Assembly: GCA_943354835.1 (NCBI GenBank)
Contig: CALRDH010000002.1
Location: 106,270-170,269 of the forward strand
Origin: a candidate division WWE3 bacterium
GTDB taxonomy: Bacteria; Patescibacteriota; WWE3; 2-01-FULL-39-13
DNA: 64,000 bases
Direction: 5' to 3'
This document shows positions 1 to 64,000 of this stretch, one piece after another (the stretch's first letter is position 1; every line of letters begins with the position of its first letter). The position numbers and the translations under genes are program-made. Below the pieces are notes generated by a model. The model worked only from the letters and a program-made list of their open reading frames with translations, was not told the origin of the DNA and did no database searches.

Positions 1-63
1 TCTAACTTTATTTGCGCCAAGCGCCGTTATTGATGATGTCGCAATTTCAAAAAATCTCATATT

Positions 64-747
64 TTATAAAGTCTTACTAATTTTTCCGTCTTTAAGTATT
101 ATCTTTCGGTTTGCAACTTCTGCCAATTCTTCGTCGTGCGTAACTATTACAATTGTTTTTCCTGATTTATTCAATTTACGAAATAGCTCAATAATTTCTG
201 TTCCTGTTTTTGAATCAAGATTTCCTGTAGGTTCGTCGGCCAAAATTAAATCTGGATCATTAATTAAGGCACGTGCAATTGCCACGCGTTGTTTTTGACC
301 TCCTGATAACTCATTTGGCTTATTATTTTTGCGATCTGATAAACCCACAATTTCTAACATTTTTAATGCCCTACTTTCCCATTCTGATTTTGGAACTTGG
401 CTGTATTTTAGTGGCAAAATAATATTGTCTAAAGATGATGTCCTTTGTAATAAATTGAATGATTGAAAAACAAACCCGATAGATCTGTTCCTTTGAAAAG
501 AAAGTTCATTCTGATTTAACCTGCTTACATCTTTATCATTTAAAAGGATGCTTCCTGAAGTTGGAGTATCCAAAAGTCCAATCAAATGCATCAAAGTCGA
601 TTTGCCTGAGCCAGATTTTCCAACGATCGATACAAACTCGCCTTTCTTTATTTTTATATCAACGCCAGAGAGTGCATTTATAACTTCACTCCCTAATCTG
701 TAAGTTTTAAAAACATTTTGTGTTTCGATAATTGTTTGTGTTGGCAC
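64..747 (-). CDS. ABC transporter ATP-binding protein (MacB/LolD-like)
   Basis: Walker A GKSGSGKST, ABC signature LSGGQKQRVAIARAL, Walker B LILADEPTGNLD; a cognate permease would lie upstream of the window. Confidence 0.9.
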   Translation of the reverse strand: MPTQTIIETQNVFKTYRLGSEVINALSGVDIKIKKGEFVSIVGKSGSGKSTLMHLIGLLDTPTSGSILLNDKDVSRLNQNELSFQRNRSIGFVFQSFNLLQRTSSLDNIILPLKYSQVPKSEWESRALKMLEIVGLSDRKNNKPNELSGGQKQRVAIARALINDPDLILADEPTGNLDSKTGTEIIELFRKLNKSGKTIVIVTHDEELAEVANRKIILKDGKISKTL

Positions 748-748
748 C

Positions 749-1819
749 TTATTTTTCTGACATTTTCCCAGGTTTGCCGTCTAAAAGTTCGATTTTTGAA
801 TCAGCTGATGTAATAACCTGTGTCAAACTATCTAGACCTATTACTTCTGTGTATAAATTACCTTCAACACCAATTTCGATATCCATTCTTCGTATAATAT
901 TTCCACTTACGAGTGTCCAAACGTAATTTGAACCATCAGTGTCTGTATATATTGCGTCAAATGGAATTGCATTTACAACGCCTTCTGATTTTTGAATAAC
1001 AACATCGACATCTCCAGTCATGCCGATAAGTATCGGGAGTTCATTATTAGCTTTATCTTCTACTTTAATTTTGATTATAAAACTTCCACTATTTGTTGAA
1101 CCTGTTTCTGCAGAAGCCGGAAGTTCATATACTTTTCCTTCAAATACTTCGTCTGAATATGCATCAAGTGATATGTGGACTGGTTGATCAATTTTAATTT
1201 TGCCAAAATCCTCTTGGTCAATAGCTACTTCAATATATTTCTTTGAAAGATCTGCGACTTGATAGATTGTTTCACCTGCGGACGCGACTTCTCCAACATC
1301 TTTTGTGACATTTAATACAGTTCCTGCAAATGGAGATCTAATTTTTAAATTATCAAGTGAACCGACTGTTGATTGATATGAGCTTTCGGCTTGGCTTATT
1401 AATTCATCATATTTTCTAATTTGAATTTTGTATTCATCGCTGTTATGAAAGTCACTAGAAGAATCTGCGTATGTATCTATATATGCTTCTTTATTTCTGA
1501 TTGCTATGTCTCTTGAATCTTTAGCGCTTTGTGAAGATTGTGCTTGTGGAAATGCGTATATTTGAGCTAAAAGCTGTCCTTTTGAAACTTGTGTACCTTT
1601 TTCTTTGCCTAGATATGATATTTTTCCGGAAGCTGCGAATGCAAGATCGGCTTGATTTTCGGATTTGACAACTCCGCTTGCTGATATTGTGCTTTCGACA
1701 TCAACCTGCTGAATTTCAACAAGGTTAACTGCAATTGGTGACTGCTTTGACCTTATAAAATATATGCTGATAATTAAGATTGCTATTGCAGAAGCAATAT
1801 ATATGTATTTTCTTTTCAT
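749..1819 (-). CDS. HlyD/MacA-like periplasmic adaptor (membrane fusion protein)
   Basis: N-terminal TM anchor, coiled-coil-rich middle and beta-barrel-like C-terminus; start is 1 bp from the ABC ATPase gene. Confidence 0.7.
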   Translation of the reverse strand: MKRKYIYIASAIAILIISIYFIRSKQSPIAVNLVEIQQVDVESTISASGVVKSENQADLAFAASGKISYLGKEKGTQVSKGQLLAQIYAFPQAQSSQSAKDSRDIAIRNKEAYIDTYADSSSDFHNSDEYKIQIRKYDELISQAESSYQSTVGSLDNLKIRSPFAGTVLNVTKDVGEVASAGETIYQVADLSKKYIEVAIDQEDFGKIKIDQPVHISLDAYSDEVFEGKVYELPASAETGSTNSGSFIIKIKVEDKANNELPILIGMTGDVDVVIQKSEGVVNAIPFDAIYTDTDGSNYVWTLVSGNIIRRMDIEIGVEGNLYTEVIGLDSLTQVITSADSKIELLDGKPGKMSEK

Positions 1820-2877
1820 GATTTTTTCGACTTTGTGACTTTGGGCTTAAGAACAAATTTATTCACTATAAGCCCTATCGATGACACTACAATTATAATA
1901 GATAAAGTTGAGCCGATAATTGGCGTCATTGTCAAAATATCTAAAAGCAAAACTCCTGTTATAAGTTGAAGAATTCCAAGCGGTCTTTTTTCAAAAACTT
2001 TTTGACCAAGTGCGATTGCTGGAATTACGTATCCAAAATAACCGACAAATATTGTTAGGAACGCAATAAAAAGCCCAATAGGAATACCTATGATTGATAT
2101 AAAAAGTGCCATTACAATAATAGGGATTAATATGGAACTTGCGACTCCAATTAGAATATTTCGTCCAAAACTTGTTTTATATGAAACTACAATGTCAGAC
2201 AATTTATCTTTGTTGATTTTAAGAAGTATAAGTCCGACTAATATCATGGTTAATGAGTGAAGAATTTTTGAAAGGATTAAATCTGATCTATTTGTGTTTT
2301 CAATATCCTCATCTTTCATTGTTTCTATAACTTGTCCATTTATGAAGGAATTTTCTAGAATTTCTGGTTTTGGTCCGCTGTAATATAAATTACCAATTAT
2401 TTTTCCGGAAATTGTGGAGATTATCTCTGAATCTGTTTGTTCAGGAGCATTTAAGTTAAGACTTTGGCCTATTCTTCCGTCTAGTACTAATTTATTTGTA
2501 AAACCGTATGCGTCTTTTTCTATTTCACCTAATGTTGAGACATAAACGTTGTCAGCAATATATAGTAATGATCCACTAATTGGTGCATTAACAGTAATTT
2601 GTTCTGCAACAATTCGAGCACTGCCTTTTATTGGAGAATTTATAGTGATTTTTTTGCCTATGGCAAAAAAATCACCTGCAATCTCTTTTTCAACAGTAAT
2701 ATTGTCACCGATTACAAAAACATCCGTGTTTTTATTTTCCTGAATTGAAATATCATTTGAAACCTCTATAAAAGGAGCTTCCTTTGAAAGAACTTCAGCA
2801 TTTGCAACATTTGGATTTATGATAAGAAGCAGGGCAATTAGAATCAAGGCGAAATTTGTTTTCATATTAATTTTCAT
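1816..2877 (-). CDS. Exported membrane protein with bactofilin-like (CcmA-type) repeat region and a C-terminal polytopic domain
   Basis: Signal peptide; repeated GD/IGxx beta-helical-type motifs (DVFVIGDNITV...FAIGKKITI...); about 5 C-terminal TM segments; overlaps the adaptor gene by 4 nt. Confidence 0.45.
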   Translation of the reverse strand: MKINMKTNFALILIALLLIINPNVANAEVLSKEAPFIEVSNDISIQENKNTDVFVIGDNITVEKEIAGDFFAIGKKITINSPIKGSARIVAEQITVNAPISGSLLYIADNVYVSTLGEIEKDAYGFTNKLVLDGRIGQSLNLNAPEQTDSEIISTISGKIIGNLYYSGPKPEILENSFINGQVIETMKDEDIENTNRSDLILSKILHSLTMILVGLILLKINKDKLSDIVVSYKTSFGRNILIGVASSILIPIIVMALFISIIGIPIGLFIAFLTIFVGYFGYVIPAIALGQKVFEKRPLGILQLITGVLLLDILTMTPIIGSTLSIIIVVSSIGLIVNKFVLKPKVTKSKKS

Positions 2878-2974
2878 TTTAACATCTTTTGTATCGTATC
2901 AAATGATTTATCTTTTTCCCCTAATTTAACTTGGTTTAAATCGCATTAAGTGACAAAATAAATGTGTTGACGCA

Positions 2975-4177
2975 ATGTATACAAACATATATACTTTGAA
3001 TACATCTCGTCGAAGATGTATACAAACTATGCAAAACTTTAAAATTGGTTTAGATATAGAACAAAAAGAGGGTTATAAAGCATTTACCCCAAACATATTT
3101 CCACCTATAGGTGGTTTTGATTTTGAACATAAAATTTTAAAAAAGAATAATGAGGCAACTCGATTGCTTGGAAAACTTGATGGTATTACCAAACTACTCC
3201 CGGACGCTGATTTCTTCCTTTTGATGTATTTACGAAAAGATGCAGCTTCTTCAAGTCAAATCGAGGGAACTATGGCCACGATGATTGACGCTATTGAAGC
3301 AGAAATCAAAATTAATACAAACATACCTGACGATGTTGATGATATTTTGCATTACATCAAAGCACTTAATTATGGAATAAGGCGAATGAAATCAGATAAT
3401 TTTCCTATGGCACTTAGATTTATTCGAGAGTTGCATAAGCAATTGATGTCTAAGGCTCGGGCAACTCATTTTTCTGATCCAGGCGAATTCCGCAAAAGTC
3501 AAAATTGGATTGGAGGTACAAGACCAGATAATGCCAAATTTGTACCACCAACTGTTTTTGATATGCATAATGCGCTTAACGATTTAGAAAAGTTTATACA
3601 TTCAGATGATGTTACTCCAACAGTAATAAAAGCTGGATTGATTCATGCCCAATTTGAAACGATTCACCCTTTTTTAGATGGTAATGGAAGAACAGGAAGA
3701 ATGTTAATAACCTTTTATCTTTGGAAGGAAGGCTATTTGGAAAAACCAGTCTTGTTCTTATCGTCTTTTTTTAAGAAACATCAAAAGTTATATTATGAAA
3801 AGTTGTTTGATTATCATAATGGAAATGTATCTGATTGGATAGACTTTTTTCTTGATGGAGTAATTGAAATTGCTAATGAAGCCATTGATATCGTTGGGAA
3901 AATTACTTTTTTGCGATACACCGATACTATGAAAATTCAAAAACTTGGCAAGCGTGCTTCTGAAAGTGCAACAAGTGTCCTACCAAAATTATATGGTCAA
4001 CCAATAGTGAATGTTAATGTAATTCAAGAATGGACGGGGTTCACTCGGGCTGGTGCGCAATCAGTCATCGATAGATTTATTGAGCTTGAGATTTTATCAC
4101 CAAAAGACAAGAATAAGAAATACGGCCAATCATATATTTACAAGGACTACATCGAACTTTTTAGTAGAAAAGATTAA
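2975..4177 (+). CDS. Fic family protein (class II, intrinsic inhibitory motif)
   Basis: Fic motif HPFLDGNGRTGR; inhibitory-helix motif SSQIEG ((S/T)xxxE(G/N)) upstream; C-terminal winged-helix-like tail. Confidence 0.9.
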   Translation: MYTNIYTLNTSRRRCIQTMQNFKIGLDIEQKEGYKAFTPNIFPPIGGFDFEHKILKKNNEATRLLGKLDGITKLLPDADFFLLMYLRKDAASSSQIEGTMATMIDAIEAEIKINTNIPDDVDDILHYIKALNYGIRRMKSDNFPMALRFIRELHKQLMSKARATHFSDPGEFRKSQNWIGGTRPDNAKFVPPTVFDMHNALNDLEKFIHSDDVTPTVIKAGLIHAQFETIHPFLDGNGRTGRMLITFYLWKEGYLEKPVLFLSSFFKKHQKLYYEKLFDYHNGNVSDWIDFFLDGVIEIANEAIDIVGKITFLRYTDTMKIQKLGKRASESATSVLPKLYGQPIVNVNVIQEWTGFTRAGAQSVIDRFIELEILSPKDKNKKYGQSYIYKDYIELFSRKD

Positions 4178-4305
4178 TAAGCATAATCCAGTTTGTCTTT
4201 TCACTCCTTTAGGTGTATTATCCTCCCATCTTATATACGGGCCTGGCAAATTTATCAATAGACTTTAATGTCTGGGGATTTTTTGAATCTGGCCTTTTGT
4301 AAAAA

Positions 4306-5934
4306 ATGATATTAGATAAGATTCGAGAAAACTTAAAATCAGGTTTGACTGTTTCACTTATTTCTATACCTCTATCGGTATCATTAGCTGTTTCATCTGG
4401 AGTAACTCCAGTAGTCGGTATTATGACAGCAATTTGGGCTGGTATTATTGCCGCCATTTTTGGGGGAAGCAATTTTAATATTGTAGGTCCAACTGGCGCA
4501 CTTTCGGGAATAATTGCAGCATATGTGATTTTGCATGGTATGACCGGACTTCCGATTGTTGCAGTTCTTGTTGGAATTTTTATTTTAATTGCGTATGTTT
4601 TGAAATTAGAACGATATCTTATTCTTATTCCATCAAGTGTTATACATGGATTTACACTTGGAGTCGCCTTTATTATTGGTTTAGGACAGTTTAATTTTGC
4701 CTTCGGTCTAAAAAATCTTCCAGCACACGAGAGTCTTTTATTGAATATGTTTGAATCCGTTAAACATATTGGAAGTAGTTCTGTTTTAACCCTTTTTGTA
4801 TTTTTGATGTTTCTTATTGGCCTTTTAATGTTTAAGAAATTTACACCAAAACTTCCAGGAGCTATTATTCTTGCGCCAATTGGAATTTTAACTGGCTATT
4901 TAAGTGAAAGATCGATTATTCCTGTTGTTTTACAAACTTTAGGTAGTAAGTTTGGCGAAATCTCATTTCATTTTTTTGAAATTCCACATTTTCAATTTAC
5001 TTTTGACATGATCGAGACAGCAGCTGTTATTGCTCTTGTTGCGATTTTAGAAACTTTGCTTTCAGCAAAGATTGCAGATGGTATGACAGCAACAAAGCAT
5101 AATGAAAGAAAAGAAATGTTAGGACTTGGTCTGGCAAATATTGTTTCTGGATTAGTTGGTGGTATGCCAGCAACTGCAGCTTTGGCTCGTACTTCTCTTA
5201 ATATTAAAACTGGTGCAACGCATAAAACTTCAGCAATTATAAGCTCAATTTGTATTGCGATAATTTCAGTTATTTTCCTTTGCTATTTTAAGTACATTCC
5301 TTTAGCTGTTATTGCTTCGATTTTAGTTTATGTTGCGATTCAAATGGTCGAGCAGGAACATTATAAAAAGCTTTGGAAGTATGAAAGATTTGGCTTTTAT
5401 GTTTCTATTTTTGTTGCTATTGTGACGATTGTTATTGATCCAATTACTGGAATTCTTTTTGGTGTGTCAGTATCGCTTCTTGCTTTTGTTGACCGAATTT
5501 CTAAAGGTCACTTTGAGGCACATGTAAATAAATTTGAAGCTGGAATTGTTGATACCGTTTCTGGAGTTGATATAAGTGAAATTAAAGAAGATGGTGATGT
5601 TTTAGTTTATTCATTCAAGGGAAAGTTGTGCTACATAAATAGCCGTTCTCATCTTGGACGTTTTGAAGCTAATTTTAAAAAATATAAGTCAATTATTTTA
5701 AGGTTGCGCGAAGTCTACTTTATAGACGCGGATGGAATCGAAGCGCTTGATGAAATAATCGATATTGTAGAAGCAAGAGGACAAAAAGTACTATTATCTG
5801 GAATTAGCCAAAACACAAAAGACTTACTAGAGCAGTTATCATCTGGTTACAAAAAAATAAAAGCAAAGGGATTAATATTCGAAAAATCTGAACAAGGGTT
5901 AATTCATCTGGGAGTGAAGACTAGGAACCAATAA
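4306..5934 (+). CDS. SulP family anion transporter with C-terminal STAS domain
   Basis: About 11 TM helices, then an anti-sigma-antagonist-like region (FIDADGIEALDEI). Confidence 0.85.
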   Translation: MILDKIRENLKSGLTVSLISIPLSVSLAVSSGVTPVVGIMTAIWAGIIAAIFGGSNFNIVGPTGALSGIIAAYVILHGMTGLPIVAVLVGIFILIAYVLKLERYLILIPSSVIHGFTLGVAFIIGLGQFNFAFGLKNLPAHESLLLNMFESVKHIGSSSVLTLFVFLMFLIGLLMFKKFTPKLPGAIILAPIGILTGYLSERSIIPVVLQTLGSKFGEISFHFFEIPHFQFTFDMIETAAVIALVAILETLLSAKIADGMTATKHNERKEMLGLGLANIVSGLVGGMPATAALARTSLNIKTGATHKTSAIISSICIAIISVIFLCYFKYIPLAVIASILVYVAIQMVEQEHYKKLWKYERFGFYVSIFVAIVTIVIDPITGILFGVSVSLLAFVDRISKGHFEAHVNKFEAGIVDTVSGVDISEIKEDGDVLVYSFKGKLCYINSRSHLGRFEANFKKYKSIILRLREVYFIDADGIEALDEIIDIVEARGQKVLLSGISQNTKDLLEQLSSGYKKIKAKGLIFEKSEQGLIHLGVKTRNQ

Positions 5935-6571
5935 TTCTATAATGTCCGATTATTTCCCAGGTAAATAAAACATCCTCGAGTTGTGGTCCGCGTCCTGCAT
6001 TGTGAACAATTAAGTATCTTTGAGAGGTTAAATCAAATGCGTTCACAACAAGTCCTGTATGGACTCTGCCATTTGCAAATCTCCAGACTACTACATCACC
6101 TGGAATATAATCATTAGCATCATCTGTTACAGGCAGATCATAGTTTTTCCTTTGAAAATATGTTTGCAAATTTGGAACACGCCTATGGTCAATATTCTTA
6201 TCAGGTGCGGTTAAACCCCAGAGATTTGGATACACTTTAAAATTCGACGACATATCTTCGTGAATTTCTTTTTGTAAATCTATATCGATGTCTCTAAATG
6301 CCCTAATTATTACATCTGAACAGACTCCAACGTTCGCTGGAACATCTCCGTTTGGATAATCAATATCATAATAAGCAGGGTCGTATGTAACGGCACTTTT
6401 GGTTTGGTTGATTGTTGATTCTACAAGTGTTTTTATAGTTGGATTTTCGACTGTATTGTAGACTATGTTTTGGCTTGAGATATTAGTTAAGGACTTTAAT
6501 TTTACAAAAAAAACGCTAATTGGAATTGCGAATAACAAAAATAAAATTAGTAAAAGGGATTGAACTTTCAT
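5921..6571 (-). CDS. DUF1287-like membrane-anchored protein
   Basis: N-terminal TM; C-terminal region DVVVWRFANGRVHTGLVVN...IVHNAG typical of DUF1287; convergent 14-nt overlap with SulP. Confidence 0.55.
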   Translation of the reverse strand: MKVQSLLLILFLLFAIPISVFFVKLKSLTNISSQNIVYNTVENPTIKTLVESTINQTKSAVTYDPAYYDIDYPNGDVPANVGVCSDVIIRAFRDIDIDLQKEIHEDMSSNFKVYPNLWGLTAPDKNIDHRRVPNLQTYFQRKNYDLPVTDDANDYIPGDVVVWRFANGRVHTGLVVNAFDLTSQRYLIVHNAGRGPQLEDVLFTWEIIGHYRIIGS

Positions 6572-6573
6572 AA

Positions 6574-9500
6574 TTATTTATTTTTAGCTGTTCTTTTTTT
6601 TCGAATCAAGATGAATAGCAAAATTATAATAAGTATTGGAGTTCCAATAAATAATACGTAAATAACTTTTTGCTTAACGGAGGTGGATTCATTAGGTATT
6701 TTATTTGTTTGTTGTACTTGGGTTGTTTCAATTTTAACCGAGTTTAAATCTAAAGCGTTTTTACCATCAACTGTAAATGTTTCTGCAGTAGTTGACGCCC
6801 AGGTAGATGGATCGCTATTTAATTTCACTACAGCAGGTGGAACATTAAAAGTGCCATCTGATAATACGCGTGCTTTGTATTTGTAAACATATGTGCCAGA
6901 TAAGTTCCATGTAGAGAAATTTAGTTTAATTCCTTGATCTGTAATTTTGTGAGAAGCTGTTCTATCGGTTTGTCCAGGGATATCATCAAAGTTACCATTG
7001 TCTAGGCTTTGATCAATGGCCATTAGTCCAGCAGGTAAGTAATCTACTATTTCAACATTGTCTTCACCTAAACCTAGTCCGTCAATTTGTAATTGAACAA
7101 TAATTAAATCACCAATTTCTATTGGTTTTTTATTAATGTTTGTAGATAAATATTTTCTTGTAATTTCTAGATCGTTATTTTCCGCTGGATGTGATTTATC
7201 AATTACAAACTCTTTTTGAACTAATGCGCTATTAAGTTGACCATTGCCATTTTTTTCAATAATTATTTTTGAATTTGAATCGAATAATGATGCCGGAACT
7301 TTTACTGATTTTAATTGTTGCTGTGTACTTGATACCGTTCCTGTTGCTAAAACCTTTTGGTCAGCAATTACTTTATATGAATAATTTGGATTTATTTGAT
7401 CGGTATCTTGAAAGTATTTAATAATTGTTAAAAGTGTTAGTGCTTGAATTTCAGGTTCTGATTGAGGGTTTCTGTAAAGATAATCTAAAGCCTTTTCTAT
7501 ATCTATTGTTTTTGACCCAATCTGTTGTGAAGCATATACAGCCCATGCTGTTGGTCCTAAAATAATGTATTTTTGACTATTATTTGGTTTGACGTATATG
7601 CCCCTCCATGCCAATTGATTGTTAGTTGAATATGCGATTTCTGGTAATCTACTTTCTGCTTCTTTAGATATATCAAAACCTTGTCTTTTGTTAGCAATTA
7701 AGGCTCGTGAAATATATTCTGGATCTTTTGAAGAAGTTATATCTAATGCATGGCTATTTTGTTTTTTATCAGGAAATAGGGAAAGAGTGTACTGTTGTAA
7801 AAGATCTATCTTTGCCGAGGATTTATTTTGTTTGTAAATATAACTTAGCGTCTTATCAATAAAACTTTGATCAATTTCGTAGCCTGCTTTTCTCGCGATA
7901 GATATTGACTCTAAAATAAATATTGTTGCGTCAATGTCTATTGTGTTTATTGTCTGATTAATCCAATAGCCATTTGGATCTTGGTTATCTTTAAGAGAAT
8001 CGATTGCAGTCTTAACTTCTTGGTTAAGTTCATTTTGATTAAAATAAATTCCAAGGTCTTTGCCATTTTGCTTTAGCAAACTAGCTGCAATTAAAGTTGC
8101 AGCGTTGTCATAAATTGAACCACTGTATTGATTATTCACCAATGGGAGCAAAATTTTATCTATCTCATTATAACGACTGGCTTTGAGTTCAATACTTGAT
8201 TCGAGACGTTTACTATCCGTGCCACTTGTTGGGTTTAAAGAAAAACTTGCAGAATCAGTTTTTTTATCTATTTGTGTTTGCCAAGATCCATATTCATATA
8301 TTGGAAACTTCTCAATTGCATTATCTATCAAGTTACGATTATTTTGTCCTTGTGATTTAACGTTAAAGATAGCATTTTCGTTCATGCCAGTAATCTTTGT
8401 GGGAAATTTAATTTCCTGTATATCATTTGTATCTACTACAATTTGTTGTATCGATGATGACATATCGCCACCTGAAAGTTTTGCTTCTACAGAAAAATTG
8501 TCCTGATTTTTCGAAAAATTATTTATTAAAGCCGATAGAGTTAGCTGATCGCCAGTTCTTGCAAACATTGGAAATATTGGTCTAACAACGAAATCTTTTG
8601 TAACGATAAATTCGGTTTGGCCGGTACCAACTTGAGTCTTATCATTAGCAGTTATTGCAGCAGCCACCCAGGTAGTTAAATTGTCTGGTAGTGTAATTGT
8701 TACAGATGCTTTTCCGTCTTCGCCTGTAGAAATATTGGGGTTCCAGTAAGCAGTATCTTTATATTGTGAACGTGAATTATCTTTATCATTGTGAACATAA
8801 ATATCATTTGCAAAAAACGTATGAAAATTTTCGATTGCTAAGTTGTATACATCAAAATTTCCTCTTATCCATTCAATTGAATAAACTTCTAATCTAGTTT
8901 TATCGGATTTAAGCAGTGAATCACCAATATTAATTTCTCCTGCAGGAATCCATTTATTATTAACAAATAAAATATGTTCCGGAGTTATTTTAAATGAACT
9001 ATTTATAATCATGTATCCATCAACCTTTACAGCATGTGTTCCGGTCACCATTGCTGCTGCTTTTTCCTTAGTGCTAGTAGATCTGAATGTTTGAATTAAA
9101 TCGCCTTTAGCTACTTCATCTATTCTCTTTTTACTACCGTCAGACATGGTTATTAATGTATCGCCAGCAAAACAACCGCCTCCGCCTCCCCCTCCGTCAT
9201 TACTTGAAATTCCTTGATATGAATAATTTGTGGAAGTACTAAAACTTCTCTTATACCAAAAATTTTCATAAACACGATCAAACGAATTGTTATGTAATTC
9301 CAGTAATGCTTTATCAAAGACCCAAAATGCCATATCTGTTTTTATTAGGTTGCCATTACTATCTTTAGCAGTAATATCAAACTGAGCAGTTTCCCCAGGC
9401 TTGAAGGTTTTTTGTGATGGATCAATAGATACGAAAACTTTTTTATCATTAGTATCGACAGGAATATCTAAAGTAGATTTTTTCCATGATTCATTTAGGA

Positions 9501-11670
9501 AAGTTCCTGTAAATACAAAAATATTAGGTTGGTGGTTTTCAAGTATATCGAATTCAAAAGATGCTAAACCATTTGAAGCATTTAAGACACTAACATCTTT
9601 GCTATATTCCCTTCCAATTGAAACGAAAATATTTTTAATTTCTGGAATTGTTTTTATGTTGATTTTTGCTTTATCACCGATTTTATAATTTTCTTTGTCT
9701 GACGTAATAGTAAATATTTCTGTATATTTATTATTAGCAGTTTTACTTATATAAAATTCTTGATTAAGGAGTATTAGATTTCCACCTTTATCTTTTGTTT
9801 CTAATTGAAGTTTGTAATATCCAGCTAACCCAGCAGTAAAGCTTATCTTGAATTTTCCATTATTGTCAGAAACAGCAGTTAAACCATCAATTATTTTTGT
9901 GTCTATGTCGTTCTCTTTTTTTAGAAGAGTTCCCGTAATCTTGTGACCATTAAGATTAACACCAGGAATATTTTGATTTAACTTATAAGAGTTTTTGATT
10001 GTAGTATTTTCTACTTTGTCCTGATTGTCTACTTCCGGTTCAATTATAAAATCTCCAGGATTAATTAAAGTCTTAATTGCGCTATTTGCTGTTGTACTTA
10101 AGCTGTCTAAATATTCTGTTTCAATAACCCAAAATTGTCTTTCTCCAGTATTATTCAGGGCAGTCAATTGTATTTCTGCTTGACCCTTTTTATCTAGTGC
10201 TACCGTACCTGTGCCTTGTTTGATTTCTAAATCTTTAGAAAAATAGTTTTCTTCTTGGCTATTGTATTTTGCATTTAAATAATCGCCGAATATCCATGCT
10301 TTGTACTGATAAATTTTGTACCTAATTTCTTTATTACGTAGAGGTTGGCCAAGAAATGCAGTACCTGAAAATTTCAGAATAACACTTTCACCAGGCTGAT
10401 ACATTAATTTATCTGTAGTTACAGTTATAGATGCGTCGGGTTTCCTGAAATTGGCAACCTGAAGCCCAGTATAACTTATATGATCATCACGATCTTTAAT
10501 TAATATTTCGTAATATCCAGGCTCAATATCAGCAGGGATTTGAATATCAGCATTAATTGTGCCGTTGGGTAATAGTTCTAGATTTTTTTCAATGATTATA
10601 TTTTCGTAAGTTCCAAATGAAATCTGATAGGTTTTTGTTTCAATTGAGTAATCTGCGTCATCATCTTTTCTTATGATTGCTTTAAAATGTGCTATATCAC
10701 CCGGTTTATATAAAAAGCGATCTGTGAACGCGAAGGATCTAGTGTTGGGTTCTCTAGTAGAAAAACTTGAATAACCCCGCGCAGAGTTGTAATTTAGATT
10801 AGATAGATTTACTGGAATTAGTGTTAAATCTTTATCTTTAGAAACTATAGCGAAATCAATTGCACTGTTAATATCGTTAACTGCTAAACCTCTATCATCA
10901 GTATTTAAACTTTCCAATTTTGAAATCTTTTTGTTGCTATTATATAAATCAATATTTGCATCATTAACAGAAGTGTAATTGGTGTCTTGTATCCAAAAAA
11001 TGTTTTCATTATCACCTTTATGAATAATTCCAGATAAGTTTGTGCGAATCAACATTGTTTCTGATTTTCCGCCGTTGACCTCACCTCTTAGAAACCAAAT
11101 ACCAATATCTTCTAGTGGTAAGTTTATTGGGTTTGATTCATATGTATCTTTATTATAGGTAACTTGTTGTTGAAAAGTTTTATCTACGGGAATAGAAGTA
11201 GTATCAAACTTATATAACTTCTCAATTTGATTTCCCCAACTATTATCTTCAATTACTTTGTATACTAAGTAATTTAGAAGATCTGATTTCGTAACTTTAT
11301 ATAAAGTAAAAGTACCTAGTCCAACTGTAGTTTTACTATTTTCTACTTTTATCGTTGATGGCGTTTTGGCACTAAGTACAATAACTCCTCCATTTGAACC
11401 ATAATTGTCTGAACCAGAAAAACTAAATTCAGTTGATTTTTCAAGAACCTTGCTAATAGATTGCGTAGTGTTATCAAGAGGTGCCTCTATTGGAGTAGAT
11501 GGATTGTTAATAATAAAATTTTCTGGCACATCCTGGCTTATCTGTTTATTAAGTGATTGGTATCTAATAACAAAAAAAGTAAAAACAGCTATGAAAGTGA
11601 ATAGTAAAATAGCAATAGGTCTTTTATTAATTGGAGCAATTTGCTTCACAAAACTCAGAATAACATGCAA
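6574..11670 (-). CDS. Giant alpha-2-macroglobulin-like surface protein with inserted Hint/BIL domain
   Basis: 1698 aa; N- and C-terminal TM anchors, C-terminal basic tail IRKKRTAKNK; Ig/MG-like repeat region; LPDNLTTW resembles the A2M PDSxTTW motif; internal Hint domain CFAGDTLITM...TPEH...VYNLAIENFHTFFANDIYVHN preceded by a Gly7 linker. Confidence 0.65.
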   Translation of the reverse strand: MHVILSFVKQIAPINKRPIAILLFTFIAVFTFFVIRYQSLNKQISQDVPENFIINNPSTPIEAPLDNTTQSISKVLEKSTEFSFSGSDNYGSNGGVIVLSAKTPSTIKVENSKTTVGLGTFTLYKVTKSDLLNYLVYKVIEDNSWGNQIEKLYKFDTTSIPVDKTFQQQVTYNKDTYESNPINLPLEDIGIWFLRGEVNGGKSETMLIRTNLSGIIHKGDNENIFWIQDTNYTSVNDANIDLYNSNKKISKLESLNTDDRGLAVNDINSAIDFAIVSKDKDLTLIPVNLSNLNYNSARGYSSFSTREPNTRSFAFTDRFLYKPGDIAHFKAIIRKDDDADYSIETKTYQISFGTYENIIIEKNLELLPNGTINADIQIPADIEPGYYEILIKDRDDHISYTGLQVANFRKPDASITVTTDKLMYQPGESVILKFSGTAFLGQPLRNKEIRYKIYQYKAWIFGDYLNAKYNSQEENYFSKDLEIKQGTGTVALDKKGQAEIQLTALNNTGERQFWVIETEYLDSLSTTANSAIKTLINPGDFIIEPEVDNQDKVENTTIKNSYKLNQNIPGVNLNGHKITGTLLKKENDIDTKIIDGLTAVSDNNGKFKISFTAGLAGYYKLQLETKDKGGNLILLNQEFYISKTANNKYTEIFTITSDKENYKIGDKAKINIKTIPEIKNIFVSIGREYSKDVSVLNASNGLASFEFDILENHQPNIFVFTGTFLNESWKKSTLDIPVDTNDKKVFVSIDPSQKTFKPGETAQFDITAKDSNGNLIKTDMAFWVFDKALLELHNNSFDRVYENFWYKRSFSTSTNYSYQGISSNDGGGGGGGCFAGDTLITMSDGSKKRIDEVAKGDLIQTFRSTSTKEKAAAMVTGTHAVKVDGYMIINSSFKITPEHILFVNNKWIPAGEINIGDSLLKSDKTRLEVYSIEWIRGNFDVYNLAIENFHTFFANDIYVHNDKDNSRSQYKDTAYWNPNISTGEDGKASVTITLPDNLTTWVAAAITANDKTQVGTGQTEFIVTKDFVVRPIFPMFARTGDQLTLSALINNFSKNQDNFSVEAKLSGGDMSSSIQQIVVDTNDIQEIKFPTKITGMNENAIFNVKSQGQNNRNLIDNAIEKFPIYEYGSWQTQIDKKTDSASFSLNPTSGTDSKRLESSIELKASRYNEIDKILLPLVNNQYSGSIYDNAATLIAASLLKQNGKDLGIYFNQNELNQEVKTAIDSLKDNQDPNGYWINQTINTIDIDATIFILESISIARKAGYEIDQSFIDKTLSYIYKQNKSSAKIDLLQQYTLSLFPDKKQNSHALDITSSKDPEYISRALIANKRQGFDISKEAESRLPEIAYSTNNQLAWRGIYVKPNNSQKYIILGPTAWAVYASQQIGSKTIDIEKALDYLYRNPQSEPEIQALTLLTIIKYFQDTDQINPNYSYKVIADQKVLATGTVSSTQQQLKSVKVPASLFDSNSKIIIEKNGNGQLNSALVQKEFVIDKSHPAENNDLEITRKYLSTNINKKPIEIGDLIIVQLQIDGLGLGEDNVEIVDYLPAGLMAIDQSLDNGNFDDIPGQTDRTASHKITDQGIKLNFSTWNLSGTYVYKYKARVLSDGTFNVPPAVVKLNSDPSTWASTTAETFTVDGKNALDLNSVKIETTQVQQTNKIPNESTSVKQKVIYVLFIGTPILIIILLFILIRKKRTAKNK
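8788..9184 (-). other. Hint / bacterial intein-like (BIL) domain inside the giant protein
   Basis: Block A CFAGDTLI, block B TPEH, block G NFHTFFANDIYVHN; +1 residue is Asp, not Cys/Ser/Thr. Confidence 0.75.
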
Positions 11671-11702
11671 GCAAATTCTTTACAACGATGATTGGTTCAT
11701 TG

Positions 11703-11787
11703 TGGTGCCGAGGAGAGGACTTGAACCTCCATCCCTTTTGAGGACTAGCTCCTAAAGCTAGCGTGTATGCCATTTCACCACCTCGGC
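11703..11787 (-). tRNA. tRNA-Leu(TAG)
   Basis: Cloverleaf folded by hand; acceptor GCCGAGG/CCTCGGC; anticodon loop TTTAGGA; long variable arm; CCA encoded. Confidence 0.85.
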
Positions 11788-11825
11788 TTGTGTACCATCG
11801 TCCCCGAGATTATACAATATAAAGG

Positions 11826-14036
11826 CTACTTATTAATTTCTGGTAAGAAAATACTTTTTACTGAAGCGTTATCTCCGTTTTCGTTTGCATTTGGATCAGA
11901 AATTTGAACAGTGAAACTTCCGCTGGTATAAGGCTTCACACCGTTATTATTGTTGTCAAAGTCTCTTGTGACTATAGTTGCCACTGCATCAACGCCTTCT
12001 GGAGCCTTGAACTTGTGTTGGGTTGCAATTTTGGATTGATCATACTGATCATAATCACCACCATTTTCCATCGGAAAAAGCCATTCTGTACCATAGGCAT
12101 TATATCCAGACTCTGCTGGTGGATCATCAATAGAGCGATCCCAGATTATATCACCATCTTTATTAATTAATCCTAGTTTTACTACTGCTCTATCGCCGAT
12201 TGCAGGTGTTGTACTTGTAACTGATAAGCTACTTCCACCTTTTATTTTAAAATAAATACCAGCAGATGTTGGACTAGAATTTGTGGAGGCTAATTGTACT
12301 TGGTATTCTCCGGGTTTTTCAGGAGGCAGATTTTTTTCAGAAATCATAGGATTTGGAAGTAAATGATCCCCCAAATCTATTGTTCTTCCATCTGGCAATG
12401 ACATTATCATTCGTACTTGTTCTGTTGGATCGTATGCTAAACGTGGGAGGTTCAATAAGATAATTCCATTTTCTTCTCTTGCGCCCAAATCAAAATCCCG
12501 ATTATCAATTTTGCTAATAATTGTTACGTCAGATAGTGGCACTCCTAAAACTATTACACCATTTTGTAACGATGGCTCAGGTATTAAGTCTGAAAAGCTT
12601 TTATTTATTGCGATTTGGCCATAACCAGTTAATGGAGTTGCTTGAGATATTTGATAATCAATATCGACACTTGTAGGAATTTCAATTGCTGATCTTTTGT
12701 CTGTTTCTAGATTAAATGAAGTCTGACCGATTTGAAATGCAGCTGAAATTATATTGTCATTAGGGTCATCGTTTTTGGGGACGCTAAATTTTGCAGTATG
12801 GTTTGGTGGACATATGCCGACGACTTCACCTTCGAGGATTATTTCTTGTTCTAAACCACTGTTATTTGAAACGAATACAAATGGTTCTCCATTAGTGCCA
12901 ATTTCTAAACTTGCAGAACTCTCAACTGTTGAATCAGACATCTTAATTCCTGATCGTTGTATAACATCAGCCGATATAGCATCAAAATCAACTGGTTTAG
13001 ATATCTGGTGAATTATTGGCGTATAAGTGTTTAAGCCAGGTCTCATTCTTCTGTATGCTAGTCCAAATTCTTTATTAAATTCTGCCGATATAAATAGTGA
13101 GTTCATTGTGGCTTGTGGATCGTTTATTAGGTGTCTTGCAAATCTTTCTGTAAGATTATTATTGGCAGGTGTTAAGGCAAATCTGCTGGTTGCTGTAATA
13201 ACTGATAAATCCAAAAATTCAGAACTATCAGCACTAAGATACTGGTTGAGCCGTAAGAATATGTTTTCGTTTAATATATTAGGATCAATTTTATCCGTTT
13301 CATCTGCTTCTCTTGTAATTGTTCCGCCGCTGTAACATGAATCAACAAGTAGGCTTAAATTACATCTTTCAAGGTTTCCTGCTTTAGTCCTATTATTCAT
13401 GCCTTCGGCTATTGCGTCTGCGATTCTTTCTGTAGATAAAGTAATCTTATGGCGATTATCTCCGTCAGCGAGAATTAATTGCCATGAATCGCTCTTCTCA
13501 TCAATATATCCATGTCCGATTAAGTGAATAAATTTATCTGTTGACCCGCTTGATACAATTTCAACAATTTTTCTACATGCCAGCTCTAGCGCGTCTGTAT
13601 CAGCATTTGCTTCTAAGGTATCAGCAGGATCGCTAGGGTTTGAATATTTACTTAATTTATCATCAACCCAAGCACAAGTAGATATATCCAGTCCTAGTTT
13701 GTACATGTACATATCTTGCAGTTCGACCAAAGCCTCATCAATAAATACTTGTTCTCTGTTGCCTCTTCCGCCAATGAAAAGGACTTCAGGTTTTGAATCG
13801 CCGAGAATTTCGAGGGATGTTGGAGCTTCGCTTTCTCCTGAAACTGCTGCAGCAGTAGGAACGGCATTACCAGGAACTCCTAAAGCACTAAGTAGAGTCG
13901 CTGCACCTGCAACACCAGCAAGTCGTAAAAAGCCCCTTCGGGATATCTGGCTTGGGTTTTGTGTTGGTTCAACTGGAGTTGGAGGTAGAATGCTTGTAAT
14001 TTCTGTTTCCGGAGTTAAATTCGACGGATTTTCCAT
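11826..14036 (-). CDS. TAT-secreted clan-CD (caspase-fold, C11/C13-like) cysteine peptidase
   Basis: Twin-arginine signal SRRGFLRLAGVAGAA; catalytic His in FIHLIGHGY and Cys in LLVDSCYSGG; large beta-rich C-terminal region. Confidence 0.6.
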   Translation of the reverse strand: MENPSNLTPETEITSILPPTPVEPTQNPSQISRRGFLRLAGVAGAATLLSALGVPGNAVPTAAAVSGESEAPTSLEILGDSKPEVLFIGGRGNREQVFIDEALVELQDMYMYKLGLDISTCAWVDDKLSKYSNPSDPADTLEANADTDALELACRKIVEIVSSGSTDKFIHLIGHGYIDEKSDSWQLILADGDNRHKITLSTERIADAIAEGMNNRTKAGNLERCNLSLLVDSCYSGGTITREADETDKIDPNILNENIFLRLNQYLSADSSEFLDLSVITATSRFALTPANNNLTERFARHLINDPQATMNSLFISAEFNKEFGLAYRRMRPGLNTYTPIIHQISKPVDFDAISADVIQRSGIKMSDSTVESSASLEIGTNGEPFVFVSNNSGLEQEIILEGEVVGICPPNHTAKFSVPKNDDPNDNIISAAFQIGQTSFNLETDKRSAIEIPTSVDIDYQISQATPLTGYGQIAINKSFSDLIPEPSLQNGVIVLGVPLSDVTIISKIDNRDFDLGAREENGIILLNLPRLAYDPTEQVRMIMSLPDGRTIDLGDHLLPNPMISEKNLPPEKPGEYQVQLASTNSSPTSAGIYFKIKGGSSLSVTSTTPAIGDRAVVKLGLINKDGDIIWDRSIDDPPAESGYNAYGTEWLFPMENGGDYDQYDQSKIATQHKFKAPEGVDAVATIVTRDFDNNNNGVKPYTSGSFTVQISDPNANENGDNASVKSIFLPEINK

Positions 14037-14039
14037 GTT

Positions 14040-14741
14040 TTAGATTTCAGTTTCTTCTATCATTTCCATAAATGTTGAAACGCTTTTGGTCCAATGTGAA
14101 AGATCTGGGTCTCCGCCTGCGCGATTTACAGATCCTGGGTTATACCAAATTACAACGTCTTCTGGCGAAGTTGTTAGTTCACGCTTTTCGGCATTGCGTT
14201 TTATTCCGCGAGCGACCCTGCCTATAAATACTTCCCAAGATTCTGATGAGTAGCCACCGACATTTTTTGTGGTTTGATTATCGTCATATACGGCCCATCC
14301 CCAAGCGTTGTAAGATTCTTGCCCATTAAATTGTGGAGTCGTTTTGCCTCCGCTACTTTCTTTTTGAGCAATTGCAGGAAGCAAATATGGGTTTAGATTG
14401 TTAAGAAGAGCTTCTTTTAAAAAAGTGCAACCGTAGCCTGCTAGAGGCGTTTTTCGCTTTGCGAAAAACGCATTAATCTTTCTTGCCTCAACATTCTGGC
14501 AGTTATCAGTTATATCATCTGGATTTAGTTTCTCCTTTATTTGCGCCTCCTCTAATATACTTGGTGCCAAATCAATTCTAAAATCCGAAGCTTCTTGAAA
14601 CTCCACTTGAGCATTTGATTTTGCTATATCATCAGAACCATTTACTAACCAATACATGGATACAAATAAAAGGCCAAATGACAACGAAAAATAATAAATG
14701 ACAGGCAAAATAATATGCTTTGCGGACAGGTTTTGTTGCAT
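14040..14741 (-). CDS. Peptidoglycan hydrolase (N-acetylglucosaminidase family, FlgJ-like)
   Basis: N-terminal TM then LLPAIAQKESSGGK (AxxxESxxG glucosaminidase motif). The ORF track extends to 14873 only by reading antisense through tRNA-Leu; start trimmed to Met at 14741. Confidence 0.55.
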   Translation of the reverse strand: MQQNLSAKHIILPVIYYFSLSFGLLFVSMYWLVNGSDDIAKSNAQVEFQEASDFRIDLAPSILEEAQIKEKLNPDDITDNCQNVEARKINAFFAKRKTPLAGYGCTFLKEALLNNLNPYLLPAIAQKESSGGKTTPQFNGQESYNAWGWAVYDDNQTTKNVGGYSSESWEVFIGRVARGIKRNAEKRELTTSPEDVVIWYNPGSVNRAGGDPDLSHWTKSVSTFMEMIEETEI

Positions 14742-14793
14742 TAAAAAACAGCATACCAAACAAAAAAAAATGGGGCAAATGTCATAGAGTTTC

Positions 14794-14879
14794 TGGTGCC
14801 GAGGAGAGGACTTGAACCTCCATTCGCTTGCGCGAACAGCCTTCTGAAGACTGCGTGTCTGCCATTTCACCACCTCGGC
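14794..14879 (-). tRNA. tRNA-Leu(CAG)
   Basis: Same acceptor/T-arm backbone as the other Leu tRNAs; anticodon loop TTCAGAA; long variable arm; CCA encoded. Confidence 0.85.
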
Positions 14880-14928
14880 CTGGCTCGCTCATCGTCCATA
14901 TTATACCCTCTTTACATTCCTTATCGTT

Positions 14929-15246
14929 ATGATTAGTATGAAGTTACATCCCCCACCGGGGGACTGCACTTTGTTCAAAAAAATTATGATGCACGATAAG
15001 TCAAAAATATTACACAGAATTAAGATTATTAAAGGCCATATTTCAGCAATTGAAAAAATGATTGAAGATGATCGTTATTGTTTAGATGTCGTTCATCAGT
15101 CTCAAGCAGTTCAAAAAGCTTTAAAGAATCTTGATGGACTGTTAATTACAGATCATATTAATCATTGTGTAGTAGAGCAAGCTAAGTTAAATGAGTATGA
15201 GAAGATTGCATCCGAGTTAATTAAAATATATGAATTCAAACAATAA
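14929..15246 (+). CDS. csoR: CsoR/RcnR-family metal-sensing transcriptional repressor
   Basis: DUF156-like helical protein with conserved YCLDVVHQ and HINHC ligand positions; sits directly upstream of copper genes; true start may be an internal Met near 14985. Confidence 0.7.
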   Translation: MISMKLHPPPGDCTLFKKIMMHDKSKILHRIKIIKGHISAIEKMIEDDRYCLDVVHQSQAVQKALKNLDGLLITDHINHCVVEQAKLNEYEKIASELIKIYEFKQ

Positions 15247-16603
15247 ACCCAATAAGCACAGTAAAACTTTTTATGTCGAAGGCATGCATTGTAATGCATG
15301 TGAGATGTTAATTAAGCAAGATATTTCAAGCTTAGATGGCGTTTCGAATGTTGATGTTTCGCAAGCGGACTCTTGTGCAGTTGTTACGGCAGATTCACAA
15401 AAAAAGATTCCAGGTCTTTCTGAACTTAATGCAAAGTTTAAAGATTCCGGATATAAATTTTATGACTCAAAAGCCAGCATTTCCAAATTAAGTAAACAGG
15501 ATTTTTATTTGGCATTATCAGCTTCTATCATATTTATCATTTTATTCATCGCTTTAGAAAGGTCTGGCGTTACAAGCAAAATTTCTTTAAGCGGAGAAAG
15601 CGGAGACTTTGCATTTTTTTCATATTTCTTATTCGGCCTTGCAGCAGGAATTTCAAGTTGTGCTGCTCTTGTTGGTGGCCTTCTACTTTCACTTTCCAAA
15701 AAATGGGAGAAAAGTTTATATCCGTTTATTCTATTTAATTCTGCAAGGCTAATTGCTTTTGCTGTTTTTGGTGGAATTTTAGGATTTATAGGAAGTGCGA
15801 TTTCGATTTCAATTGGTGTTACAAGTTTCATCGCAATACTAATTGCAATATTTATGTTATTTATTGGTCTTCAAATGTTAGGTGTTAAAGGCTTTAAAAA
15901 TATTTCACTAAATAACTTTATTAAGATTCCATATTTAGATAAGAATCAGGATTTTAAAGGTAAATATATGCCGATAATTGTTGGTGCGGCTACTTTCTTT
16001 GTTCCATGCGGATTTACAATGATTGCCCAAACTACAGTATTAACATCTGGAAGCGCAATATCAGGTGCAATAAATTTATTTGCATTTGCACTAGGAACCT
16101 TGCCTGTTTTAGCCATAATAAGTTTTTCAAGCGTAAAAATATATGCGAATCAAAAATTTTCACGACAGTTTAATATATTTGCTGGTGCTTTAATTGTATT
16201 TTTTGCATTGTATTCGCTTAACTCTCAACTAAATGTTTTGGGGCTCAAAAGTTTAAATGATATAAAAAAGAGTCCTGTGCAAAGTAAACAAAGCACTAAA
16301 ACAAAAACTCCAAGTACCTCTGTTGTCGATGACTCCAAGCAATCAATCGAAATGGAAGCTTCTGGTTTTGAATATTTCCCAAAACAGTTCACTATAAAAT
16401 CTGGTTTAAAAACAAGATGGGATATTTTTGAAAACGATGCAGTTGGATGCGCAAAAGCCGTATATGCAAGAGGATTATACAAAGACATAATTTATTTGAA
16501 ACCAGGTATGAACTCGGTTAGCTTTATCGCACCAGAGCCCGGAACGTATAAAGTTTCGTGCTCGATGGGTATGGTTGATCCAGTTTATGTGAAAGTAATA
16601 TGA
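15230..16603 (+). CDS. HMA-domain / CcdA-MerT-like membrane / cupredoxin-like fusion protein
   Basis: N-terminal heavy-metal-associated motif GMHCNACEM; polytopic membrane domain with TM cysteines (SSCAAL, FVPCGF); C-terminal beta-sandwich resembling plastocyanin (YKVSCSMGMVDP) but with Met in place of the His ligand. Confidence 0.55.
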   Translation: MNSNNKPNKHSKTFYVEGMHCNACEMLIKQDISSLDGVSNVDVSQADSCAVVTADSQKKIPGLSELNAKFKDSGYKFYDSKASISKLSKQDFYLALSASIIFIILFIALERSGVTSKISLSGESGDFAFFSYFLFGLAAGISSCAALVGGLLLSLSKKWEKSLYPFILFNSARLIAFAVFGGILGFIGSAISISIGVTSFIAILIAIFMLFIGLQMLGVKGFKNISLNNFIKIPYLDKNQDFKGKYMPIIVGAATFFVPCGFTMIAQTTVLTSGSAISGAINLFAFALGTLPVLAIISFSSVKIYANQKFSRQFNIFAGALIVFFALYSLNSQLNVLGLKSLNDIKKSPVQSKQSTKTKTPSTSVVDDSKQSIEMEASGFEYFPKQFTIKSGLKTRWDIFENDAVGCAKAVYARGLYKDIIYLKPGMNSVSFIAPEPGTYKVSCSMGMVDPVYVKVI

Positions 16604-18870
16604 AAAAAATCATAAAAAAATCGTATCCGGTTATGGGAATGCATTGCGCTTCATGTGCATCGGTCATAAAACGAAAGCTTGAAAAACTTGATGGGGTTGA
16701 ATCATGCACCGTCAACTATGGTAACGAAAAAGCTCAAGTTGCATATGATCCACAGAAAGTGACAGTTTCCCAAATGAATCACGAAATTGATAAACTTGGG
16801 TACTCTTTGATGGAGGGTGAAATGGATCATTCTGATAGTTCAATTAAATCACAGAAATTAAAAGACCTTGCCAAACTTCAACGACATGTCCAAATTGTCT
16901 TGCCTATGGTCGCTGTCAGTATTCTTGTGATGGCATGGGAAATTGGAGCAGATCCACTTGGGTTTTGGCCTAAAATGCCCGAGATGCTTATGGAGTTCTT
17001 TCATCATCTCTTACCAGTTTTTGCCACTTATGCTTTGTTTGTGATTGGAGTTCCGTACTTACAAGGCGTGATTCGCTTTTTTAGATACAGAGTCGCTAAC
17101 ATGGACAGCCTAGTTGGAATCGGAACATCTGTAGCGTTTCTTTATAGCTTTATAGTAACGGCTTTTGAAGAATCACTCGCTTCTTACGTTAATACCGAAC
17201 AAAATTATTATGATGTCACAATTGTCGTGATTGGATTTATTACTCTTGGCAAGTTCCTTGAAGCTCGCTCAAAGTTAAAAACTGGTGAAGCCATAGAAAA
17301 GCTTTTGGGATTGCAAGTTAAAAATGCACTTATACTTCGTGATGGTAAAGAGATAGAAGTACCCATTGATCAAGTAGTAGTTGGCGATATTATGCTTGTA
17401 AAGCCTGGGGCGAAAATTCCTTTAGATGGAGTCATTATAGAAGGTAAATCATCAATCGATGAATCCATGATTACAGGTGAGTCAATTCCAGTAGACAAAG
17501 GACCAGGAGATACTGTTATTGGATCCACTATCAATAAACAAGGTTCACTACAAATCAGAGTCGTAAAAGTTGGTAGTGACACTATGTTGTCACAAATTAT
17601 TAAAATGGTGGAAGATGCGCAAGGCTCAAAAGCTCCTATTGAGCGAATGGTTGATCAAATATCTGCAATTTTTGTCCCAATAGTTTTGGTTTTATCAGTC
17701 GTGACATTGATATTCTGGTTAGTGATTGGTAGCCAATTTATGCCGTTTTCGCAAGCTTTGACCTTGGGTATTTTGAGTTTTGTGGGAATTCTCGTGATTG
17801 CCTGTCCATGCGCGATGGGACTTGCCACTCCTACGGCTATTATCGTTGGAGTCGGGAAAGCTGCACAGAATGGAATCTTAATTAAAAACGCAGAAAGTTT
17901 AGAGAAATTTAATTACATCAATTTTGTCATCATGGACAAAACCGGTACCATTACCAATGGCAAGCCGGTTGTAACTGACATTCAATCAATTGGTTCTAAC
18001 TCAGAGAAAGATATTTTACAGCTCCTTGCTTCACTAGAAAGCCATTCTGAACATCCATTGGCTTTTGCGATAGTCGAAAAAGCAAAGAATGAGAAACTTA
18101 GTTTGCATAAAGTCAAAGACTTTGAAGCGATTGAAGGAAAGGGTCTGAAAGGTACGATTGGTGATACAGAACATTTTGCTGGAAATCTCAAGCTTGCCAG
18201 TGATTTAAAGATAGCTGTTGATGATGAGGTAATAAAGACTTTTACTTCGCAAGGCAAAACTCCTGTTGTTTTTATGACCAAGCAAAACGTTATTGGTTAC
18301 ATTGGAATTGCAGACACTATAAAAGATGACGCCAAAGAAGCAGTAGCCGCTCTTCATAAACAAGGAATCAAAGTAGCTATGTTGACTGGTGATAACGAAA
18401 GAACCGCACAGTATATTGCCAAGCAGGTCGGTATTGATCGAGTGATCGCTGAAGTATTGCCAGCCGATAAAGCTAGTGAGATAAAAAAACTTCAAAAAGA
18501 GGGATACAAAGTGGCTATGGTTGGTGATGGCATTAACGATGCTCCAGCTCTTGCTACAGCTGACGTTGGGGTTGCGATGGGAACAGGCACTGACGTTGCT
18601 ATAGAATCAGCGGGAATAACACTTTTGGGAGGGCATATTTCTAAACTTCCTAAAGCTGTAAGTTTGGCACGAGCGACTATGAATATTATCAAACAAAATC
18701 TCTTCTGGGCATTTTTCTATAATATCATTGGTATCCCTATCGCAGCTGGATTACTTTATCCACTTTTTGGTATTCTTTTGAACCCTGCCATTGCCGGGGC
18801 GGCAATGGGATTTAGTAGCGTATCGGTGGTTGCGAATTCATTAAGATTAAAAAGTCAGAAAATAGCTTAA
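16600..18870 (+). CDS. copA: Copper-translocating P1B-type ATPase
   Basis: HMA motif GMHCASCA, CPC motif CPCAMGLATP, phosphorylation site DKTGTIT, hinge GDGINDAPAL. Confidence 0.95.
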   Translation: MKKIIKKSYPVMGMHCASCASVIKRKLEKLDGVESCTVNYGNEKAQVAYDPQKVTVSQMNHEIDKLGYSLMEGEMDHSDSSIKSQKLKDLAKLQRHVQIVLPMVAVSILVMAWEIGADPLGFWPKMPEMLMEFFHHLLPVFATYALFVIGVPYLQGVIRFFRYRVANMDSLVGIGTSVAFLYSFIVTAFEESLASYVNTEQNYYDVTIVVIGFITLGKFLEARSKLKTGEAIEKLLGLQVKNALILRDGKEIEVPIDQVVVGDIMLVKPGAKIPLDGVIIEGKSSIDESMITGESIPVDKGPGDTVIGSTINKQGSLQIRVVKVGSDTMLSQIIKMVEDAQGSKAPIERMVDQISAIFVPIVLVLSVVTLIFWLVIGSQFMPFSQALTLGILSFVGILVIACPCAMGLATPTAIIVGVGKAAQNGILIKNAESLEKFNYINFVIMDKTGTITNGKPVVTDIQSIGSNSEKDILQLLASLESHSEHPLAFAIVEKAKNEKLSLHKVKDFEAIEGKGLKGTIGDTEHFAGNLKLASDLKIAVDDEVIKTFTSQGKTPVVFMTKQNVIGYIGIADTIKDDAKEAVAALHKQGIKVAMLTGDNERTAQYIAKQVGIDRVIAEVLPADKASEIKKLQKEGYKVAMVGDGINDAPALATADVGVAMGTGTDVAIESAGITLLGGHISKLPKAVSLARATMNIIKQNLFWAFFYNIIGIPIAAGLLYPLFGILLNPAIAGAAMGFSSVSVVANSLRLKSQKIA

Positions 18871-18873
18871 GAA

Positions 18874-19290
18874 TTAGGAGAATGGGTTTATAACTTCAAT
18901 TTCCTTAAATTTTAGAAAATCTTTTGGGTTGTTTGTGTAAATTGTCGAAACGCAGTAATCAATCATGTGTGCTACAAGGTTTGCATCATAAATTCCATAT
19001 GACTTTACTTTATATTTGTTGATTAAGGTTTCAAGTACATCAATGGTGGATGATCTTGTTGTAAGAACTTTGAATTGTTCTTTTAGTTTATTTATTTCTT
19101 TCCATGCAGTTTGAGGAGTAAATGTGTTCGTGTAAATCTCGAATGATGTTATAACTCTAAATGTTTCGATTATGTTTTGATTTGTAATACAAGCATTTGG
19201 CATATCGATGAGCTCACGGGATTTTTTGTAATATTTCGATTTATCGTCAAATGCATAAATCAGGATGTTGCTATCAAATAATTTCATCAT
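18874..19290 (-). CDS. PIN-domain toxin (VapC-like)
   Basis: Starts FDSNILIYAFD; 138 aa; overlaps the upstream RHH gene by 17 nt. Confidence 0.65.
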   Translation of the reverse strand: MMKLFDSNILIYAFDDKSKYYKKSRELIDMPNACITNQNIIETFRVITSFEIYTNTFTPQTAWKEINKLKEQFKVLTTRSSTIDVLETLINKYKVKSYGIYDANLVAHMIDYCVSTIYTNNPKDFLKFKEIEVINPFS

Positions 19291-19513
19291 CTTTTGTGTA
19301 ATAGAGTGCCCTTGTAAGTTCTTTAACTTTCATGCCCATGTTCTTTGACTTTAAAATTTTACTTAATGGCGGTTTCTTTTCAGTTGTTATTGTATATTCC
19401 CTTAATGCTAGATTGACAATTTCCTGTAAAGAAACGCCTTCTCTTACAGCCATTGCTTCAGAAGCTTTCTTAATATCTTTGTCGATTCTTAAAGTGGTTT
19501 TTATTTTTTCCAT
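19274..19513 (-). CDS. Ribbon-helix-helix antitoxin (VapB/CopG-like)
   Basis: KTTLRIDKDIKKASEAMAVREGVSLQEIVNLALREY is an RHH fold; start trimmed to MEKIKTT. Confidence 0.55.
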   Translation of the reverse strand: MEKIKTTLRIDKDIKKASEAMAVREGVSLQEIVNLALREYTITTEKKPPLSKILKSKNMGMKVKELTRALYYTKDDEII

Positions 19514-19575
19514 ACCTAAAGTTTGCCATACTGCCATACAAGAAGTCAACGAGAAATTCATATATACTATTCAAT

Positions 19576-20277
19576 ATGGAAATTCGCTTAGATTCGTTTA
19601 TGTCTAAATATGGTGTTTGTTCACGTCGTAAGGCAAAGGTTTTGGTCGAGGCTGGAAATGTTTTTGTTAATGGCCAGATTACAAAAGAAATTATTAAAAT
19701 TGATGAAGGTAAAGACGTTGTTATTGTGAATCGTCAAAGGATTGATATTTCAAGTTTAAAATATAGATATATAGCTTTGAATAAGCCTGTTAATATTTTA
19801 AGTACTACAAAAGATGATCGCGGTAGAAAATCGGTTTTAGATTTGGTAAGGGTTCCTGAAAAGGTTTATCCGATCGGAAGGCTTGATTTTAATTCTTCGG
19901 GACTAATTATATTAACAAATGATGGCGACTTTGCTTTAAAAATGACGCATCCAAGATATCATGTTCCTAAAAAATATATTGTTAATGTTTTAGAAAATTT
20001 AACTAAACATCAGCTTGATACATTAAAAAGAGGCGTAAATATCTATGATACAAAAACATTGCCTTGTGAAGTTGAAAAACTTGATAGTAGAACATTTGGA
20101 ATAATTCTTCATCAAGGTATAAAAAGACAAATAAGGGAAATGTGCAGAGCCGTTAATTTAACAGTCAACGCGCTCGAAAGAATATCAATTGGATCTCTAA
20201 CACTTGGAAACCTAAAGCTGGGAGAATACAGAGACCTAACAAAAGAAGAAGTACAAATGCTAAAGGACTTATTTTAA
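19576..20277 (+). CDS. Pseudouridine synthase, RsuA/RluB family
   Basis: S4 domain followed by catalytic GRLDFNSSGLIILTNDGD. Confidence 0.9.
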   Translation: MEIRLDSFMSKYGVCSRRKAKVLVEAGNVFVNGQITKEIIKIDEGKDVVIVNRQRIDISSLKYRYIALNKPVNILSTTKDDRGRKSVLDLVRVPEKVYPIGRLDFNSSGLIILTNDGDFALKMTHPRYHVPKKYIVNVLENLTKHQLDTLKRGVNIYDTKTLPCEVEKLDSRTFGIILHQGIKRQIREMCRAVNLTVNALERISIGSLTLGNLKLGEYRDLTKEEVQMLKDLF

Positions 20278-20353
20278 TGGTGGTGAGGGTGAGACTCGAA
20301 CTCACATAGCCGGTTTTTCAGACCGGTGCCTTGACCATCTTGGCTACCTCACC
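20278..20353 (-). tRNA. tRNA-Phe(GAA)
   Basis: 76 nt; acceptor GGTGAGG/CCTCACC; anticodon loop CTGAAAA; CCA encoded. Confidence 0.7.
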
Positions 20354-20429
20354 GAAATTTTTTGCAAACTAAATGGTGCACACTTCGTGTACCCCAAATT
20401 CTAACTTTTCGCGTTGCTCAAAGAGAATT

Positions 20430-20505
20430 TGGTGCACCTGGTAGGATTCGGACCTACGACCTACCGCTTAGAAGGCGGTCGCTCTATCCCCTGAGCTACA
20501 GGTGC
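20430..20505 (-). tRNA. tRNA-Arg(TCT)
   Basis: 76 nt; acceptor GCACCTG/CAGGTGC; D-loop AGCTCAGGGGATAGAGC; anticodon loop CTTCTAA. Confidence 0.8.
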
Positions 20506-20545
20506 GTAATTTCTTCTGCTTAATTCTATATGATAGGCATAACAC

Positions 20546-20564
20546 TTATCAAGCACTGATAAAT
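20546..20564. repeat. Direct repeat (left copy) flanking Fic cassette
   Basis: ttatcaagcactgataaat; 18/19 identical to 21536..21554; both copies overlap a stop codon and encode the C-terminal residues FISA. Confidence 0.8.
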
Positions 20565-21436
20565 GGAACACCAATCTTCCATATGCCTTTTTCTAAAAAT
20601 GCTTCAATAGTTTGTCTTGTAGCCTTATTTATAAGATTTGAATGGGAAATTTTATTTATCCTAGAGTATTCAGCTAGTGTAATAATCTTCTTGTTTTCTA
20701 GATAGGCCAAGCGCTTATGGTAGCTGATAGTAAGGGCTTTTGCAACGATTTCATTCATAATCTCCGTTTTGCCATTTTTATCAAACTCGTTAAATGCTTC
20801 ATAATATTTATTACGGTCGATATACTTAATATTAATAGGGACAAAACCTTCTCTTATAAGTATGTAGTTATTCAGTACCCGACCAATACGACCATTGCCA
20901 TCAATAAATGGATGTATATATTCAAACGTTAAATGTAGCTTTGCTATGCGATTTATAATATTTAAATGATTATTAGAATTGTGTTCTACAATCATATTTT
21001 GCAATCTTTCATGAATTTCTTGTGGTGGAGGTGCGATGTGACTACCAACGCGAACAAACTCTTTGTCCTTTCTAAATCGTCCCGCAATATCATCTCTAAT
21101 GTTAGCAATAAGCATTTGATGAAGTGATAAGATAATATCCAATGTTAACTCCTGCTCTTTTGCTTTTGTATTGATATATGAAACAACTCGCGCAAGATTT
21201 TTTGCTTCAAAAATTTCTCGTTCACTTATAAATCTATCAAGGTCGATTTGCAGCAAAATCTTTTCTGTTTCTTCAAGTGTAAGTGTGCTGTTTTCGATTG
21301 CATTTGAGTTAAAAACCTGTTCGGCGACTTCTGCTTCACTTATTAGGTTAATCAAAGATTCCTTCCCAATAGAAGATTTATAATATCTATCACGGAGAAT
21401 GTTTATTTTGTTGTATGCAGCAAGTATTTTTGCCAT
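20549..21436 (-). CDS. Fic family protein (class II, N-terminal inhibitory motif)
   Basis: Fic motif HPFIDGNGRIGR; inhibitory motif SNAIEN; flanked by 19-bp direct repeats. Confidence 0.9.
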   Translation of the reverse strand: MAKILAAYNKINILRDRYYKSSIGKESLINLISEAEVAEQVFNSNAIENSTLTLEETEKILLQIDLDRFISEREIFEAKNLARVVSYINTKAKEQELTLDIILSLHQMLIANIRDDIAGRFRKDKEFVRVGSHIAPPPQEIHERLQNMIVEHNSNNHLNIINRIAKLHLTFEYIHPFIDGNGRIGRVLNNYILIREGFVPINIKYIDRNKYYEAFNEFDKNGKTEIMNEIVAKALTISYHKRLAYLENKKIITLAEYSRINKISHSNLINKATRQTIEAFLEKGIWKIGVPFISA

Positions 21437-21443
21437 ATATTAA

Positions 21444-21522
21444 TTGTAGGGTTTTTCACGCTTTTGTCAACACAATCGTGAAAACATATCATAAAAGCGG
21501 GCTTTTTCACGTTTTTGGTTGC
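21444..21522. promoter_or_regulatory. Two tandem palindromic operator-like sites TTCACG-N16-CGTGAA upstream of Fic
   Basis: Site 1 21444..21471, site 2 21495..21522; identical half-sites and spacing; 8-85 bp upstream of the Fic start codon. Confidence 0.6.
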
Positions 21523-21535
21523 AATATCGTGAAGG

Positions 21536-21554
21536 TTGTCAAGCACTGATAAAT
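21536..21554. repeat. Direct repeat (right copy) flanking Fic cassette
   Basis: ttgtcaagcactgataaat; overlaps the stop of membrane gene 21539..22504. Confidence 0.8.
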
Positions 21555-22504
21555 TTCTTGTTTATGTTTATTGAGGTGTATCCAAGTCCTATAAATATGA
21601 ATCCGAGTATTACTAATGACAATGGCCATCCTATGGAATCAGCAAAATATTCACCTGTTACGTAAGAAATGAATGCTAAGAGGGCTAAAGTACTTACTAC
21701 AAGTATTGTTTTGCTTCGTAAATAGACAGACAGATAAACTCCCGATAAAGCTAAGAATGGATATAGGATTTCCCAAAGTGTTGAATCGTATATTAATTCA
21801 AATGTAGTTGTGAATATTATAAATGTTGAAGCAAAGTATAAAGGTCTAGTTAATATACTGTTCCAAGTATTTCTAAATGATTGTCCAAGGATTAGGTAGC
21901 TTATACCAATTATTATTGCGATATATGAAAACTGTGTGTCAGTAAATGGAGCTACCTCGTTTACAGACATGATTATCGCGCCAATAGTCGCTGTCATGTT
22001 TGCTATTGTGAATAGTGTTAATACTGGTGTTTTATGTATTAAGTTTAAAAGAACATAAAGCATGGAAATTATTGAAAATATTATTGCAATATGAATTGGT
22101 TTTGGGTCGAAAGACGCAATTTCCATAAGCGTCACCATTGCTCCACCTGGAATTAAAACTCCACCTAATGCATGAAAGACGCTTCCTAGCATGTCATCTT
22201 GCTTGTCTTTAATAATAATTGATCCAAGAAATGTTAGTAAAAAGCCGACTCCTAGTGTTACTAATATGTGTCCGAATGAACCAAGATCTTCCCAAATTTG
22301 AGCCACAAAAATTACTATTCCAATTATTACAATTGCAGCACCTAAAAAGTAAAACATTTTTGTAACCGAAAACTTGAAAATGCTTTGTTTTAGTTCAGCT
22401 TTTAAAAGGCTAGATAAATCTTCTTTTGAGATCTCCCCCATTCGCATTTTAATTGATAATTCTTGAAGCAAATCTTGTTTTGTCATTTTTATTTTGAAAT
22501 CCAA
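21539..22504 (-). CDS. Polytopic membrane protein (hypothetical)
   Basis: Soluble N-terminal helix then about 8 TM segments. Confidence 0.45.
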   Translation of the reverse strand: MDFKIKMTKQDLLQELSIKMRMGEISKEDLSSLLKAELKQSIFKFSVTKMFYFLGAAIVIIGIVIFVAQIWEDLGSFGHILVTLGVGFLLTFLGSIIIKDKQDDMLGSVFHALGGVLIPGGAMVTLMEIASFDPKPIHIAIIFSIISMLYVLLNLIHKTPVLTLFTIANMTATIGAIIMSVNEVAPFTDTQFSYIAIIIGISYLILGQSFRNTWNSILTRPLYFASTFIIFTTTFELIYDSTLWEILYPFLALSGVYLSVYLRSKTILVVSTLALLAFISYVTGEYFADSIGWPLSLVILGFIFIGLGYTSININKKFISA

Positions 22505-22947
22505 CCGCGAAAATTAATTTTTGAATAATATGGATAAGATGCATCTTCAGATCCTGTTAAGTCAATATGTCTTCTAGAATCATTTTTCTGAAGAAAATAA
22601 GTGTAATCAGATCCTCTTGATCCCCCAAAAAACATATTGTTGGATGTGTATTTCCTTGTAAAAGTTATACCATCTGGAGAAGTTGTGTCAGAATCGATAA
22701 TTTTATAATTATTAATTTCTATTGGACCAAGTTCCCTATTCTGATTCGTTTTAGTATCATGTAAATAAAATCTTACTAACTCGGCTTTAGAATCTTTCGG
22801 AGATTTGCTTGAAACCTCATAAATAAAATTGTAATCAGTTGAAATAAAAAGGCTTGGAATATAAACATAAAGCCAAAAACCTATAATGGCTAAGATTGGT
22901 AGCGAAAAAGCTAAAATAACAGAAAAATTCTGCTTTAAAAACTTCAT
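22489..22947 (-). CDS. Membrane-anchored hypothetical protein
   Basis: N-terminal TM; 16-nt overlap with the downstream gene. Confidence 0.4.
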   Translation of the reverse strand: MKFLKQNFSVILAFSLPILAIIGFWLYVYIPSLFISTDYNFIYEVSSKSPKDSKAELVRFYLHDTKTNQNRELGPIEINNYKIIDSDTTSPDGITFTRKYTSNNMFFGGSRGSDYTYFLQKNDSRRHIDLTGSEDASYPYYSKINFRGWISK

Positions 22948-23016
22948 AGTGAAATAATAACACGTGAAGGCAAACTAAGATTAGAAATTGACAAGAATTA
23001 AGTCTAAAATAAGTAC

Positions 23017-24012
23017 ATGCAAAATAATTCGCAGATTATTATTTACCATACTAAAGAAGGTGAAACAAAAATTGATGTGCGATTTGATGGTGATACAGTT
23101 TGGCTGACACAAAAAATGATGGCTGAGCTTTTCGGTAAAGATAGAAAAACAATTACAGAGCATATTGGAAATATCTTTAAGGAAGGAGAACTGACGGAAA
23201 ATTTAGTATGCCGGAGATTCCAGCATACTGCCTTGGACAAGAAGAAATATAATGTTATTTTTTATAATCTTGATGTTGTCTTAGCGGTTGGCTACAGAGT
23301 AAAATCCCCGCAAGGAATGAAGTTTCGTCAGTGGGCAACAGAAAGATTAAAAGAATATCTGATCAACGGATTTTCACTCAATGAGGAAAAATTAAAATCA
23401 GGAAGGTCCATGGAATATTTCGATAAACTTCAAGCGAAGCTTCGGGAAATACGCCTTTCTGAAAGGATCTTTTATCAAAAGATAAAAGATATTTATACAA
23501 CAAGCATAGATTATGATGCAAAAGATAATAAGACGATTGAATTTTTTAAAGTGGTGCAAAACAAGCTACTTTGGGCAATAAGTAAAAAAACAGCTGCAGA
23601 ATTAGCGCATCGAAGGTCAGATCATAAACTTCCATATTTGGGTATGCAGTCTTTCGATAAAAATGATGAAAAGGCTATAACAAAAAAAGATGTGAGTATT
23701 GCCAAAAATTATCTCAATGAAAAAGAAATAAAAATGCTTGGACTACTCGTTGAACAGTATTTAGCATTTGCGGAAACCATGGCAGAAGAGCAAAAAACAA
23801 TGAAAATGTCCGATTGGATAAAACGGCTGGATGTGATTTTACAGATGAGTGGTAAAGAAATCTTAAAGCATGCTGGGAAAATATCTCATGAGCTAGCAAT
23901 AGCAAAATCAGAAAAGGAATACGAGAAATTCATACATAAACAAAAAAAACTAGAGCGAGAAGAAAGCATAAAAGAGCTTGAAGCTGATATGAAGGCTTTG
24001 AGAAGCGATTAG
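23017..24012 (+). CDS. RhuM-family virulence/genomic-island protein
   Basis: N-terminal DVRFDGDTVWLTQKMMAELFGK...NLDVVLAVGYRVKSPQGMKFRQWATERLKEYLINGF typical of the RhuM family. Confidence 0.7.
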   Translation: MQNNSQIIIYHTKEGETKIDVRFDGDTVWLTQKMMAELFGKDRKTITEHIGNIFKEGELTENLVCRRFQHTALDKKKYNVIFYNLDVVLAVGYRVKSPQGMKFRQWATERLKEYLINGFSLNEEKLKSGRSMEYFDKLQAKLREIRLSERIFYQKIKDIYTTSIDYDAKDNKTIEFFKVVQNKLLWAISKKTAAELAHRRSDHKLPYLGMQSFDKNDEKAITKKDVSIAKNYLNEKEIKMLGLLVEQYLAFAETMAEEQKTMKMSDWIKRLDVILQMSGKEILKHAGKISHELAIAKSEKEYEKFIHKQKKLEREESIKELEADMKALRSD

Positions 24013-24135
24013 TTATTTTATTTTCTGGTGCACCATCTGGGACGATGTTCGAACCTATCTGACCTCAACAATTGATCCCAAGGAGAAGTCTGCTCTCATT
24101 GTTGCCATTTCCTATTTCCGAAAGGAGGAACAACA

Positions 24136-24606
24136 ATGAACTGGTTCAAATGCCTTACATCTCGCCCAAAAATAGCACCCTCTATATTATATGACGAGAA
24201 TACCTTTTATCAAGCCTTCTTTAAGGACTTAGAATCCTCTCGAAAGGAGGTGATAATCGAATCTCCCTTTATAACTAGTTTAAGAATGCAGAAATTTTAT
24301 CCAGCATTTCAAAAAATGCTGGATCGTAGAACTAAAGTTCTTATTATTACAAGAGATCCATCGGATCTAGATCCAAATATAAGAGATTTTGCTACAAATG
24401 AGATTATGCAAATGTCAGAAATGGGAGTAAGTGTTACACTACTCAAAGGCAATCATCACCGAAAACTTGCTATCATAGATAGAAAAATAACATGGGAAGG
24501 AAGCTTGAATATTCTTTCCCAAAATAATAGTATGGAAATTATGAGAAGAATCGAAGATAATAAGACAGCCCAAGATGTAATAAGGTTTTTAAAGTTAAAA
24601 GTATAA
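24136..24606 (+). CDS. PLD-family (HKD) nuclease, Nuc-like single-HKD protein
   Basis: HKD motif HHRKLAIIDRKITWEGSLN (HxKx4Dx6GSxN); strong RBS AAGGAGG. Confidence 0.75.
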   Translation: MNWFKCLTSRPKIAPSILYDENTFYQAFFKDLESSRKEVIIESPFITSLRMQKFYPAFQKMLDRRTKVLIITRDPSDLDPNIRDFATNEIMQMSEMGVSVTLLKGNHHRKLAIIDRKITWEGSLNILSQNNSMEIMRRIEDNKTAQDVIRFLKLKV

Positions 24607-24652
24607 AATTAGTTTAGTGTTATATAATTAAATTTGTTGAAAGGAAAAAACC

Positions 24653-24883
24653 ATGAACAATAATGATCAAGTAATAAAAAAGACAGAATTAGTAATTGAC
24701 GCTCTTTCGTATGCTCATAAAAATCAATTGGATATCAATAACGAGGATGATGTAAAAGTAATTCTTAAAGCCGTTGATCCAGAACAGGCGGATAACACGG
24801 ATGTCGTGGAATTTATGGGACTACTCAAAGCCGCTAACACTTTAATGAAGGAAGATGCCAAACGTAGAAAGAGCATGAATTAA
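24653..24883 (+). CDS. Small hypothetical protein
   Basis: ORF with RBS GGAAAAAACC upstream; no recognisable motif. Confidence 0.3.
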   Translation: MNNNDQVIKKTELVIDALSYAHKNQLDINNEDDVKVILKAVDPEQADNTDVVEFMGLLKAANTLMKEDAKRRKSMN

Positions 24884-25033
24884 AGTCCTTTCTCAAATGC
24901 TGAGAGTAGCTAAAATGCACAGAGTATATGGAAGATTAATCGTGGGAGCAAAAAAAATATGTGTCAGATCGGAGGAAAACAGCCAAAGAGATCTTTGAGC
25001 TTTGCCAGTTAAATAAAATCTTCTAAATATAAT

Positions 25034-25621
25034 ATGAATAGCCGTGAGGAATTGCAAAGCTATGTCCCAGCAGAACAAAGTGAACCTTTGGTATTAAGGG
25101 ATGATTTGATGGATGTTGTAGGCAGATTGGGTCAAGTATTACCTCGTGAAGTTATCTGGCAACTTTTCTCCAGTAGCCCTAGTGAAACGGGCGGTAAAGT
25201 TGTTTTCCCATATTTTCGAGTAGATAGCTCTCTGACTATTATCCAAACTTATCATCATATGTTAAGCGATCCAGAATTTCGTAAAAAACTTACTCCAGAA
25301 AAAATAGATAAATATTATGAGTTGGCAAGTAAACAGGCTTTAGAAGCTATTACATGGGTTGAGGTCGGGTTCGAAGGATTAGAAAACCTAGCTCATAGTT
25401 CGGCGTCAAGAAACTGGACCTCTGGTGTTGGTCACTTTGTGACTGATGAAGAGAGGGCGCAAGGCATTATTACTAATGGCAAAAATTTATATTTAAAAAA
25501 TTTAGGATTATTTGTGGAATATCGTGACAAGCAGGGTATAACTGACGATTGCTTTACAGAGTATGGACTTGAGCATTTATTGAATGGGTTTAGGACTGTT
25601 GAAACTCTTCATGGAAGGTAG
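25034..25621 (+). CDS. Hypothetical protein
   Basis: 195-aa ORF, no recognisable motif; GC appears slightly higher than surroundings by eye. Confidence 0.35.
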   Translation: MNSREELQSYVPAEQSEPLVLRDDLMDVVGRLGQVLPREVIWQLFSSSPSETGGKVVFPYFRVDSSLTIIQTYHHMLSDPEFRKKLTPEKIDKYYELASKQALEAITWVEVGFEGLENLAHSSASRNWTSGVGHFVTDEERAQGIITNGKNLYLKNLGLFVEYRDKQGITDDCFTEYGLEHLLNGFRTVETLHGR

Positions 25622-25628
25622 CTCTATT

Positions 25629-26417
25629 CTATTCAAAAAATAAGGTTTTATTTCCTGTTTGTCTTATTACTTCGTTGCCTTGAATTAGATACCAACTTAT
25701 CCGATTTTCATTCAAGTCACTCTTAAACGAGCCCAAATATGGAGTTCCTCCCATTTGATAAATTAAGTTAACAGTACTTTCAACAGGAAGAGTGTTTTCA
25801 TTGACAGTAAGAAAATTTTGCTTTGTTTCAAGGTTAATCTCACCAATATATAAATTCTCATTTATAACCGATACAGTGGTTAAAATATTGTCTGATTGGT
25901 ATAGGCGTTTCCACAAGTTTGGAGTTTCTGGATTTATGCTAATGAGTCTGTTATCCGCATAGTTTTGGGATTGTTTCGTAATACAAAGAATCTCAGAAGT
26001 AGATTTAATAAAAGCAGAATCACAGAACTCACCCAAGCTTTTATCGTTATAAAAAGTTTCTTTTCGATTGTAGACTACATTTTCATCGTAATAATCTAGT
26101 ATTACATCCTGAATTTCTTTAACCTTTTCCCTTGTTTCAAGATTATAAATTGTTGTTAATGGCTTGTTTCCTTGTACCAAAATAAAATATGGGTAGTGAA
26201 ATAGTATTTTGTCTGGGTATCCTTTAAATTCGTATGTATCGTTAAATACTTGTAGTTTAGAATTCTCGAGGAAAACTCCATTACTCTCAACCACAGGAGT
26301 GCTTTTTCTACTAAATAAATAGAAAAGACCTAAAAACAATACAAGAATTAAGATTACTCCAATTTGGAGTAATCTTCGTTGATTTGCATCAAGATTATTT
26401 AGTTTAATATCTTTCAT
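25629..26417 (-). CDS. Membrane-anchored hypothetical protein (possible T4SS accessory)
   Basis: N-terminal TM; last gene of the T4SS-like minus-strand operon. Confidence 0.4.
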   Translation of the reverse strand: MKDIKLNNLDANQRRLLQIGVILILVLFLGLFYLFSRKSTPVVESNGVFLENSKLQVFNDTYEFKGYPDKILFHYPYFILVQGNKPLTTIYNLETREKVKEIQDVILDYYDENVVYNRKETFYNDKSLGEFCDSAFIKSTSEILCITKQSQNYADNRLISINPETPNLWKRLYQSDNILTTVSVINENLYIGEINLETKQNFLTVNENTLPVESTVNLIYQMGGTPYLGSFKSDLNENRISWYLIQGNEVIRQTGNKTLFFE

Positions 26418-26421
26418 AGTT

Positions 26422-27186
26422 CTATTTTATATAACTTAACGGATTTACCAACTTCCATACATTACTATCCTTTATTTGTATCTCATAATGCAAATGTTCG
26501 CCTGTAGCAAAGCCAGTTCCACCCATTTCACCAAGTGGCGTTCCTGCTTGTATTTTACTACCGGAGTTAACATAAATATCTTTAAAATGAATATACTTTG
26601 TTTTTAGATCTCCACTATCGTTCATAATCTCAACCGTTTTTCCTCCTTCACCATCTACATAGGTTGATGACGTACCTGAATGTGTAGCGTGAATAATTAC
26701 CTTATTGTTTTCTTTATACGAATTGCTTTGTGCATAGTAGGTCGAATTTGGAATAATATCTATTCCTGTGTGGTTTTTACCAAATTGAAGAAAATAAGCA
26801 GGATCCATAAAACCAGCTGTAACAGATGTGTAAGACATGCCCGATCCTCCAAATGGATTTTGACTTGGTATCGTAGACTTAGCAAATTCCTCATTTATTC
26901 CGTTTAAATTATCTCCGACACTTGCAGCAACATACTTAAAAAATCCAGTTGGAGATAAAAATATTGTTGAAAATATTGCAATAAAAGTCACAAACAACAT
27001 TAAAGTCAACATCACAATTGAAGCGATAAACCCAAGAATTGGGCCTTTGAATTTAGCAACAACATCACCTGCAAGGGGTATGGGGATTATTAGATTAACT
27101 ACTATCTTGATAAGTGAATCAACAATGAATCCAAATGGATCATTTTTAGCATGTCGAATATTTTTCGCTACGCTTAATGCCTTCAT
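26422..27186 (-). CDS. M23-family metallopeptidase (peptidoglycan hydrolase) with N-terminal TM segments
   Basis: M23 motifs NHTGIDI and GEHLHYEI. Confidence 0.8.
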   Translation of the reverse strand: MKALSVAKNIRHAKNDPFGFIVDSLIKIVVNLIIPIPLAGDVVAKFKGPILGFIASIVMLTLMLFVTFIAIFSTIFLSPTGFFKYVAASVGDNLNGINEEFAKSTIPSQNPFGGSGMSYTSVTAGFMDPAYFLQFGKNHTGIDIIPNSTYYAQSNSYKENNKVIIHATHSGTSSTYVDGEGGKTVEIMNDSGDLKTKYIHFKDIYVNSGSKIQAGTPLGEMGGTGFATGEHLHYEIQIKDSNVWKLVNPLSYIK

Positions 27187-27192
27187 AAAATA

Positions 27193-29316
27193 TTAAGAAG
27201 TAAATACCAATGGCTGTTCAAACGGTAAAACAATTATATTTACTCTTACATGCTCGTTTTCTCTAAATAACACCACTTCTCCTATTCCCAAATGTCCAAG
27301 TTGCTGTTTTTCCTCATCAGTCATCGGGTAAATGGTTCCGATATCGCCAAGTGTTGCATACGACTGTTTTAGTAGGATTTTTGTTTCTGAGTTTGTAACA
27401 ATTGCCTTACCGTACTCATTATCTAAAAAGTCCTCAACATCTTGAGTAATAGAAACAACTCCAATATTTCGTTTTCTAGCTTGCTTTACAAGCTCTCTAA
27501 AAAATACCGCCACCTCAGGGTCAATTAATAGTTTGTGAGCCTCATCAATAAAAAGCATTCTCTTTTTGCCATTGTATTTGTTCACTAAATTCCAGATTAG
27601 TGAGGTTAAAAGATACATTGCAGGATCACGTTTCTCATCTTTTTTTAGATCGTGTAAATCAAGCACAATAATATCGTTATTAAGCTCAAGCTTTCGAGAC
27701 GAATTAAATACTCCGCGCAGACTACCAGTAGATAGAACACTTAAATCTTTTTGCATTGGGTGATCATTTAATAGCTCAAGTAAATTTTCAAATGTCGGGG
27801 TTCCTTGATCATAAAGTTTTATAAGTGCCTCATCTAAAAATGCACCGTCATAATGTACAGGGGGAATAAAGAACTTAAAAAAGGTCTTGAGTGTTGAAAT
27901 ATGATCAAGAATATCGTTTTCTTGCAGACTTGAAACATAAAAAGGATTAATGCCGTTTTCTCTTGAGAAAGAGATAACTTCTCCACCAAGTGCTTTTGCA
28001 ATATTGACATATTCGCCTTCTGGATCAATGACAATAATCTGCACACCTCGCATATACAGCCTATTCATAAGTATTTTTGCAGTCACACTTTTACCCGATC
28101 CAGATACTCCAAAAATATTTATATTATTGTTTCGTGATGTAAACGGATTAACGAACGCCAAGCTGTTGTTATAAGCGTTTACACCCATAAATATACCTTC
28201 TGGATCATTGAGTTGCTTTGAAACAAAAGGAAGTAAGTACGAAGCCGCAGTAGATTGCAAAATTCTATTTTCTTGTACATGATCAATATTAAATGGTAAA
28301 AAGTTTTTGAATGCCTGTTTTTGACCGTAGGTATATTGATTAAAAGTCATGTCCATTGTTCCAGTGATGTTTTGAAGTTGTTTATGAAGATCTGAAAGCT
28401 GTTTTGTATCTTTGGCTTCAAGTTGTAAATAAAGTGAGTATAAAACGCCTTTTTCAGCCTCATGCACTAACTCATCAATAAAGCTCATAACCTCTTCAAT
28501 ATTTTTATCAACCTGTTGATCTCGAAGTTTCCCTTGTTTTAACCTCTCATTTTGTTGCATCTCTAAAACAGACAATCTTTGTCGTGCTTTTTTCAAAAGT
28601 TCACTACTTGGAGATGGTTGAATAAAAATACTTATGGTAAATGGCAACGCGGAGCTTAAAAGCCTAAAAAATACATAGGGACTTAAATAAGCTGGAATAT
28701 CGGCAAGATAGTAGTATCGTTTTAACTTTTCTCCTACTTGAACATGGCTATCATGTTCTTGAATATACTCACTCTTGTATATTTTATGACCATTTCGTTC
28801 GACCTTTAGACCATTTGCATCATTTTCAATGTTCAGGTGTACTTCGGCTTTCCGAGAAGTTTCCAAAGCTTTGTAGTATAGTTTCAAGTCTTTCCTATAC
28901 TTAAAGTAATTGCGGACAAACCAAATTGGATTTTTTGTTTTTACAATTGATGGTTTATGAACAAGTGGCAACTGATTATGAATAAACGGAGTTTGCTCAA
29001 TAAGTTCTTGTTGTTTTTCAATAACACTCATCAAGCGTTTTATCTCATCTCGTAGGGCTAGTTTTAGTTTGCTATCATTTATTTTAGGTTCTCCATTAAA
29101 AAAACTTTCTTCAATTTCTGAAATACCTTTGCTTTTTGTTTTATAAATAGCATATTGTCGTTTTAGCTTTTTAAGCTCTTCATCTTGTTTTTCTTTCTCA
29201 TACGAAAGGTGCTCCAAGCGATTTTGAAGTCTTTGACTTAAATTAAAGACACGAATATCGTTATATGTATTCTTTATTTTGTTTTTAATGGTTATAGGTA
29301 TAGCTTTTATTTTCAT
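27193..29316 (-). CDS. VirB4-family type IV secretion ATPase
   Basis: Walker A GVSGSGKSVTAK, Walker B RMLFIDEAHKLL, C-terminal VSITQD; 707 aa. Confidence 0.85.
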   Translation of the reverse strand: MKIKAIPITIKNKIKNTYNDIRVFNLSQRLQNRLEHLSYEKEKQDEELKKLKRQYAIYKTKSKGISEIEESFFNGEPKINDSKLKLALRDEIKRLMSVIEKQQELIEQTPFIHNQLPLVHKPSIVKTKNPIWFVRNYFKYRKDLKLYYKALETSRKAEVHLNIENDANGLKVERNGHKIYKSEYIQEHDSHVQVGEKLKRYYYLADIPAYLSPYVFFRLLSSALPFTISIFIQPSPSSELLKKARQRLSVLEMQQNERLKQGKLRDQQVDKNIEEVMSFIDELVHEAEKGVLYSLYLQLEAKDTKQLSDLHKQLQNITGTMDMTFNQYTYGQKQAFKNFLPFNIDHVQENRILQSTAASYLLPFVSKQLNDPEGIFMGVNAYNNSLAFVNPFTSRNNNINIFGVSGSGKSVTAKILMNRLYMRGVQIIVIDPEGEYVNIAKALGGEVISFSRENGINPFYVSSLQENDILDHISTLKTFFKFFIPPVHYDGAFLDEALIKLYDQGTPTFENLLELLNDHPMQKDLSVLSTGSLRGVFNSSRKLELNNDIIVLDLHDLKKDEKRDPAMYLLTSLIWNLVNKYNGKKRMLFIDEAHKLLIDPEVAVFFRELVKQARKRNIGVVSITQDVEDFLDNEYGKAIVTNSETKILLKQSYATLGDIGTIYPMTDEEKQQLGHLGIGEVVLFRENEHVRVNIIVLPFEQPLVFTS

Positions 29317-30122
29317 CGTAGTGTTTGTTTTGCAAAACTTATTAACTCGTCAACCTCCAAAGCGCGTACTTGTATGTTGCAAGCAAAAAGAGCAGAAGAA
29401 AAACGCATAGTCATGTCATGTAACTTTTTCATACTCGCCAGCTTTTCATTGGGTTTTGTCGGGTTACAAGATACCGTAAAAACGGCATAATGCTTTGTTG
29501 CTGTAAAGTTACTTTCATTTATCATATCGGTTAAGTTTTCAATGTACTGTGCAATCAAAGGCTCGCGTTTAGTATTTGATTTTGCATAGAGCGAAAAGAA
29601 ATGTTTTGAGTAGTCTTGTGTTTTAGCCTGTTCTTTTTTCACAATAAACTGCACTTGATCTGGCAAAACATGAAGCATTTGTTTTAACTTTAAAAAGAAG
29701 TGTTCTCGATCTTGATCATTTAAAAGTGATATATCAAAAGGCTCAACTTCTAAAAGTTGAATAATGCTATTTTTACGAATAACCAAGTTGTCTTGAATAG
29801 TAAAATCAACAAAGTATGGTTCTAGTTCTTTTTGTCTAAATGTTTTCTTGCCCTTTTTAAACATAATTGCTCTTGGAAAAATTTTATAAATTGGTTGATT
29901 ATCAATTCTTTGAGTTATAAATCCTACAAAAGCTATCTCAAGTACAATAAGTGAAGCCAAGTACATATTCCAATTAAATGCATGAAATACATATGTAAGC
30001 AAAAAGTACAAACTTCCTGCAATAAACACCCCTCCAACTAAAAAGATGGTGCTGTCTGTAAAAAACAGACTTCTTAAAATGTGTTGACGAATATCGTCTT
30101 TATATATTCTTACGTTTTTCAT
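29313..30122 (-). CDS. Small T4SS-associated membrane protein (hypothetical)
   Basis: Two TM helices; translationally coupled (4-nt overlap) to VirB4; start trimmed to MKNVRIY. Confidence 0.4.
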   Translation of the reverse strand: MKNVRIYKDDIRQHILRSLFFTDSTIFLVGGVFIAGSLYFLLTYVFHAFNWNMYLASLIVLEIAFVGFITQRIDNQPIYKIFPRAIMFKKGKKTFRQKELEPYFVDFTIQDNLVIRKNSIIQLLEVEPFDISLLNDQDREHFFLKLKQMLHVLPDQVQFIVKKEQAKTQDYSKHFFSLYAKSNTKREPLIAQYIENLTDMINESNFTATKHYAVFTVSCNPTKPNEKLASMKKLHDMTMRFSSALFACNIQVRALEVDELISFAKQTLR

Positions 30123-31863
30123 TTTTGTTATATGAATACATTCGAATGATAGAATCGGCCGTTTCTTTTCCATGTCGTTCGATAATTACTCCTTTAATTC
30201 CAAGCGCACTATTTCTTTTTTGCGAAACATCTAAAAAGTTTCTAACCTTTTCAGGAGGGCTTGATTTTGTAACATAGGCATAGCTAATTGCTTTGCCTTG
30301 TTTTTGTGATTCTTGCATAGCGTTGTAATGATGAGGGTTTGGATTTTTCTTGCTAAAGGTTGAAAGATCAATAAAGCGATCTTCTTCCAGTTGAACTGTT
30401 TCAAGTTTATCCTCTGATACACCATCTTGAACGGCTTCCATTCGCGTTGGATAGTACGAGGTAAGACCTGTTTGTTTGTCTTCATGTTTGTATGCTTCAC
30501 CACTAATTGCAACTATCCCTTGTTTTGCATTTTCGGTTTGTATATTTAGTCCTTTCCCTTCGAGATCTTTTGAGAATCTTGTTTTTTGACTACTTGGTGT
30601 GACTTCACTTACTGTATGGCTTGAGGTTTCATTTGAGTATGTATTCTTGTTTGTTGATCCACCCCCACCGTAAAATTCGTTTTCTTTAGAATCCGATCTA
30701 TTTTTTAGTATTTGGTCTCGAACAAAGTGTCCTGCAACTGTGCCTAAGCTTCCACCGATCAAACCTCTTTGAAAATCTTTGACCTGAGATTGTACTGGTC
30801 CAGTTACTGCTCTTGTAGCCATTGCAGCCTGCATATTTGTGGCAAACGATCCCCAAGTGTCACCAAATATTCTTCCAACAAGCATGTTTACTCCACCTAA
30901 AAAGAATAAAAAGCCGGTGTAAAAAAAGAGCATTCCAACTGTTGGCCCTTTTGAACTTAAAATACTGCTAAAGATATCATTGGCAATTGCAAAACCAAGT
31001 ACAAATGCTGGTTGCTGAATTAAAAAGGTAAACCATGTTTTAAAAAAGGTGTTTACTATTCCTTGAGTTCTCTCAGACAAAGCAAATGGAATAATGATTG
31101 GATACAATACTCCTAAAAATACGAGTGATGCAAACCGAATAACAAACTGAAAACCAATATATACAAATCCTCCGAGTAAAAATAGAAATGTAAGGACAAA
31201 TAAAAATGTTTGTACAATAAATTTGCCAAATGACTTGAGCACTCCGCCATTCATCGAAACATCGTAGCTTGGAATACCATATTGCTCTGATTCATTACCT
31301 GCCTGAATTTTTTCTTCTGATGAATCAAGATAATCATTTAAAAACCCAGTAAATTGTTGAGTTGTTGTGATTTTATCTACCAATAAGTTATTAAACTGAA
31401 TACTGTACGATAAGATTGATGGGACGGTTAAAAACAAAACTACGGTAATAAGAAAACGAATTCCAAATGATTTTAGCTCTTGAAGGTTATCTGATCCTAT
31501 TTTTGAGACGGCTATTACTGCAATTGATATAGCAATAATAGGTATGGCAAGTTGGTTAAAAATATCTCGGTATTTTGTAACTCCAGGAATTTCTGTGTTG
31601 TCTTTTAGTTTTATAGTTTCTCCAAAAGGGTTTGGAGTATAAAAAATGAATCCTCCCATAAATGAGTCAAATCCAGCGATAAAATCTTGAAGTAAAGTAA
31701 TGATTGATGAAGGCTTGTCTTCAACCGTAAAGTTGTTTACCCATTGTACTTGTGGTGGAGGAGTTGGTGTTGGTGCGGGCTCTTGTGCAAAAGCGGGAGA
31801 AATATTAGCGAATGTGAGAATGCACAAAAAGATAATTAGTTTTAATGCTTTCATGCATATCAA
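30100..31863 (-). CDS. VirB6/TrbL-like polytopic T4SS membrane protein
   Basis: Signal peptide, Pro/Thr-rich linker, at least 6 TM helices, hydrophilic C-terminal extension. Confidence 0.5.
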   Translation of the reverse strand: MICMKALKLIIFLCILTFANISPAFAQEPAPTPTPPPQVQWVNNFTVEDKPSSIITLLQDFIAGFDSFMGGFIFYTPNPFGETIKLKDNTEIPGVTKYRDIFNQLAIPIIAISIAVIAVSKIGSDNLQELKSFGIRFLITVVLFLTVPSILSYSIQFNNLLVDKITTTQQFTGFLNDYLDSSEEKIQAGNESEQYGIPSYDVSMNGGVLKSFGKFIVQTFLFVLTFLFLLGGFVYIGFQFVIRFASLVFLGVLYPIIIPFALSERTQGIVNTFFKTWFTFLIQQPAFVLGFAIANDIFSSILSSKGPTVGMLFFYTGFLFFLGGVNMLVGRIFGDTWGSFATNMQAAMATRAVTGPVQSQVKDFQRGLIGGSLGTVAGHFVRDQILKNRSDSKENEFYGGGGSTNKNTYSNETSSHTVSEVTPSSQKTRFSKDLEGKGLNIQTENAKQGIVAISGEAYKHEDKQTGLTSYYPTRMEAVQDGVSEDKLETVQLEEDRFIDLSTFSKKNPNPHHYNAMQESQKQGKAISYAYVTKSSPPEKVRNFLDVSQKRNSALGIKGVIIERHGKETADSIIRMYSYNKNEKRKNI

Positions 31864-31865
31864 AG

Positions 31866-32150
31866 TTATACGGTTCCACCAACAAATTGCTTAATAATTC
31901 CAGCCAATGTTGCGGCACCAAATACAAGTAAACCACCGATTAGAATATTGATGATCCAACCTCTAAGTGTTGATTTACGCTCAGTATCATCTCCGCTCAT
32001 AACTAAAAAGATACCAAGTGTAGCAATGGCGATAGCCATAACAGGAAGAGAATACCATTGAAGAGTCTTGACTATACCCCATAGAAGACTGTCAAGGTTT
32101 GTGAACTGAATGGGTTGAGCTGCGTCATACCCCGGTATTCCGTTTGCCAT
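31866..32150 (-). CDS. VirB2/TrbC-like pilin subunit
   Basis: 94 aa with two hydrophobic helices in hairpin arrangement; first gene of the operon. Confidence 0.5.
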   Translation of the reverse strand: MANGIPGYDAAQPIQFTNLDSLLWGIVKTLQWYSLPVMAIAIATLGIFLVMSGDDTERKSTLRGWIINILIGGLLVFGAATLAGIIKQFVGGTV

Positions 32151-32366
32151 AATAGTTTATTTTTCTTTGGGGGCAGAACTTATAACAACACTATGAGATT
32201 AACAAGCGTAGTATAATTCTACATATAGTAAATGTCAACAATAAATGTTGATTTAATAACCTAATTCAAAATTCCGAAGGCAATATTGTGTTTAATCGTG
32301 ATTTATTGACTATAATAAGTTCAAGACACTGAGTAGAGTAAAAAGGTTATAATTACAAATAACGTT

Positions 32367-35042
32367 ATGAAATTTAAATTTGAATCTAATCTAAAATTTC
32401 AACTAGATGCTATATCATCTGTGACTGATTTATTTGTAGGTGCTCCATTTATCAAACCAGAGGAAGCTATCTTTTCTGAAGTCGCTAGTAATGTTTTAAG
32501 AATATCTCCAGAGGAAATATTTGCCAATCGTGACAAAGTTATAAAAAATAATGGTATTACGAACTCCTGTAAGGAAGATGTCTTAGATTTTTGTGTTGAG
32601 ATGGAAACAGGTACAGGGAAAACCTATGTATATCTAAGAACTATCCTCGAGCTTCACCAAAAGTATGGTCTTTCCAAATTTATTATCGTTGTGCCAAGCG
32701 TTGCGGTTAAAGAGGGAGTAATGAAAACCCTACAGATCACCAAAGATCACTTTGAGGAACTTTATAACTCTATCCCCTATAGTTACTTTGAGTATGACAG
32801 CAAGAAAATAAATAAAGTAAGAAGCTTTGTTTACTCTAATCACCTGCAAATCATGATAATGAATGTTCAAGCATTTAACGCTGATGACAGAATTATTAAT
32901 CAAGAAAGAGATTCAAATAATGGTGAAAAACTAATTGATTTAATAGAGAAAATCAGCCCTGTTTTGATACTAGATGAACCTCAAGTTGGCATGGATACAT
33001 CCAACACAAAAGATAGAAGAAGAAAACTTAACCCACTTTTTACCCTTCGTTATAGCGCTACTCATAAAGTAGTAAAGAATCTGATTCATAGGCTTAGTCC
33101 TTATGAAGCCTACAATCAAGGTTTGGTCAAAAAAATTGAAGTTTTTTCAATTCATGAGAGCAATACCCAAAGCAATGTTTATGTTGAATTTGAAGGTATT
33201 AAGTTGACCAGTGATAAGCCACAGGCAAAACTCAAGATTAGTTATAGGCTTGCTAGTGGGGATTTTAAGATAAAGTCTGGATATTTTAAAGATGGTGATG
33301 ATCTAGAAGAAAAAACTAAAAACCCTGTATATAAAGGGTGGGTTATCGAAAGAATACTCAAAGATCCTCTAAATGGTACGAGCACGATTAAATTTAGTAA
33401 TGGCATAAACTTAACACAGGGCGAATCGCACGGTATAGATAAAGAAAGTATCTTTAGAGAACAGATTCGCTGGACAATCAAAAAGCACTTCGATAAAAAG
33501 GATAAGTATAAAGATAAGAAAATTAAGGTTTTATCACTCTTTTTTATAGATAGAGTAGCTAATTATATAGAAGACAATTCATTAATAAGGGTCTTATTTG
33601 AGAAAGTTTACACTGAGGAGTATAAAAATAGATATAAAATTCTACCAGACAATATATCCAAGGTTCATGATGGGTATTTTGCAAAGACTTCACAAGGAGA
33701 CTATACCGATAGTGAACTATCAATGAGTAAAAACAGTGAAGCTTACCAAAAGATTCTAAAAGATAAAGAAAGACTACTTTCTTTTGAAGAACCGCTTGAA
33801 TTTATTTTCTCTCACTCAGCCTTGGGTGTTGGTTGGGACAACCCCAATGTTTTTAATATCTGTACTCTGAATGAAACTGAGAGTTTAATCAAAAAACGAC
33901 AGGAAATAGGGAGAGGCTTACGTTTAAGTGTTACTCAAGATGGTGTTCGATACAGAGACTCGCTAGATGTTGAAGAAGGCAAGGAAATCAACCTGCTAAC
34001 GGTAGTAGCAAACCAAAGCTATTATGCCTTTACTCAGTCTTATCAAGAAGAATTGATAGCAGAATATGGCTTTGGTGAAAAAAAACCAGATATTAGAAAT
34101 GCTAGACATGAACCAAAGCAAATTAGACTTAATAAAAATGCTATTACAAGCAATGATTTTCAAAACCTTTGGAAAAAAATATCTCAAAAAACCAGATGTA
34201 AGGTTTTCTTTAGGGAAGATTCAATTATTGAGAAATGTATTGAAAGTTTAAACACAATTGTTGTCCCAGAAGTTGTCATATCAATTAACTTAAATAGAAT
34301 TACGGGAATTTTAGAACAAGAAGAAGACATGATTCAAAGCAAGAATGTGGGCCAAACAGAAGCAGAAACCAAAGCCAAGTTTGCTCCTATGAATCTCTTT
34401 GAAGAAATTGCAAAAAATACAGCCTTGAGTGTAGCTACTGCTACTAAGATTTTAGAAGGCGTTCATAACAAGCAAATGATCATAAGAAACCCAGTCGTTT
34501 ATCTTACAGAAGCGATTAAACGTATTAAAAGAGTTTTAAATGATGAAATGGTTAGATTAGTTAGATATGAAGCTTTAAATGAGAGTTACTCACTTAAAGA
34601 ATTTGAAGATGTAGTTACAACTTATCAGCAAAGTAACATCATCGAAGTTAATAAGAGCATTTATGATCATGTGATTTGTGACAGCGATATTGAGAGAAAC
34701 TTTGCCTTAGATATAGATGAAGAAAACAAAGTTAGAATGTTTGTAAAACTACCACATTGGTATACTGTACCAACTCCTATTGGAAATTATAACCCAGACT
34801 TTGCTTTGGTACTAGAAAAAAAGAATTTAGATGATGGGGGTAAGTCCAATTTTTACTTTGTAATTGAAACCAAAGGATCAAGAGAATGGGAATCCTTAAA
34901 GGAAGATGAGAAAATGAAGATAGACTGTGCTATCAAGCATTTTGAAGCTATTGGCTTAAAGGAGTATTTAGCTCCAATCGAGAGTATGAGTACTTTTAAG
35001 TCAAAGGCAAATGAAGTTACTGGCGAAAATGTGTTTAGTTAA
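32367..35042 (+). CDS. res: Type III restriction enzyme Res subunit (SF2 helicase-nuclease)
   Basis: Helicase motif I METGTGKTYV, motif II LILDEPQ; N-terminus characteristic of Type III Res. Confidence 0.85.
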   Translation: MKFKFESNLKFQLDAISSVTDLFVGAPFIKPEEAIFSEVASNVLRISPEEIFANRDKVIKNNGITNSCKEDVLDFCVEMETGTGKTYVYLRTILELHQKYGLSKFIIVVPSVAVKEGVMKTLQITKDHFEELYNSIPYSYFEYDSKKINKVRSFVYSNHLQIMIMNVQAFNADDRIINQERDSNNGEKLIDLIEKISPVLILDEPQVGMDTSNTKDRRRKLNPLFTLRYSATHKVVKNLIHRLSPYEAYNQGLVKKIEVFSIHESNTQSNVYVEFEGIKLTSDKPQAKLKISYRLASGDFKIKSGYFKDGDDLEEKTKNPVYKGWVIERILKDPLNGTSTIKFSNGINLTQGESHGIDKESIFREQIRWTIKKHFDKKDKYKDKKIKVLSLFFIDRVANYIEDNSLIRVLFEKVYTEEYKNRYKILPDNISKVHDGYFAKTSQGDYTDSELSMSKNSEAYQKILKDKERLLSFEEPLEFIFSHSALGVGWDNPNVFNICTLNETESLIKKRQEIGRGLRLSVTQDGVRYRDSLDVEEGKEINLLTVVANQSYYAFTQSYQEELIAEYGFGEKKPDIRNARHEPKQIRLNKNAITSNDFQNLWKKISQKTRCKVFFREDSIIEKCIESLNTIVVPEVVISINLNRITGILEQEEDMIQSKNVGQTEAETKAKFAPMNLFEEIAKNTALSVATATKILEGVHNKQMIIRNPVVYLTEAIKRIKRVLNDEMVRLVRYEALNESYSLKEFEDVVTTYQQSNIIEVNKSIYDHVICDSDIERNFALDIDEENKVRMFVKLPHWYTVPTPIGNYNPDFALVLEKKNLDDGGKSNFYFVIETKGSREWESLKEDEKMKIDCAIKHFEAIGLKEYLAPIESMSTFKSKANEVTGENVFS

Positions 35043-35081
35043 ATTTTTTTTGAGAGTATTATAAAAAGAACAGTTAAGAAT

Positions 35082-37034
35082 ATGAAAAATATTACAACAA
35101 ATATTACAAATAAGATTGACAAACAGTCACCTGATCTTCGTCAAGAAATGTTGGATAAGTTAAAAAAGCTATACCCCCCTCTTTTTGATAACGAAGGCAT
35201 GTTAAATCAAGATGAGCTAGAGCAATTAGTAAGTGACTTTTCTACTCCCCAAACAGAGAAATATGAGTTTAACTGGGCTGGTAAACAGCAATCCAAGAAA
35301 AAAGCCTTTACTGCAAGTAAAGCAACTCTTAGAAGCGATGAAAAACGCAGTGTGGATTTTAATAATACAGATAATCTTATTATTGAAGGTGATAACTTAG
35401 AAGTCCTCAAGCTTTTACAAAAATCCTACTTTGGCAAGATTAAATGCATATACATTGACCCCCCCTACAATACCGGAAACGACTTTATTTACCCTGATGA
35501 CTATAGCGAAGACAAACAAGCTTATTGGGAAAAATCAGGAGTTAAGCAAGACGGAGTTAAATTAGATACTAATACTGATTCAAGTGGTCGTTATCATAGC
35601 AAGTGGCTCTCAATGATGTATCCAAGACTTCTTTTGGCTCGCAATTTGCTCAAAGAAGACGGAGCAATATTTGTAAGTATTGACGATAATGAAGCTCACA
35701 ATCTTAGAAAACTGATGGATGAGGTGTTTGGGGAAGAAAATTTTATCACTCAAGTGGTGGTGCAAACTAACCCAAGAGGAAGGTCTTTGGATAGACATTT
35801 TGCTAAGACCTTAGAGTATGTAATAGTGTATGGCAAAAATGCGGATACAAACACTTCAATTTTTGAAATTCAAAAGGGAGAAAAGGCTTTAGCCCAATAT
35901 AATAAAGGTGATAGTCAAGGACAGTATAGATTGCTTGAGCTAAGAAATAGAAACCCTGTTTTTACAAGAAAGAATAGACCTAATTTGTTTTACCCTATCT
36001 TTATCAATAAAGATACTGGCGAAGTTTCCTTGGAAAAAGACGAAGTATTTTCGACTGAAGCACTACCTCTTAATTCTAAAATGGAGGAGGGTTGTTGGAC
36101 TTGGGGTAAGAAAAAGTTTGAGAAAAATAAAAAAGACTTGATTGGGAACCTTGCCTCAACTGGTGTTTGGAGAATATTTCGAAAAGACTATATCCCTAGT
36201 GATGGTGCAACAACAAAAGAGAAAACATTGTGGATTGATTCATCCCTTAATCACGAAAACGGCAAAGAGGAAATGGCCGACTTATTCAATACAAGTGGTA
36301 GTAGTATACCTTTTGACTTTCCTAAATCCGTTGAATATTTAAAAAAAATAATAAATGTATCAACACAGTGGGGTGTGAACGATGTTTGTTTAGACTTTTT
36401 TGCTGGCTCAGGTACTACGGCTCATGCAGTGATGGATTTGAATAAAGAAGATGGAGGTAATAGGAAATTTATCTTGATTCAAATTCCAGAATCTACCGAT
36501 GAAAAGAGTGAAGCCTACAAAGCCGGATACAAAACCATTTCTGAAATTTGTATTGAGCGAGTTAAGCGCGCAAGTAAAAAAATTATAGATGGGGGAAATA
36601 AGATTGATGCTGGATTCAAAGTATTTAAGCTTGCTTCTAGCCATTTTCCAGAAAATACTTTTGCCCCTAATCCAGAAAAAAATGATGAAGAAAATAAAAA
36701 AGCCTTAGTGGCATATATTAGTAAGGCTATTTCTCAAAAGGGTTTGTTTAAAGATGGAGTTGTTGATTTAATTTATGAGATTGCTCTGAAAGATGGATTT
36801 GAGCTAACGCTCAAGATGTATAAGGTAAAGGAATTTGATGAAAATGTGGTTTATAAAGTCACAGACAGTCATAAAGAAGCCCTTATTTGCGTGGATGATA
36901 GTTTGGAAGATGCCACTATCAAACAACTTGAACGCCACAAAGACCAAAGATTTATTTGTTTACATACAAGCCTAAACACTACAAAAAAGTGGAATTTACA
37001 AAATATTCTTGGAAGTAATTTATGGTTGGTGTAA
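35082..37034 (+). CDS. mod: Type III N6-adenine DNA methyltransferase Mod subunit (beta class)
   Basis: Motif IV DPPY before motif I FFAGSGTTAHAV. Confidence 0.9.
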   Translation: MKNITTNITNKIDKQSPDLRQEMLDKLKKLYPPLFDNEGMLNQDELEQLVSDFSTPQTEKYEFNWAGKQQSKKKAFTASKATLRSDEKRSVDFNNTDNLIIEGDNLEVLKLLQKSYFGKIKCIYIDPPYNTGNDFIYPDDYSEDKQAYWEKSGVKQDGVKLDTNTDSSGRYHSKWLSMMYPRLLLARNLLKEDGAIFVSIDDNEAHNLRKLMDEVFGEENFITQVVVQTNPRGRSLDRHFAKTLEYVIVYGKNADTNTSIFEIQKGEKALAQYNKGDSQGQYRLLELRNRNPVFTRKNRPNLFYPIFINKDTGEVSLEKDEVFSTEALPLNSKMEEGCWTWGKKKFEKNKKDLIGNLASTGVWRIFRKDYIPSDGATTKEKTLWIDSSLNHENGKEEMADLFNTSGSSIPFDFPKSVEYLKKIINVSTQWGVNDVCLDFFAGSGTTAHAVMDLNKEDGGNRKFILIQIPESTDEKSEAYKAGYKTISEICIERVKRASKKIIDGGNKIDAGFKVFKLASSHFPENTFAPNPEKNDEENKKALVAYISKAISQKGLFKDGVVDLIYEIALKDGFELTLKMYKVKEFDENVVYKVTDSHKEALICVDDSLEDATIKQLERHKDQRFICLHTSLNTTKKWNLQNILGSNLWLV

Positions 37035-37060
37035 ATAAATAATGCATATATCTAAGCTGT

Positions 37061-39076
37061 ATGGATAAACTCTTACATGAAAATATAGAAATCGGCGGCG
37101 AAGGAGTTAAATCAATCCTAGCTAAATTTAAACCAGAAGAGGCGATAGCTGAGTTTATCTGGAATGGTTTTGATGCAAATGCAACTGAGGTCAATCTCGA
37201 CTATGATGTTTCTAGGGAATTGGGTGAGGTAGAGTTTATAAAGATATCAGATAATGGAACTGGAATTCCTCAAAATAAATTAAATAACAAATTCAAACCG
37301 TTTTTTGAATCAGAAAAAGCCAAAAATGGAAAAGATAAATCTCACCACTCTCTTACTCACGGAAAAAATGGAATTGGGCGCCTGACATTTTTTACCTTCG
37401 CAAACAAAGCTTGCTGGACAACAAGATACGAAGAAGAAACGCAGATAATTAAAGAATATGATATTGAGATTCAATCAAGGGATATAGAAAACTATACAGG
37501 AAGCAATACAGATCTTAGAGGTACGAATGAGAAGACAGGAACAGTTGTTGAGTTTACAGGCATAAATAAGTTAAACAAATATGACTTTGAAGGAAAAGTG
37601 TTAGAGCATCTACGCCAAGAGTTTGGTTGGTTTTTAGAAATATTTTCAAAATTAGGCTATTCACTTAATATTAATGGTAATAAACTTGACTATTCTAAAA
37701 TTATTGGAGATAGGGACTCAATAACTTTAAAGTATGCTGCTAATGACACGCAGTTTAATCTAGGTTATATTCGCTGGAATACGCACCTGAAAAATGAATA
37801 CTCAAGATTTTACCTTTTAAACAGCAAAGGGAAAGAGATTTGGAAGGACACTACCAAACTTAACAATAAAGGAGACTCTTTTTACCACAGCATTTTTGTT
37901 AAGAGCGATTATTTTGATAATTTCACTTACGATGAACAACAGTCAAATGGAGAAATAACACTTTTTGGTCACTCCAAAGAAGATGAAGAATATAAATATA
38001 TTGAAGAAGAAATAACAAATTATTTAAGAAAAAAAAGAAAACCTTTTTTAAAAGAGTTTGCAGAACAGTTAGTTAATACATATGAAAATGAAGGTATCAT
38101 GCCCACTTTTCAATCAGAATGGGATAAACCTAGGAGGGAAGAATTAAGAAATGTCATAAAGAATCTCTATGAGGTCGAGCCAAAAATATTCAGTCAATCA
38201 AGTATTGAACAAAAAAAGACATTTGTTAGACTACTAAATACTTTGTTAGATACTGAAGATAGAGAACGTATTTTACAGATTATTAAGGAGGTAGTAGATC
38301 TTGACGAACAAGAGCAAACTGATTTATTAGATCTACTTAAAGCTACAAAACTAGATAGAATAATCTCTACAATTAAATTTATTCAAAATAGATATAAAAC
38401 AATTGATGAGCTGAAAGCGATTGTTTTTGATAAAGAATTAAAAGGAAATGAACGAGACCATATTCAGAAATCAATAGACTTTAATTATTGGATATTTGGG
38501 GAGCAATACCATTTACTATCTACAACTGAGGCAAAGTTTGATACAGCATTAAGACAATACACTTCATATTTAACTGAGTCGCAAGACATAATTCCTATTA
38601 CACATATAGATAAAAATAAAGAAATGGATATATTTATGTGTAGACAAATGAAAGGAATCAATAAAATTGAAAATATTGTAGTGGAACTAAAAAGCCCTAG
38701 TGTGAATTTGGGTGAAAAGGAAGTGAGTCAAGTGAAGAAGTATATGAGTGTGATTTTAAGCACTGATCAATTCAATAGTGACAATACGTACTGGGAATTT
38801 ATCTTAGTTGGCAACAGATTTGATTCTTCTGGATATATTGAAGGGGAGCTTGAAAATAGTAAAGGGCATGGTGAACGAAATAATGGACTAATTTTTAAGA
38901 ACGATAAATATAGAATTTATGTAAAAAAATGGAGTGAGATTTTTGAAGAATTTGAAATAAGGCATAAGTTTATTGAAGAAAAGTTAGAAATCGCACGAGA
39001 TAGTATTGCATCAAATTATTCTTCCGCAGATGAAATTATTCAAATACAACAAGATAGATCTCAAAAAGTTATTTAA
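37061..39076 (+). CDS. GHKL (MORC/MutL-like Bergerat-fold) ATPase fused to C-terminal PD-(D/E)xK nuclease-like domain
   Basis: Bergerat motif I EFIWNGFDANATE (ExxxNxxDA), motif II ISDNGTGIP, G-box HGKNGIGRL; C-terminal MDIF...IVVELKSP candidate D...ExK; 26 bp downstream of mod on the same strand. Confidence 0.55.
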   Translation: MDKLLHENIEIGGEGVKSILAKFKPEEAIAEFIWNGFDANATEVNLDYDVSRELGEVEFIKISDNGTGIPQNKLNNKFKPFFESEKAKNGKDKSHHSLTHGKNGIGRLTFFTFANKACWTTRYEEETQIIKEYDIEIQSRDIENYTGSNTDLRGTNEKTGTVVEFTGINKLNKYDFEGKVLEHLRQEFGWFLEIFSKLGYSLNINGNKLDYSKIIGDRDSITLKYAANDTQFNLGYIRWNTHLKNEYSRFYLLNSKGKEIWKDTTKLNNKGDSFYHSIFVKSDYFDNFTYDEQQSNGEITLFGHSKEDEEYKYIEEEITNYLRKKRKPFLKEFAEQLVNTYENEGIMPTFQSEWDKPRREELRNVIKNLYEVEPKIFSQSSIEQKKTFVRLLNTLLDTEDRERILQIIKEVVDLDEQEQTDLLDLLKATKLDRIISTIKFIQNRYKTIDELKAIVFDKELKGNERDHIQKSIDFNYWIFGEQYHLLSTTEAKFDTALRQYTSYLTESQDIIPITHIDKNKEMDIFMCRQMKGINKIENIVVELKSPSVNLGEKEVSQVKKYMSVILSTDQFNSDNTYWEFILVGNRFDSSGYIEGELENSKGHGERNNGLIFKNDKYRIYVKKWSEIFEEFEIRHKFIEEKLEIARDSIASNYSSADEIIQIQQDRSQKVI

Positions 39077-40577
39077 TTAAATATTTCAAAATAGTGTATA
39101 TCTTCAACATCGCCATTGTGTCCATTTCACAGTACCTGAGTAGGTTTTCTTTAATTGTTTCTTTTTTTGAAGTTTCTGCATTTTCATATACCATTTCAAA
39201 CCAGCTCGTCATGGCTGTTGCGCCTTCTCCAATTTCGAGTTCATTGTATGAAAAATCAGGAGCAAAAAGTGGAAGCACATTTTTTATTGAGTAACTCCCT
39301 TTTAGTTTTGGATCTGCGTACCATTGTTTTTGAAATATATCCATGAGGTCATAGATCCGCTCATTCATATTTAGGCAAAAATCTGCAAACTGAGGGTGAA
39401 TTTCTGCCATGCGTTTATTTTGTGTTCCTTCAAATGATTTATTCCAAACGATAAGCGAGCCTTCTTTTCCAATGTGTTTTTGCAGTTCTGTCAAAAAGTT
39501 TGGGATAGGATCAATTTGAGACGTTTCTATAAATTCAAAATGTTCTAGCTCTCGGCCTTGTTGTTGTATGTGCAGTGACCACTGAAAAGGCATCTGATCA
39601 AATGGTTTGTAACCATCATACATAGGAATAGCCGGGTTATATGATTCATAATCGATAAAATAAAGTGGGTAGATTACTCCACTTAAATCTTTTTGAATCT
39701 TGTTTGAATCGATCTCAACCTTATTGTTTTGAGCAACATCTACTTGAAAGCGTTGTATTTTTGAAAGTGAAAAGTCTTTTGGTACATCAAAAACACTTTC
39801 AATACCTTGATCAATAAGATCTCGCATCTTGGCAACATTCGCCGATAATCGATTAATATCGTAGATAGAATAATCTGGAAGATCTGGGTGACAGATATCG
39901 AGACAAGGACACTCTTTTGGTTTAATGCATTTATCAGCAGATTGTAGATTGTTTTTTTGGGCTGTAGTAAAAGCTTCTTGTCGTAACTCTATAACTTCAT
40001 CGGTTAGTTTGCTAACTTCTTCTGTAATATCAGAGACAGTGAATAATTCAGATAGGCTTACATCTCCACTGCGTACATATTCTTTATTAAGATGTAGTAT
40101 GTTTAGCGTTCCTATGTCGTAAGACTCTCTAAATACGAGGTATTGAAAAGTGGCATCGAATTTGTGTGTCTTTTTAACATCATTGGTACTTTTGATTTCA
40201 TAAATATCCCACTTATTTGTTTTGACGTTTTTAATGAGAACATCTGTTCTTGCCTGAAAGTTGCCGTGTATGTGTGTTGGCTGTAAAAATACATTATCAG
40301 GGTCAATCTTGTAACTTGGGATGAGGATGTTCTGAATGTATTTTTCAGCTTGCTCTTCTACCTCATACCCTTGATCGAATAGGTGTTGAATAAAAACATT
40401 TATTTCTTTTTCAGAAAGCTTATTGTTTTTCAGTGCCCAGAGATGCCGTGGAGCATCGAGGAAAGCTATAAAGTCGGTTTTTGTGATCATCATGTATCTT
40501 CCGATTATACTGGAAAATGAAATTATATCTCTCATTATTGGGTGGTTTTCCCTTTTCTTCCTATCATGCTTCTTCAT
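39069..40577 (-). CDS. DUF2779-like dual nuclease: RecB/Cas4-like PD-(D/E)xK with 4-Cys cluster plus C-terminal DEDDy 3'-5' exonuclease-like domain
   Basis: N-terminal D(VLI)...YEIK...QYLVF (D, ExK, QxxxY) and CIKPKECPCLDIC cluster; C-terminal Exo I DYE, Exo III YCEMD; 8-nt convergent overlap with 37061..39076. Confidence 0.55.
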   Translation of the reverse strand: MKKHDRKKRENHPIMRDIISFSSIIGRYMMITKTDFIAFLDAPRHLWALKNNKLSEKEINVFIQHLFDQGYEVEEQAEKYIQNILIPSYKIDPDNVFLQPTHIHGNFQARTDVLIKNVKTNKWDIYEIKSTNDVKKTHKFDATFQYLVFRESYDIGTLNILHLNKEYVRSGDVSLSELFTVSDITEEVSKLTDEVIELRQEAFTTAQKNNLQSADKCIKPKECPCLDICHPDLPDYSIYDINRLSANVAKMRDLIDQGIESVFDVPKDFSLSKIQRFQVDVAQNNKVEIDSNKIQKDLSGVIYPLYFIDYESYNPAIPMYDGYKPFDQMPFQWSLHIQQQGRELEHFEFIETSQIDPIPNFLTELQKHIGKEGSLIVWNKSFEGTQNKRMAEIHPQFADFCLNMNERIYDLMDIFQKQWYADPKLKGSYSIKNVLPLFAPDFSYNELEIGEGATAMTSWFEMVYENAETSKKETIKENLLRYCEMDTMAMLKIYTILKYLIK

Positions 40578-40582
40578 TCTAT

Positions 40583-40702
40583 GGGGTTAAAATCATCTGT
40601 CAAAAGGTGGGTTTTTAGCTCGTTCCTCACTAAAAATCCTTTTTGACTTTGCTTTGCTCCGCAAAAACTTTTGACAGACCACTTTCGTTTGATTTTCACC
40701 CC
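40583..40702. repeat. Long imperfect inverted repeat in the DUF2779/RadC intergenic region
   Basis: Arm 40583..40610 GGGGTTAAAATCATCTGTCAAAAGGTGG; reverse complement of arm 40668..40702 shares GGGGT(T/G)AAAATCA and TCTGTCAAAAG blocks. Confidence 0.6.
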
Positions 40703-40782
40703 ATGCCCCTTTTTTTGCATGATAGGAATAAAAATCTTATCTGCAAGTTATTAATTTATTAAAGAAAGGGGGTGAGATCGAG

Positions 40783-41199
40783 ATGATTATCAAACTGCAA
40801 GATGCCAAAGTATCAGTAGCTAGTCCTAAGTGTGTATTTGAGCTGTTAAAAGCTTACTTTCTGACACTTGATGATTTTGATCAAGATAAAGAACACTTCT
40901 TTGTTTTTCATCTGGATATTAGAAACAAAATCAAAATTATGGATTTGGTTAGTGTTGGTACTCTAACACAGTCATTAGCGCATCCAAGAGAGGTATTTAC
41001 AAGAGTTATTCATAAGAGAACACCAGCGATAATACTTGCCCATAATCATCCATCAGGCGAAACAAGTCCGTCTTATGAGGACATAAGCATAACTAAACGC
41101 TTGTGTGAAGCTGGAAAGATACTCTCAACAGATGTAATAGATCACATCATTTTTACTGATAATGAGTTCTATAGCTTTAAAGAGCATGAGCTGATTTAG
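40783..41199 (+). CDS. RadC-like JAB/MPN domain protein
   Basis: JAMM motif HNHPSGETSPS; strong RBS AAGAAAGGGGGTGAG. Confidence 0.85.
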   Translation: MIIKLQDAKVSVASPKCVFELLKAYFLTLDDFDQDKEHFFVFHLDIRNKIKIMDLVSVGTLTQSLAHPREVFTRVIHKRTPAIILAHNHPSGETSPSYEDISITKRLCEAGKILSTDVIDHIIFTDNEFYSFKEHELI

Positions 41200-41233
41200 A
41201 GGTAGTAGTTATTAATTTATTCCCTTAAAGGAG

Positions 41234-41560
41234 GTGAAAGTTATGAAATTATTAACAAAGGAATTGTTGATGAGGTTTGAGAAGGTTGGCAGACAAGAGG
41301 ATGATAAAGATCCGATTGTTATTGCAAAGTTCTTTAATCCAACAGGAGCAGGTACTTGGCTTGCAACTGAGTACGATCCTCATTCAAAAGAATTCTTTGG
41401 ATTTGTATCGATATTTGGTGATTACAACGACGAGTGGGGATACTTTTCTCTTGATGAGCTAGAAAGCTACATTGGTAGATTTGGCTTAGGCATTGAAAGA
41501 GATAGGTATTTTACCGAGAAACGAATGAGTGAGGTAATGCCAAGTGCAATACTAGAGTAA
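41234..41560 (+). CDS. Small conjugative-element-associated protein (DUF2958-like, hypothetical)
   Basis: 108 aa with RBS AAAGGAGGTG; such families commonly sit next to RadC in ICEs; assignment tentative. Confidence 0.35.
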   Translation: MKVMKLLTKELLMRFEKVGRQEDDKDPIVIAKFFNPTGAGTWLATEYDPHSKEFFGFVSIFGDYNDEWGYFSLDELESYIGRFGLGIERDRYFTEKRMSEVMPSAILE

Positions 41561-41568
41561 GTTAAACT

Positions 41569-41600
41569 AATCCGTGGGTAGTGAAAGCTACCTGCGGATT
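41569..41600 (+). terminator. Hairpin (13-bp stem, 6-nt loop), copy 1 of repeated terminator-like module
   Basis: AATCCGTGGGTAG-tgaaag-CTACCTGCGGATT; module GAGTAAGTTAAAcTAATCC... repeated at 41795. Confidence 0.55.
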
Positions 41601-41641
41601 TAGTTTCAGATTATTATTAATAGTTAAAGGATATAAAAAAT

Positions 41642-41800
41642 ATGATAAACCCATTACTAACCGAACCATTTGAGAGTGAGATTTTAGAGCTGATTGAAAC
41701 GAGTGACGAGTTTACAACCAGCGACCTACAAGGCGTTGTTACCGTGTTGGTGAACAAGATTATGATTAAAGGGCACGAGATTTTGAAAGAGTCAGAGTAA
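41642..41800 (+). CDS. Small acidic hypothetical protein (52 aa, below ORF-track cut-off)
   Basis: ATG at 41642, stop TAA at 41798-41800; followed by hairpin copy 2. Confidence 0.25.
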   Translation: MINPLLTEPFESEILELIETSDEFTTSDLQGVVTVLVNKIMIKGHEILKESE

Positions 41801-41808
41801 GTTAAATT

Positions 41809-41851
41809 AATCCGTGGGTAGTTGCCAACAGCTACCTGCGGATTTTTTTAT
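41809..41851 (+). terminator. Rho-independent terminator (hairpin copy 2 plus T-tract)
   Basis: AATCCGTGGGTAG-ttgccaacag-CTACCTGCGGATT followed by TTTTTTTA. Confidence 0.7.
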
Positions 41852-41862
41852 ATTCAGGACTT

Positions 41863-42216
41863 TTGATTAATTTTATAAATTTAGATTATAATGAATTCAT
41901 GTACAAAATATTTGTAATGGTTCCAGTAGAAAATACAGATGAGATTATTACTGCAATGGCTGATGCGGGGGCTGGAGTTATAGGCAACTACACTCATAAT
42001 GCTGTTATTACCGCTGTTATGGGTAATTGGATGAGTGAAGAGGGCTCTAACCCCACAATTGGAGAAGTAGGCAAAATGAGCAGAGAATCAGAAAACAAAG
42101 TAGAAATGGTTTGCCCAGAAGATAAATTAGAGGGAGTTGTTAAAGCAATGCGAAAAGTTCACCCATATGAAACAGCCGCAGTTGATGTAATTAAGTTAGA
42201 AGATCTAAAATACTAA
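41863..42216 (+). CDS. CutA/PII-like small protein (NIF3 insert-domain-like)
   Basis: C-terminal HPYETAAVDV motif; likely true start at MYKIFVMVPV (41899). Confidence 0.4.
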   Translation: MINFINLDYNEFMYKIFVMVPVENTDEIITAMADAGAGVIGNYTHNAVITAVMGNWMSEEGSNPTIGEVGKMSRESENKVEMVCPEDKLEGVVKAMRKVHPYETAAVDVIKLEDLKY

Positions 42217-42217
42217 T

Positions 42218-42667
42218 ATGAATCAACAGGAACTTAATCAAAAAGCAAAGGATATTGTAAATTCAAACAAATACGTGAGTCTTGCTACAACAGATCAATC
42301 AAGACCTTGGATTGCTCCAGTTTTTTACTGTAAAGATGACAAATACAACTTTTATTTCATCTCTCAACCAGAAAGCTTACACATAAAGCATCTAAAGTTT
42401 ACGAATGAGGTTGCTTTTGCTATTTTTGACTCACACCAAGAGGAAGGCCAGGGAAATGGTGTTCAGGGATCAGCAAAAGTTGAATTATTGGAAGGTGACC
42501 AGATTGAAGATGGCTTGAAGTACTACTCGACGAGTTTTATTGAAATGACCACGGAATCTTTAAGAGAACCTTCTCCATATAGGTTGTACAAAATGATTCC
42601 AGAAAAAGTATTTATACTGGATGCAGAAGCAGATGTAGACAAGAGAATTGAAGTGTTTTTTAATTAA
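42218..42667 (+). CDS. PNPOx-like FMN-binding split-barrel protein
   Basis: KYVSLATTDQSRPWIAPVFYCKDDKYNFYFIS characteristic of the general stress protein 26 / PNPOx fold. Confidence 0.6.
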   Translation: MNQQELNQKAKDIVNSNKYVSLATTDQSRPWIAPVFYCKDDKYNFYFISQPESLHIKHLKFTNEVAFAIFDSHQEEGQGNGVQGSAKVELLEGDQIEDGLKYYSTSFIEMTTESLREPSPYRLYKMIPEKVFILDAEADVDKRIEVFFN

Positions 42668-42672
42668 ATTTT

Positions 42673-43437
42673 TTATTCGTCAATCTCCACCTCGCTCCAC
42701 ACATCCCCAGTTGCACCTAGTTGTTTAATTTGTTCTTTGGTTGTTGTTTGAAATGTTAGGTTTTCTATCTGCTCGTTTCTGCAAATTAGTTTTACTTTTT
42801 TAGTAACATATTCTTCAATTTCATTGTTTGGGCAGATAAATAATATTGTGGGTATCTGTTCTTGTTTGATCCAGTCTCCTTTTGTAAAGAAGGTTATATA
42901 TTGGTTTATTCGGTTAAGAATGAAAAAGCGGGGTTTTTCTGGAAATATCTCTGCTATTAAGTATGGTTTCGTCTTCCCCTTGCGGAAGACGAAGAAAGGA
43001 AAAATTTCTTTGATAATCCCGTCTAGTGAGTATTCTGATCTTGTGTAGAAGGTAAGTCCTTCTTTTGTGCCGTATTTCTTTAGTAGATTGATATAAATGT
43101 CTGCAATTAAAACACAGTTTTCAATAAATTTAGTGGATCTTGTATCTTCTTGATATAGCTTTGTAATGTATGCCTGTTCTGCGTAATCTTGAGTTTTGAT
43201 AAACTTCATTCCATTAGTTTTAAGATAGTAAACCGCCGGTTGGTTATTTATTTTTGAAGTTGTATCTAATTTTCGACCTGTATAGCCTTTATCCGTTAGA
43301 TCTTTTAGCCATGCGTTTATTCTGTTGTATGTTTTGTGGTTAAGTAATGTTTGTATCTGGATTCTATTGAGGAATCTGAATTTATAGAGTAAATATAGTA
43401 TAGTTTTTTGTGTATTTGTTATTGTAGGTAGTTTCAT
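42673..43437 (-). CDS. Replication-relaxation family protein (wHTH)
   Basis: N-terminal LTNTQKTILYLLYKFRFLNRIQIQTLL; directly downstream of the coupling protein. Confidence 0.5.
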   Translation of the reverse strand: MKLPTITNTQKTILYLLYKFRFLNRIQIQTLLNHKTYNRINAWLKDLTDKGYTGRKLDTTSKINNQPAVYYLKTNGMKFIKTQDYAEQAYITKLYQEDTRSTKFIENCVLIADIYINLLKKYGTKEGLTFYTRSEYSLDGIIKEIFPFFVFRKGKTKPYLIAEIFPEKPRFFILNRINQYITFFTKGDWIKQEQIPTILFICPNNEIEEYVTKKVKLICRNEQIENLTFQTTTKEQIKQLGATGDVWSEVEIDE

Positions 43438-43581
43438 TTTTTTATTTAATGATTCGTTCTTTTTGTAGTACGAATTTTTCTTTTCCTTATTCATAAGGAA
43501 TAAAGAGTACAAAAAATATTTTGTTTTTCCTTTTATATCAACTAATACTCAATTAATTTTGTGTTAGCTGATGACACAAGA

Positions 43582-46260
43582 TTATATTGATTTTCTTTTA
43601 GATTCACCCTGTTTACTGCTATCTTTTTTCTTGCTCTTAGACTTTTCGGCTTTTGTTGCAGGTTCAACTATTTTTAACTTTTCATCTAACTTTTTTAAAG
43701 TCTCTACATCTGCACCATATTTAGCTCTTGAATTTTCAATTACCAACTGCTCAATGTTTTCATCCTTGGGAGTTGTAAAGTCATAAGTACTACCAGTAAA
43801 TGCATCTTGTGGAATTACACCATTTATTTTTATGTAAAAGTTAAATGAAGGTAAGTTTGCTATTTGGTGTTCTTTAACCTGAGGAGCAAATAAAGGTAGA
43901 ATAAAATCCTCATCTGTTGGGTTGCTTGTTCTATAGGAAACAACGGTACCTACATTTGCAAGAATAACTTTTAACAAGTCTTGATCTTCTATTTGAGAGA
44001 TGGTTTGGTGTGCAAGTATTGTATCAAGCCTGTATTTGCGCGCTTCGGATAAGATTTGGGCAAAAGTCATAGTAGCAAAGTTTTGAAACTCATCTATGTA
44101 TAAAAAGAAATCTTCACGCTTATCTTGTGAAATATGGACTCGGTTTAAGGCGGCTAACTGCAACTTAAGAATAAGTAAGCTTCCTAAAAATGACGAAATA
44201 TCCTCACCTATTTTCCCTTTTGATAGATCACAAATAAGAATCTTTTTGTTGTTCATAATATCGTCAAAGTCAAGTTTGCTATTTTCTTGGGTCAAAATGT
44301 TTCTGGTTGTTTTAGTGGTAAAAAATCTACCAAGTTTATTGGTAATTGGTGAAATAAGCTCAGCTCTTTGGAAACTTCCAAAACCTTTAAACTCTTTCTC
44401 CCAGAATTCTTTAAGTAACGGATCTTCAAGTTTGGAAACAATGGTATCTCTCAAGTTTTTATCTACCAGCATTTTATATGCGGTAAGTAATGTGGGTTTT
44501 TCTGTTGAAAGAATGGCTAAAATAGTATTTCGCAGTACATGTTCCATTCGAGGGCGGGCAGTATTAGATGGGTAAAGCTTTAAAAACACAGAAATAAGGC
44601 TTGAAACGATAAGATCTTTTTCCCGTTCCTTTTCAACATCAGATAAACCTTGGGTCATTTGCAATACATTTAAACCAATAGGATGCTCAAGGTCATACGG
44701 ATTGAAGTAAATTACATCTTTGATTCTATCTTTTGGAATAACACCAATTAGCCTAGTTGCTAAATCTCCGTGTGGATCCATTACAGCTACACCTTTCCCG
44801 TTTTTTATATCTTGATAGATCATTTGTAGCAAAAGTGTGGTTTTGCCCATACCAGTTGCACCGATCAGGTACATGTGCCTTCGTCTTTCTTCTATCGTTA
44901 ATCCTATTGGGGTAATGCTTTCACCATGAATATTGTGCGCAAATACAATATCAAGATTTGAAGGATTTTTAAGACTAATTGGTGCTGGTAAATGTGACGA
45001 TTTTATTGATTGTAAGTCCTCGGTTTGAGTAGTTAGTGTAAATGGAAAGTGATAAATTGTTGAAAGTTCTGATACTGAAAAGATTGGATTAGAAGTAAAC
45101 GAGAACAATCGATACTTGAGACGTAAAAAGTTTAGCTTGGTAAAGAGTGAGTTAAAGTGTGCTGATTTAACCTTAAGAGACTGATAGCTAAGATTGGTAT
45201 ATGTTGCAAAGTTTCCTATAATCCCCTTTTTTCTAAGCTCAATATTATTTTTAGAAGTTCCAACAACTAAAAGTCGCATAGTTACCTCAAATAAATCTTG
45301 ATTAATTTTTGACTCTACAACTTCTTGTATCTGGCTTTGTTTTGGTGTTAGTTCAATTATTTGATCAGTTGTACTCTTTTCTTGTTCAAGCACGTATTTG
45401 CTTGGATATTTTGGCGATGCCATTGCAAAATCCATAATCCATTTAGTAAGGTCTTTTAGAAGAAGTACAAAAAGATCAAAAATAAAAAGTGGGATTACTT
45501 TTAGTGTATGTAATGTTTTTGCAAAAGAACTGTTTTGAATATATGAAACAATTTCTTTCCCTTCGTAAATACGTTTTTGTAGCTTAAATAAGTAATCTGC
45601 AATGTGCCCATGGTAGACAGGCGTTACAGGAGAAGTGACCAATTGCAAAGTAATTAACTCATCTGGCTCAAGTTTTGTCATCTGTCCGGTGATATATGCA
45701 ATCGGATCGTGCTCACCAAGTACATTTTGTTCTTTTAACGGAAGTACAAAGTGATTTTTAAGTTTGAATTCGGTAAACGAATATTTTTTGCTTTCTAAAT
45801 CTTCTAAAGACTTTGGCAAGTGGTCGGAAATTTGCTGAATTTCAATACCTGGAAGGTACGAAAGTAAGTTTTTACGAAGAATTGAAACATATTCTTTTGG
45901 TGTATAAATTATGTAGCGAATTCCATCACTTCTGCTAGAAGCTATTTCATAGCTGACACGTTTTTTGTTTCTGAGTAATCGGTCTAAAAGTGTTGGCTTT
46001 GTATCAAGCGAATGAAGAATAGTAAATAGCTGTTTGGTAGTAAATGCCGTTTGTAATGATATAGATGGAGGTTTTATCTCTAATAAAACATACGAGCCTT
46101 GAAGTGATTTTTTAAACTGTAGATATTTAAGAACACTAAGACCGATAAAAAAGAAAAAGGTGGCAAAAAAAACCACAGTAATCCATGAAATATTTGCTCC
46201 TATTAAAATTAGTTGGGCAAGTGTCGGTGGGATTACATCAGACCAGTTTATATTTTCCAT
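43582..46260 (-). CDS. Type IV coupling protein (VirD4/TraG/TraD-like T4CP)
   Basis: N-terminal TMs; Walker A LIGATGMGKTTL, Walker B FFLYIDEFQNF, AHQTISQ motif; lysine-rich C-terminal tail. Confidence 0.85.
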   Translation of the reverse strand: MENINWSDVIPPTLAQLILIGANISWITVVFFATFFFFIGLSVLKYLQFKKSLQGSYVLLEIKPPSISLQTAFTTKQLFTILHSLDTKPTLLDRLLRNKKRVSYEIASSRSDGIRYIIYTPKEYVSILRKNLLSYLPGIEIQQISDHLPKSLEDLESKKYSFTEFKLKNHFVLPLKEQNVLGEHDPIAYITGQMTKLEPDELITLQLVTSPVTPVYHGHIADYLFKLQKRIYEGKEIVSYIQNSSFAKTLHTLKVIPLFIFDLFVLLLKDLTKWIMDFAMASPKYPSKYVLEQEKSTTDQIIELTPKQSQIQEVVESKINQDLFEVTMRLLVVGTSKNNIELRKKGIIGNFATYTNLSYQSLKVKSAHFNSLFTKLNFLRLKYRLFSFTSNPIFSVSELSTIYHFPFTLTTQTEDLQSIKSSHLPAPISLKNPSNLDIVFAHNIHGESITPIGLTIEERRRHMYLIGATGMGKTTLLLQMIYQDIKNGKGVAVMDPHGDLATRLIGVIPKDRIKDVIYFNPYDLEHPIGLNVLQMTQGLSDVEKEREKDLIVSSLISVFLKLYPSNTARPRMEHVLRNTILAILSTEKPTLLTAYKMLVDKNLRDTIVSKLEDPLLKEFWEKEFKGFGSFQRAELISPITNKLGRFFTTKTTRNILTQENSKLDFDDIMNNKKILICDLSKGKIGEDISSFLGSLLILKLQLAALNRVHISQDKREDFFLYIDEFQNFATMTFAQILSEARKYRLDTILAHQTISQIEDQDLLKVILANVGTVVSYRTSNPTDEDFILPLFAPQVKEHQIANLPSFNFYIKINGVIPQDAFTGSTYDFTTPKDENIEQLVIENSRAKYGADVETLKKLDEKLKIVEPATKAEKSKSKKKDSSKQGESKRKSI

Positions 46261-46537
46261 ATAAATCAGGGCAATTTATGCTTGGAGTATATCAAAGCCT
46301 ATAGAGAAAGTGAAGGGAAATAAAAGAAAAGAGCGTCCTTTGGATAATAGAAATAAGTTGCAACGGTTGAAACCGTGCGTATGTAATTGCGTTGGCAATC
46401 ACACTTACTTATTTTATTTGTCCATTGGACGCTCTGGGTTGCACTTTCTTTTGCGAAATTCGAATAGACTGATAACAGAGTCACCTGTCGTTTTCACGCC
46501 CTTTGCAGGTTTAGTGTATTCAGTTTGTGATGTTTAA

Positions 46538-46897
46538 TCACTTACTGAGTAGCATGGCCATCAAACCCAGCAAGCCAGCCGCATCATCGTCTGGAGACTG
46601 TGCGACAACGCCAGAAGCGATATCATCTCCAACCTGATCATAGCCAGTCTTTGCACCGTAGTGCCGCCGTTGTAAGGTCTGTGCCATTGCACCCATGATG
46701 CCTGTCATAGCATCTCCGTCAGGATCATCGTACAAGGTGTTGGCATGAGCTTCGTGAGCCTCGATGATATACCCTTTCGCACGTAGCGCACCAGAGATGC
46801 GGGCTCTGAAGTCCGAGTCGCTTTCACCTAGTTGTTGGCCGGGAAGTCCGAACTCACTTGCCCTTTGTGCAGTGATATCTGTACCTGATCTCATCAT
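46538..46897 (-). CDS. Hypothetical protein in high-GC islet (Ala/Gly/Asp-rich)
   Basis: 119-aa ORF; GC far above the window average. Confidence 0.4.
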   Translation of the reverse strand: MMRSGTDITAQRASEFGLPGQQLGESDSDFRARISGALRAKGYIIEAHEAHANTLYDDPDGDAMTGIMGAMAQTLQRRHYGAKTGYDQVGDDIASGVVAQSPDDDAAGLLGLMAMLLSK

Positions 46898-46906
46898 ATT
46901 CTCCTA

Positions 46907-47203
46907 TTAACTAAAATTGAGAAAAGCACGACGGTCATAGAATGCGCCTTTGTAGAACATAGAAATGCGTTCAACACCTTGCGCATCCTTAACGGAAGTC
47001 CAGAAACCATCGGTTTTCCGTGTCCATCCAGTTGGGGGAATAACCTGGTAGAACAGGTCATCTGTCTCACCTGTGACTTGGAAACCTAACGTTTCAAGAC
47101 CAGCTTTTGAATCGCGATCTGCACCATGCTCGTGGGTGTTAACCTCACGGGCTAGTTGCCATTTCTGATTCTCGGCGACTGCTCTCTGAGTGGCTTCTTC
47201 CAT
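46907..47203 (-). CDS. Hypothetical protein in high-GC islet
   Basis: 98-aa ORF; a further ~48-aa ORF (47155..47298) upstream carries a perfect AAGGAGG RBS. Confidence 0.4.
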   Translation of the reverse strand: MEEATQRAVAENQKWQLAREVNTHEHGADRDSKAGLETLGFQVTGETDDLFYQVIPPTGWTRKTDGFWTSVKDAQGVERISMFYKGAFYDRRAFLNFS

Positions 47204-47636
47204 ACTGTAGAGCTGACGGCTTGTAAAACCTGGGTCATTCCTTTGCCGACTTCTTCAGGGCTATAGGGTGACTTGTAGGTACCACTCTTCTTGGACATGT
47301 TTGCCTCCTTGTTGCAAACTTGAACTTAAAATGTTGTTTGCTAATCCCAAATGGATAGCTTACTGAGTACTAAAATAGGTAATACACAATAAGCTACCCA
47401 TTAAGGTAAAGGCTAAATTCCGCAAATTATTAAAGTGCAAACTAACGCTAATCGTACAACAATTAGAAAAGCAATTTTTCTATAGCTATGCAATTAGTGC
47501 GGACATTATACTATATTATAGGCAAATATACAATACTATAGGGTTTGTATTTATCTAGGTGAAGTGCTCAAAAACAGCATTATGACTTATTCAAGGCAAG
47601 AATGCAGGAGAAAGAAGGACAAACTACAGGCTAGGC

Positions 47637-47897
47637 TTAAAACGGTAATACTTCTGACGATTTTACTTTTAGTGCTATACAAATATTTTCTATAACCGCA
47701 AATGTTGGGTTTTCTTCTCCACGTTCTATACCTGCATAATAAGTTACCGATATACCACTAGCTTTAGCTACTTCTTCTTGCGAAAGTTGCAAGCCCGAGC
47801 GTATTTCTCGTAGATTTTCGCCAAACTTTTGCTGGCTTTTTGGATTTACAGATGAATTCATAACCATAGTATATCTCAAATTTTTATAGTTCGTCAT
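47637..47897 (-). CDS. XRE-family helix-turn-helix transcriptional regulator
   Basis: HTH LSQEEVAKASGISVTYYAGIERGE. Confidence 0.8.
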   Translation of the reverse strand: MTNYKNLRYTMVMNSSVNPKSQQKFGENLREIRSGLQLSQEEVAKASGISVTYYAGIERGEENPTFAVIENICIALKVKSSEVLPF

Positions 47898-47937
47898 ATT
47901 TTACACTTTTTACTCTAGAAATTGCAAAATTTCCACT

Positions 47938-47979
47938 TGACACTACAACTATAGTTGTATAAACTATAACTATAGTTAC
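47938..47979. promoter_or_regulatory. Promoter with two 12-bp perfect palindromic operators
   Basis: TTGACA (47938..47943); CAACTATAGTTG (47947..47958); TATAAA (47959..47964); TAACTATAGTTA (47968..47979); lies between the divergent XRE gene and the recombinase operon. Confidence 0.7.
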
Positions 47980-47999
47980 AGTAATTTAGATACAAAACC

Positions 48000-48209
48000 A
48001 TGAGTAAAGAGTTACTAGAAAAATTTAAAAAGCTATATTACGAGAAGTTTGGTATTGCTCTTGGCAACGAAGAAGCAACAGCAATGGCAAATGATCTTGT
48101 TAACTTAATGAAAGTACTATTAGAACCAGATAAGTCGAAAAGTACAGAATTCAAGTTGGAAGAAAGGAGCGAATATGCGACTATCGAAACACAACAACAA
48201 TACATTTAA
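48000..48209 (+). CDS. Small hypothetical protein (possible excisionase/RDF-like accessory)
   Basis: 69-aa ORF immediately upstream of, and overlapping, the recombinase start. Confidence 0.3.
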   Translation: MSKELLEKFKKLYYEKFGIALGNEEATAMANDLVNLMKVLLEPDKSKSTEFKLEERSEYATIETQQQYI

Positions 48210-49902
48210 TCAACAAGACAAAATACCTGTAATTAACAGGTACTTAGTTTACTGTCGAAAAAGCAGTGAATCTGATGAGCGTCAAATTCAATCACTTCCC
48301 GATCAAATACACACATTAATGACTTATGTCTCTTCTCGTGGCTTAGAAACAATTGGAGAGCCATTGCAAGAGTCAAGATCGGCAAAGATTCCGGGTAGAC
48401 CCGTGTTTGATCAACTTGTTCAAAAAATAGAAGATGGCGAAGCAAACTGTATAGTTTTATTAAACCCTTCAAGGCTTTCACGAAATACTGTTGATACAGG
48501 GAGAATTATTTACCTTATGGACCAAGGTAAACTACAGGAAGTAGTTACTCCTTACCAGACCTTTATAAATAATCCTTACGACAAGTTTATGCTTAATTTG
48601 CTTTGTACACAGGCTAAACTCGAAAATGATAACAAAAGTGTAAATGTGCGAGAGTCGTTACAACTGAAAGCTGAACGAGGTGTATTCCCAGGAAAAGCAA
48701 GACCTGGATATAAAAACAACCACGAAAAACCGCAAGGTTTGCGAGATATTTCAGCAGATCCTGTAACTTTCCCTCTTATGCGAAAGCTGTTTGATTTGGC
48801 ACTTACAGGAAATTACAGTATAGAAAAACTGATAAAAGAAGCAGGAGAACTCGGTATAAGGAGTTCAAAAAGTGGTAAGCCCATTTGCAAAAGTTGGATG
48901 CACCGTTTGCTTCGAGACCCTTTTTATACAGGTAAATTTATGTATTGCGGAAAGCTGTATGAAGGCAACCACCCTGCAATGCTCAACGATGATGAATTTA
49001 ACCTACTTCAAGATATTGTTGAAGGTAGATCAAAAGGAAAATCCAAGAAACACGATTCTGCATTAAATGGACTAATCACATGTGGCGAGTGTGGATATCG
49101 CATTACTGTAGAAACTCACACCAAGCACTATAAAAATGGCAATTCACAGGTATTTGCATACTACAGATGTACCAAAAAGGGTACAGAGTGTAAGTGTAAT
49201 CAACCATATGTTTCCACCGATAAGCTTGAAAACGAATATGTTGAGGATCTTACAAAGTTCGAGCTTATACCAGAATTTGCTGATATAGCATTCCAAGCAT
49301 TAGAAGAAGTAAAAGAAAAAGATGACCATGTAAATAAAAATAGCCATGAGGCACAGCAGAAGGCATTAGAGAATATAAACAAGAGAATTAATAACCTTGT
49401 TTCGCTTAAAATATCTCCCGATAACTCAGACGGAAGTTTGCTTTCTGACGAAGAGTTTGGAGATAGAAAACGAAACTTGCTTATTGAGAAAGAACAGTTG
49501 ATGAAAAAATTATCTCAAACTGATCCTAAAAATACCGAGTGGGCTAATATTGCAAAAGAAAGTTTTAACTTTGGATTACTAGCTGCAAAACGATTTGAAA
49601 ATGGAACCTCAGAAGCCAAAAAAATTATCTTCAATACAATCGGCTCGTACCCAAAGCTAAAAGACAAAAAACTGCAGTACAAAGCCAAATACCTGTTTTT
49701 TAAGTATAAAGAAGGGGTAAAAGAGACAAATGAGAAAATGAGTCCGCTCGTACCTGCAAACGTAGTGTCAGACCAGTCTAATCTCGAAAATTATCTAAAA
49801 AATAGTTTATGGTGCCGAGGAGAGGACTTGAACCTCCAAACCCTTTCGGGCACAGCCACCTCAAGGCTGCGCGTCTGCCATTTCGCCACCTCGGCATGGT
49901 GA
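48175..49902 (+). CDS. Large serine recombinase (integrase)
   Basis: N-terminal resolvase catalytic domain YLVYCRKSSESDERQ (catalytic Ser); recombinase domain; zinc-ribbon CGECGYR...YYRCTKKGTEC; coiled-coil; last ~31 codons antisense to tRNA-Leu(GAG). Confidence 0.85.
   Translation: MRLSKHNNNTFNQQDKIPVINRYLVYCRKSSESDERQIQSLPDQIHTLMTYVSSRGLETIGEPLQESRSAKIPGRPVFDQLVQKIEDGEANCIVLLNPSRLSRNTVDTGRIIYLMDQGKLQEVVTPYQTFINNPYDKFMLNLLCTQAKLENDNKSVNVRESLQLKAERGVFPGKARPGYKNNHEKPQGLRDISADPVTFPLMRKLFDLALTGNYSIEKLIKEAGELGIRSSKSGKPICKSWMHRLLRDPFYTGKFMYCGKLYEGNHPAMLNDDEFNLLQDIVEGRSKGKSKKHDSALNGLITCGECGYRITVETHTKHYKNGNSQVFAYYRCTKKGTECKCNQPYVSTDKLENEYVEDLTKFELIPEFADIAFQALEEVKEKDDHVNKNSHEAQQKALENINKRINNLVSLKISPDNSDGSLLSDEEFGDRKRNLLIEKEQLMKKLSQTDPKNTEWANIAKESFNFGLLAAKRFENGTSEAKKIIFNTIGSYPKLKDKKLQYKAKYLFFKYKEGVKETNEKMSPLVPANVVSDQSNLENYLKNSLWCRGEDLNLQTLSGTATSRLRVCHFATSAW
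49810..49895 (-). tRNA. tRNA-Leu(GAG)
   Basis: Leu backbone with long variable arm; anticodon loop TTGAGGT; CCA encoded. Confidence 0.85.
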
Positions 49903-49925
49903 CCATACAATTTCTCTGGTTTCTC

Positions 49926-50002
49926 TGGTGGTTGAGACTGGGTTCGAACCAGTGACCTTTCGGATGTAAACCGAATGCTCTAACCAGCTGAGCTACTCAA
50001 CC
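49926..50002 (-). tRNA. tRNA-Val(TAC)
   Basis: 77 nt; acceptor GGTTGAG/CTCAACC; anticodon loop TTTACAT; CCA encoded. Confidence 0.8.
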
Positions 50003-50051
50003 ATTTTTGCTTAGGTAATTTTATCATAAAGTTTGCTAGAATCCTTTTTAT

Positions 50052-50750
50052 ATGAAAAATATAATAAATTACACAATCGTCGGTCTTATGGTTTGCGCTT
50101 TAGCCTATGCCGGATATTACTCATGGAGTATGAAAAAGGCTCCGGAAACTCCTCAAGTTGCTGAATCACAAAAGATAGCGGAGACACCTGTGGTTCCGAC
50201 TCCTTCAATTCCTGAAACAAAAACCCCAATTACAGATGATACAATTTTGACAATGGAACAAAAAACAAATTTACCAAAACCAGAAATGACGATTGATGCA
50301 AATAAGAAGTATTCAGTTTTAATGCAAACTTCTGAAGGAGATATTACGATTCAGTTAAATCCAAAAGATGCTCCTGTTACTGTGAATAATTTTGTTTACT
50401 TAGCAAATTTAGGTTTTTATAATGGATTAACTTTTCATAGAGTTATAGAAGGATTCATGATTCAAGGCGGAGACCCACTTGGAAGTGGTGCGGGAGGTCC
50501 TGGTTACAATTTTGAGGATGAAATTAGTGCAAATAATAAAAACGTACGTGGATCAATATCAATGGCGAATGCTGGTCCAAATACAAACGGAAGTCAGTTC
50601 TTTATTAACCAAGTTGATAACAACTTTTTAGATGCAAAACACACAGTATTTGGAAATGTAACTTCTGGTCTTGAGGTCGTTGATAAAATCGCCAAAATGG
50701 CGAATCAAAGTCCAGCTATTATGAATACTGTAAAAATTACGGTTGAGTAA
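50052..50750 (+). CDS. Cyclophilin-type peptidyl-prolyl cis-trans isomerase, membrane-anchored
   Basis: N-terminal TM and linker, then FHRVIEGFMIQGGDP and GSQFFI motifs. Confidence 0.9.
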   Translation: MKNIINYTIVGLMVCALAYAGYYSWSMKKAPETPQVAESQKIAETPVVPTPSIPETKTPITDDTILTMEQKTNLPKPEMTIDANKKYSVLMQTSEGDITIQLNPKDAPVTVNNFVYLANLGFYNGLTFHRVIEGFMIQGGDPLGSGAGGPGYNFEDEISANNKNVRGSISMANAGPNTNGSQFFINQVDNNFLDAKHTVFGNVTSGLEVVDKIAKMANQSPAIMNTVKITVE

Positions 50751-51342
50751 AAAGCTCTGAAACTTTATTCCAGTTTACTAATTTCCACCAAGCAGAAATG
50801 TAATCTGCGCGTTTGTTTTGATAATTAAGATAATATGCGTGTTCCCAAACATCAAGTCCTAAAATTGGTTTATCACCTTGCATTAGTGGACTATCTTGAT
50901 TTGCTGTTGAATAAACATCCAATTCTCCAGATGGCTTAACGACAAGCCATGCCCATCCACTTCCAAATTTTGTTAAAGCTGCATTGCTGAATTTCTCTTT
51001 AAATGCCTCAATAGATTCGAATTTTGAATTAATTGCAGCGACAAGATCGGCACTTGGTAAAGTTTCTTTTTCCGGGGTCATGATTTCCCAAAACAAAGTA
51101 TGATTTGCATGGCCACCGCCATGATTTTGAATTGCAGTGCGAATATCTTCTGGAAGTGATTTAATATCTGTAAGCAATTCTTCTACAGCTTTTTCTTGTA
51201 ATTCTGCGTGTGTCGAAAGTGCATCATTTAATTTTGTAATATAAGTCGTATGGTGCTTAGTAAAATGGATTTCCATTGTTTTGGAATCAATAATAGGTTC
51301 AAGCGCGGAAAATTGGTAAGGTAATTCTTTTTGTGTAAACAT
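50737..51342 (-). CDS. sodA: Fe/Mn superoxide dismutase
   Basis: HFTKHHTTY, DVWEHAYYL motifs. Confidence 0.95.
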   Translation of the reverse strand: MFTQKELPYQFSALEPIIDSKTMEIHFTKHHTTYITKLNDALSTHAELQEKAVEELLTDIKSLPEDIRTAIQNHGGGHANHTLFWEIMTPEKETLPSADLVAAINSKFESIEAFKEKFSNAALTKFGSGWAWLVVKPSGELDVYSTANQDSPLMQGDKPILGLDVWEHAYYLNYQNKRADYISAWWKLVNWNKVSELFTQP

Positions 51343-51381
51343 ACACTACTTGTAACATATTGATAGAGGTCTATCAACGAG

Positions 51382-51456
51382 ATGGAAGATTCTGGAGCGG
51401 GTGGCGGGAATCGAACCCGCATCTTTTCTTTGGAAAAGAAAAATAATAACCATTAT
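51382..51456 (-). tRNA. tRNA-Gly(TCC)
   Basis: GCGGGTG...CTTTTCCAAAGAAA...GCGGGTTCGATTCCCGCCACCCGCTCCA; classical Gly backbone. Confidence 0.8.
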
Positions 51457-51535
51457 ACGACACCCGCTTGTTCGCGGTGCTCACTTGCGTGCGTCGTGGC
51501 TGAGTACAGCTTACGACACCCGCTTGCATGCACAT

Positions 51536-52087
51536 TTATTTTACCATAACCTTTTTCTTGTCTATGAATTTTGTTATGTCTTCTTTTGTAAGTAGTACCG
51601 ATTCAGTGCAAAAGCTGACCATTGCAACGCTTGGCATGTGAGAAAACCCTACGTATTTAACAACCTTCCCTTTTTCTCGTGCTTTTTTAATTGCTGGTGC
51701 TAGGTCTGTGTCTGATGATACGACTAAGATTTTATCGAATTTTTGTTCGTACGCAGCAACAACCATATCAACAGCAATTTGAACATCAACACCTTTTTCG
51801 TGAAAAACGTCACCGGATTTTAATAGATATCCAAGTGAAAATCGTATTTTGTGTTTTTTTAAATTCCCTATTAGCTTTTGTTGAGCATTAAAAAGTTTGT
51901 CAGTTTTTTCTGTGCTATCCTGTTTAATTCGTCCGACATAATAACAAATATCTGTATTTTTACTTGAATGAGTTAAAAAGTTTACAAACTTTGTAAAGTT
52001 AAAAGAAAGTAGATTGTGGAGTTTTAGATCTTTTAGTTTAAAGTAGAAATTACTGCCGTCTATAAGTATCAAACATCGTTCATTCAT
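51536..52087 (-). CDS. NYN-domain (LabA-like) protein
   Basis: LILIDGSNFYF and VVSSDTDLAPAI motifs. Confidence 0.7.
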   Translation of the reverse strand: MNERCLILIDGSNFYFKLKDLKLHNLLSFNFTKFVNFLTHSSKNTDICYYVGRIKQDSTEKTDKLFNAQQKLIGNLKKHKIRFSLGYLLKSGDVFHEKGVDVQIAVDMVVAAYEQKFDKILVVSSDTDLAPAIKKAREKGKVVKYVGFSHMPSVAMVSFCTESVLLTKEDITKFIDKKKVMVK

Positions 52088-52158
52088 AAATTTTAAAAGC
52101 CCTGCAAATGCCTTTCGACCTCACAGGGCGGTTTAGTGAGTCCATCTTATCAAAAATA

Positions 52159-53256
52159 TCACCTAACCACAACATCATGAGCGCCACTTTCGCGCATTCC
52201 TCCAGGCGTAATTTGTATGAACTTTGCCTTTTCCTGAAGCTCTTTTAGGTTCTTTGCTCCACAGTATGAAAATCCAGATCTAATTCCTGCGCAAAGTCCA
52301 TCAACAACGGACTCAAGTGAGCCTCGATATTCGACCATGCCTTCCACTCCTTCGATGTGGACTGTATATTTTTCACTTTTATCACTCGAATCTTTTTTAA
52401 CTTGGTTAACTTTTTCAGCTTTAGATGCGGATCCATTATAGTGTTTATATTTCTTACCATTAAATTCAAATATTTCGCCTGGGCATTCATCAGTTCCTGC
52501 AAATATAAAGCCAGAAACCGTTGCGCTTGCGCCAGTTGCGAGTGCTTTAACTATATCGCCGGAATTTTTGATGCCTCCACATGGCACAAATGTTTTATTA
52601 AATTCTTTTGCTGCTTTTGCCGTTTCTACAAGTGATGTAAACACTGGAACGCCACATCCTGTTTGAATTCTTGTTATGCAAATCGAACCTGATCCAACGC
52701 CAACAAATATACTATCTGCACCGGCTTCGTATAAATCTCTGGCACATTCATATGTTGCAGCAATTCCGCCAAAGATCGTTAAATCTGGTCCAAATTCGTG
52801 ACGTAGGTTTTTAATTGCTTCGATTGTTTGCTGCATATGACCATGTGCGACATCAACGTTAATTCCAATTGCACCAGCATTTACAAGAATTTTTGCTCGT
52901 TCCATATATCCGTTTTTTACACCTAACGAAACAACGATTTGTGCTTTTGATTTCACGATTTCAGAAACTTTATCTGCTTGAATTTCAATTGCGTCAAATC
53001 TAGGAAGAACTCCGATTCCTCCTAACTTATATATGGCCTTTGCCATTTCGACGCCGGTAATAGTATCCATATTAGTCGGAATCAAAGGAATTTTTAGTTT
53101 TAAATTCTTTGAAATAACGGTTGAAAGATCAACGTCTTTGCGAGATTTTATTTCAGAATATTGAGGTACAAGTAAAACATCATCTAACGAAAGTGCTAAA
53201 GGTAGATCGTAATTAACCACGAACTGAATCGTAATACAAAAGTTAAAAGATGGCAA
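52159..53256 (-). CDS. IMP dehydrogenase/GMP reductase family protein (no CBS insert)
   Basis: LDDVLLVPQYS N-terminus; catalytic loop GVGSGSICITR; about 365 aa; start codon uncertain. Confidence 0.8.
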   Translation of the reverse strand: MPSFNFCITIQFVVNYDLPLALSLDDVLLVPQYSEIKSRKDVDLSTVISKNLKLKIPLIPTNMDTITGVEMAKAIYKLGGIGVLPRFDAIEIQADKVSEIVKSKAQIVVSLGVKNGYMERAKILVNAGAIGINVDVAHGHMQQTIEAIKNLRHEFGPDLTIFGGIAATYECARDLYEAGADSIFVGVGSGSICITRIQTGCGVPVFTSLVETAKAAKEFNKTFVPCGGIKNSGDIVKALATGASATVSGFIFAGTDECPGEIFEFNGKKYKHYNGSASKAEKVNQVKKDSSDKSEKYTVHIEGVEGMVEYRGSLESVVDGLCAGIRSGFSYCGAKNLKELQEKAKFIQITPGGMRESGAHDVVVR

Positions 53257-53276
53257 ATTTTTCTATCTGTGATTTT

Positions 53277-53537
53277 TTAACCATATAATTCAGTATGCGA
53301 ACCAATCAGTACAAAAATAACAATCGCTTCACCTTTTTTTAGGTATAATGCTCTCAAATCGCCATTAACATTTAGGCTAAAATAACCTGAGAATTTACCT
53401 ATAAGTGGATGTACGTGTAGTTGAGGCGTCGACGGGTTTGAGAGAAATAACAATAAACGCTTATCGAATTGGACTTGAAATTTTTTCGGAAGCTTTTTGT
53501 ATTGTTTCTTAAATTGAGAAGTGTATTGAATAACCAT
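53277..53537 (-). CDS. RelE/ParE-family toxin
   Basis: 86 aa; RelE/StbE-like pattern with C-terminal H and Y; immediately downstream of the antitoxin. Confidence 0.6.
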   Translation of the reverse strand: MVIQYTSQFKKQYKKLPKKFQVQFDKRLLLFLSNPSTPQLHVHPLIGKFSGYFSLNVNGDLRALYLKKGEAIVIFVLIGSHTELYG

Positions 53538-53545
53538 ACCGACTT

Positions 53546-53815
53546 CTATTTTTTGAGATCAGTCAAAAAATCATTTGCATTATCGAACTTTTTGCTAACA
53601 TTGCCAGACTGCAAGTCAGCTTCTATGTCTGCAATAAGACTTTCAAGTTTTGGTGTCATTTGTTCTGGGGCATAAAGTTCAATCCTGCGTGTATACACAA
53701 CTTGTCGCAAATAAGCGGAAATTAGAGTGCCGAGTTTCAAACCAGCACTTTCTGCAACCTCTTGAGCCAAATTCTTAAGCTTTTTATCAATTCGAACACT
53801 AATTACGGTATTCAT
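53546..53815 (-). CDS. RelB/DinJ-family antitoxin (RHH)
   Basis: NTVISVRIDKKLKNLAQEVAESAGLKLGTLISAYLRQVV; start trimmed to internal Met. Confidence 0.55.
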   Translation of the reverse strand: MNTVISVRIDKKLKNLAQEVAESAGLKLGTLISAYLRQVVYTRRIELYAPEQMTPKLESLIADIEADLQSGNVSKKFDNANDFLTDLKK

Positions 53816-53953
53816 ACTACAAAATATATACTTTGTAGTTGCTTTGTCAAGGAGGCGAAAAATTGAACCCTTATCTCTTCCTTGGCGTTCTTTCAGAATA
53901 TCAGAATGAGCCAAAAAAGTTTTTATCAATTCAAAATATGCTAATATTTTTTT

Positions 53954-54367
53954 ATGTTTAGCGGAACAGCAATACTCGTTTGGTCAGAAAACCCAGATAA
54001 ATTAATGGAGTTTTACAGGGATGTTCTTGAATTAAAACTTGATGAGAAAACTGATATACCAGAAAAAAATGGTATTGCTTCTGACTATGGATATATGTTT
54101 TTTGTTTCTGAAAGCGGAGATAAAGTTTGGATTGGTCGTCATTCAGAAGTAAAAGGCGTTAGCAAAGAACCTATTCGCATAATGCACAATCTTTATACAG
54201 ATGATGTCGAGAAATGGTATGAAAAAATTAAAAAATCTGGATGCATAATTTTATGTGAACCAACTAAAACACCATTCTTCTCTGATTCATTACCTTGGTA
54301 TGTATCGACATTTTTAGACCCAGACGGCAATGCCTGGCAATTTATGGGAACACTAAGGAGTAGATGA
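53954..54367 (+). CDS. VOC/glyoxalase-bleomycin resistance family protein
   Basis: Beta-alpha-beta-beta-beta module pattern, 137 aa. Confidence 0.55.
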   Translation: MFSGTAILVWSENPDKLMEFYRDVLELKLDEKTDIPEKNGIASDYGYMFFVSESGDKVWIGRHSEVKGVSKEPIRIMHNLYTDDVEKWYEKIKKSGCIILCEPTKTPFFSDSLPWYVSTFLDPDGNAWQFMGTLRSR

Positions 54368-54401
54368 TGTATATATTGTAGCGAGTATAGTTATATCAAT
54401 A

Positions 54402-54998
54402 ATGCAAAAAGTACATAAAGTTATTATTATTCCTGGTCTTGGAGATGATACTCAGAAAGTCGAATGGGCTGTAAAAAACTGGAAGAATTACGGATTAGAA
54501 ACAGTAGTTCATGCTGTCGGTTGGCGAGATGGCGAAAATGATTTTGAACCCAAATTGCATAGAGTTACAGATATGATTGATCTTTTTGTAAAGCAAGGAA
54601 ACTTAGTTTCTTTAGTTGGAACAAGCGCTGGAGGAAGTGCTGTTTTAAATGCTTTCATGGATCGCAAAGATTCAATACATAAAGTTGTAAATGTATGCGG
54701 ACGTTTGCGTGTAGGACCAACTTCTGGTTTTCGATCTTTTGAAGCAAAAACACGCCCTAGTAAGCCTTTTGCGCAATCGGTAAAACTTTGTGAAAGTAGA
54801 CTTGAATCGCTATCTGAAATTGATCTAAAAAAAATAATGACAGTATGCCCAATGTTTGGAGATGAGGCCGTTCCTTCTGAAACCACGATTATACAAGGAG
54901 CCCTAAATACCAAAGTTCCAACCACAGAGCACATACTTAGTATCGCAGCAGCGCTAACAATATTTTCGAAGCGGATGATGCAATTTTTGATATACTGA
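54402..54998 (+). CDS. Alpha/beta hydrolase (lipase/esterase-like)
   Basis: Nucleophile elbow GTSAGG. Confidence 0.55.
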   Translation: MQKVHKVIIIPGLGDDTQKVEWAVKNWKNYGLETVVHAVGWRDGENDFEPKLHRVTDMIDLFVKQGNLVSLVGTSAGGSAVLNAFMDRKDSIHKVVNVCGRLRVGPTSGFRSFEAKTRPSKPFAQSVKLCESRLESLSEIDLKKIMTVCPMFGDEAVPSETTIIQGALNTKVPTTEHILSIAAALTIFSKRMMQFLIY

Positions 54999-55002
54999 AC
55001 TT

Positions 55003-55668
55003 ATGATTAAAGCAGTTCTCTTCGACATGAATGGCATCATTATTGATGATGAGCATATTCATGAAATGGCCTTCAAGGAAACAGTAAAACCATATGGAAT
55101 TGAAATGGATCATTCAACATATCTAAGTTGTTGTGCTGGACAAACAGATCGAGCTGGTTATGAACAAATAGCAAGCACTTTTTCTAAAAATTTACCCATT
55201 GATGATTTGCTTTTGCAAAAATCTCAAATGTATCTCAAATTATTTCCTGCTAATAAAAAAGATTATCCAAAAGTTATTGATCTTATTCATTCTTTGGCTA
55301 AAAACTTTACATTAGCATTAACTTCAAGTTCATCAAGAGCAGAAGTCGATTTAATTACGAAAGAATTCGATATCGATCATGAATTTAGTATAACTATTTC
55401 AGCGGATGACGCTACAAAAGGTAAACCAAATCCAGAACCTTATTTAATAACTGCTCAAAAGCTTAATCTCCAGACTAAAGAATGTGTTGTGATAGAAGAT
55501 TCTCATAGCGGAGTATTATCTGCAAAAGCAGCTGGGTGTTATTGTATCGGTGTAACTACAACTCACTCCAAAGAAGACCTAAAGGAAGCTGACCTTGTTG
55601 TTGGTGATTTTTCACAAATAAATACAGAAGTTATTCAAAAGCTTGCTTTTCAGAATAAATCAGATTAA
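55003..55668 (+). CDS. HAD-superfamily hydrolase (beta-phosphoglucomutase-like subfamily IA)
   Basis: Motif I LFDMNGIIID, motif III K, motif IV EDSHSG. Confidence 0.8.
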   Translation: MIKAVLFDMNGIIIDDEHIHEMAFKETVKPYGIEMDHSTYLSCCAGQTDRAGYEQIASTFSKNLPIDDLLLQKSQMYLKLFPANKKDYPKVIDLIHSLAKNFTLALTSSSSRAEVDLITKEFDIDHEFSITISADDATKGKPNPEPYLITAQKLNLQTKECVVIEDSHSGVLSAKAAGCYCIGVTTTHSKEDLKEADLVVGDFSQINTEVIQKLAFQNKSD

Positions 55669-55717
55669 TTCTAAGAAATAGAAGATACAAAAAAATTTCT
55701 GCAGAAACCAATCAATG

Positions 55718-56239
55718 TCACAGATCGCGAATATAACGGACTTCATTCAAATCAAAGCCATCTCTTTTTTCTGATTTTGTTTTGCCTTCTATCCTCCAAC
55801 CCTTTGATTCATACCATTTTCTTGTTTTTTCGTTAGTGTCGAGCACCCAAAGCGTGGCTTGTTTATATCCACTGTCTTTTAGATTTTGAAAAAGTTTTTC
55901 CATAAGTTTTGACCCAATACCTAGGTTTGTATACCCTGGCAAAACATAAATCCCATATAATTCTGCAATTGAAGTTTCATGCAAATCACTATCTCTATTG
56001 ACTCCTCCAGTAACCCAACCTGCAACAACATTATCAATATCAGCCACGTATGCAAAAGTATTCTCATAAGGATGCTCTAATTCTTTTTTCCATCCTTCAG
56101 TTCTATCCTCAACAGACATAGAATCCAAAAAACTATCTGGAATTTGCCCGCGATAGGCTTGTTGCCACATCTTTACATGCACTGTGGCTATTCCTTCTGC
56201 ATCATTTACATTAGCATCTCTAACGTTGACTTCTGTCAT
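55718..56239 (-). CDS. GNAT family N-acetyltransferase
   Basis: Acetyl-CoA binding QGLGIGSKLM; ORF-track N-terminus reads antisense through tRNA-Gly(GCC); start trimmed to MTEVNV. Confidence 0.7.
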   Translation of the reverse strand: MTEVNVRDANVNDAEGIATVHVKMWQQAYRGQIPDSFLDSMSVEDRTEGWKKELEHPYENTFAYVADIDNVVAGWVTGGVNRDSDLHETSIAELYGIYVLPGYTNLGIGSKLMEKLFQNLKDSGYKQATLWVLDTNEKTRKWYESKGWRIEGKTKSEKRDGFDLNEVRYIRDL

Positions 56240-56265
56240 ATAAAATATTCTATCAACTATATTTT

Positions 56266-56340
56266 TGGAGCGGGTAACGGGAATTGAACCCGTATCTCTT
56301 CCTTGGCAAGGAAGTATAATAACCGGTATACGATACCCGC
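56266..56340 (-). tRNA. tRNA-Gly(GCC)
   Basis: GCGGGTA...CTTCCTTGCCAAGGAAG...ACGGGTTCAATTCCCGTTACCCGCTCCA. Confidence 0.85.
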
Positions 56341-56394
56341 TCGTTTGTAGCCCTAATTTTACTATCACTTTTCTAAACCAGCAATGTTTATTGT

Positions 56395-56910
56395 CTAATA
56401 TTTCCCGATACCACTCATCATACGTAACCTAATATTTATATCATCAAATAACATAGGCAAATCTGGAGTCCATCCTACAAGTAATTTTGAAAGATCAGAC
56501 CTAGAACTGCTTCTCAAAATTCGTGGATGTACTTTCACTAGTATTTGAGTTGCTCCCATTCTGCAAGAAATATTTGATCCAGCATTAACGCAAACAAACG
56601 TCGCGAGTGGCCATTCTTCTGCTGTTGGACTTTTTTCATCTAGGAATTGAAATATACTCATAGGAACTCTAGCTATAGGATTTCCGGGTAAACTAGAGGG
56701 CAATTCTTGCCTTTGCCCAACTGCCATGGTGAATGGATATTGTATCAAATGTGAATCAAAATCAATGGAAGTTACCTTACCTGATTTTTCAAATCGATAA
56801 ACAAGACTGCCATTAGGAACTTCAACCTGTTGCGCAAATTCTAAAGCGGTAATCTCTGTAGTAGCAGTAACAGCAGTAACAGTTAATTCTTCTGTCTCTG
56901 TCATGGACAT
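56395..56910 (-). CDS. Hypothetical protein
   Basis: 171-aa ORF, no recognisable motif. Confidence 0.3.
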   Translation of the reverse strand: MSMTETEELTVTAVTATTEITALEFAQQVEVPNGSLVYRFEKSGKVTSIDFDSHLIQYPFTMAVGQRQELPSSLPGNPIARVPMSIFQFLDEKSPTAEEWPLATFVCVNAGSNISCRMGATQILVKVHPRILRSSSRSDLSKLLVGWTPDLPMLFDDINIRLRMMSGIGKY

Positions 56911-56961
56911 AGCGTGTAGTTGACGTCAAAGTCACAACTACAACGATATGTTGTAGAGTGG

Positions 56962-58419
56962 CTAAGCGCCAAAGAACTGATTATAAACAACTAACGCACT
57001 AAAAAGTCCAAAGAATGTGAATGCTGTGTATACAACGATTTTTCTAATTAATGATGGTCTGATTTCTTTTATCAAAAGTTTTGTGTTTAGTTTTATTAGG
57101 ATTCCTGAAAATACAAACATGCAAAATGCGTTAAGAACGGCACCTAAAACAATTAATGATTTTGGTTCGCTTGTTGCAAGAAGTAAGACTCCAGATCCAA
57201 ATAATATAAATGACCAAATTACTGTGTAGTAAATTTTTGGAATTTGTTTTCCTTTGTTGCGAATATTCGGCATTAAAAGAACTATATTTTCTGTAACTAT
57301 TCTTCCGCATGCATCGATTACAGAAAGTTGTGTTGAAAATAGCATTAATGAAGTGATGATTAAAATTAATGCTCCAAAAGTAGAACCAACCATTGATGAT
57401 ATAGCTTGAGCTTGATTATAGACAAAATTGATTCCTTCAGCATTATTGGGTTTACCGTAGGAAGTTACATATGCCAACAAAACCAACATAAAAATTGTAC
57501 TTAAACCCAAAAACCAAAAAACTATAAAATGCTCAATATTAACCATCTTCCACCATTTTTTAAATGTTTCGATTTGAGACTTATTTGCTTCGAATGTGCT
57601 TCCTTCTAATTGAATATCCTCTGTCTTTCCTGTAATTAGACTTGTAATTCTTCCGGAATACTTCCCCATTCCATAACCTTTTTCTTTAATGTAAAACGAT
57701 TGCGCAAGATTTAAATTTCCACCAGCACCAGAATATGCAAAAGCTGCTAAAAATGACATAAGCGGTAAACCCATTGGAATAAAATTGTATGAGCCTGGAC
57801 CGCAAGCTACACCATCTTTACATTGACTGCCTATGTGAATTCCGATTATCCCTTTAAATAAAGCGATTACGGCGTCTAGATCTACGATTGAAAGTACAAC
57901 ATACAGAATTAATGGAATCCCAAAAAAGATCAGAATTTTTTGATAAGTTTCTAACGTCTTATATAAAACTGGACCTAACGTTAGTATCGTTCCCGCCAGA
58001 AAAAGCATACCGACTGCAACAAGTGGTGTATTTGTAAGTCCAAAGGGTTTTAATACAGCAGCAGACGCGGCACTAAATCCTGGCCACGAAAAAGCAATTA
58101 TTGTAGATAGAATAAACCAAATCGGAATTTTTTTATAAAGCCTGGCAAAACCGACAAAAACACTTTCGCCGTTAGCGAGAGCGTATCGTTCGATTTCCAT
58201 ATTTAGAAAGAATTGGAAAGTAATTCCAAGAACTGCACCCCAAATAATTCCAAATCCCCAATTAGAAACTAAGTAAGGCCATAAAATAAGCTCACCTGTT
58301 CCAAGTCCAAGACCAAGAAGTATGAAACTCGGCCCTAAAAGCTTAAAAATAGATTTTGGAGGTTCGGGCAGAATGTTTTTTTGAAGACCTTTTATCTCCA
58401 TATAATGGGATACTATCAC
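56962..58419 (-). CDS. NRAMP-related divalent metal transporter
   Basis: About 11 TM helices; TM1 GPSFILLGLGLGTGE aligns with NRAMP GPGFL..DPGN region. Confidence 0.5.
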   Translation of the reverse strand: MIVSHYMEIKGLQKNILPEPPKSIFKLLGPSFILLGLGLGTGELILWPYLVSNWGFGIIWGAVLGITFQFFLNMEIERYALANGESVFVGFARLYKKIPIWFILSTIIAFSWPGFSAASAAVLKPFGLTNTPLVAVGMLFLAGTILTLGPVLYKTLETYQKILIFFGIPLILYVVLSIVDLDAVIALFKGIIGIHIGSQCKDGVACGPGSYNFIPMGLPLMSFLAAFAYSGAGGNLNLAQSFYIKEKGYGMGKYSGRITSLITGKTEDIQLEGSTFEANKSQIETFKKWWKMVNIEHFIVFWFLGLSTIFMLVLLAYVTSYGKPNNAEGINFVYNQAQAISSMVGSTFGALILIITSLMLFSTQLSVIDACGRIVTENIVLLMPNIRNKGKQIPKIYYTVIWSFILFGSGVLLLATSEPKSLIVLGAVLNAFCMFVFSGILIKLNTKLLIKEIRPSLIRKIVVYTAFTFFGLFSALVVYNQFFGA

Positions 58420-58438
58420 ATAGAAATTCTAGTGTCGC

Positions 58439-58909
58439 CTAAGTATATCTATCAGCAACTTTTGATGCGACGTAGCTATCTGGTTTTGTCACAACTTTGT
58501 ATCCGCTACTTTTGATCATTCCAACAACTTGAGCAATTATTTCTTTTGTTTTGCCATTATTTCCTACATCGACGTGGATTTCGAATGAGAAATTATGTGC
58601 ATTTCGTTTTTTAAGTTCATCTAAAAATGCAGAGGCGAATTCAAGTGACATTGCGGATTCTCTAAAAACTCGGTCGTAAAGTGAATGTCCGATTCCTGGT
58701 CTTTTGTGCCAAAAATAAATTCCGCCAAAACCTATTCGATGAACTAAAATTGCAGTTATATAATCAATATCTTGTCCCCCATTGTTTCCAGTCGAGTCTG
58801 TTCCGATTATAAAGCTATATCTGGCTGAAGAAACATCATCCATGTACTTCATGATCAACTCAACAGTCTTTTCAAATGTGATTGTTCCGTGAGTAACGCT
58901 GTGAAACAT
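58439..58909 (-). CDS. DUF458/YkuK-like RNase H-fold protein
   Basis: IIGTDSTGNNGG...YITAILVHRIG pattern. Confidence 0.45.
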   Translation of the reverse strand: MFHSVTHGTITFEKTVELIMKYMDDVSSARYSFIIGTDSTGNNGGQDIDYITAILVHRIGFGGIYFWHKRPGIGHSLYDRVFRESAMSLEFASAFLDELKKRNAHNFSFEIHVDVGNNGKTKEIIAQVVGMIKSSGYKVVTKPDSYVASKVADRYT

Positions 58910-58911
58910 GA

Positions 58912-59109
58912 TTAACCGATCGGAATCCCAAATGTTCTAAGAACATTGCGAATTATAGTCCAAGCCAACTTTAAAAGCATAATAAGAAAATTGAAAACGA
59001 CCTTAAGAACGCTTGCTAAAATAAATTCTGCTTTACGCATATATTTGTCTTGGTCTTGCTTTGCATCGTATTCACTTTGATATGAAATTTCCATATTGGG
59101 ATTATACAA
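58912..59109 (-). CDS. Small membrane protein (hypothetical)
   Basis: 65-aa ORF with one C-terminal hydrophobic helix. Confidence 0.25.
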   Translation of the reverse strand: MYNPNMEISYQSEYDAKQDQDKYMRKAEFILASVLKVVFNFLIMLLKLAWTIIRNVLRTFGIPIG

Positions 59110-59130
59110 TATAATGATAAAATGGTGACA

Positions 59131-59218
59131 TGCCGGGGTGGCGGAATGGCAGACGCGTCAGACTTAAAATCTGGTTTCCTTTATGGAAGTGCGGGTTCAA
59201 GTCCCGCCCCCGGCACCA
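59131..59218 (+). tRNA. tRNA-Leu(TAA)
   Basis: GCCGGGGTGGCGGAATGGCAGACGCG; anticodon loop CTTAAAA; long variable arm; CCA. Confidence 0.85.
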
Positions 59219-59238
59219 AATTCTCTTGTGAGAATTAT

Positions 59239-59315
59239 GCATCCGTAGCTCAACTGGATAGAGCGTTGGTCTTCGGAACCAAAGGTTAAAGGTTCAAATC
59301 CTTTCGGGTGCACCA
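59239..59315 (+). tRNA. tRNA-Arg(TCG)
   Basis: GCATCCGTAGCTCAACTGGATAGAGCG; anticodon loop CTTCGGA; CCA. Confidence 0.75.
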
Positions 59316-59386
59316 AAGGACTTGCTTGCTACTGCAAGCTTAGTCATTTGAGTACACTTAGTGTGTGCACCAAAGGTTTAAATTTC

Positions 59387-59461
59387 GGGCGCATAGCTCA
59401 ATGGTAGAGCAACTGGCTCTTAACTAGTAGGTTGCAGGTTCGAATCCTGCTGCGCCCACCA
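59387..59461 (+). tRNA. tRNA-Lys(CTT)
   Basis: GGGCGCATAGCTCAATGGTAGAGCA; anticodon loop CTCTTAA; CCA. Confidence 0.8.
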
Positions 59462-59685
59462 AAATTATTCCATAGCACTTGACGATTTATTGTCGTATTC
59501 CCCAAATGTCCATTTTTAAAATTTTCATTCAAACTTCGTAACACATTTATATACATCCAACCTATTTTGTTTTATTGGAGCCTATTAAGCTTAAGCACCT
59601 ATAAGTTTTACAAGATATCCCATAGTGCGTATAATGCATACATTCTTTCGCGACGCGCGAAATTAGACAAGGAGGTAGTTAATGA

Positions 59686-59853
59686 AATGGCAAGTTAAAT
59701 TTGCTGTATTAATTGCCGCAATCGCAGGGGTGATAGCAATTTCGTATGATCAGTCACTGGTCACAGTAATTGCTATCGTAATAGTCGGAATGCCAGTAGG
59801 TTATGGCATAATCCGGCTATCGGAGCTTATCGTTAAAAGGCTAAATCTATAAC
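59686..59853 (+). CDS. Small membrane protein (55 aa, below ORF-track cut-off)
   Basis: Strong RBS AAGGAGGTAG 7 nt before ATG; two hydrophobic helices. Confidence 0.3.
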
Positions 59854-59967
59854 TTAGCTGATTAGCGAAAGTTCTGCCCCCCCCTGACCTTTTGGGATAA
59901 GCATGTTCGCATGCATTTTTAAAAGGTCAGGGTAGTATTTTATACGCTATACTAAATAGTAATCATT

Positions 59968-60618
59968 ATGACCTTTAATATCATCACAATTTTTCCTTTC
60001 ATGTTTGATGGGATTTTTGATTTTGGAGTTGTCGCTAAAGGTGTTAAGTCTGATCTTTTAAAGATTAATATTCATAATTTGCGTGATTTTACGCATGATA
60101 AGCATAAGATTGTTGATGATCGTCCTTTTGGCGGTGGCGCTGGAATGGTTTTAAAGCCAGAGCCTTTATTTGAAGCAGTTGAATTTATAAAATCCAAATC
60201 AGAAAACGAAAATCCTCATGTAATTTATCTAACTCCACAAGGTAAAAAATTGACTCAAGAAAAATGCGAGCAACTTTCAAAAATGGAAAATCTTATTATC
60301 ATCTGTGGCAGATATGAAGGAATCGATCAGCGAATTCGAGATAATATTGTCGATGAGGAAATATCAGTTGGAGACTACGTTCTTTCAGGCGGAGAAATTC
60401 CAGCAATGACACTAATTGATGCGATATCAAGATTAGTTCCTGGAGTAATAAAAAACGAAGAATTCAACGACTCCGAATCATTTTCAAATAAAAACGACAG
60501 GACAAAACTTGACTACAAAGTGTATACTAGACCGGAAGAATTTCGCGGACACAAAGTGCCAGAAGTACTACTTAGTGGAAACCACGCTGAAATAAAAAAA
60601 GCGAGGGAGGAGAAATAA
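59968..60618 (+). CDS. trmD: tRNA (guanine37-N1)-methyltransferase
   Basis: N-terminus MTFNIITIFPFMFDG and SPOUT knot region GGGAGMV, YEGIDQR. Confidence 0.9.
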   Translation: MTFNIITIFPFMFDGIFDFGVVAKGVKSDLLKINIHNLRDFTHDKHKIVDDRPFGGGAGMVLKPEPLFEAVEFIKSKSENENPHVIYLTPQGKKLTQEKCEQLSKMENLIIICGRYEGIDQRIRDNIVDEEISVGDYVLSGGEIPAMTLIDAISRLVPGVIKNEEFNDSESFSNKNDRTKLDYKVYTRPEEFRGHKVPEVLLSGNHAEIKKAREEK

Positions 60619-60620
60619 AT

Positions 60621-60860
60621 ATGAGCCAAAATAATAATGAGTTAATTGAATGGGGAAAAGCTCTTCAAGAGACAACTCAGTGGATGGCACAGGATGAAGG
60701 AAATGGAGAATTAGGACTTAACGCTGAATCTTCCCTTGTAGAATTGAATGCAGCTATAAATGAAGCAACAAACGGTAATTTAGCAAAGCTATTATTAATA
60801 CGCGAACAATTTGATTCACCGGAAAGTAGGCTGGAAGTCGAAGCAATAAAACATTTATAA
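60621..60860 (+). CDS. Small hypothetical protein
   Basis: 79-aa ORF, 3 nt after trmD stop. Confidence 0.3.
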   Translation: MSQNNNELIEWGKALQETTQWMAQDEGNGELGLNAESSLVELNAAINEATNGNLAKLLLIREQFDSPESRLEVEAIKHL

Positions 60861-60880
60861 ACCAATAGATAAATTAAACT

Positions 60881-61261
60881 TTAGTAATCTTCCAACACAC
60901 CTTCATTAACATCATAATAGCCATAAGCTTGATATTCGTATTCGCGTTCATCAAATCGTATTTCAGCTCTTTTGCTTACATATAAACCGATTTCTTCACT
61001 GTTTCCGACATTCACAAAAAAACGTCCTAATGATATTCGGCCTTGAGGCGTCCGTGGAGCCCTTGCAACAAACATAAAGTACAGTGTCTCATTCACACGA
61101 TCAGCATTGCCAGAGAATAATTGACTACAACCACCTCGGGGCTCAAATGGAGTCACTTGGATGCTTAAAGCAGGACTTATTGTATTTGCAATAGCGTTTA
61201 ACTTTGTAGATAAAATATCTGTAAGAGTAAATACATTTAATCCTTCTTCTTCAGCAGACAT
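60881..61261 (-). CDS. Hypothetical protein
   Basis: 126-aa ORF in tandem with 61268..61687. Confidence 0.3.
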   Translation of the reverse strand: MSAEEEGLNVFTLTDILSTKLNAIANTISPALSIQVTPFEPRGGCSQLFSGNADRVNETLYFMFVARAPRTPQGRISLGRFFVNVGNSEEIGLYVSKRAEIRFDEREYEYQAYGYYDVNEGVLEDY

Positions 61262-61267
61262 TTGAAT

Positions 61268-61687
61268 TTATAATTTGGCAGATGAATGAGAATAGCCTTT
61301 TACTATCCGTAGTATGCCGTTTATTTGTTGCACGTTTATCTCTTGATTATCATCAACCGGTGAAAGCCCGTATGGCCTAGCACAAAGACCTACTTGTGTA
61401 AAAAATGGTATAAGATTCTGTACCCGATTGTCGTTACTTGGTAATTGAACACCAACCCCAATTTGTGCGAGCGTATTTGCTCCAAATAACTTTTGCAAAA
61501 TGCTTCTATTTTCATCTGGTAAAAGATCCTCTATATTAATTCCGCCGGGAGATGATCTAATGAACAATTCATCGTCATTAATATACCAATTGATAGCCAT
61601 TGTATGGACTTCTCCAGAAAACCCGGATAATAATTTTTCCATGTAAAAAGGTCCGTCTGATGTAAATGGTATCGGGTCGTAAATCAT
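61268..61687 (-). CDS. Hypothetical protein
   Basis: 139-aa ORF. Confidence 0.3.
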   Translation of the reverse strand: MIYDPIPFTSDGPFYMEKLLSGFSGEVHTMAINWYINDDELFIRSSPGGINIEDLLPDENRSILQKLFGANTLAQIGVGVQLPSNDNRVQNLIPFFTQVGLCARPYGLSPVDDNQEINVQQINGILRIVKGYSHSSAKL

Positions 61688-61742
61688 TGCGCTGAATTAT
61701 ACACAATCAATAGGGTTTTTCAATATTTGCTAATATGTCTGA

Positions 61743-64000
61743 ATGAAGGATACAAAAAAGTTTGATTTGCTTTATAAGAATTTGAATGTCGACCAGATGC
61801 GTGCAGTTGATTCTATAGAGGGTCCCGTAATGTTACTTGCCGGTCCAGGAACAGGAAAGACGCAAACTTTAACGATGCGTATTGCAAATATTCTATTAAA
61901 GACAGATGCTGCTCCTGATTCGATTTTAGCTTTAACATTTACAGAATCGGGTGTAAGAGCAATGCGTGAAAGGCTTTTGTCTATTATAGGAACGACTTCA
62001 TATTACATAAATATCCACACATTTCATTCATTTGCTAGTGAAGTCATTCAATCAAATCCAGATGAATTTATTATCTCAACCGAAATTGAGCCACTATCCG
62101 ATTTAGAACGAATTCACATTTTCAAAGAAATTTTTGATGAACTTGATTTGCAAATATTAAAACCGTTTAATTCAACATACTATTACCTAAGAACTGCCAT
62201 TTCAAAAATACAAAACCTTAAACGCGAAGGAATAGACATATCAGAATACAAAAAACTTATAGACGAATCAAACGAAATGCCAGAAAAAGACTTGGAAAAA
62301 AACATTGAACTTTCCAAAATATACGAACTTTATGAATCAAAACTAAAATCATACGGAAGATACGACTTTGAAGACATGATAAATTTCGTAATCGAAAAAT
62401 TCAAAACATCCCCCGCCCTTTTACAAAAATATCAAGAAAGATTCCAATACTTCTTAGTCGATGAATTTCAAGACACAAACTCTGCACAAGCCGAACTTCT
62501 ATACCAACTAAGTTCATACTGGGATCCAGAACCAAACCTATTTGTAGTTGGAGACGACGACCAATCAATATACAGATTTCAAGGAGCGTCAATTGAAAAC
62601 ATAATCAACTTCAACACAAAATATCCAAATGCACTAAAAATTGCACTTACGGAAAACTACAGAAGCGCTCAAAAAATACTAGACTCTGCTGAAAGCGTAA
62701 TATCAAAAAACAAACTACGAATAAGCACAGCATTAAAAATATCAAAAAACCAAAAATCAATGGTCAAGGAAACTGCATCTGACAAATGCATTTCTTATGG
62801 AGAATTTTCAACATCACACACGGAATCACACTTTATAGGACATGAAGTTAAAAAACTTCTAGCAAATGGTGAAAAACCAAATGAAATAGCAATAATCTAC
62901 AGAAACAATGCGGATTCTGAAAACATTGCAGACATGTTTTCTAGAATGGGAATCGAATACACACTTGAAGGTGGAGAAAACGTTTTGGAATCAGGAATAA
63001 TCGTTCGACTTTTGCATTTATTTAAAGTCATACAAAAAGTTAGATCAAAAGACGAAGACATAGACCTATTTACGCTTCTCAATTATGAATTCTTAGATAT
63101 AAATGGGCTTGATATCTTAAAACTATCAAGATTCGCATCAAGCAAAAAAATAAATCTTTTTGAGGCGATTTCGCACAGCGAAATCGCCGATTCCAAAATC
63201 GAAAACATAAAAGCCTTACAAGCATTTTCTGAAAAAATAGTTTATTGGAACGAACTTTCAGCAAACGTAACTCTTATGAAATTCATAGAGCAAGTAATGG
63301 ACGAATCGGGATTTCTAAACTGGGTCTTAAATAAAGAAAATAGCTATGAACTTCTAAACAAACTCAACTCATTTCTATCAGAAGTAAAACGTCTTAATTA
63401 TTCAAAAAAGAATTTATCACTCGAAACATTTTTAAAGTATGTAGATTTGATGATCGATAATGGACTTGGAATTTCAGAAAAAACTATTGATGTAGAAACA
63501 AAGGCAGTAAAACTTACAACAGCACATAAATCAAAAGGTTTGGAGTTTAAGCATGTTTTTATACCGAAATTTTTGGATAAAAAATGGGGAAACGCTATAA
63601 ATCGCGATTTGATAAAACTACCTTCATCTATTTTAAAAACAGTCGATCTTTCAAATGATAAGGCTATCAAAAACCAACTAGAAGAAGACGAAAGACGTTT
63701 GTTCTTTGTTGTTCTAACGCGTGCAAAAGAAAATATAACTATAACTTCGGCAAAATCTAATCAAACGGCTGCTTACCAAAAATCAGGATCTCCAAGCATG
63801 TTTTTATATGAAATTCCAAATGATCACATCAGACAAATTGATATTCAAAAGCATGAGGAATCGGCATCAGAAATACTTAAACAAATTCTGACACCATACA
63901 AAACTGAAGAAATCACAATTGATGAAAAAGACTTTTTAAAAGATTCACTCAAAAATTTTAAAATCAGCGCTTCATCTCTAAATTCATACATAGAATGCGG
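61743..64000 (+). CDS. UvrD/PcrA-family SF1 DNA helicase (3' end beyond window)
   Basis: Motif I LAGPGTGKTQTL; Ia ILALTFTESG; II LVDEFQDTN; III VVGDDDQSIYRFQGA; no stop before window end. Confidence 0.85.
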   Translation, partial: MKDTKKFDLLYKNLNVDQMRAVDSIEGPVMLLAGPGTGKTQTLTMRIANILLKTDAAPDSILALTFTESGVRAMRERLLSIIGTTSYYINIHTFHSFASEVIQSNPDEFIISTEIEPLSDLERIHIFKEIFDELDLQILKPFNSTYYYLRTAISKIQNLKREGIDISEYKKLIDESNEMPEKDLEKNIELSKIYELYESKLKSYGRYDFEDMINFVIEKFKTSPALLQKYQERFQYFLVDEFQDTNSAQAELLYQLSSYWDPEPNLFVVGDDDQSIYRFQGASIENIINFNTKYPNALKIALTENYRSAQKILDSAESVISKNKLRISTALKISKNQKSMVKETASDKCISYGEFSTSHTESHFIGHEVKKLLANGEKPNEIAIIYRNNADSENIADMFSRMGIEYTLEGGENVLESGIIVRLLHLFKVIQKVRSKDEDIDLFTLLNYEFLDINGLDILKLSRFASSKKINLFEAISHSEIADSKIENIKALQAFSEKIVYWNELSANVTLMKFIEQVMDESGFLNWVLNKENSYELLNKLNSFLSEVKRLNYSKKNLSLETFLKYVDLMIDNGLGISEKTIDVETKAVKLTTAHKSKGLEFKHVFIPKFLDKKWGNAINRDLIKLPSSILKTVDLSNDKAIKNQLEEDERRLFFVVLTRAKENITITSAKSNQTAAYQKSGSPSMFLYEIPNDHIRQIDIQKHEESASEILKQILTPYKTEEITIDEKDFLKDSLKNFKISASSLNSYIEC

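Follow-up and report, generated by a model that had tools for sequence, protein, structure and literature searches.

A Type III restriction-modification operon with a paraMORC3-type ATPase-nuclease gene as candidate defence cargo

Does a gene that directly follows res and mod encode a third component of a Type III restriction-modification (R-M) system, or a defence protein of its own? The question is raised by a locus in the window analyzed here, a stretch of 64,000 nucleotides from a candidate division WWE3 bacterium, in which res, mod and a gene for a 671-aa protein lie in tandem (Table 1). The reading we favor, at a probability of roughly 0.6, is that the locus combines a complete Type III R-M system with a defence nuclease that is autonomous and gated by ATP and that travels as cargo in the R-M operon.

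Table 1. Features of the locus, in window coordinates
Feature	Position	Strand	Description
res	32367..35042	+	891 aa; Type III restriction subunit, SF2 helicase and C-terminal PD-(D/E)xK endonuclease
res-mod spacer, 39 bp	35043..35081	+	sequence read directly
mod	35082..37034	+	650 aa; Type III beta-class N6-adenine methyltransferase
mod-third gene spacer, 26 bp	37035..37060	+	sequence read directly
Third gene, paraMORC3-type GHKL ATPase-nuclease (assigned from sequence)	37061..39076	+	671 aa; full-length homologues ~660-690 aa
GHKL (Bergerat) ATP-binding domain, ~aa 5-166	37073..37558	+	Pfam HATPase_c_3 E 5.6e-19 (aa 25-141)
Beta-rich middle (S5/transducer-like) domain, ~aa 173-290	37577..37930	+	secondary structure of the model, Foldseek
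Long helical linker, ~aa 309-479	37985..38497	+	helices 309-479 in the structure model
C-terminal PD-(D/E)xK nuclease domain, ~aa 481-650	38501..39010	+	predicted catalytic E481/E490, D523, E542, K544; also Q557, Y561

Operon layout and the res-mod pair

As the initial annotation had observed, the three genes are tightly spaced on one strand (gaps of 39 bp and 26 bp). No terminator-like hairpin is found in either gap, that between mod and the third gene included, which makes it plausible that all three are read as one transcript. The third gene is surrounded in the window by genes for type IV secretion, a relaxase and a recombinase, and the whole res-mod-third gene unit is cargo on an integrative conjugative element.

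Res matches the Pfam models ResIII (E 2.9e-13) and RE_endonuc (E 1.7e-33) and the PADLOC model REase_III (E 2.8e-211). It carries GTGKT at aa 82, DEPQ at 203, SAT at 230, QEIGRGLR at 512, and PD...ETK at 810-836. Mod matches Pfam N6_N4_Mtase (E 4.4e-32) and PADLOC MTase_III (E 1.2e-171), and its DPPY (aa 126) precedes FAGSG (aa 440), the motif order of the beta class. Judged from these profiles and motifs, res and mod are the complete pair that had been claimed, an ordinary Type III R-M system, for which ATP-dependent cleavage at two unmethylated sites in inverse orientation is predicted. Note that the NCBIfam scores of both proteins fall below the equivalog cut-off, so these enzymes are divergent.

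The third protein and its family

The third protein contains all four Bergerat motifs, EFIWNGFDA (aa 31), DNGTGI (64), GKNGIGR (101) and GT (160), and a nuclease core, D523...E542-L-K544, in a PD-(D/E)xK fold. The alignment of the family holds 83 sequences, 63 solitary and 20 embedded in R-M operons. Ten residues of the ATPase (E31, N35, D38, D64, G66, G68, G101, G104, G106, and R107) are invariant in all 83, and T161 is present in 82. The E-D-ExK core of the nuclease (E481/E490, D523, E542-x-K544) is also conserved across the family, as are the linker residues E464, H467, Q469 and W477. With invariance of this extent, the Bergerat and nuclease motifs are not chance matches. The ATPase and nuclease residues are equally invariant in solitary and R-M-embedded members.

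The structure model agrees with the GHKL fold. Foldseek matches it to Hsp90/TRAP1 and to MORC3/4 (E 1e-9 to 3e-11) in alignments of about 400 columns, which span the ATPase modules of MORC3/4 and, in TRAP1/Hsp90, the N-terminal plus middle domains; TM-scores are low owing to the domain arrangement. A low-confidence segment of the model, aa 80-103, lies where the ATP lid is expected. The protein is accordingly described as a fusion of GHKL ATPase and PD-(D/E)xK nuclease, both activities being predicted, and the two domains first proposed for it stand. The label "MORC-like" needs correction: a regular-expression search of the protein did not find the GhXhhpXXRhl motif specific to the S5 domain of MORC (PMC2292703). 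Without this motif MORC proper was rejected, and the protein is better placed among the paraMORCs.

The family is large. Full-length homologues form 994 clusters, and 784 cluster representatives are found at E<=1e-30 with constant architecture. Relatives occur in at least 497 species genomes from many phyla of bacteria and archaea, with a strong presence in candidate-phyla-radiation bacteria, and distant homologues are found on 47 plasmids. RefSeq names the members merely "ATP-binding protein".

Cargo or component

Homologues do co-localize with R-M genes. In a survey of 80 genome loci, the gene is packed inside an R-M operon in 17, and the operon is of Type I, Type III or the PLD-SNF2/methylase kind. 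About 60 of the 80 loci, or three quarters, look solitary, lacking a tight partner on the same strand; this count may be too high because gene calls were crude and some contigs short. Within R-M operons the position of the gene varies, and no conserved non-R-M partner was found around family members. The many loci with no tight partner and the absence of any conserved non-R-M partner point to a protein that can work by itself.

The association is also fluid. The clade of the window protein contains nine genes, seven of them embedded, and its members, 59-63% identical to the window protein, are spread over three different R-M kinds. Parsimony on the tree requires at least 12 changes of context. 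Between the window and the closest Type III-linked relative (P0002), the third proteins are 63% identical, compared with 38% for Res and 34% for Mod, and the gene order is res-mod-X in the window and mod-X-res in the relative, where X is the third gene. Such a difference in identity and order argues that the gene was not co-inherited with its Res and Mod partners. The proposal of the initial annotation, a dedicated third component of Type III R-M, is therefore not supported: the gene also resides in Type I and PLD-SNF2/methylase operons or by itself, is much more conserved than Res and Mod, and shares operons with other defence genes. At one locus ThsB/ThsA (Thoeris-like) lie between the homologue and res (L010), at another a reverse transcriptase gene is in the same operon (L080), and further embedding operons carry Schlafen/AlbA2, a RecD-like helicase or a NERD nuclease. 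The variety of R-M kinds and the presence of other self-contained defence genes in the same operons favor cargo over component.

If the gene is autonomous cargo, its product would dimerize through the ATPase domains, by analogy with the MutL, Hsp90 and MORC clamps and with VcSduA (see below). ATP binding and hydrolysis would gate the access of DNA to the nuclease domain, which would cut invading DNA directly and independently of the R-M proteins. Operons of helicase-type R-M systems would serve as landing pads where independent defence genes are co-expressed and co-mobilized. The result would be a layered defence in which Res and Mod cut unmethylated DNA and the ATPase-nuclease supplies a second activity, possibly on the DNA ends made by restriction.

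The strongest competitor, though an improbable one, is that the protein serves helicase-type restriction enzymes as an accessory subunit, which Iyer, Abhiman and Aravind proposed in 2008 (PMC2292703). A MutL-like ATPase-nuclease would work physically with an SF2 translocase (Res, HsdR or SNF2-PLD), either looping DNA between recognition and cleavage sites or making a second cut after the translocase is loaded. All 20 embedded cases indeed have SF2-helicase R-M enzymes (Type I, Type III, PLD-SNF2) as partners and none has a Type II system. The high embedding in the window clade agrees with this, as does the reported linkage of MORC/paraMORC genes to Type III-like, HKD-nuclease and SWI2/SNF2 helicases (PMC2292703). 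In many embedding operons, gaps of 1-4 bp or overlaps of 4-14 bp with hsdR, hsdS, hsdM, mod or res suggest translational coupling and thus coupled expression. However, a linked R-M system is missing at about three quarters of loci, and most genomes with a solitary paraMORC3 have no matching R-M (PMC2292703). Close relatives switch among three unrelated R-M kinds, which makes a specific protein interface unlikely. The third protein is far more conserved than its Res and Mod neighbors, its catalytic residues are just as invariant in solitary copies, and Res here already has its own endonuclease domain.

A looser form of this idea is slightly less probable still. The exclusive pairing with SF2 helicases and the seven embedded genes of nine in the window clade would also fit a family that truly works together with translocating restriction enzymes, whatever their type. 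The family would then act as a MutL-like second nuclease that is switched on by DNA ends, or by translocases that stall or collide, arising from Type I, Type III or SNF2-PLD enzymes. If true, this would explain both why every embedded case has a helicase-type R-M system and why the window clade is so often embedded.

More doubtful is a guard or back-up in the manner of PrrC, a nuclease that stays inactive while R-M works and is freed once R-M is blocked by an anti-restriction protein of a phage. The gene for PrrC lies within the EcoprrI genes, and the recurrent embedding of the third-gene family inside R-M operons resembles this placement. PrrC itself is nearly always found inside Type I R-M systems (bioRxiv 10.1101/2024.01.29.577857). 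Against a guard role, most copies of the third gene have no R-M to guard and the kinds of partner differ among close relatives. In addition, the analogue VcSduA acts alone and gives direct protection in which the culture is not lost (PMC12137116). Least probable is a role outside defence, in DNA repair or recombination or in service to the conjugative element (exclusion of rival elements, processing of transferred DNA): the surrounding transfer genes, the 47 plasmids and the repair role raised by Iyer et al. for copies outside R-M contexts (PMC2292703) speak for it, but a spread this patchy over bacteria and archaea is what defence genes typically show, non-R-M neighbors are often such genes (canonical Shedu, TIR, AbiEii-like AAA, HipA and NERD proteins), and in the window the gene comes directly after res-mod, not after transfer genes.

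The locus gives a clean and compact view of an ATPase-nuclease family that is widespread, and it shows defence cargo stacked on a conjugative element in candidate-phyla-radiation bacteria. Close relatives in Type III, Type I or SNF2-PLD/methylase operons, or standing alone, form a natural comparison set for asking whether R-M-nested defence genes are merely co-expressed or cooperate with restriction. The gain is incremental, since a link of GHKL-nucleases to R-M was proposed in 2008 and a distant analogue is already validated.

Comparison with known systems

The R-M pair resembles EcoP15I-type Type III systems in that Res joins an SF2 helicase to a C-terminal PD-(D/E)xK domain, Mod is a beta-class adenine methylase, and both genes are adjacent on the same strand. 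It differs in having res before mod; mod comes first in the close relatives L090 and L010.

MutL and eukaryotic MORC share with the third protein the Bergerat ATP-binding fold and a transducer domain, and MutL also couples an ATPase and an endonuclease on a single chain. HMM matches to MutL, Mlh1 and PMS1 are weak. Unlike the third protein, MutL has a metal-site nuclease rather than PD-(D/E)xK, and the third protein lacks MutS-type partners.

The closest description is paraMORC3, an architecture named in 2008 by Iyer, Abhiman and Aravind (PMC2292703). Like the third protein, it keeps the ATP motifs of its GHKL domain intact, continues into a middle domain of the S5 type and has at its C-terminus a further conserved domain that bears E-D-ExK. 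It is sporadic in bacteria and archaea, frequent in Bacteroidota, and found in some R-M operons with SFII helicases while another subset stands alone. The third protein is placed in this class by the features that define the 2008 family. Two observations extend the 2008 picture: members are strongly represented in candidate-phyla-radiation bacteria, and some are embedded in Type I operons.

The architecture also appears in a catalogue of Shedu nucleases, under Type 1D (bioRxiv 10.1101/2023.08.10.552793). Canonical Shedu defends with one gene, whose product joins a nuclease to a variable regulatory module at the N-terminus. It often lies inside R-M systems (602 of 5,499 Shedu genes; same source), and nesting of one defence gene within another system is a general pattern (bioRxiv 10.1101/2024.01.29.577857). 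SduA (B. cereus 8ti8/8ti9, E. coli 8ps4) has a D...ExK...Q core and is a tetramer, whereas a GHKL dimer is expected for the third protein. The suggested search with Pfam SduA_C (DUF4263, PF14082) matched none of 23 family members at E<=1 and none of four distant homologues; on a neighboring canonical Shedu this model scores 1.7e-19. The PADLOC SduA model gives a weak match to the third protein (E 0.003, aa 406-483 alone, upstream of the catalytic core) and E 0.02 to a Deinococcus homologue, and hhalign of the family against the canonical neighbor gives no signal.

The view that such proteins are essentially uncharacterized is partly outdated by these two reports and by VcSduA, the Vibrio cholerae Shedu type I-D protein validated in 2025 as a single-gene anti-phage system (Adams et al., PMC12137116). 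Its relation to the third protein is probably distant and the link is weak. With hhalign, the two match in the GHKL domain only (E 7.5e-5, probability 62%), the comparison being with 399 N-terminal residues of VcSduA. The two differ at motif I, which reads EAVINSIHS in VcSduA and EFIWNGFDA in the third protein, and none of the 543 published VcSduA hits carries the hallmark motif of the third-protein family. The two are nevertheless alike in length (673 and 671 aa) and in the order of GHKL ATPase, middle domain and PD-(D/E)xK nuclease. VcSduA requires both the ATPase Glu and the nuclease Lys for protection (PMC12137116), and the mutated residues, E27 and K557, match E31 and K544 of the third protein in position. 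Its gene, too, adjoins another restriction system, GrwAB, and yet VcSduA is independent of it (PMC12137116).

The operon and its third protein

The three same-strand ORFs were found at the coordinates, lengths and strand first described (see table), with spacers of 39 bp between res and mod and 26 bp between mod and the third gene. A consensus scan found no terminator-like hairpin in either gap, including the one between mod and the third gene, and co-transcription of the three genes, as the initial annotation proposed, is plausible from their arrangement. The Type III assignment of res and mod is upheld by Pfam and PADLOC matches together with the located motifs. Res contains GTGKT (aa 82), DEPQ (aa 203), SAT (aa 230), QEIGRGLR (aa 512) and a PD...ETK core (aa 810-836). 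In Mod, DPPY (aa 126) lies ahead of FAGSG (aa 440), which is the beta-class order.

The third protein carries, from N- to C-terminus, EFIWNGFDA, DNGTGI, GKNGIGR, GT, and then D523...E542-L-K544. In an 83-member alignment, the ATPase residues E31, N35, D38, D64, G66, G68, G101, G104, G106, and R107 are invariant, and T161 is retained in 82 members. The AlphaFold model (mean pLDDT 78.7) consists of GHKL, beta-rich middle, long helical, and alpha/beta C-terminal parts. A Foldseek search of the PDB matched this model to Hsp90/TRAP1 (N and middle domains) and to the MORC3/4 ATPase modules. The Bergerat ATPase claimed from motifs agrees with the HATPase_c_3 match, the predicted structure and the Foldseek result. 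The MORC-specific S5 motif is absent, which rules out a true MORC. A histidine kinase or MutL orthologue is also ruled out, as such matches are weak and confined to the GHKL domain.

On the nuclease side, E464, Q469, W477, G480, E481, D523, E542, K544, and Y561 are invariant in the same alignment. A separate model of the C-terminal 232 residues (pLDDT 86) has a restriction-endonuclease fold, and with D523, E542, and K544 conserved throughout, the candidate PD-(D/E)xK core holds. The only sequence-level match of this domain is a sub-threshold one to HSDR_N_2, seen in 22 of 23 family members. Pfam SduA_C matched none of these 23 members nor 4 distant homologues, and NucS models gave one sub-threshold NucS_C match in the same set. 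Direct sequence search of the domain against solved structures gave no match at E<=10, and comparing the C-terminal profile by hhalign with 45 proteins encoded nearby, a canonical Shedu among them, returned nothing.

The surrounding putative conjugative element

The operon looks like cargo of an integrative conjugative element (window 20278-50002), whose further cargo includes Fic, RhuM, RadC, and a DUF2779/Cas4-like nuclease. No direct repeats marking the ends were found flanking the element, as expected for a recombinase of the serine type. The tRNA-Leu(GAG) gene lies wholly inside the final 90 bases of the recombinase ORF, on the opposite strand, and may mark the integration site.

Features of the res-mod operon and of the element around it (window positions)
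Feature	Position	Strand	Detail
tRNA-Phe + tRNA-Arg	20278-20505		one side of element
Fic/DOC	20549-21436		left end, beside tRNA genes
RhuM	23017-24012		left end, beside tRNA genes
VirB4-like ATPase	27193-29316		type IV secretion
TrbL/VirB6	30100-31863		type IV secretion
VirB2/TrbC	31866-32150		type IV secretion
res, Type III restriction subunit, 891 aa	32367-35042	+	Pfam ResIII + RE_endonuc; PADLOC REase_III, E 2.8e-211
mod, Type III methyltransferase, 650 aa	35082-37034	+	Pfam N6_N4_Mtase; PADLOC MTase_III, E 1.2e-171
Third gene, GHKL ATPase-nuclease, 671 aa	37061-39076	+	HATPase_c_3, E 5.6e-19
DUF2779/Cas4-like + RNase_H_2 exonuclease gene	39069-40577	-	
M23 peptidase			within element
Relaxase-like gene	42673-43512		within element
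TrwB-type coupling protein	43582-46260		within element
Large serine recombinase	48175-49902	+	other side of element from tRNA-Phe/tRNA-Arg
tRNA-Leu(GAG)	49813-49895	-	ARAGORN + Rfam

The DUF2779/Cas4-like exonuclease gene is convergent with the third gene, the two overlapping by 8 bp at the end of the latter. The relative P0008 also has a DUF2779 homologue, about 1.6 kb downstream and close to a serine recombinase, so the pairing may recur. Two copies of a 29-nt direct repeat, 97% identical and 240 bp apart, occupy 41554-41582 and 41794-41822, in the short-ORF stretch downstream of RadC.

Relatives and their genomic contexts

Judged by sequence, the third protein is a member of a large family of constant architecture. 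Matches to it were scored in 994 clusters (90% identity), with nearly full-length coverage among the matches listed. An exhaustive profile search reached 1,837 representatives at E<=1e-10, of which 784 also pass E<=1e-30; nearly all of the best 150 are 650-690 aa long or pieces of such proteins. Of about 185,000 species genomes, at least 497 contain a relative, spanning Patescibacteria, Bacteroidota, Chloroflexota, Bacillota, Cyanobacteriota, Pseudomonadota, Acidobacteriota, and several archaea; the proteins are labelled at source as "ATP-binding protein" and nothing more specific. The nearest relatives point to a candidate-phyla-radiation host for the window. Distant full-length homologues (22-42% identity) are found on 47 plasmids (including those of Streptomyces, rhizobia, Phaeobacter, Salmonella, and Psychrobacter) and in Pasteurella phages Pmp14 and Pmp3 (H31/H32). 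The Psychrobacter plasmid copy adjoins a dcm/LlaMI Type II pair, on the strand opposite to LlaMI, and a Drt2 gene. At two loci (L031, 10004-12031; L082, 5631-7637) the homologue is broken into two neighbouring ORFs, probably a frameshifted pseudogene or an assembly error.

Contexts were surveyed at 83 non-duplicate loci, some of them on short contigs, by simple calling of ORFs and labelling of neighbours with Pfam and iterated profiles. Among the 80 genome loci, which are best tblastn matches and therefore lean to relatives of the window protein, 17 place the homologue in a tight same-strand R-M operon (embedded), and at 22 an R-M gene lies no more than 10 kb away. The expected recurrence near R-M genes is thus observed. 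In Bacteroidota the order is hsdR (EcoEI type)-homologue-hsdS-...-hsdM, with gaps of 1-4 bp and one 14-bp overlap. Saccharibacteria have a Type I layout, hsdM-homologue-hsdS-517-aa reverse transcriptase-hsdR, in which successive genes overlap or are separated by 1-8 bp (L080, 9956-17911; also L008). Other layouts are mod...res...homologue in Moranbacteria and PLD-SNF2 helicase, Eco57I-type methylase, then the homologue in a Methanosarcinaceae archaeon. An Uhrbacteria locus (L010, 10001-16217) reads mod-homologue-ThsB-like TIR-ThsA-like Macro-res (Type III), which places a Thoeris-like pair inside the mod-res interval.

Each of the three metagenomic relatives closest to the window protein (59-63% identity) is embedded, as mod-homologue-res, PLD-SNF2/methylase-homologue, and hsdR-homologue-hsdM-hsdS. 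In a neighbour-joining tree, seven of the nine members of the window clade are embedded, across three kinds of R-M system, and by parsimony the context has changed 12 times or more. When the window is compared with the mod-homologue-res locus, the ATPase-nucleases are 63% identical while Res and Mod are only 38% and 34% identical and gene order differs, indicating that the ATPase-nuclease travels without a fixed R-M partner.

We consider the third protein most likely to be a defence nuclease that is gated by ATP and works on its own, its gene being cargo expressed together with the Type III operon (probability roughly 0.6). A genuine accessory to translocating restriction enzymes is a much less likely reading, with one point in its favour: all 20 embedded cases are with SF2-helicase R-M systems and none with Type II. 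The initial annotation had proposed a third component of Type III systems; the embedding does recur, but Type I and PLD-SNF2 systems are hosts as well and a tight partner is absent at about 60 of the surveyed loci. A role as guard of the R-M system, in the manner of PrrC, is more doubtful still, and a role outside defence is the least probable. No conserved non-R-M partner was found across the surveyed loci; downstream of solitary copies the only shared second gene encodes a 276-aa protein and is confined to three Bacteroidota that are closely related. Other neighbours are defence genes (canonical Shedu, TIR, AbiEii-like AAA, HipA, NERD) or housekeeping genes. Of the original account, the three-gene locus itself stands and its interpretation is partly supported.

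Comparison with known systems

Shedu Type 1D includes GHKL-fold N-terminal domains, and 602 of 5,499 Shedu genes lie within type I-IV R-M systems (Gu et al., bioRxiv 10.1101/2023.08.10.552793). The accessible part of the table of that study contains neither a GHKL (HATPase_c_3) entry nor the window-family motif nor any tested accession. VcSduA of V. cholerae is a single-gene system that protects directly, and its protection is abolished by E27A and K557A (Adams et al., PMC12137116). Its architecture is the same as that of the window protein. By sequence the two appear only distantly related: hhalign of the window family against the N-terminal 399 residues of VcSduA aligns the GHKL domain only (E 7.5e-5), and the window-family motif is missing from the 543 listed VcSduA hits.

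Another known group is paraMORC3, defined by GHKL, S5, and a C-terminal E-D-ExK domain (Iyer, Abhiman and Aravind 2008, PMC2292703). Its distribution among prokaryotes is sporadic, though it is common in Bacteroidetes and Proteobacteria; it is associated with R-M operons that contain SFII helicases, and one subset stands alone (PMC2292703). The window family shares every testable defining feature of paraMORC3. Defence genes nested in defence systems are a described general pattern (bioRxiv 10.1101/2024.01.29.577857).

Follow-up and report, generated by a model that had tools for sequence, protein, structure and literature searches.

A full DUF2779 member with two predicted nuclease domains belongs to the conserved backbone of an integrative element with a T4SS

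In the stretch of DNA analysed here (64,000 nt at its full length, hereafter the window), a gene for a putative dual nuclease converges on an operon of Type III restriction-modification (R-M) genes and a GHKL ATPase gene. This raises the question of whether the nuclease belongs functionally to that operon or to the element that carries both. A reading made from the sequence alone (the sequence-only reading) had described the product as a 502-aa DUF2779-like protein, which joins a Cas4/RecB-like Fe-S nuclease to a DEDDy exonuclease and whose expression is coordinated with, or interferes with, that of the res-mod-GHKL operon. Our analysis covered family membership, the two folds, catalytic conservation, the start codon, the promoter, and the division between backbone and cargo. 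Conservation was scored in an alignment of 43 sequences with 29–57% identity. Residue numbering follows a protein of 473 aa; the addition of 29 gives the numbering of the 502-aa ORF. The features are collected in Table 1.

Table 1. Features of the DUF2779 locus and its surroundings (window coordinates)
Feature	Position	Strand	Details
Type III res	32367-35042	+	
Type III mod	35082-37034	+	
GHKL	37061-39076	+	
Variable defence cargo (Type III res, mod, GHKL ATPase)	32367..39076	+	Neighbour of the DUF2779 unit, functionally separate from it
Backbone/cargo junction	39055..39076	.	8-nt overlap; the last GHKL codons come from about 14 nt of the conserved flank 3' of DUF2779
DUF2779 gene, likeliest expressed form	39069..40490	-	473 aa + stop
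DUF2779 gene, alternative start one codon upstream	40493	-	474 aa
Pfam DUF2779 match			aa 306-430 of the 502-aa ORF
Predicted DEDDy 3'-5' exonuclease (RNase H-like) domain	39072..39677	-	aa 272-473; D280, E282, N350/E354, D381, Y453, D457
Predicted Cas4/RecB-type PD-(D/E)xK nuclease domain	39876..40490	-	aa 1 to about 205; D83, E98, K100, Q116
Cys cluster C188-x5-C194-x-C196-x3-C200, then H201	39891..39929	-	Putative Fe-S/metal site; DKCIKPKECPCLDICH
K100	40191-40193	-	
E98	40197-40199	-	
D83	40242-40244	-	
In-frame 5' extension of the ORF	40491..40577	-	Probably untranslated; 5' UTR and part of the promoter/hairpin
Sigma-70-type promoter into DUF2779	40576..40603	-	-35 TTGACA 40603-40598, 16-nt spacer, -10 TAGAAT 40581-40576
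Nested hairpin bearing the promoter, between DUF2779 and RadC	40553..40733	.	About 190 nt; inverted repeats
RadC	40783-41199		
DUF2958	41234-41560		

The 502-aa ORF is present (39069..40577, minus strand), and the assignment to DUF2779 was borne out. The protein is a clear, ordinary, and full member of the family rather than a "DUF2779-like" one: it matches Pfam PF11074 over model positions 1–126 of 126 with 143.2 bits against a cut-off of 23.3 (E = 6e-42). In a library of 1.8 billion proteins, 6954 cluster representatives match at E ≤ 1e-3, and full-length homologues span residues 1 to about 470. The length of 502 aa, however, did not stand. The true start is almost certainly M29 or M30 of the ORF and the leading 28–29 codons non-coding, because the database holds identical copies of the protein at 473 and 474 aa, homologues begin with M(M)ITKTDF and align from ITKTDF, the first ATG (40575–40577) overlaps the -10 hexamer of a promoter, and the same element precedes other genes elsewhere. 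The stretch read as MKKHDRKK... is part of a non-coding element that precedes different genes in two related loci (L001 and L097), and positions 40540–40577 are kept as non-coding DNA before other genes in L001, L089, and L097.

The N-terminal half is predicted to be a Cas4/RecB-type nuclease. It is matched by PADLOC Cas4 models (aa 29–231, E = 2e-4), and Foldseek returned 4ic1 and 4r5q at E values of 1.7e-4 to 4e-4, and also MGME1. The PD-(D/E)xK core that had been read from the sequence is well preserved; D83 and K100 are each found in 42 of the 43 sequences, E98 in 41, and Q116 likewise in at least 39 (at least 90%). The accompanying QxxxY motif lacks its Tyr, since the context is Q116-Y-L-V-F120, and the residue at Q+4 is F, L, C, A, or V across homologues. 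The C-x5-C-x-C-x3-C cluster is present as claimed, but its ligand arrangement is non-canonical. C188 and C194 are each present in 42 of the 43 sequences, C200 in 28, and C196 in 24. Many relatives without C196 and C200, which are the more distant ones, carry a Cys around position 13 instead; this residue is Ala in the window protein. An Fe-S cluster at this site is plausible; it is not assured because QhxxY lacks its Tyr here and the Cys are arranged differently from those of Cas4.

The weak likeness to Cas4 in sequence and fold also brings to mind a Cas4 of CRISPR adaptation that trims prespacers. This role is effectively refuted by the non-canonical Cys arrangement and the surroundings: no cas genes occur among the annotated neighbours of DUF2779 in the window, the 64-kb window contains no CRISPR array, and no cas family is among the 25 most frequent neighbour families across the loci.

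The DxE, YxxxD, and other DnaQ-like motifs that had been noted in the C-terminal half are all present. ExoI corresponds to D280/E282 in FIDYES and ExoIII to Y453/D457 in YCEMD. The ExoII-like motif WNKSFE provides N350 and E354 (N350-K-S-F-E354), in which an invariant Glu replaces Asp, and a profile matches it to the ExoII motif of Pol I, VIVYNQSFE. D280, E282, E354, D381, Y453, and D457 are found in all 43 sequences. The Pfam RNase_H_2 profile scores 23 bits against a cut-off of 22 (E = 9e-5, aa 343–497 of the 502-aa ORF). Foldseek matches of this half to the 3'hExo, WRN, and DinG exonucleases are weak, with E values of at least 0.03; those to WRN and 3'hExo have a probability of 0.9 and E values of 0.05–0.2.

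An AlphaFold (AF2) model of the protein has a pLDDT of 93 and a pTM of 0.85, and both nuclease folds were matched. The sequence-only reading had looked to profile searches for DUF2779, Cas4, and DnaQ, to structure prediction, and to the conservation of the catalytic residues of two folds. PF11074, the PADLOC Cas4 models, and RNase_H_2 all gave matches, the model agrees with both folds, and both putative catalytic sets persist in homologues with as little as about 30% identity. Judging from these residues, activity of both nuclease domains is plausible.

The convergent geometry was also confirmed. The overlap between the DUF2779 and GHKL genes is exactly 8 nt (39069–39076, TTATTTAA); the GHKL stop codon TAA is located at 39074–39076, and the DUF2779 stop codon is the complement of TTA at 39069–39071. 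In contrast, the coordination with the res-mod-GHKL operon that had been drawn from this geometry was not upheld by the relatives. In L090, whose DUF2779 is 91% identical, an unrelated OLD/AAA_15 gene stands in the place of GHKL after the Type III res and mod genes, and a gap of 105 nt separates DUF2779 from the converging gene. The window and L090 align with identity through AGATCTCAAAAAGTTATT, and then the alignment breaks totally about 15 nt past the DUF2779 stop codon. Homology ends at the DUF2779 3' end in the six relatives in which this junction was read, and in those besides L090 it breaks within the last ~10 codons. PADLOC REase_III and MTase_III match the res and mod genes of the window, and HATPase_c_3 matches GHKL; the cargo of relatives consists of Type I R-M with Gabija-like genes, Type III with OLD, or HsdR with AAA_13, at gaps of 10–65 nt, and the cargo position is occupied differently in L001, L089/L097, L090, L091, and L099. 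Because homology stops at the DUF2779 3' end and the cargo beyond it differs, DUF2779 lies outside the res-mod-GHKL unit. The 8-nt overlap is a by-product of cargo exchange and is not conserved, and this exchange creates the false impression that DUF2779 is coupled to the R-M/GHKL operon. Defence cargo is exchanged in a hotspot that runs from the pilin gene to a fixed limit at the DUF2779 3' end; T4SS elements of what is probably a CPR bacterium thus have a cleanly defined hotspot.

DUF2779 might nevertheless serve its changing neighbours as a general restriction/defence helper, which in these small genomes would degrade fragments cut by R-M, OLD, Gabija, or GHKL from both ends, as RecBCD does after restriction in E. 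coli. The gene converging on DUF2779 sits in an R-M/ATPase-nuclease cassette in all close relatives. The commonest neighbours within two genes are R-M methylases, GmrSD, ResIII, and Pif1, which are scarcer 7–10 genes away, and plasmid copies adjoin Type I R-M, PD-(D/E)xK, PLD, and helicase genes. However, the partner systems are mutually unrelated, and their exchange does not involve DUF2779; DUF2779 and the cargo converge, with a recombination break separating them; and sharing a hotspot does not show cooperation. In addition, PADLOC has no model for DUF2779 and gives only weak Cas4 matches, and the DUF2779 copies of Anaerolineae have no defence neighbours. We therefore consider a general helper function unlikely.

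The explanation that we favour overall, and consider probable, is that DUF2779 is an end-processing backbone gene whose product works as a stand-alone enzyme, a single chain in which both nuclease domains are active. The setting beside RadC, which had been described as an anti-MGE island, is a T4SS/integrative element carrying defence cargo; the window also encodes VirB2, VirB6, VirB4, a T4CP, a Replic_Relax protein, and a serine recombinase adjoining tRNA genes. The order of relaxase-like gene, DUF2958, RadC or a 125-aa gene, hairpin, an optional gene, and DUF2779 is also found in L001, L089, L097, and L100. L006 and the distant L038 (41% identity) likewise have a T4CP and a relaxase-like gene beside DUF2779. 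DUF2779 therefore belongs to the conserved backbone of an integrative element that bears a T4SS, and the host genome, judging only from where homologues occur, is probably that of a member of Patescibacteria.

The family as a whole has more than one kind of surroundings. In about 50 Patescibacteria-type loci, no family dominates the neighbours within two genes of DUF2779; R-M and mobile-element genes are more frequent among these neighbours than among the genes 7–10 positions away, although the difference is modest and the counts are rough. DUF2779 also lies in defence-like neighbourhoods on plasmids of Arcobacter and Planktothrix, whereas its neighbourhood in Anaerolineae is a stable housekeeping one. 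Only 31 of 72,556 plasmid records contain the gene, and sequenced phages essentially lack it. Because of the Anaerolineae setting, the rarity on plasmids, and the near-absence in phages, a mobile-element-specific role cannot be general.

An alternative view is that DUF2779 is a housekeeping nuclease of DNA repair, recombination, or nucleotide recycling, which is carried as useful cargo and has no element-specific role. MMSYN1_0389 is quasi-essential in the minimal cell and is credited in the same paper with "a role beyond bacterial immunity" (PMC13621843), and the M. bovis mutants selected in cell culture included one with a transposon in DUF2779 (PMC7373297). The conserved non-mobile synteny in Anaerolineae/Brevefilum and the very large size of the family point in the same direction. 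Against this view, mobile modules recur around DUF2779 in Patescibacteria-type loci: elements with a T4CP and a relaxase-like gene surround it in the window, L001, L006, L038, and L100, a module of ParB-methylase, TerS, TerL, and serine recombinase surrounds it in 13 loci, and one genome has two DUF2779 copies 27 kb apart (L010 and L011). A purely housekeeping function does not seem likely to us.

A promoter that lies within a hairpin and is strongly conserved would drive the backbone gene. The promoter agrees with the consensus at 11 of 12 positions; in related elements, the -35 hexamer is invariant and the -10 hexamer is TAGAAT, TAAGAT, TAAAAT, or TATACT, with TAnnnT always kept. The region 40545–40745 folds as ssDNA with -37.9 kcal/mol (z = -9.0), and no Rfam family reaches threshold for the hairpin. 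It is 93–99% identical at the nucleotide level in L001, L089, L097, L098, L091, and L095, compared with 71–87% for the DUF2779 coding sequence, and is far more conserved than the flanking genes. With regard to oriT and the nic site, one candidate inverted repeat was observed at 46330–46435.

Single-stranded DNA promoters in hairpins of conjugative plasmids have been described (PMC11541004, PMC12672017). These Frpo/ssi promoters and the window hairpin have in common a long intergenic hairpin with -35 and -10 elements beside conjugative establishment-type genes. The likeness is one of layout; the -10 element of the window lies in an internal loop and not in the stem, and its hairpin is about 190 nt long in a genome of 33% GC, with a dG of -38 kcal/mol. 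This hairpin directly beside DUF2779, the adjoining RadC and DUF2958 genes, and a weak ArdC-N match in L006 could indicate that the conjugative element uses DUF2779, produced soon after entry into a new host, for establishment or anti-defence. From the geometry, however, a single-stranded hairpin would drive RadC and DUF2958, and DUF2779 would be served by the double-stranded promoter only; moreover, the paper on leading regions, for the terms searched in it, yields no nuclease of the DUF2779 kind. An establishment role is accordingly quite improbable. A wider proposal, which we regard as distinctly doubtful, is that the hairpin is a conformation-dependent promoter, of which the duplex drives DUF2779 and the incoming single-stranded form drives RadC/DUF2958 in the manner of Frpo, that DUF2779 is a dedicated backbone nuclease handling linear DNA, and that the Replic_Relax protein fills the place of the "missing" relaxase in the T4SSs of Patescibacteria. 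The promoter-bearing hairpin is the most interesting by-product of this study; its conservation and the relaxase-like gene beside the T4CP bear on the published question of whether the T4SSs of Patescibacteria conjugate.

For the favoured end-processing enzyme, we infer substrates, polarity, and biological role, with substrate, polarity, and DNA-versus-RNA preference drawn from distant relatives. By analogy with nucleases of the Cas4/RecB/MGME1 type, the N-terminal domain would act 5'->3' on free ssDNA ends and flaps and would hold a metal or Fe-S site bound by the Cys cluster, and the C-terminal DEDDy domain (DnaQ/WRN-type) would act as a 3'->5' exonuclease. The whole enzyme would be a metal-dependent, helicase-less exonuclease of two polarities. 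It would trim the ends of linear DNA or degrade them, and would unite in a single chain what AddAB/RecBCD achieve with paired nuclease activities, or what Cas4 and DnaQ achieve in trimming. Its likely role would be to process or clear linear DNA, such as ends of element DNA, restriction fragments, or competing incoming DNA, for both element and host.

In the libraries searched, no solved structure or published biochemistry was found for any DUF2779 protein. Biochemistry on any well-behaved member would be useful because the family is quasi-essential in JCVI-syn3.0, and the window copy may be suitable, as it is compact and has a high-confidence model and an intact four-Cys site. The gene itself adds little to what is known, since the family is large and its two-nuclease architecture has been described twice in silico (PMC3985635, NAR 2014, in which a Cas4-like nuclease and a DEDDy exonuclease were predicted; PMC13621843, mSphere 2026); the window protein adds one member to an uncharacterised family.

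The window protein and the DUF2779 family, which is family F.17 of the RNase H-like classification and includes MMSYN1_0389 of JCVI-syn3.0 and Mbov_0804, share a Cas4/DUF83-like PD-(D/E)xK domain joined to a DEDDy domain, with conserved D/E/K and D-E-(D/E)-Y-D residues. The window protein is shorter (473 aa) than the NCBIfam UU173 profile (650 positions), and the DEDD domain of MMSYN1_0389 starts near residue 460. It falls below the cut-off for the UU173 subfamily of Mollicutes (NF045869; 70.4 against 225 bits), matching only the C-terminal part of that model. It has a four-Cys cluster, whereas MMSYN1_0389 has two Cys only, and its gene lies on a mobile T4SS element, and is not a core chromosomal gene. 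Cas4 (SSO0001, 4IC1; Pcal_0546, 4R5Q), MGME1, AddB, and RecB have the same fold as the N-terminal domain, with a D...ExK core, a conserved Gln, and Cys after the core. Compared with Cas4, the window protein has Phe for the Tyr of QhxxY, lacks a CRISPR context, and is fused to a second nuclease; Cas4 has one N-terminal and three C-terminal Cys, whereas all four of the window protein are C-terminal to the core. COG2251 proteins also join an RNase H-like fold to a Cas4-like domain (PMC3985635). The RNase H-like fold, ExoI DxE, ExoII N-x-x-F-(D/E), and ExoIII Y-x3-D are common to the C-terminal domain, the WRN exonuclease, 3'hExo, the DinG N-terminal exonuclease, MrfB, the Pol I proofreading domain, and PF13482 RNase_H_2/COG2251. 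Unlike the DEDDy/DEDDh exonucleases, the window protein has no AAA/helicase domains, has Glu for Asp in ExoII, and carries an extra invariant residue, D381.

Translation of the minus strand recovered the 502-aa ORF, convergent with the GHKL gene of the Type III res-mod-GHKL operon, from which the sequence-only reading had described a dual nuclease. The two genes overlap at their 3' ends by exactly 8 nt (39069-39076, 'TTATTTAA'), between the two stop regions, as had been claimed. However, translation almost certainly starts at M29 or M30 (40493 or 40490) and not at the first ATG, because four lines of evidence agree. The database entries for the exact protein of the window have 473 and 474 aa, and homologues all start at '(M)ITKTDF'. 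The minus-strand promoter ahead of the gene (TTGACA, 16 nt, TAGAAT; 11/12 consensus matches) has a -10 box that overlaps the first ATG of the 502-aa ORF. The DNA read as 'MKKHDRKK...' is part of a non-coding element, which precedes another gene in three related loci (L001, L089, and L097). The observation is therefore confirmed with its start codon and some motif details corrected; residue numbers here refer to the 473-aa protein (+29 for the 502-aa ORF).

Coordinates of the DUF2779 gene and of the features around it in the window
Feature	Coordinates	Strand	Remark
RhuM-family protein	23017-24012	+	accessory gene, same element
Small PLD-like (PLDc_2) protein	24136-24606	+	accessory gene, same element
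M23 peptidase	26422-27186	-	accessory gene, same element; adjoins VirB4
VirB2 pilin, VirB6, VirB4			around the DUF2779 region
Defence-cargo hotspot	~32150-39068		limits: VirB2 pilin gene and DUF2779 3' end
Type III res	32367-35042	+	neighbour
Type III mod	35082-37034	+	neighbour
GHKL ATPase	37061-39076	+	HATPase_c_3, E = 6e-19
DUF2779 ORF	39069-40577	-	502 aa as first called
Terminator-like site	39663-39684	+	within chance expectation
Codons C188-C200	39891-39929	-	putative metal ligands
Codon A13	40452-40454	-	Cys near this position in many relatives
Nested hairpin	40553-40733		inverted repeats, between DUF2779 and RadC
Hairpin promoter	40576-40603	-	-10 box at 40581-40576
RadC	40783-41199		neighbour
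DUF2958	41234-41560		neighbour
Replic_Relax protein	42673-43512	-	PF13814, E = 8e-9
T4SS coupling protein (T4CP)	43582-46260	-	
29-nt inverted repeat	46330-46358/46407-46435		second oriT candidate
Cro/CI-type HTH gene	47637-47897	-	
Overlapping palindromes	47942-47982		likely operator
Large serine recombinase	48175-49902	+	abuts tRNA-Leu and tRNA-Val
tRNA-Leu(gag)	49810-49895	-	overlaps 3' end of serine recombinase ORF
tRNA-Val	49926-50002	-	

The protein scored 143 bits against Pfam PF11074/DUF2779 (cut-off 23.3), with an overlapping RNase_H_2 match, and the PADLOC Cas4 models matched residues 29-231 weakly (E = 2e-4). An AlphaFold2 model was built from 32 homologues (pLDDT 93, pTM 0.85) and compared with the PDB by Foldseek. 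The N-terminal half matched Cas4 (4IC1 and 4R5Q; E 1.7e-4 to 4e-4) and also MGME1, and the C-terminal half matched, more weakly, the DinG exonuclease, 3'hExo, and the WRN exonuclease. Both nuclease folds are thus detected. Sequence searches of the PDB, with the single sequence and with a profile, gave no meaningful match. DUF2779 proteins form a family of 6954 cluster representatives (E <= 1e-3), in which the window protein lies outside the UU173 Mollicutes subfamily (70 bits against a cut-off of 225).

The PD-(D/E)xK core (D83, E98-x-K100, and Q116) was located as described, with its codon coordinates verified, and so were the DnaQ-like motifs (D280-x-E282, N350-x-x-F-E354, and Y453-x3-D457). 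In an alignment of 43 representatives with 29-57% identity, D83, E98, K100, and Q116 are kept in at least 39 sequences, and D280, E282, E354, D381, Y453, and D457 in every one. Both catalytic sets are conserved and two folds are found, the opposite of the outcomes (unconserved catalytic residues, one fold only) that had been named as contrary to a dual nuclease, and the interpretation as a DUF2779-type protein was right. The QxxxY motif was misread; the residues are Q-Y-L-V-F, and the fourth position after Gln is not Tyr and varies within the family. The single chain carries two intact nuclease domains, which are expected to act with opposite polarities, and no helicase or ATPase domain; its gene stands alone, under a promoter of its own.

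The cysteine cluster reads C188-x5-C194-x-C196-x3-C200, as reported. C188 and C194 are near-invariant among the 43 representatives, and C196 and C200 occur in only ~60% of the aligned sequences; many relatives without the latter pair have a Cys near position 13, which is Ala in the window protein, or a CxC directly before C194. The canonical layout of Cas4 has one N-terminal and three C-terminal ligands, whereas the sub-lineage of the window has four C-terminal cysteines instead. A putative metal or Fe-S site at these residues is plausible. The putative ligands appear to have shifted within the family: in the window sub-lineage the N-terminal Cys is missing and two additional cysteines (C196 and C200) are present on the C-terminal side, and distant relatives show the reverse or a CxC insert. 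Despite the likeness to Cas4, a CRISPR role has a negligible probability and was rejected, as there are no arrays in the window and no cas genes among the annotated neighbours of DUF2779.

Annotation of the window also bore out the claimed setting, an element with defence genes in which the res-mod-GHKL operon and RadC flank DUF2779, and a neighbourhood analysis of homologues resolved a conserved backbone from variable cargo. In relatives with 71-91% protein identity, the order runs from the relaxase-like gene through DUF2958, either RadC or a 125-aa gene, the hairpin, and an optional gene, to DUF2779; the optional gene encodes an SDR in L089 and L097 and a 415-aa protein in L001. In locus L038, with only 41% identity, the T4CP and relaxase-like genes still adjoin DUF2779. 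The cargo past the 3' end differs between relatives and is always convergent: Type III res-mod with GHKL in the window, Type III res-mod with OLD/AAA_15 in L090, Type III mod-res with OLD/AAA_15 in L001, Type I HsdRMS with a Gabija-like pair (AAA_15/OLD-TOPRIM and UvrD) in L089 and L097, a UvrD-like gene in L091, and HsdR with AAA_13 in L099.

The comparison with L090 decides the matter. L090 and the window share 94.5% nucleotide identity in the pilin gene and 87% in the DUF2779 gene, but the third cargo gene of L090 has no similarity to GHKL. Their DNA alignment ends ~15 nt beyond the DUF2779 stop, and homology with the other relatives breaks inside the last ~10 codons. The DUF2779 3' end is the fixed border of a cargo-exchange hotspot. 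Because the third gene is swapped in L090 and homology breaks at the DUF2779 end, the 8-nt overlap is a local by-product of cargo exchange; the last GHKL codons (RSQKVI and stop) are read out of the conserved DUF2779 flank. The coupling to the res-mod-GHKL operon that had been deduced from the overlap is therefore wrong; the convergent intergenic gap is 10-105 nt in other loci, and the arrangement in the window is not a conserved design. No terminator was found between GHKL and DUF2779, the table listing the sole terminator-like site, and convergent read-through is therefore possible. The third gene of the hotspot is swapped by itself between the window and L090. The GHKL C-terminus weakly matches HSDR_N_2 (E = 7e-4) and the Shedu SduA/DUF4263 nuclease (E = 3e-3), and the protein may represent a fusion of a GHKL ATPase with a PD-(D/E)xK nuclease, attached to Type III R-M.

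By analogy with characterised relatives (Cas4, MGME1, the AddB and RecB nuclease domains, and DnaQ/WRN-type DEDDy exonucleases), the DUF2779 protein would be a metal-dependent enzyme that relies on free DNA ends, which it would trim or degrade from both the 5' and the 3' side. A general role in DNA-end processing or clearing, serving the element and the host, is favoured because the gene behaves as element backbone and not as cargo. We consider this reading probable as a package, and the biological role on its own less so. A helper that degrades DNA after restriction is an unlikely alternative.

The window (GC ~34%, 11 tRNA genes) has its nearest DUF2779 homologues in MAGs labelled Dojkabacteria, Saccharibacteria, and Patescibacteria, which suggests that it belongs to a CPR bacterium. 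Its element carries a Replic_Relax protein beside the T4CP and a serine recombinase at a tRNA. The Replic_Relax gene lies directly downstream of T4CP, a pairing conserved in L001, L038, and L100. A 2025 survey reported that a recognisable relaxase is absent from most Patescibacteria T4SS clusters (PMC12102498), and the Replic_Relax protein is a candidate for this missing relaxase. In the intergenic region upstream of the T4CP/relaxase-like operon, the two 29-nt arms of the inverted repeat are 79% complementary and separated by a 48-nt spacer, and the palindromes (ACTATAACTATAGT-type) directly upstream of the HTH gene are likely the operator of the element's regulator. The overlap of the serine recombinase with tRNA-Leu suggests the right end and integration site of the element; when an attL/attR repeat matching the tRNA-Leu end was sought, the only matches were tRNA-Leu paralogues. 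L096 likewise carries a RhuM fragment, just upstream of its DUF2779 gene.

The hairpin upstream of DUF2779 (~190 nt) folds as ssDNA (40545-40745) with -37.9 kcal/mol (z = -9.0 versus shuffles). It is 93-99% identical at the nucleotide level in six related loci, in which identity over the DUF2779 coding sequence is no higher than 71-87%. The -35 box of its promoter lies within a perfect 10-bp stem (CTGTCAAAAG/CTTTTGACAG) and the -10 box in an 11x12-nt internal loop; among the copies, the -10 box changes only within TAnnnT. These are features used to nominate Frpo/ssi single-strand promoters (PMC11541004, PMC12672017), and the hairpin is a candidate Frpo-like ssDNA promoter or oriT. In the duplex form, the promoter points into DUF2779; in the minus-strand hairpin form, the same arm would serve as the non-template strand, with transcription into RadC/DUF2958. 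We infer this strand-dependent geometry. That DUF2779 acts as an early establishment or anti-defence factor seems quite improbable. The best Rfam match of the hairpin, Enterococcus-1, reached 20 bits against a threshold of 71, and membership was rejected; no papers on that motif were found. A viral-contig scan for the stem pattern gave one match (L101), coding and unrelated, and no further copies.

For the wider context, 80 genome loci were fetched via DUF2779, and their ORFs were called and clustered. Anaerolineae/Brevefilum loci show stable housekeeping synteny around the gene, and a housekeeping repair or salvage nuclease that has hitch-hiked on the element is an alternative as doubtful as the restriction helper; Patescibacteria-type loci hold DUF2779 without a fixed partner. 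In the latter, the commonest neighbours within two positions (144 proteins) were N6_N4 methylase (7), GmrSD (4), and N6_Mtase, Pif1, ResIII, and resolvase (3 each), and control genes 7-10 positions off were mostly housekeeping (TsaD, ABC transporters, HAD, NUDIX). Rough Fisher tests of neighbours versus control gave p values of 0.085 (methylases) and 0.007 (pooled families), counted as family matches with double counting possible.

A compact module of ParB-methylase, TerS, TerL, and serine recombinase lies 0-3 genes from DUF2779 in 13 loci (L009, L010, L011, L032, L049, L052, L065, L071-L073, L076, L080, and L082). The methylase is ParB-N6/N4, the TerS gene encodes a TerS-like HTH protein, TerL matches phrog_38 (E = 4e-83), and the recombinase is large; Type ISP R-M and Pif1 are sometimes nearby, and the inspected flanks, whose annotation was not systematic, showed no sign of phage structural genes. 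The module may be a satellite-like or packaging-competent Patescibacteria island. The 1.05-Mb Patescibacteria genome BOKM01000001.1 has two DUF2779 copies 27 kb apart, L010 and L011, which share 59% and 56% identity with the window protein; both lie within methylase/TerS/Type ISP R-M/serine recombinase islands, a separate one for each copy. DUF2779 itself is essentially absent from sequenced phages, no PHROGs family matches it, and a phage collection gave four partial matches; a reading as a phage gene was dropped on these grounds. Among 72,556 plasmids, 31 carry it, mostly from Arcobacter, Aliarcobacter, and Helicobacter; two of three contexts inspected are defence-like (Arcobacter and Planktothrix), and that of Salinibacter is not.

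Literature and PDB searches found no biochemical or structural study of DUF2779 proteins, and the defence literature gave nothing on Cas4-like/DEDD fusions beyond the papers cited here. The interest of the DUF2779 gene itself is modest, and that of the hotspot and the hairpin exposed through it is higher. The two-nuclease architecture is not new, and the gene joins a known uncharacterised family. Majorek et al. (2014) assigned PF11074 to the clade of 3'-5' exonucleases and pointed out that it co-occurs with DUF83, a Cas4-like domain (PMC3985635), and a DUF2779 transposon mutant of M. bovis was among those selected in cell culture (PMC7373297). MMSYN1_0389 was described in mSphere (2026) as a fusion of a Cas4-like with a DEDDy nuclease, both predicted active; it is quasi-essential, and the authors concluded that its role lies 'beyond bacterial immunity' (PMC13621843).

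Follow-up and report, generated by a model that had tools for sequence, protein, structure and literature searches.

Phage morons and similar accessory cargo units are autonomous units, with a leader or promoter region, ORFs and a terminator-like end, that lie between backbone modules, differ in composition from their surroundings, have neighbours that vary and are non-essential. Integron gene cassettes are also small units of foreign composition, in which different ORFs are accompanied by a similar non-coding element with an imperfect hairpin, and ArdA-type anti-restriction genes encode small acidic proteins and are found beside T4CP and relaxation genes.

The locus described here lies in a 64,000-nucleotide stretch of DNA from a candidate division WWE3 bacterium (hereafter the window, numbered from its first letter) and shares features with all three systems. 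It consists of a GC-rich islet (46538–47298) and the non-coding sequence on either side of it, which together we call the cassette. As with the morons, the cassette has the appearance of an autonomous unit between backbone modules, its composition is off that of its surroundings, its neighbours vary, and it seems to be non-essential, as one of its genes is frameshifted. It differs from them in that its 5' and 3' parts are conserved structured RNA elements which travel with different ORFs, and in that one gene family shows the same GC discordance, confined to a single CDS, in many unrelated AT-rich genomes. We rejected an integron gene cassette on the attC and IntI features, since the hairpin precedes the ORF and is part of a leader with the Shine–Dalgarno (SD) sequence, and the neighbouring enzyme is a serine recombinase; a cassette array and a nearby IntI-type tyrosine integrase are both lacking, and no R''/R' core sites (RYYYAAC/GTTRRRY) were seen by eye. 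The 119-aa protein of the islet resembles the ArdA-type products in being small and acidic (pI 4.66; family median 4.8) and encoded beside T4CP and relaxation genes, but it has no sequence or fold similarity to known anti-defence proteins, its acidity is moderate, and some members of its family have clearly chromosomal surroundings. It was therefore not accepted as an ArdA/Ocr-type DNA mimic.

The account that we consider probable is that the islet is an accessory unit, compact and autonomous, of the cargo (moron-like) type within an integrated conjugative-type element, and that its high GC is a residue of foreign origin. The cassette would be transcribed from the minus strand as a unit of about 1.15 kb (46317–47450), placed between the XRE/serine-recombinase and T4CP/relaxation modules and carrying, in order, a 5' leader, a frameshifted gene of a 130-aa family, a DUF6197-like gene of 119 aa, a structured 3' UTR and a terminator-like stem.

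Composition and gene content of the islet

The GC content of the islet is 0.499 compared with 0.347 over the whole window (761-bp windows, sd 0.030, z = 5.1), which places it first among the 761-bp stretches of the 64 kb (the runner-up has 0.438). GC3 is 0.48 for the 119-aa ORF and 0.41 and 0.59 for the ORFs read as 98 and 48 aa, compared with 0.23–0.30 for the neighbouring genes and a mean of 0.26 for the 50 long ORFs of the window (sd 0.04, maximum 0.34), so that the islet genes have the highest values. Ala, Gly, Asp and Arg together make up 35% of the islet residues versus 20% in the long ORFs of the window, and Lys, Ile and Asn 9.6% versus 23.5%, while the GC of the flanking sequence drops to 0.30–0.39 over ~100–200 nt. 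These values bear out the earlier note, which had described, from the letters alone, an islet of ~50% GC in ~33% GC surroundings, a contrast between Ala/Gly/Asp/Arg-rich and Lys/Ile/Asn-rich proteins, and a rapid return of the flanks to AT-rich sequence; on recomputation the GC was not uniform and the islet GC3 was the highest among long ORFs. Deviations of this kind, in base composition and in synonymous codon usage, are those by which horizontally acquired genomic islets are recognised.

Where three genes had been counted before, we find two. The 48-aa ORF (47152–47298) and the 98-aa ORF (46907–47203) overlap by 52 nt in separate frames, and the loss of one nucleotide in a CCC run (GGG at 47232–47234 on the plus strand) breaks what is otherwise a single gene of the 130-aa family (46907–47298, minus strand). 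When one C is added to this run, the resulting 130-aa protein aligns along its full length with P0024–P0027, which are intact homologues, and intact members of the family have 126–132 aa; because the two ORFs together form one gene of this family, the islet is a two-gene unit. The AAGGAGG SD that had been noticed before the first ORF is present at 47304–47310, ahead of the ATG at 47298. The 98-aa frame retains the entire predicted folded domain, and in this strain the gene is probably either inactive or left with a product that is shortened at its N-terminus. A programmed ribosomal frameshift was rejected, since the site (AUG ACC CAG G) lacks a slippery X XXY YYZ motif and the shift is not conserved, every homologue examined being single-frame; it should be noted that the seemingly 'split' HMM matches at other loci are same-frame envelopes and not frameshifts. 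The family includes 729 proteins at E ≤ 0.01, and the AF2 model (pLDDT 88) has a disordered N-terminus of ~28 aa followed by a helix and a beta-sheet. Searches of the family against Pfam, PHROG, NCBIfam and PDB sequences gave no match, and the fold search gave no significant match (best E 0.2).

The second gene (46538–46897, minus strand) has its own SD (AGGAGA) and encodes the 119-aa protein, which is predicted to be all-helical, with six helices in the AF2 model (pLDDT 84). We found 22 homologues, and 181 representatives of the family at E ≤ 1e-3. In comparisons with the related loci L001 and L011, dN is about 0.2 and dS is saturated, which indicates that the ORF is protein-coding and under purifying selection. 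The fold search returned no significant match in PDB (best E 0.59) or BFVD (best E 1.0). A weak link to the Pfam family DUF6197 is suggested by sub-threshold matches in 9 of the 22 members (best E 3e-4), and the two families have a similar size, an all-helical prediction and a phage or mobile-element setting in common; however, all of these matches fall under the DUF6197 gathering threshold of 24.6 bits (the relatives score lower, e.g. 14.7 bits), and the window protein itself gives no match to DUF6197 at E ≤ 1. In the literature we found, DUF6197 is named by one paper, which deals with the genome (62% GC) of a Gordonia phage, an actinobacteriophage (PMC10586128). As DUF6197 has no known function, membership would explain nothing about the 119-aa protein. 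Scans of all three ORFs as first read against Pfam, PHROGs and NCBIfam gave nothing, PHROGs scans across the families yielded no consistent match and PDB sequence profiles none at all, and no informative added domains were seen in the longer family members.

Mobile-element setting

Pfam and tRNA calls agree with the placement first proposed for the islet, between the T4CP and the XRE/serine-recombinase modules. Directly upstream and on the same strand is an XRE-family HTH regulator (47637–47897, minus strand; Pfam HTH_3, E 1.8e-12), beyond which the integration module has a large serine recombinase (48175–49809, plus strand; Pfam Resolvase, Recombinase and Zn_ribbon_recom) adjoining a tRNA-Leu(gag) (49810–49895). 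The conjugation module downstream (42673–46260) includes a T4CP (43582–46260, minus strand; Pfam TrwB_AAD_bind and TraG-D_C) and a Replic_Relax protein (42673–43512, minus strand; Pfam Replic_Relax, E 8e-9), and VirB4, VirB6-like, type III R-M and RadC proteins were identified in the element by reading the translations. Mobility genes or a tRNA in or beside a region are a further mark of genomic islets, and both are found here. We consider an integrated conjugative element plausible, not proven, because patescibacterial T4SS clusters are frequently not conjugative (PMC12102498) and no att-type direct repeats bounding the element were found.

Elsewhere, members of the two families are found in phage-like contexts (L015, L016 and L006) or beside integrases, tRNA or tmRNA (L007, L013, L062 and L068), and the neighbouring genes are very variable between loci; the closeness of the 130-aa family to tRNA/tmRNA is not clearly over background. 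Scans of viral contigs found no member of the 119-aa family, one distant locus of the 130-aa family, and no relatives of the T4CP backbone. Each ORF truly belongs to a conserved family whose members occur as stand-alone genes, often within mobile elements or phage-like surroundings. The products of the two ORFs, small cytoplasmic proteins that are acidic or neutral, may serve the mobile element and not host housekeeping, for example through host or defence modulation at the establishment of the element.

Conserved RNA elements at both ends of the cassette

The 5' leader (47299–47450, minus strand) has a fold energy of -47.3 kcal/mol (z = -5.1) and comprises the motif TTGCACTTTAATAATTTGCGGAA (47418–47440), a CU-rich tract (47403–47413), a long hairpin (47346–47406) and the SD. 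A covariance model of the leader (R1) built from the window, L001, L011 and L012 has matches ahead of the first gene of the cassette in L001, L011 and L012, all of which are model-building loci, and also in the independent locus L062 (E 9e-9) and weakly in L026 (E 0.3); we note that our leader and 3' models rest on 3–6 sequences and were run on about 0.5 Mb of fetched loci. An RNAalifold analysis of six leaders gave 22 pairs with double-sided compensatory changes in 13 of them. The motif TTGCACTTTAATAATTTGCGGAA occurs once in the window (chance expectation 0) and its TTGCAC..CGGAA form is invariant among the leaders, and when it is read by eye as a sigma-70 -35 box there is no consistent -10 box at 16–19 nt. 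A scan of viral contigs for this motif gave 11 matches, mostly inside coding sequence and without the hairpin, which we judged to be chance. The leader precedes unrelated GC-rich ORFs, namely the 119-aa family in L001 and L011 and the 130-aa family in the window, L012, L062 and L026, with a third ORF type also found behind the same leader in L012.

This arrangement resembles the SD-sequestering regulators of 5' UTRs (RNA thermometers and translational riboswitches) in that the CU-rich anti-SD tract is predicted to pair with the SD across a stable hairpin, with an SD accessibility, P(unpaired), of 0.02 in three leaders (L001, L011 and L026). The value is 0.34–0.36 in the window and L062 and 0.80 in L012, and the leader differs from these regulators in that it leaves the SD free in L012 and has no match in any Rfam family. 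According to the modelled folds, the leader may govern translation through the pairing of the SD with the upstream CU-rich tract around the long hairpin, and in the window the pairing partner of the SD would be the 5' motif instead of this tract. In a search of 45800–48200 with Rfam 15 the sole match at E ≤ 1 was spurious (veev_FSE, E 0.97), the Rfam gathering score was reached in the window by tRNAs only, and there was no Rfam match to the homologous elements of L011, L012, L062, L026 and L004. Further upstream, a promoter-like site (TTCACC-17-TATAGT, 47535–47563, minus strand) found by consensus scan is a candidate cassette promoter, a weak one since the number of such sites in the scan is no higher than the shuffle expectation.

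At the other end of the cassette the sequence again has a strong predicted fold (46255–46545, minus strand; -76.4 kcal/mol, z = -5.0), in which two blocks can be distinguished. Block 1 (46463–46521, minus strand) has three neighbouring short hairpins with GCAA, GAAA and UGAC loops followed by the conserved UAUCAGUC, and is kept downstream of the 119-aa-family gene in the window, L001 and L011, with 97% of cells paired compared with 33–67% in slid controls and double-sided changes in 6 of 11 pairs. A model (R2) built from those same three loci matches just them among the 403 kb searched (E 1e-14 to 3e-16), and neither Rfam, searched with block 1, nor the viral contigs, scanned for the 3' motif, gave a match. 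Block 2 (46317–46435, minus strand) is a multi-stem structure with a 9-bp closing stem (AGAGCGUCC/GGACGCUCU) followed by a U-run, and counterparts of different sequence to its inner hairpins and closing stem can be read from the alignment in L011 and L001. From the modelled structure, block 2 is a putative terminator-like end of the cassette transcript, which was missed by a simple terminator scan because the loop is too large. The lower boundary of the cassette is set by a promoter-like site with TG for the T4CP gene (TTCACT-17-TATACT, 46286–46314, minus strand), like the upstream site a consensus match only.

Origin of the GC-rich composition

In the tree of the 119-aa family, the AT-hosted clade (the window, L011 and L001) nests within the lineages of L089, L015 and L016, which are phage-like contigs of 55–60% GC, and more distant members are on contigs of 56–68% GC. 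This nesting suggests that the gene is likely to have come ultimately from a GC-richer source, of a moderate ~55–60% GC. The closest relatives (71–78% amino acid identity, dS saturated) are in other AT-rich genomes, where they are single genes of ~52% GC within genomes of 33–38% GC and have the same AT-rich leader and 3' element as the window, which indicates that the cassette arose a single time and was later distributed among AT-rich genomes. The 119-aa cassette lineage probably descends from 55–60% GC phage-like relatives, and its leader and 3' element accompanied it in the later spread through AT-rich genomes. Under the account we favour, the GC-richness would be a leftover of this foreign descent that amelioration has not yet removed in full, and repeated transfer may have prolonged it.

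A distinctly less probable reading, which we keep in view, is that the coding composition of ~50% GC is being kept up actively and is not a decaying relic, either because a micro-unit of leader, ORF(s) and 3' element moves among AT-rich genomes or out of a ~50% GC reservoir too often to ameliorate, or because selection or GC-biased gene conversion holds the synonymous sites GC-rich. The three 119-aa cassettes all have a GC3 of 0.43–0.48 in genomes of 33–38% GC while their dS is saturated, and a simple amelioration model that starts at an ancestral GC3 of 0.55–0.65 and runs over the apparent synonymous divergence predicts ~0.34–0.39, a comparison that is unreliable with saturated dS, which cannot date the copies. 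The 130-aa family has the same single-CDS GC discordance at about 15 loci: in AT-rich backgrounds 11 of 22 copies are the top-GC3 ORF of their contig (the other half are host-like), ten of these 11 are within the narrow band of 0.41–0.58, and the discordant copies are scattered across several deep subclades (45–65% amino acid identity). At 10 loci or more the rise in GC also ends at the CDS borders, the conserved RNA elements on either side are AT-rich, and a single leader stands ahead of unrelated GC-rich ORFs (the 119-aa family, the 130-aa family and the third ORF in L012). However, AT-matched copies with a GC3 of 0.21–0.30 exist inside the same clade, from which it follows that the high islet GC3 is not dictated by the protein sequence and that GC-richness is not needed for function. 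We rejected mRNA structure as the cause, as the islet CDS have no surplus folding over synonymous shuffles (z +1.0 to -2.0), and we found no transposase, recombination site or terminal repeat able to move the unit. A few copies are on contigs of 46–48% GC (L018 and L026), which could be a reservoir. We are more doubtful still that the leader, GC-rich ORF(s) and 3' element are a previously undescribed mobile cassette of AT-rich small-genome (CPR/DPANN-like) microbes, in which the flanks would be handles for movement or expression and the GC would be maintained.

The earlier note had favoured a recent acquisition from a high-GC donor. The foreign composition, the mobile setting and a likely GC-richer source have held up, but the transfer cannot be shown to be recent or direct, because other AT-rich genomes carry diverged sister cassettes, and the inferred source is of moderate GC (about 55–60%) and not high. 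That a block of three genes came recently and directly from a high-GC organism, which might be the host of an epibiotic bacterium, is in our view unlikely. Such a transfer would fit the foreign GC3 and amino acid composition, the distant 119-aa-family members in 56–68% GC contigs and the weak link to DUF6197 with its 62% GC Gordonia phage (PMC10586128), but a search of 5.8 billion proteins gave no relative above 78% identity other than in the same strain, no close relative was seen in a named high-GC host, the nearest relatives are AT-rich-hosted with the same AT-rich flanking RNA elements, and a blastn search of plasmid and phage collections with the islet gave no match. The two genes also have separate histories, as they are unlinked elsewhere (at 55 metagenome loci with a gene of the 130-aa family there was none of the 119-aa family, and the pair is seen in this strain alone), and the frameshift in one of them does not point to a fresh functional acquisition.

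Other readings of the locus

Two small co-oriented neighbours in a mobile element might also be a two-partner system (a toxin–antitoxin or toxin–immunity pair), and a polymorphic-toxin immunity protein is the best, though non-significant, fold match for the 130-aa family (E 0.2 over 45 columns). We consider this very unlikely and rejected the assignment, as there is no conserved co-occurrence, each family normally being alone, no match to the TA families in Pfam or NCBIfam, and one partner is frameshifted with the other retained. GC peaks in AT-rich genomes are often RNA genes, and with structured RNA elements flanking the ORFs the GC-rich stretch could be taken for a structured non-coding RNA gene with spurious ORFs; this is highly improbable given large protein families with conserved columns for both ORFs, a dN far below dS, confident AF2 models for both proteins, no Rfam match, and CDS folding not above that of synonymous shuffles. 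Finally, the abrupt change of composition in metagenome-derived sequence had raised the suspicion of mis-assembly, with a fragment of a GC-richer organism wrongly joined into an AT-rich contig, but such a chimera is scarcely credible and effectively excluded, as the whole region is found with 100% identity and the same junctions in two other assemblies, one from Logan (L009, 6297 bp, recombinase through T4CP) and one an ENA MEGAHIT contig (L010), and the joins of AT-rich leader to GC-rich CDS and of CDS to 3' element recur in the unrelated contigs L001–L004, L011, L012 and L062.

Significance

A compositional islet inside a mobile element is ordinary in itself. What this cassette adds are two sizeable families (729 matches and 181 representative clusters) without annotation, Pfam membership or recognisable fold that act as stand-alone mobile cargo, and two candidate RNA motifs, an SD-occluding leader and a 3' UTR element rich in GNRA loops, which are absent from Rfam and backed by compensatory base changes. 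The recurrence of a ~50% GC peak over a single CDS in many unrelated genomes of 27–41% GC offers a natural system for the study of amelioration rates and GC-maintaining forces, and its setting is that of ultra-small AT-rich genomes in which gene flow is poorly understood.

Composition and gene content of the islet

The GC-rich islet at 46538–47298 (minus strand) stands out much as the earlier note had claimed, with a GC content of 49.9% against a window average of 34.7%, and recomputing the sliding-window GC gave a profile that was not uniform but had this stretch as the maximum of all 761-bp windows (mean 0.347, sd 0.030, z = 5.1; second-best 0.438). The excess extends to synonymous positions, as third-codon-position GC (GC3) is also raised: it is 0.48, 0.41 and 0.59 in the ORFs of 119, 98 and 48 aa described earlier, compared with 0.23–0.30 in the adjoining coupling protein (T4CP), XRE regulator and recombinase genes, and the two islet genes take the top two ranks (z = 6.2 and 4.2) against 50 non-overlapping window ORFs of ≥100 aa (mean 0.26, sd 0.04, max 0.34). 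The contrast drawn between Ala/Gly/Asp/Arg-rich islet proteins and Lys/Ile/Asn-rich proteins elsewhere was likewise recovered (A+G+D+R, 35% vs 20%; K+I+N, 9.6% vs 23.5%), and the perfect AAGGAGG ribosome-binding site lies at 47304–47310. The flanks are AT-rich, returning to a GC of 0.30–0.39 inside 100–200 nt on either side.

The islet holds two genes and not three, as the 48-aa and 98-aa ORFs are parts of one frameshifted gene (46907–47298, minus strand). Homologues of the 98-aa ORF are 126–132 aa in length, with N-termini matching the first 22 residues of the 48-aa ORF followed by an upstream extension of the 98-aa frame, and adding one C to ATGACCCAGG on the minus strand (plus-strand GGG, 47232–47234) produces a 130-aa protein that aligns end-to-end with the intact homologues. 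Recoding by programmed frameshifting was rejected because we found neither a slippery heptamer at the shift site nor a shifted homologue, and the lesion is best read as an ordinary frameshift mutation. The 98-aa frame is without a Shine-Dalgarno (SD) of its own; its start coincides with the first helix of the predicted fold, and disorder is predicted for the family's first ~28 residues. The same frameshift is present in two further assemblies, L009 (Logan) and L010 (ENA), which match the window at 100% identity along 6297 and 568 bp, respectively, and so come from the same strain; they back the assembly and not evolutionary independence. Both islet genes are real coding genes; the second (46538–46897, minus strand) encodes the 119-aa protein and shows a dN of ~0.2 with saturated dS when compared with its homologues in contigs L001 and L011.

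The two protein families

The 119-aa and 130-family proteins had no match in Pfam, PHROGs, NCBIfam or PDB sequences. The 130-aa family is large (729 proteins at E ≤ 0.01), and the handful of source names available indicate CPR bacteria and archaeal MAGs of DPANN or other type. It is predicted to form a helix packed on a β-sheet (pLDDT 88), for which a fold search gave no significant match (best E of 0.2 over 45 columns). The 119-aa family is represented by 22 clusters at 90% identity and 181 representatives at E ≤ 1e-3. The window protein is acidic (pI 4.66; family median 4.8) and confidently predicted to have six helices (pLDDT 84), with no significant match to this fold in PDB or BFVD. Sub-threshold matches to Pfam DUF6197 were seen in 9 of 22 family members (best E of 3e-4), the window protein itself having none, and the sole paper we found naming this domain is the genome announcement of a 62% GC Gordonia phage (PMC10586128).

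The 119-aa family was absent from all 55 metagenome loci carrying the 130-aa family, so their pairing in the window is not a conserved one. In contig L012 the 130-aa gene is followed by a third GC-rich ORF, unrelated to either, and neighbours are otherwise variable. The only recurrent neighbour found is a 104-aa family (MTQGK.ITLPN.EEML.RLSKVCD...), GC-richer than its surroundings and without a Pfam match, directly upstream of the 130-family gene in four loci (L007 7653–7967, L020 5652–5966, L028 and L034). Several 130-family genes are near integration landmarks: 240 nt after a tmRNA gene (L068 1889–2909), ~540 nt after a tRNA Gly-Arg-Lys cluster (L062 3014–4294), beside NUDIX and tyrosine integrase genes (L013 788–2792), and after an rve integrase gene and tRNA-Glu (L007 5496–8396); tRNA density over the 130-family loci was not clearly above background.

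Conserved structured ends

The leader upstream of the first gene (47299–47450, minus strand) resembles the sequence ahead of two 119-family genes (L001 and L011) and one 130-family gene (L012). It consists of an invariant 5′ motif (TTGCAC.TT...CG.AA, occurring once in the window), a CU-rich tract, a long hairpin and the SD. The conserved leader is 28–40% GC, and the window copy has a fold energy of −47.3 kcal/mol (z = −5.1). When four leaders were used to build a covariance model, a fifth, independent one was recovered in L062 (E of 9e-9), directly upstream of a 130-family gene only ~40% identical to that of the window, together with a weak sixth in L026 which keeps the motif with an entirely different hairpin sequence; our RNA models rest on 3–6 sequences and their E-values are rough. 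Of the 22 pairs in the alignment of six leaders, 13 have changed on both sides in a compensatory way. In the predicted ensembles, L001, L011 and L026 have an SD that pairs almost completely with the CU-rich tract (P(unpaired) 0.02); in L062 and the window it is partly paired (0.34–0.36), and L012 leaves it free (0.80). We also observed AGTTTGCA twice in the window leader (minus strand), once within the 5′ motif (47430–47442) and once shortly before the SD (47304–47330). The copy by the SD (GTTTGCAACAAGGAGGCAAAC) can also fold into a local hairpin (GTTTGC/GCAAAC) whose loop holds the SD, so that alternative pairings are possible. Separately, L011, a 38% GC contig, carries a strong LOOT RNA match (Rfam RF03000; 396–518, minus strand; 79 bits, gathering score 46), located ~240 nt upstream of the cassette leader and on the other strand.

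Downstream of the 119-aa gene is a 3′ element conserved in the window, L001 and L011 only. Its first block (46463–46521) is made up of three short hairpins, their loops of GNRA/UUCG type, and then UAUCAGUC; paired cells make up 97%, compared with 33–67% in controls with the partners slid, 6 of 11 pairs show double changes, and model matches over the 403 kb searched were confined to the same three sequences. The second block (46317–46435) is a multi-stem structure with a 9-bp closing stem and U-run (z = −5.0 for the region), followed closely by a promoter-like site of the T4CP gene; promoter and terminator assignments here rest on consensus or fold. Neither leader nor 3′ element matched Rfam. 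With conserved structured ends on both sides, the islet is the coding core of a self-contained unit of ~1.15 kb.

Origin of the coding GC

The GC rise is a property of the coding sequence: in at least 10 independent loci of either family on AT-rich contigs, GC is 0.30–0.38 in the 200 nt upstream, 0.45–0.55 in the CDS, and drops again downstream. It is not forced by the proteins, as members with GC3 of 0.13–0.30 exist in AT-rich contigs and of 0.8–0.95 in GC-rich ones. In AT-rich backgrounds 130-family GC3 is bimodal, with 11 of 22 copies being the top-GC3 ORF of their contig; ten of these fall in a narrow band (0.41–0.58), the remaining copies are host-like, and the discordant copies are dispersed among deep subclades (45–65% identity). 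One such peak, in L088, involves a single gene flanked by a sigma factor gene and housekeeping genes in a plainly chromosomal setting.

Horizontal origin, as proposed earlier, is supported by the 119-aa family. Its AT-hosted copies (window, L011 and L001; gene GC 50–53%, background 33–38%) form one clade, the only 119-aa copies with the leader and 3′ element, nested in lineages of GC-matched phage-like contigs. All comparison loci in this analysis, for either family, are metagenomic contigs of doubtful taxonomy at best. The gene likely moved from moderately GC-rich mobile elements into AT-rich genomes, among which the assembled cassette then spread. A high-GC donor is not supported, the inferred source lineages being moderate (L089, 57%; L015, 56%; L016, 59%), nor is a recent acquisition, given this spread and the saturated dS. 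The host of an epibiotic lineage as donor, suggested in the earlier note, gained no support, no close relative having been seen in a named high-GC host. In L089, which has the next-closest family member, three successive genes are each headed by nearly the same ~25 nt (aaactgcc(c)aa(a)ggaga..gacgATG; 121–147, 672–697 and 1085–1103), and such recurring translation-initiation contexts are typical of phage-like gene arrays with a tight organisation.

Active maintenance of the coding GC, whether by frequent new transfers out of a ~50% GC pool, by selection or by biased gene conversion, is a live rival: simple exponential amelioration from a GC3 of 0.57–0.65 predicts ~0.34–0.39 and 0.43–0.48 is observed, but the estimate uses apparent per-lineage synonymous divergence and dS at saturation is unreliable. 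Excess mRNA structure was rejected as a cause of the GC (z of +1.0 to −2.0 vs synonymous shuffles). Mis-assembly, raised in the earlier note, is all but excluded: other assemblies show the same junctions, and the inner ones are also found in unrelated contigs.

The surrounding element and a possible role

The minus-strand order is XRE regulator (47897–47637), leader, 130-aa gene, 119-aa gene, 3′ element, T4CP (46260–43582) and Replic_Relax protein (43512–42673). Further left, the presumed element backbone (27193–43512), in which Replic_Relax was checked against Pfam and the rest identified by reading translations, includes a VirB4-like ATPase (27193–29316), a VirB6-like polytopic protein (30100–31863), a type III restriction-modification res/mod pair (32367–37034), a large ATPase-like ORF (37061–39076), RadC (40783–41199) and a DUF2958-like ORF (41234–41560). 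Between the latter and the next gene, a region without a long ORF has a 29-nt direct repeat (41554–41582 and 41794–41822; 97% identical, 240 nt apart) which may represent iterons or a feature of oriT/ori type. On the right-hand side is a large serine recombinase gene next to tRNA-Leu(gag). Its ORF (48175–49902, plus strand) runs through the antisense of the tRNA (49810–49895, minus strand), from which the last ~30 residues are translated, and the real gene probably stops short of the tRNA; the close packing of recombinase, tRNA-Leu and tRNA-Val resembles that at an integration site. The layout is that of a plausible integrated conjugative-type element, though a search for att repeats found none and most T4SS clusters of Patescibacteria are reported not to be conjugative (PMC12102498).

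We found no homology-based support for a specific activity of the islet proteins. The best reading of the islet is a moron-like cargo unit of foreign origin, in which the coding GC would be a signature of that origin not yet erased. Its products are small, soluble, acidic or neutral proteins of mobile elements. The unit sits between the regulatory/integration and transfer modules, behind a leader predicted to occlude the SD, and most likely has an element-serving role under translational control.
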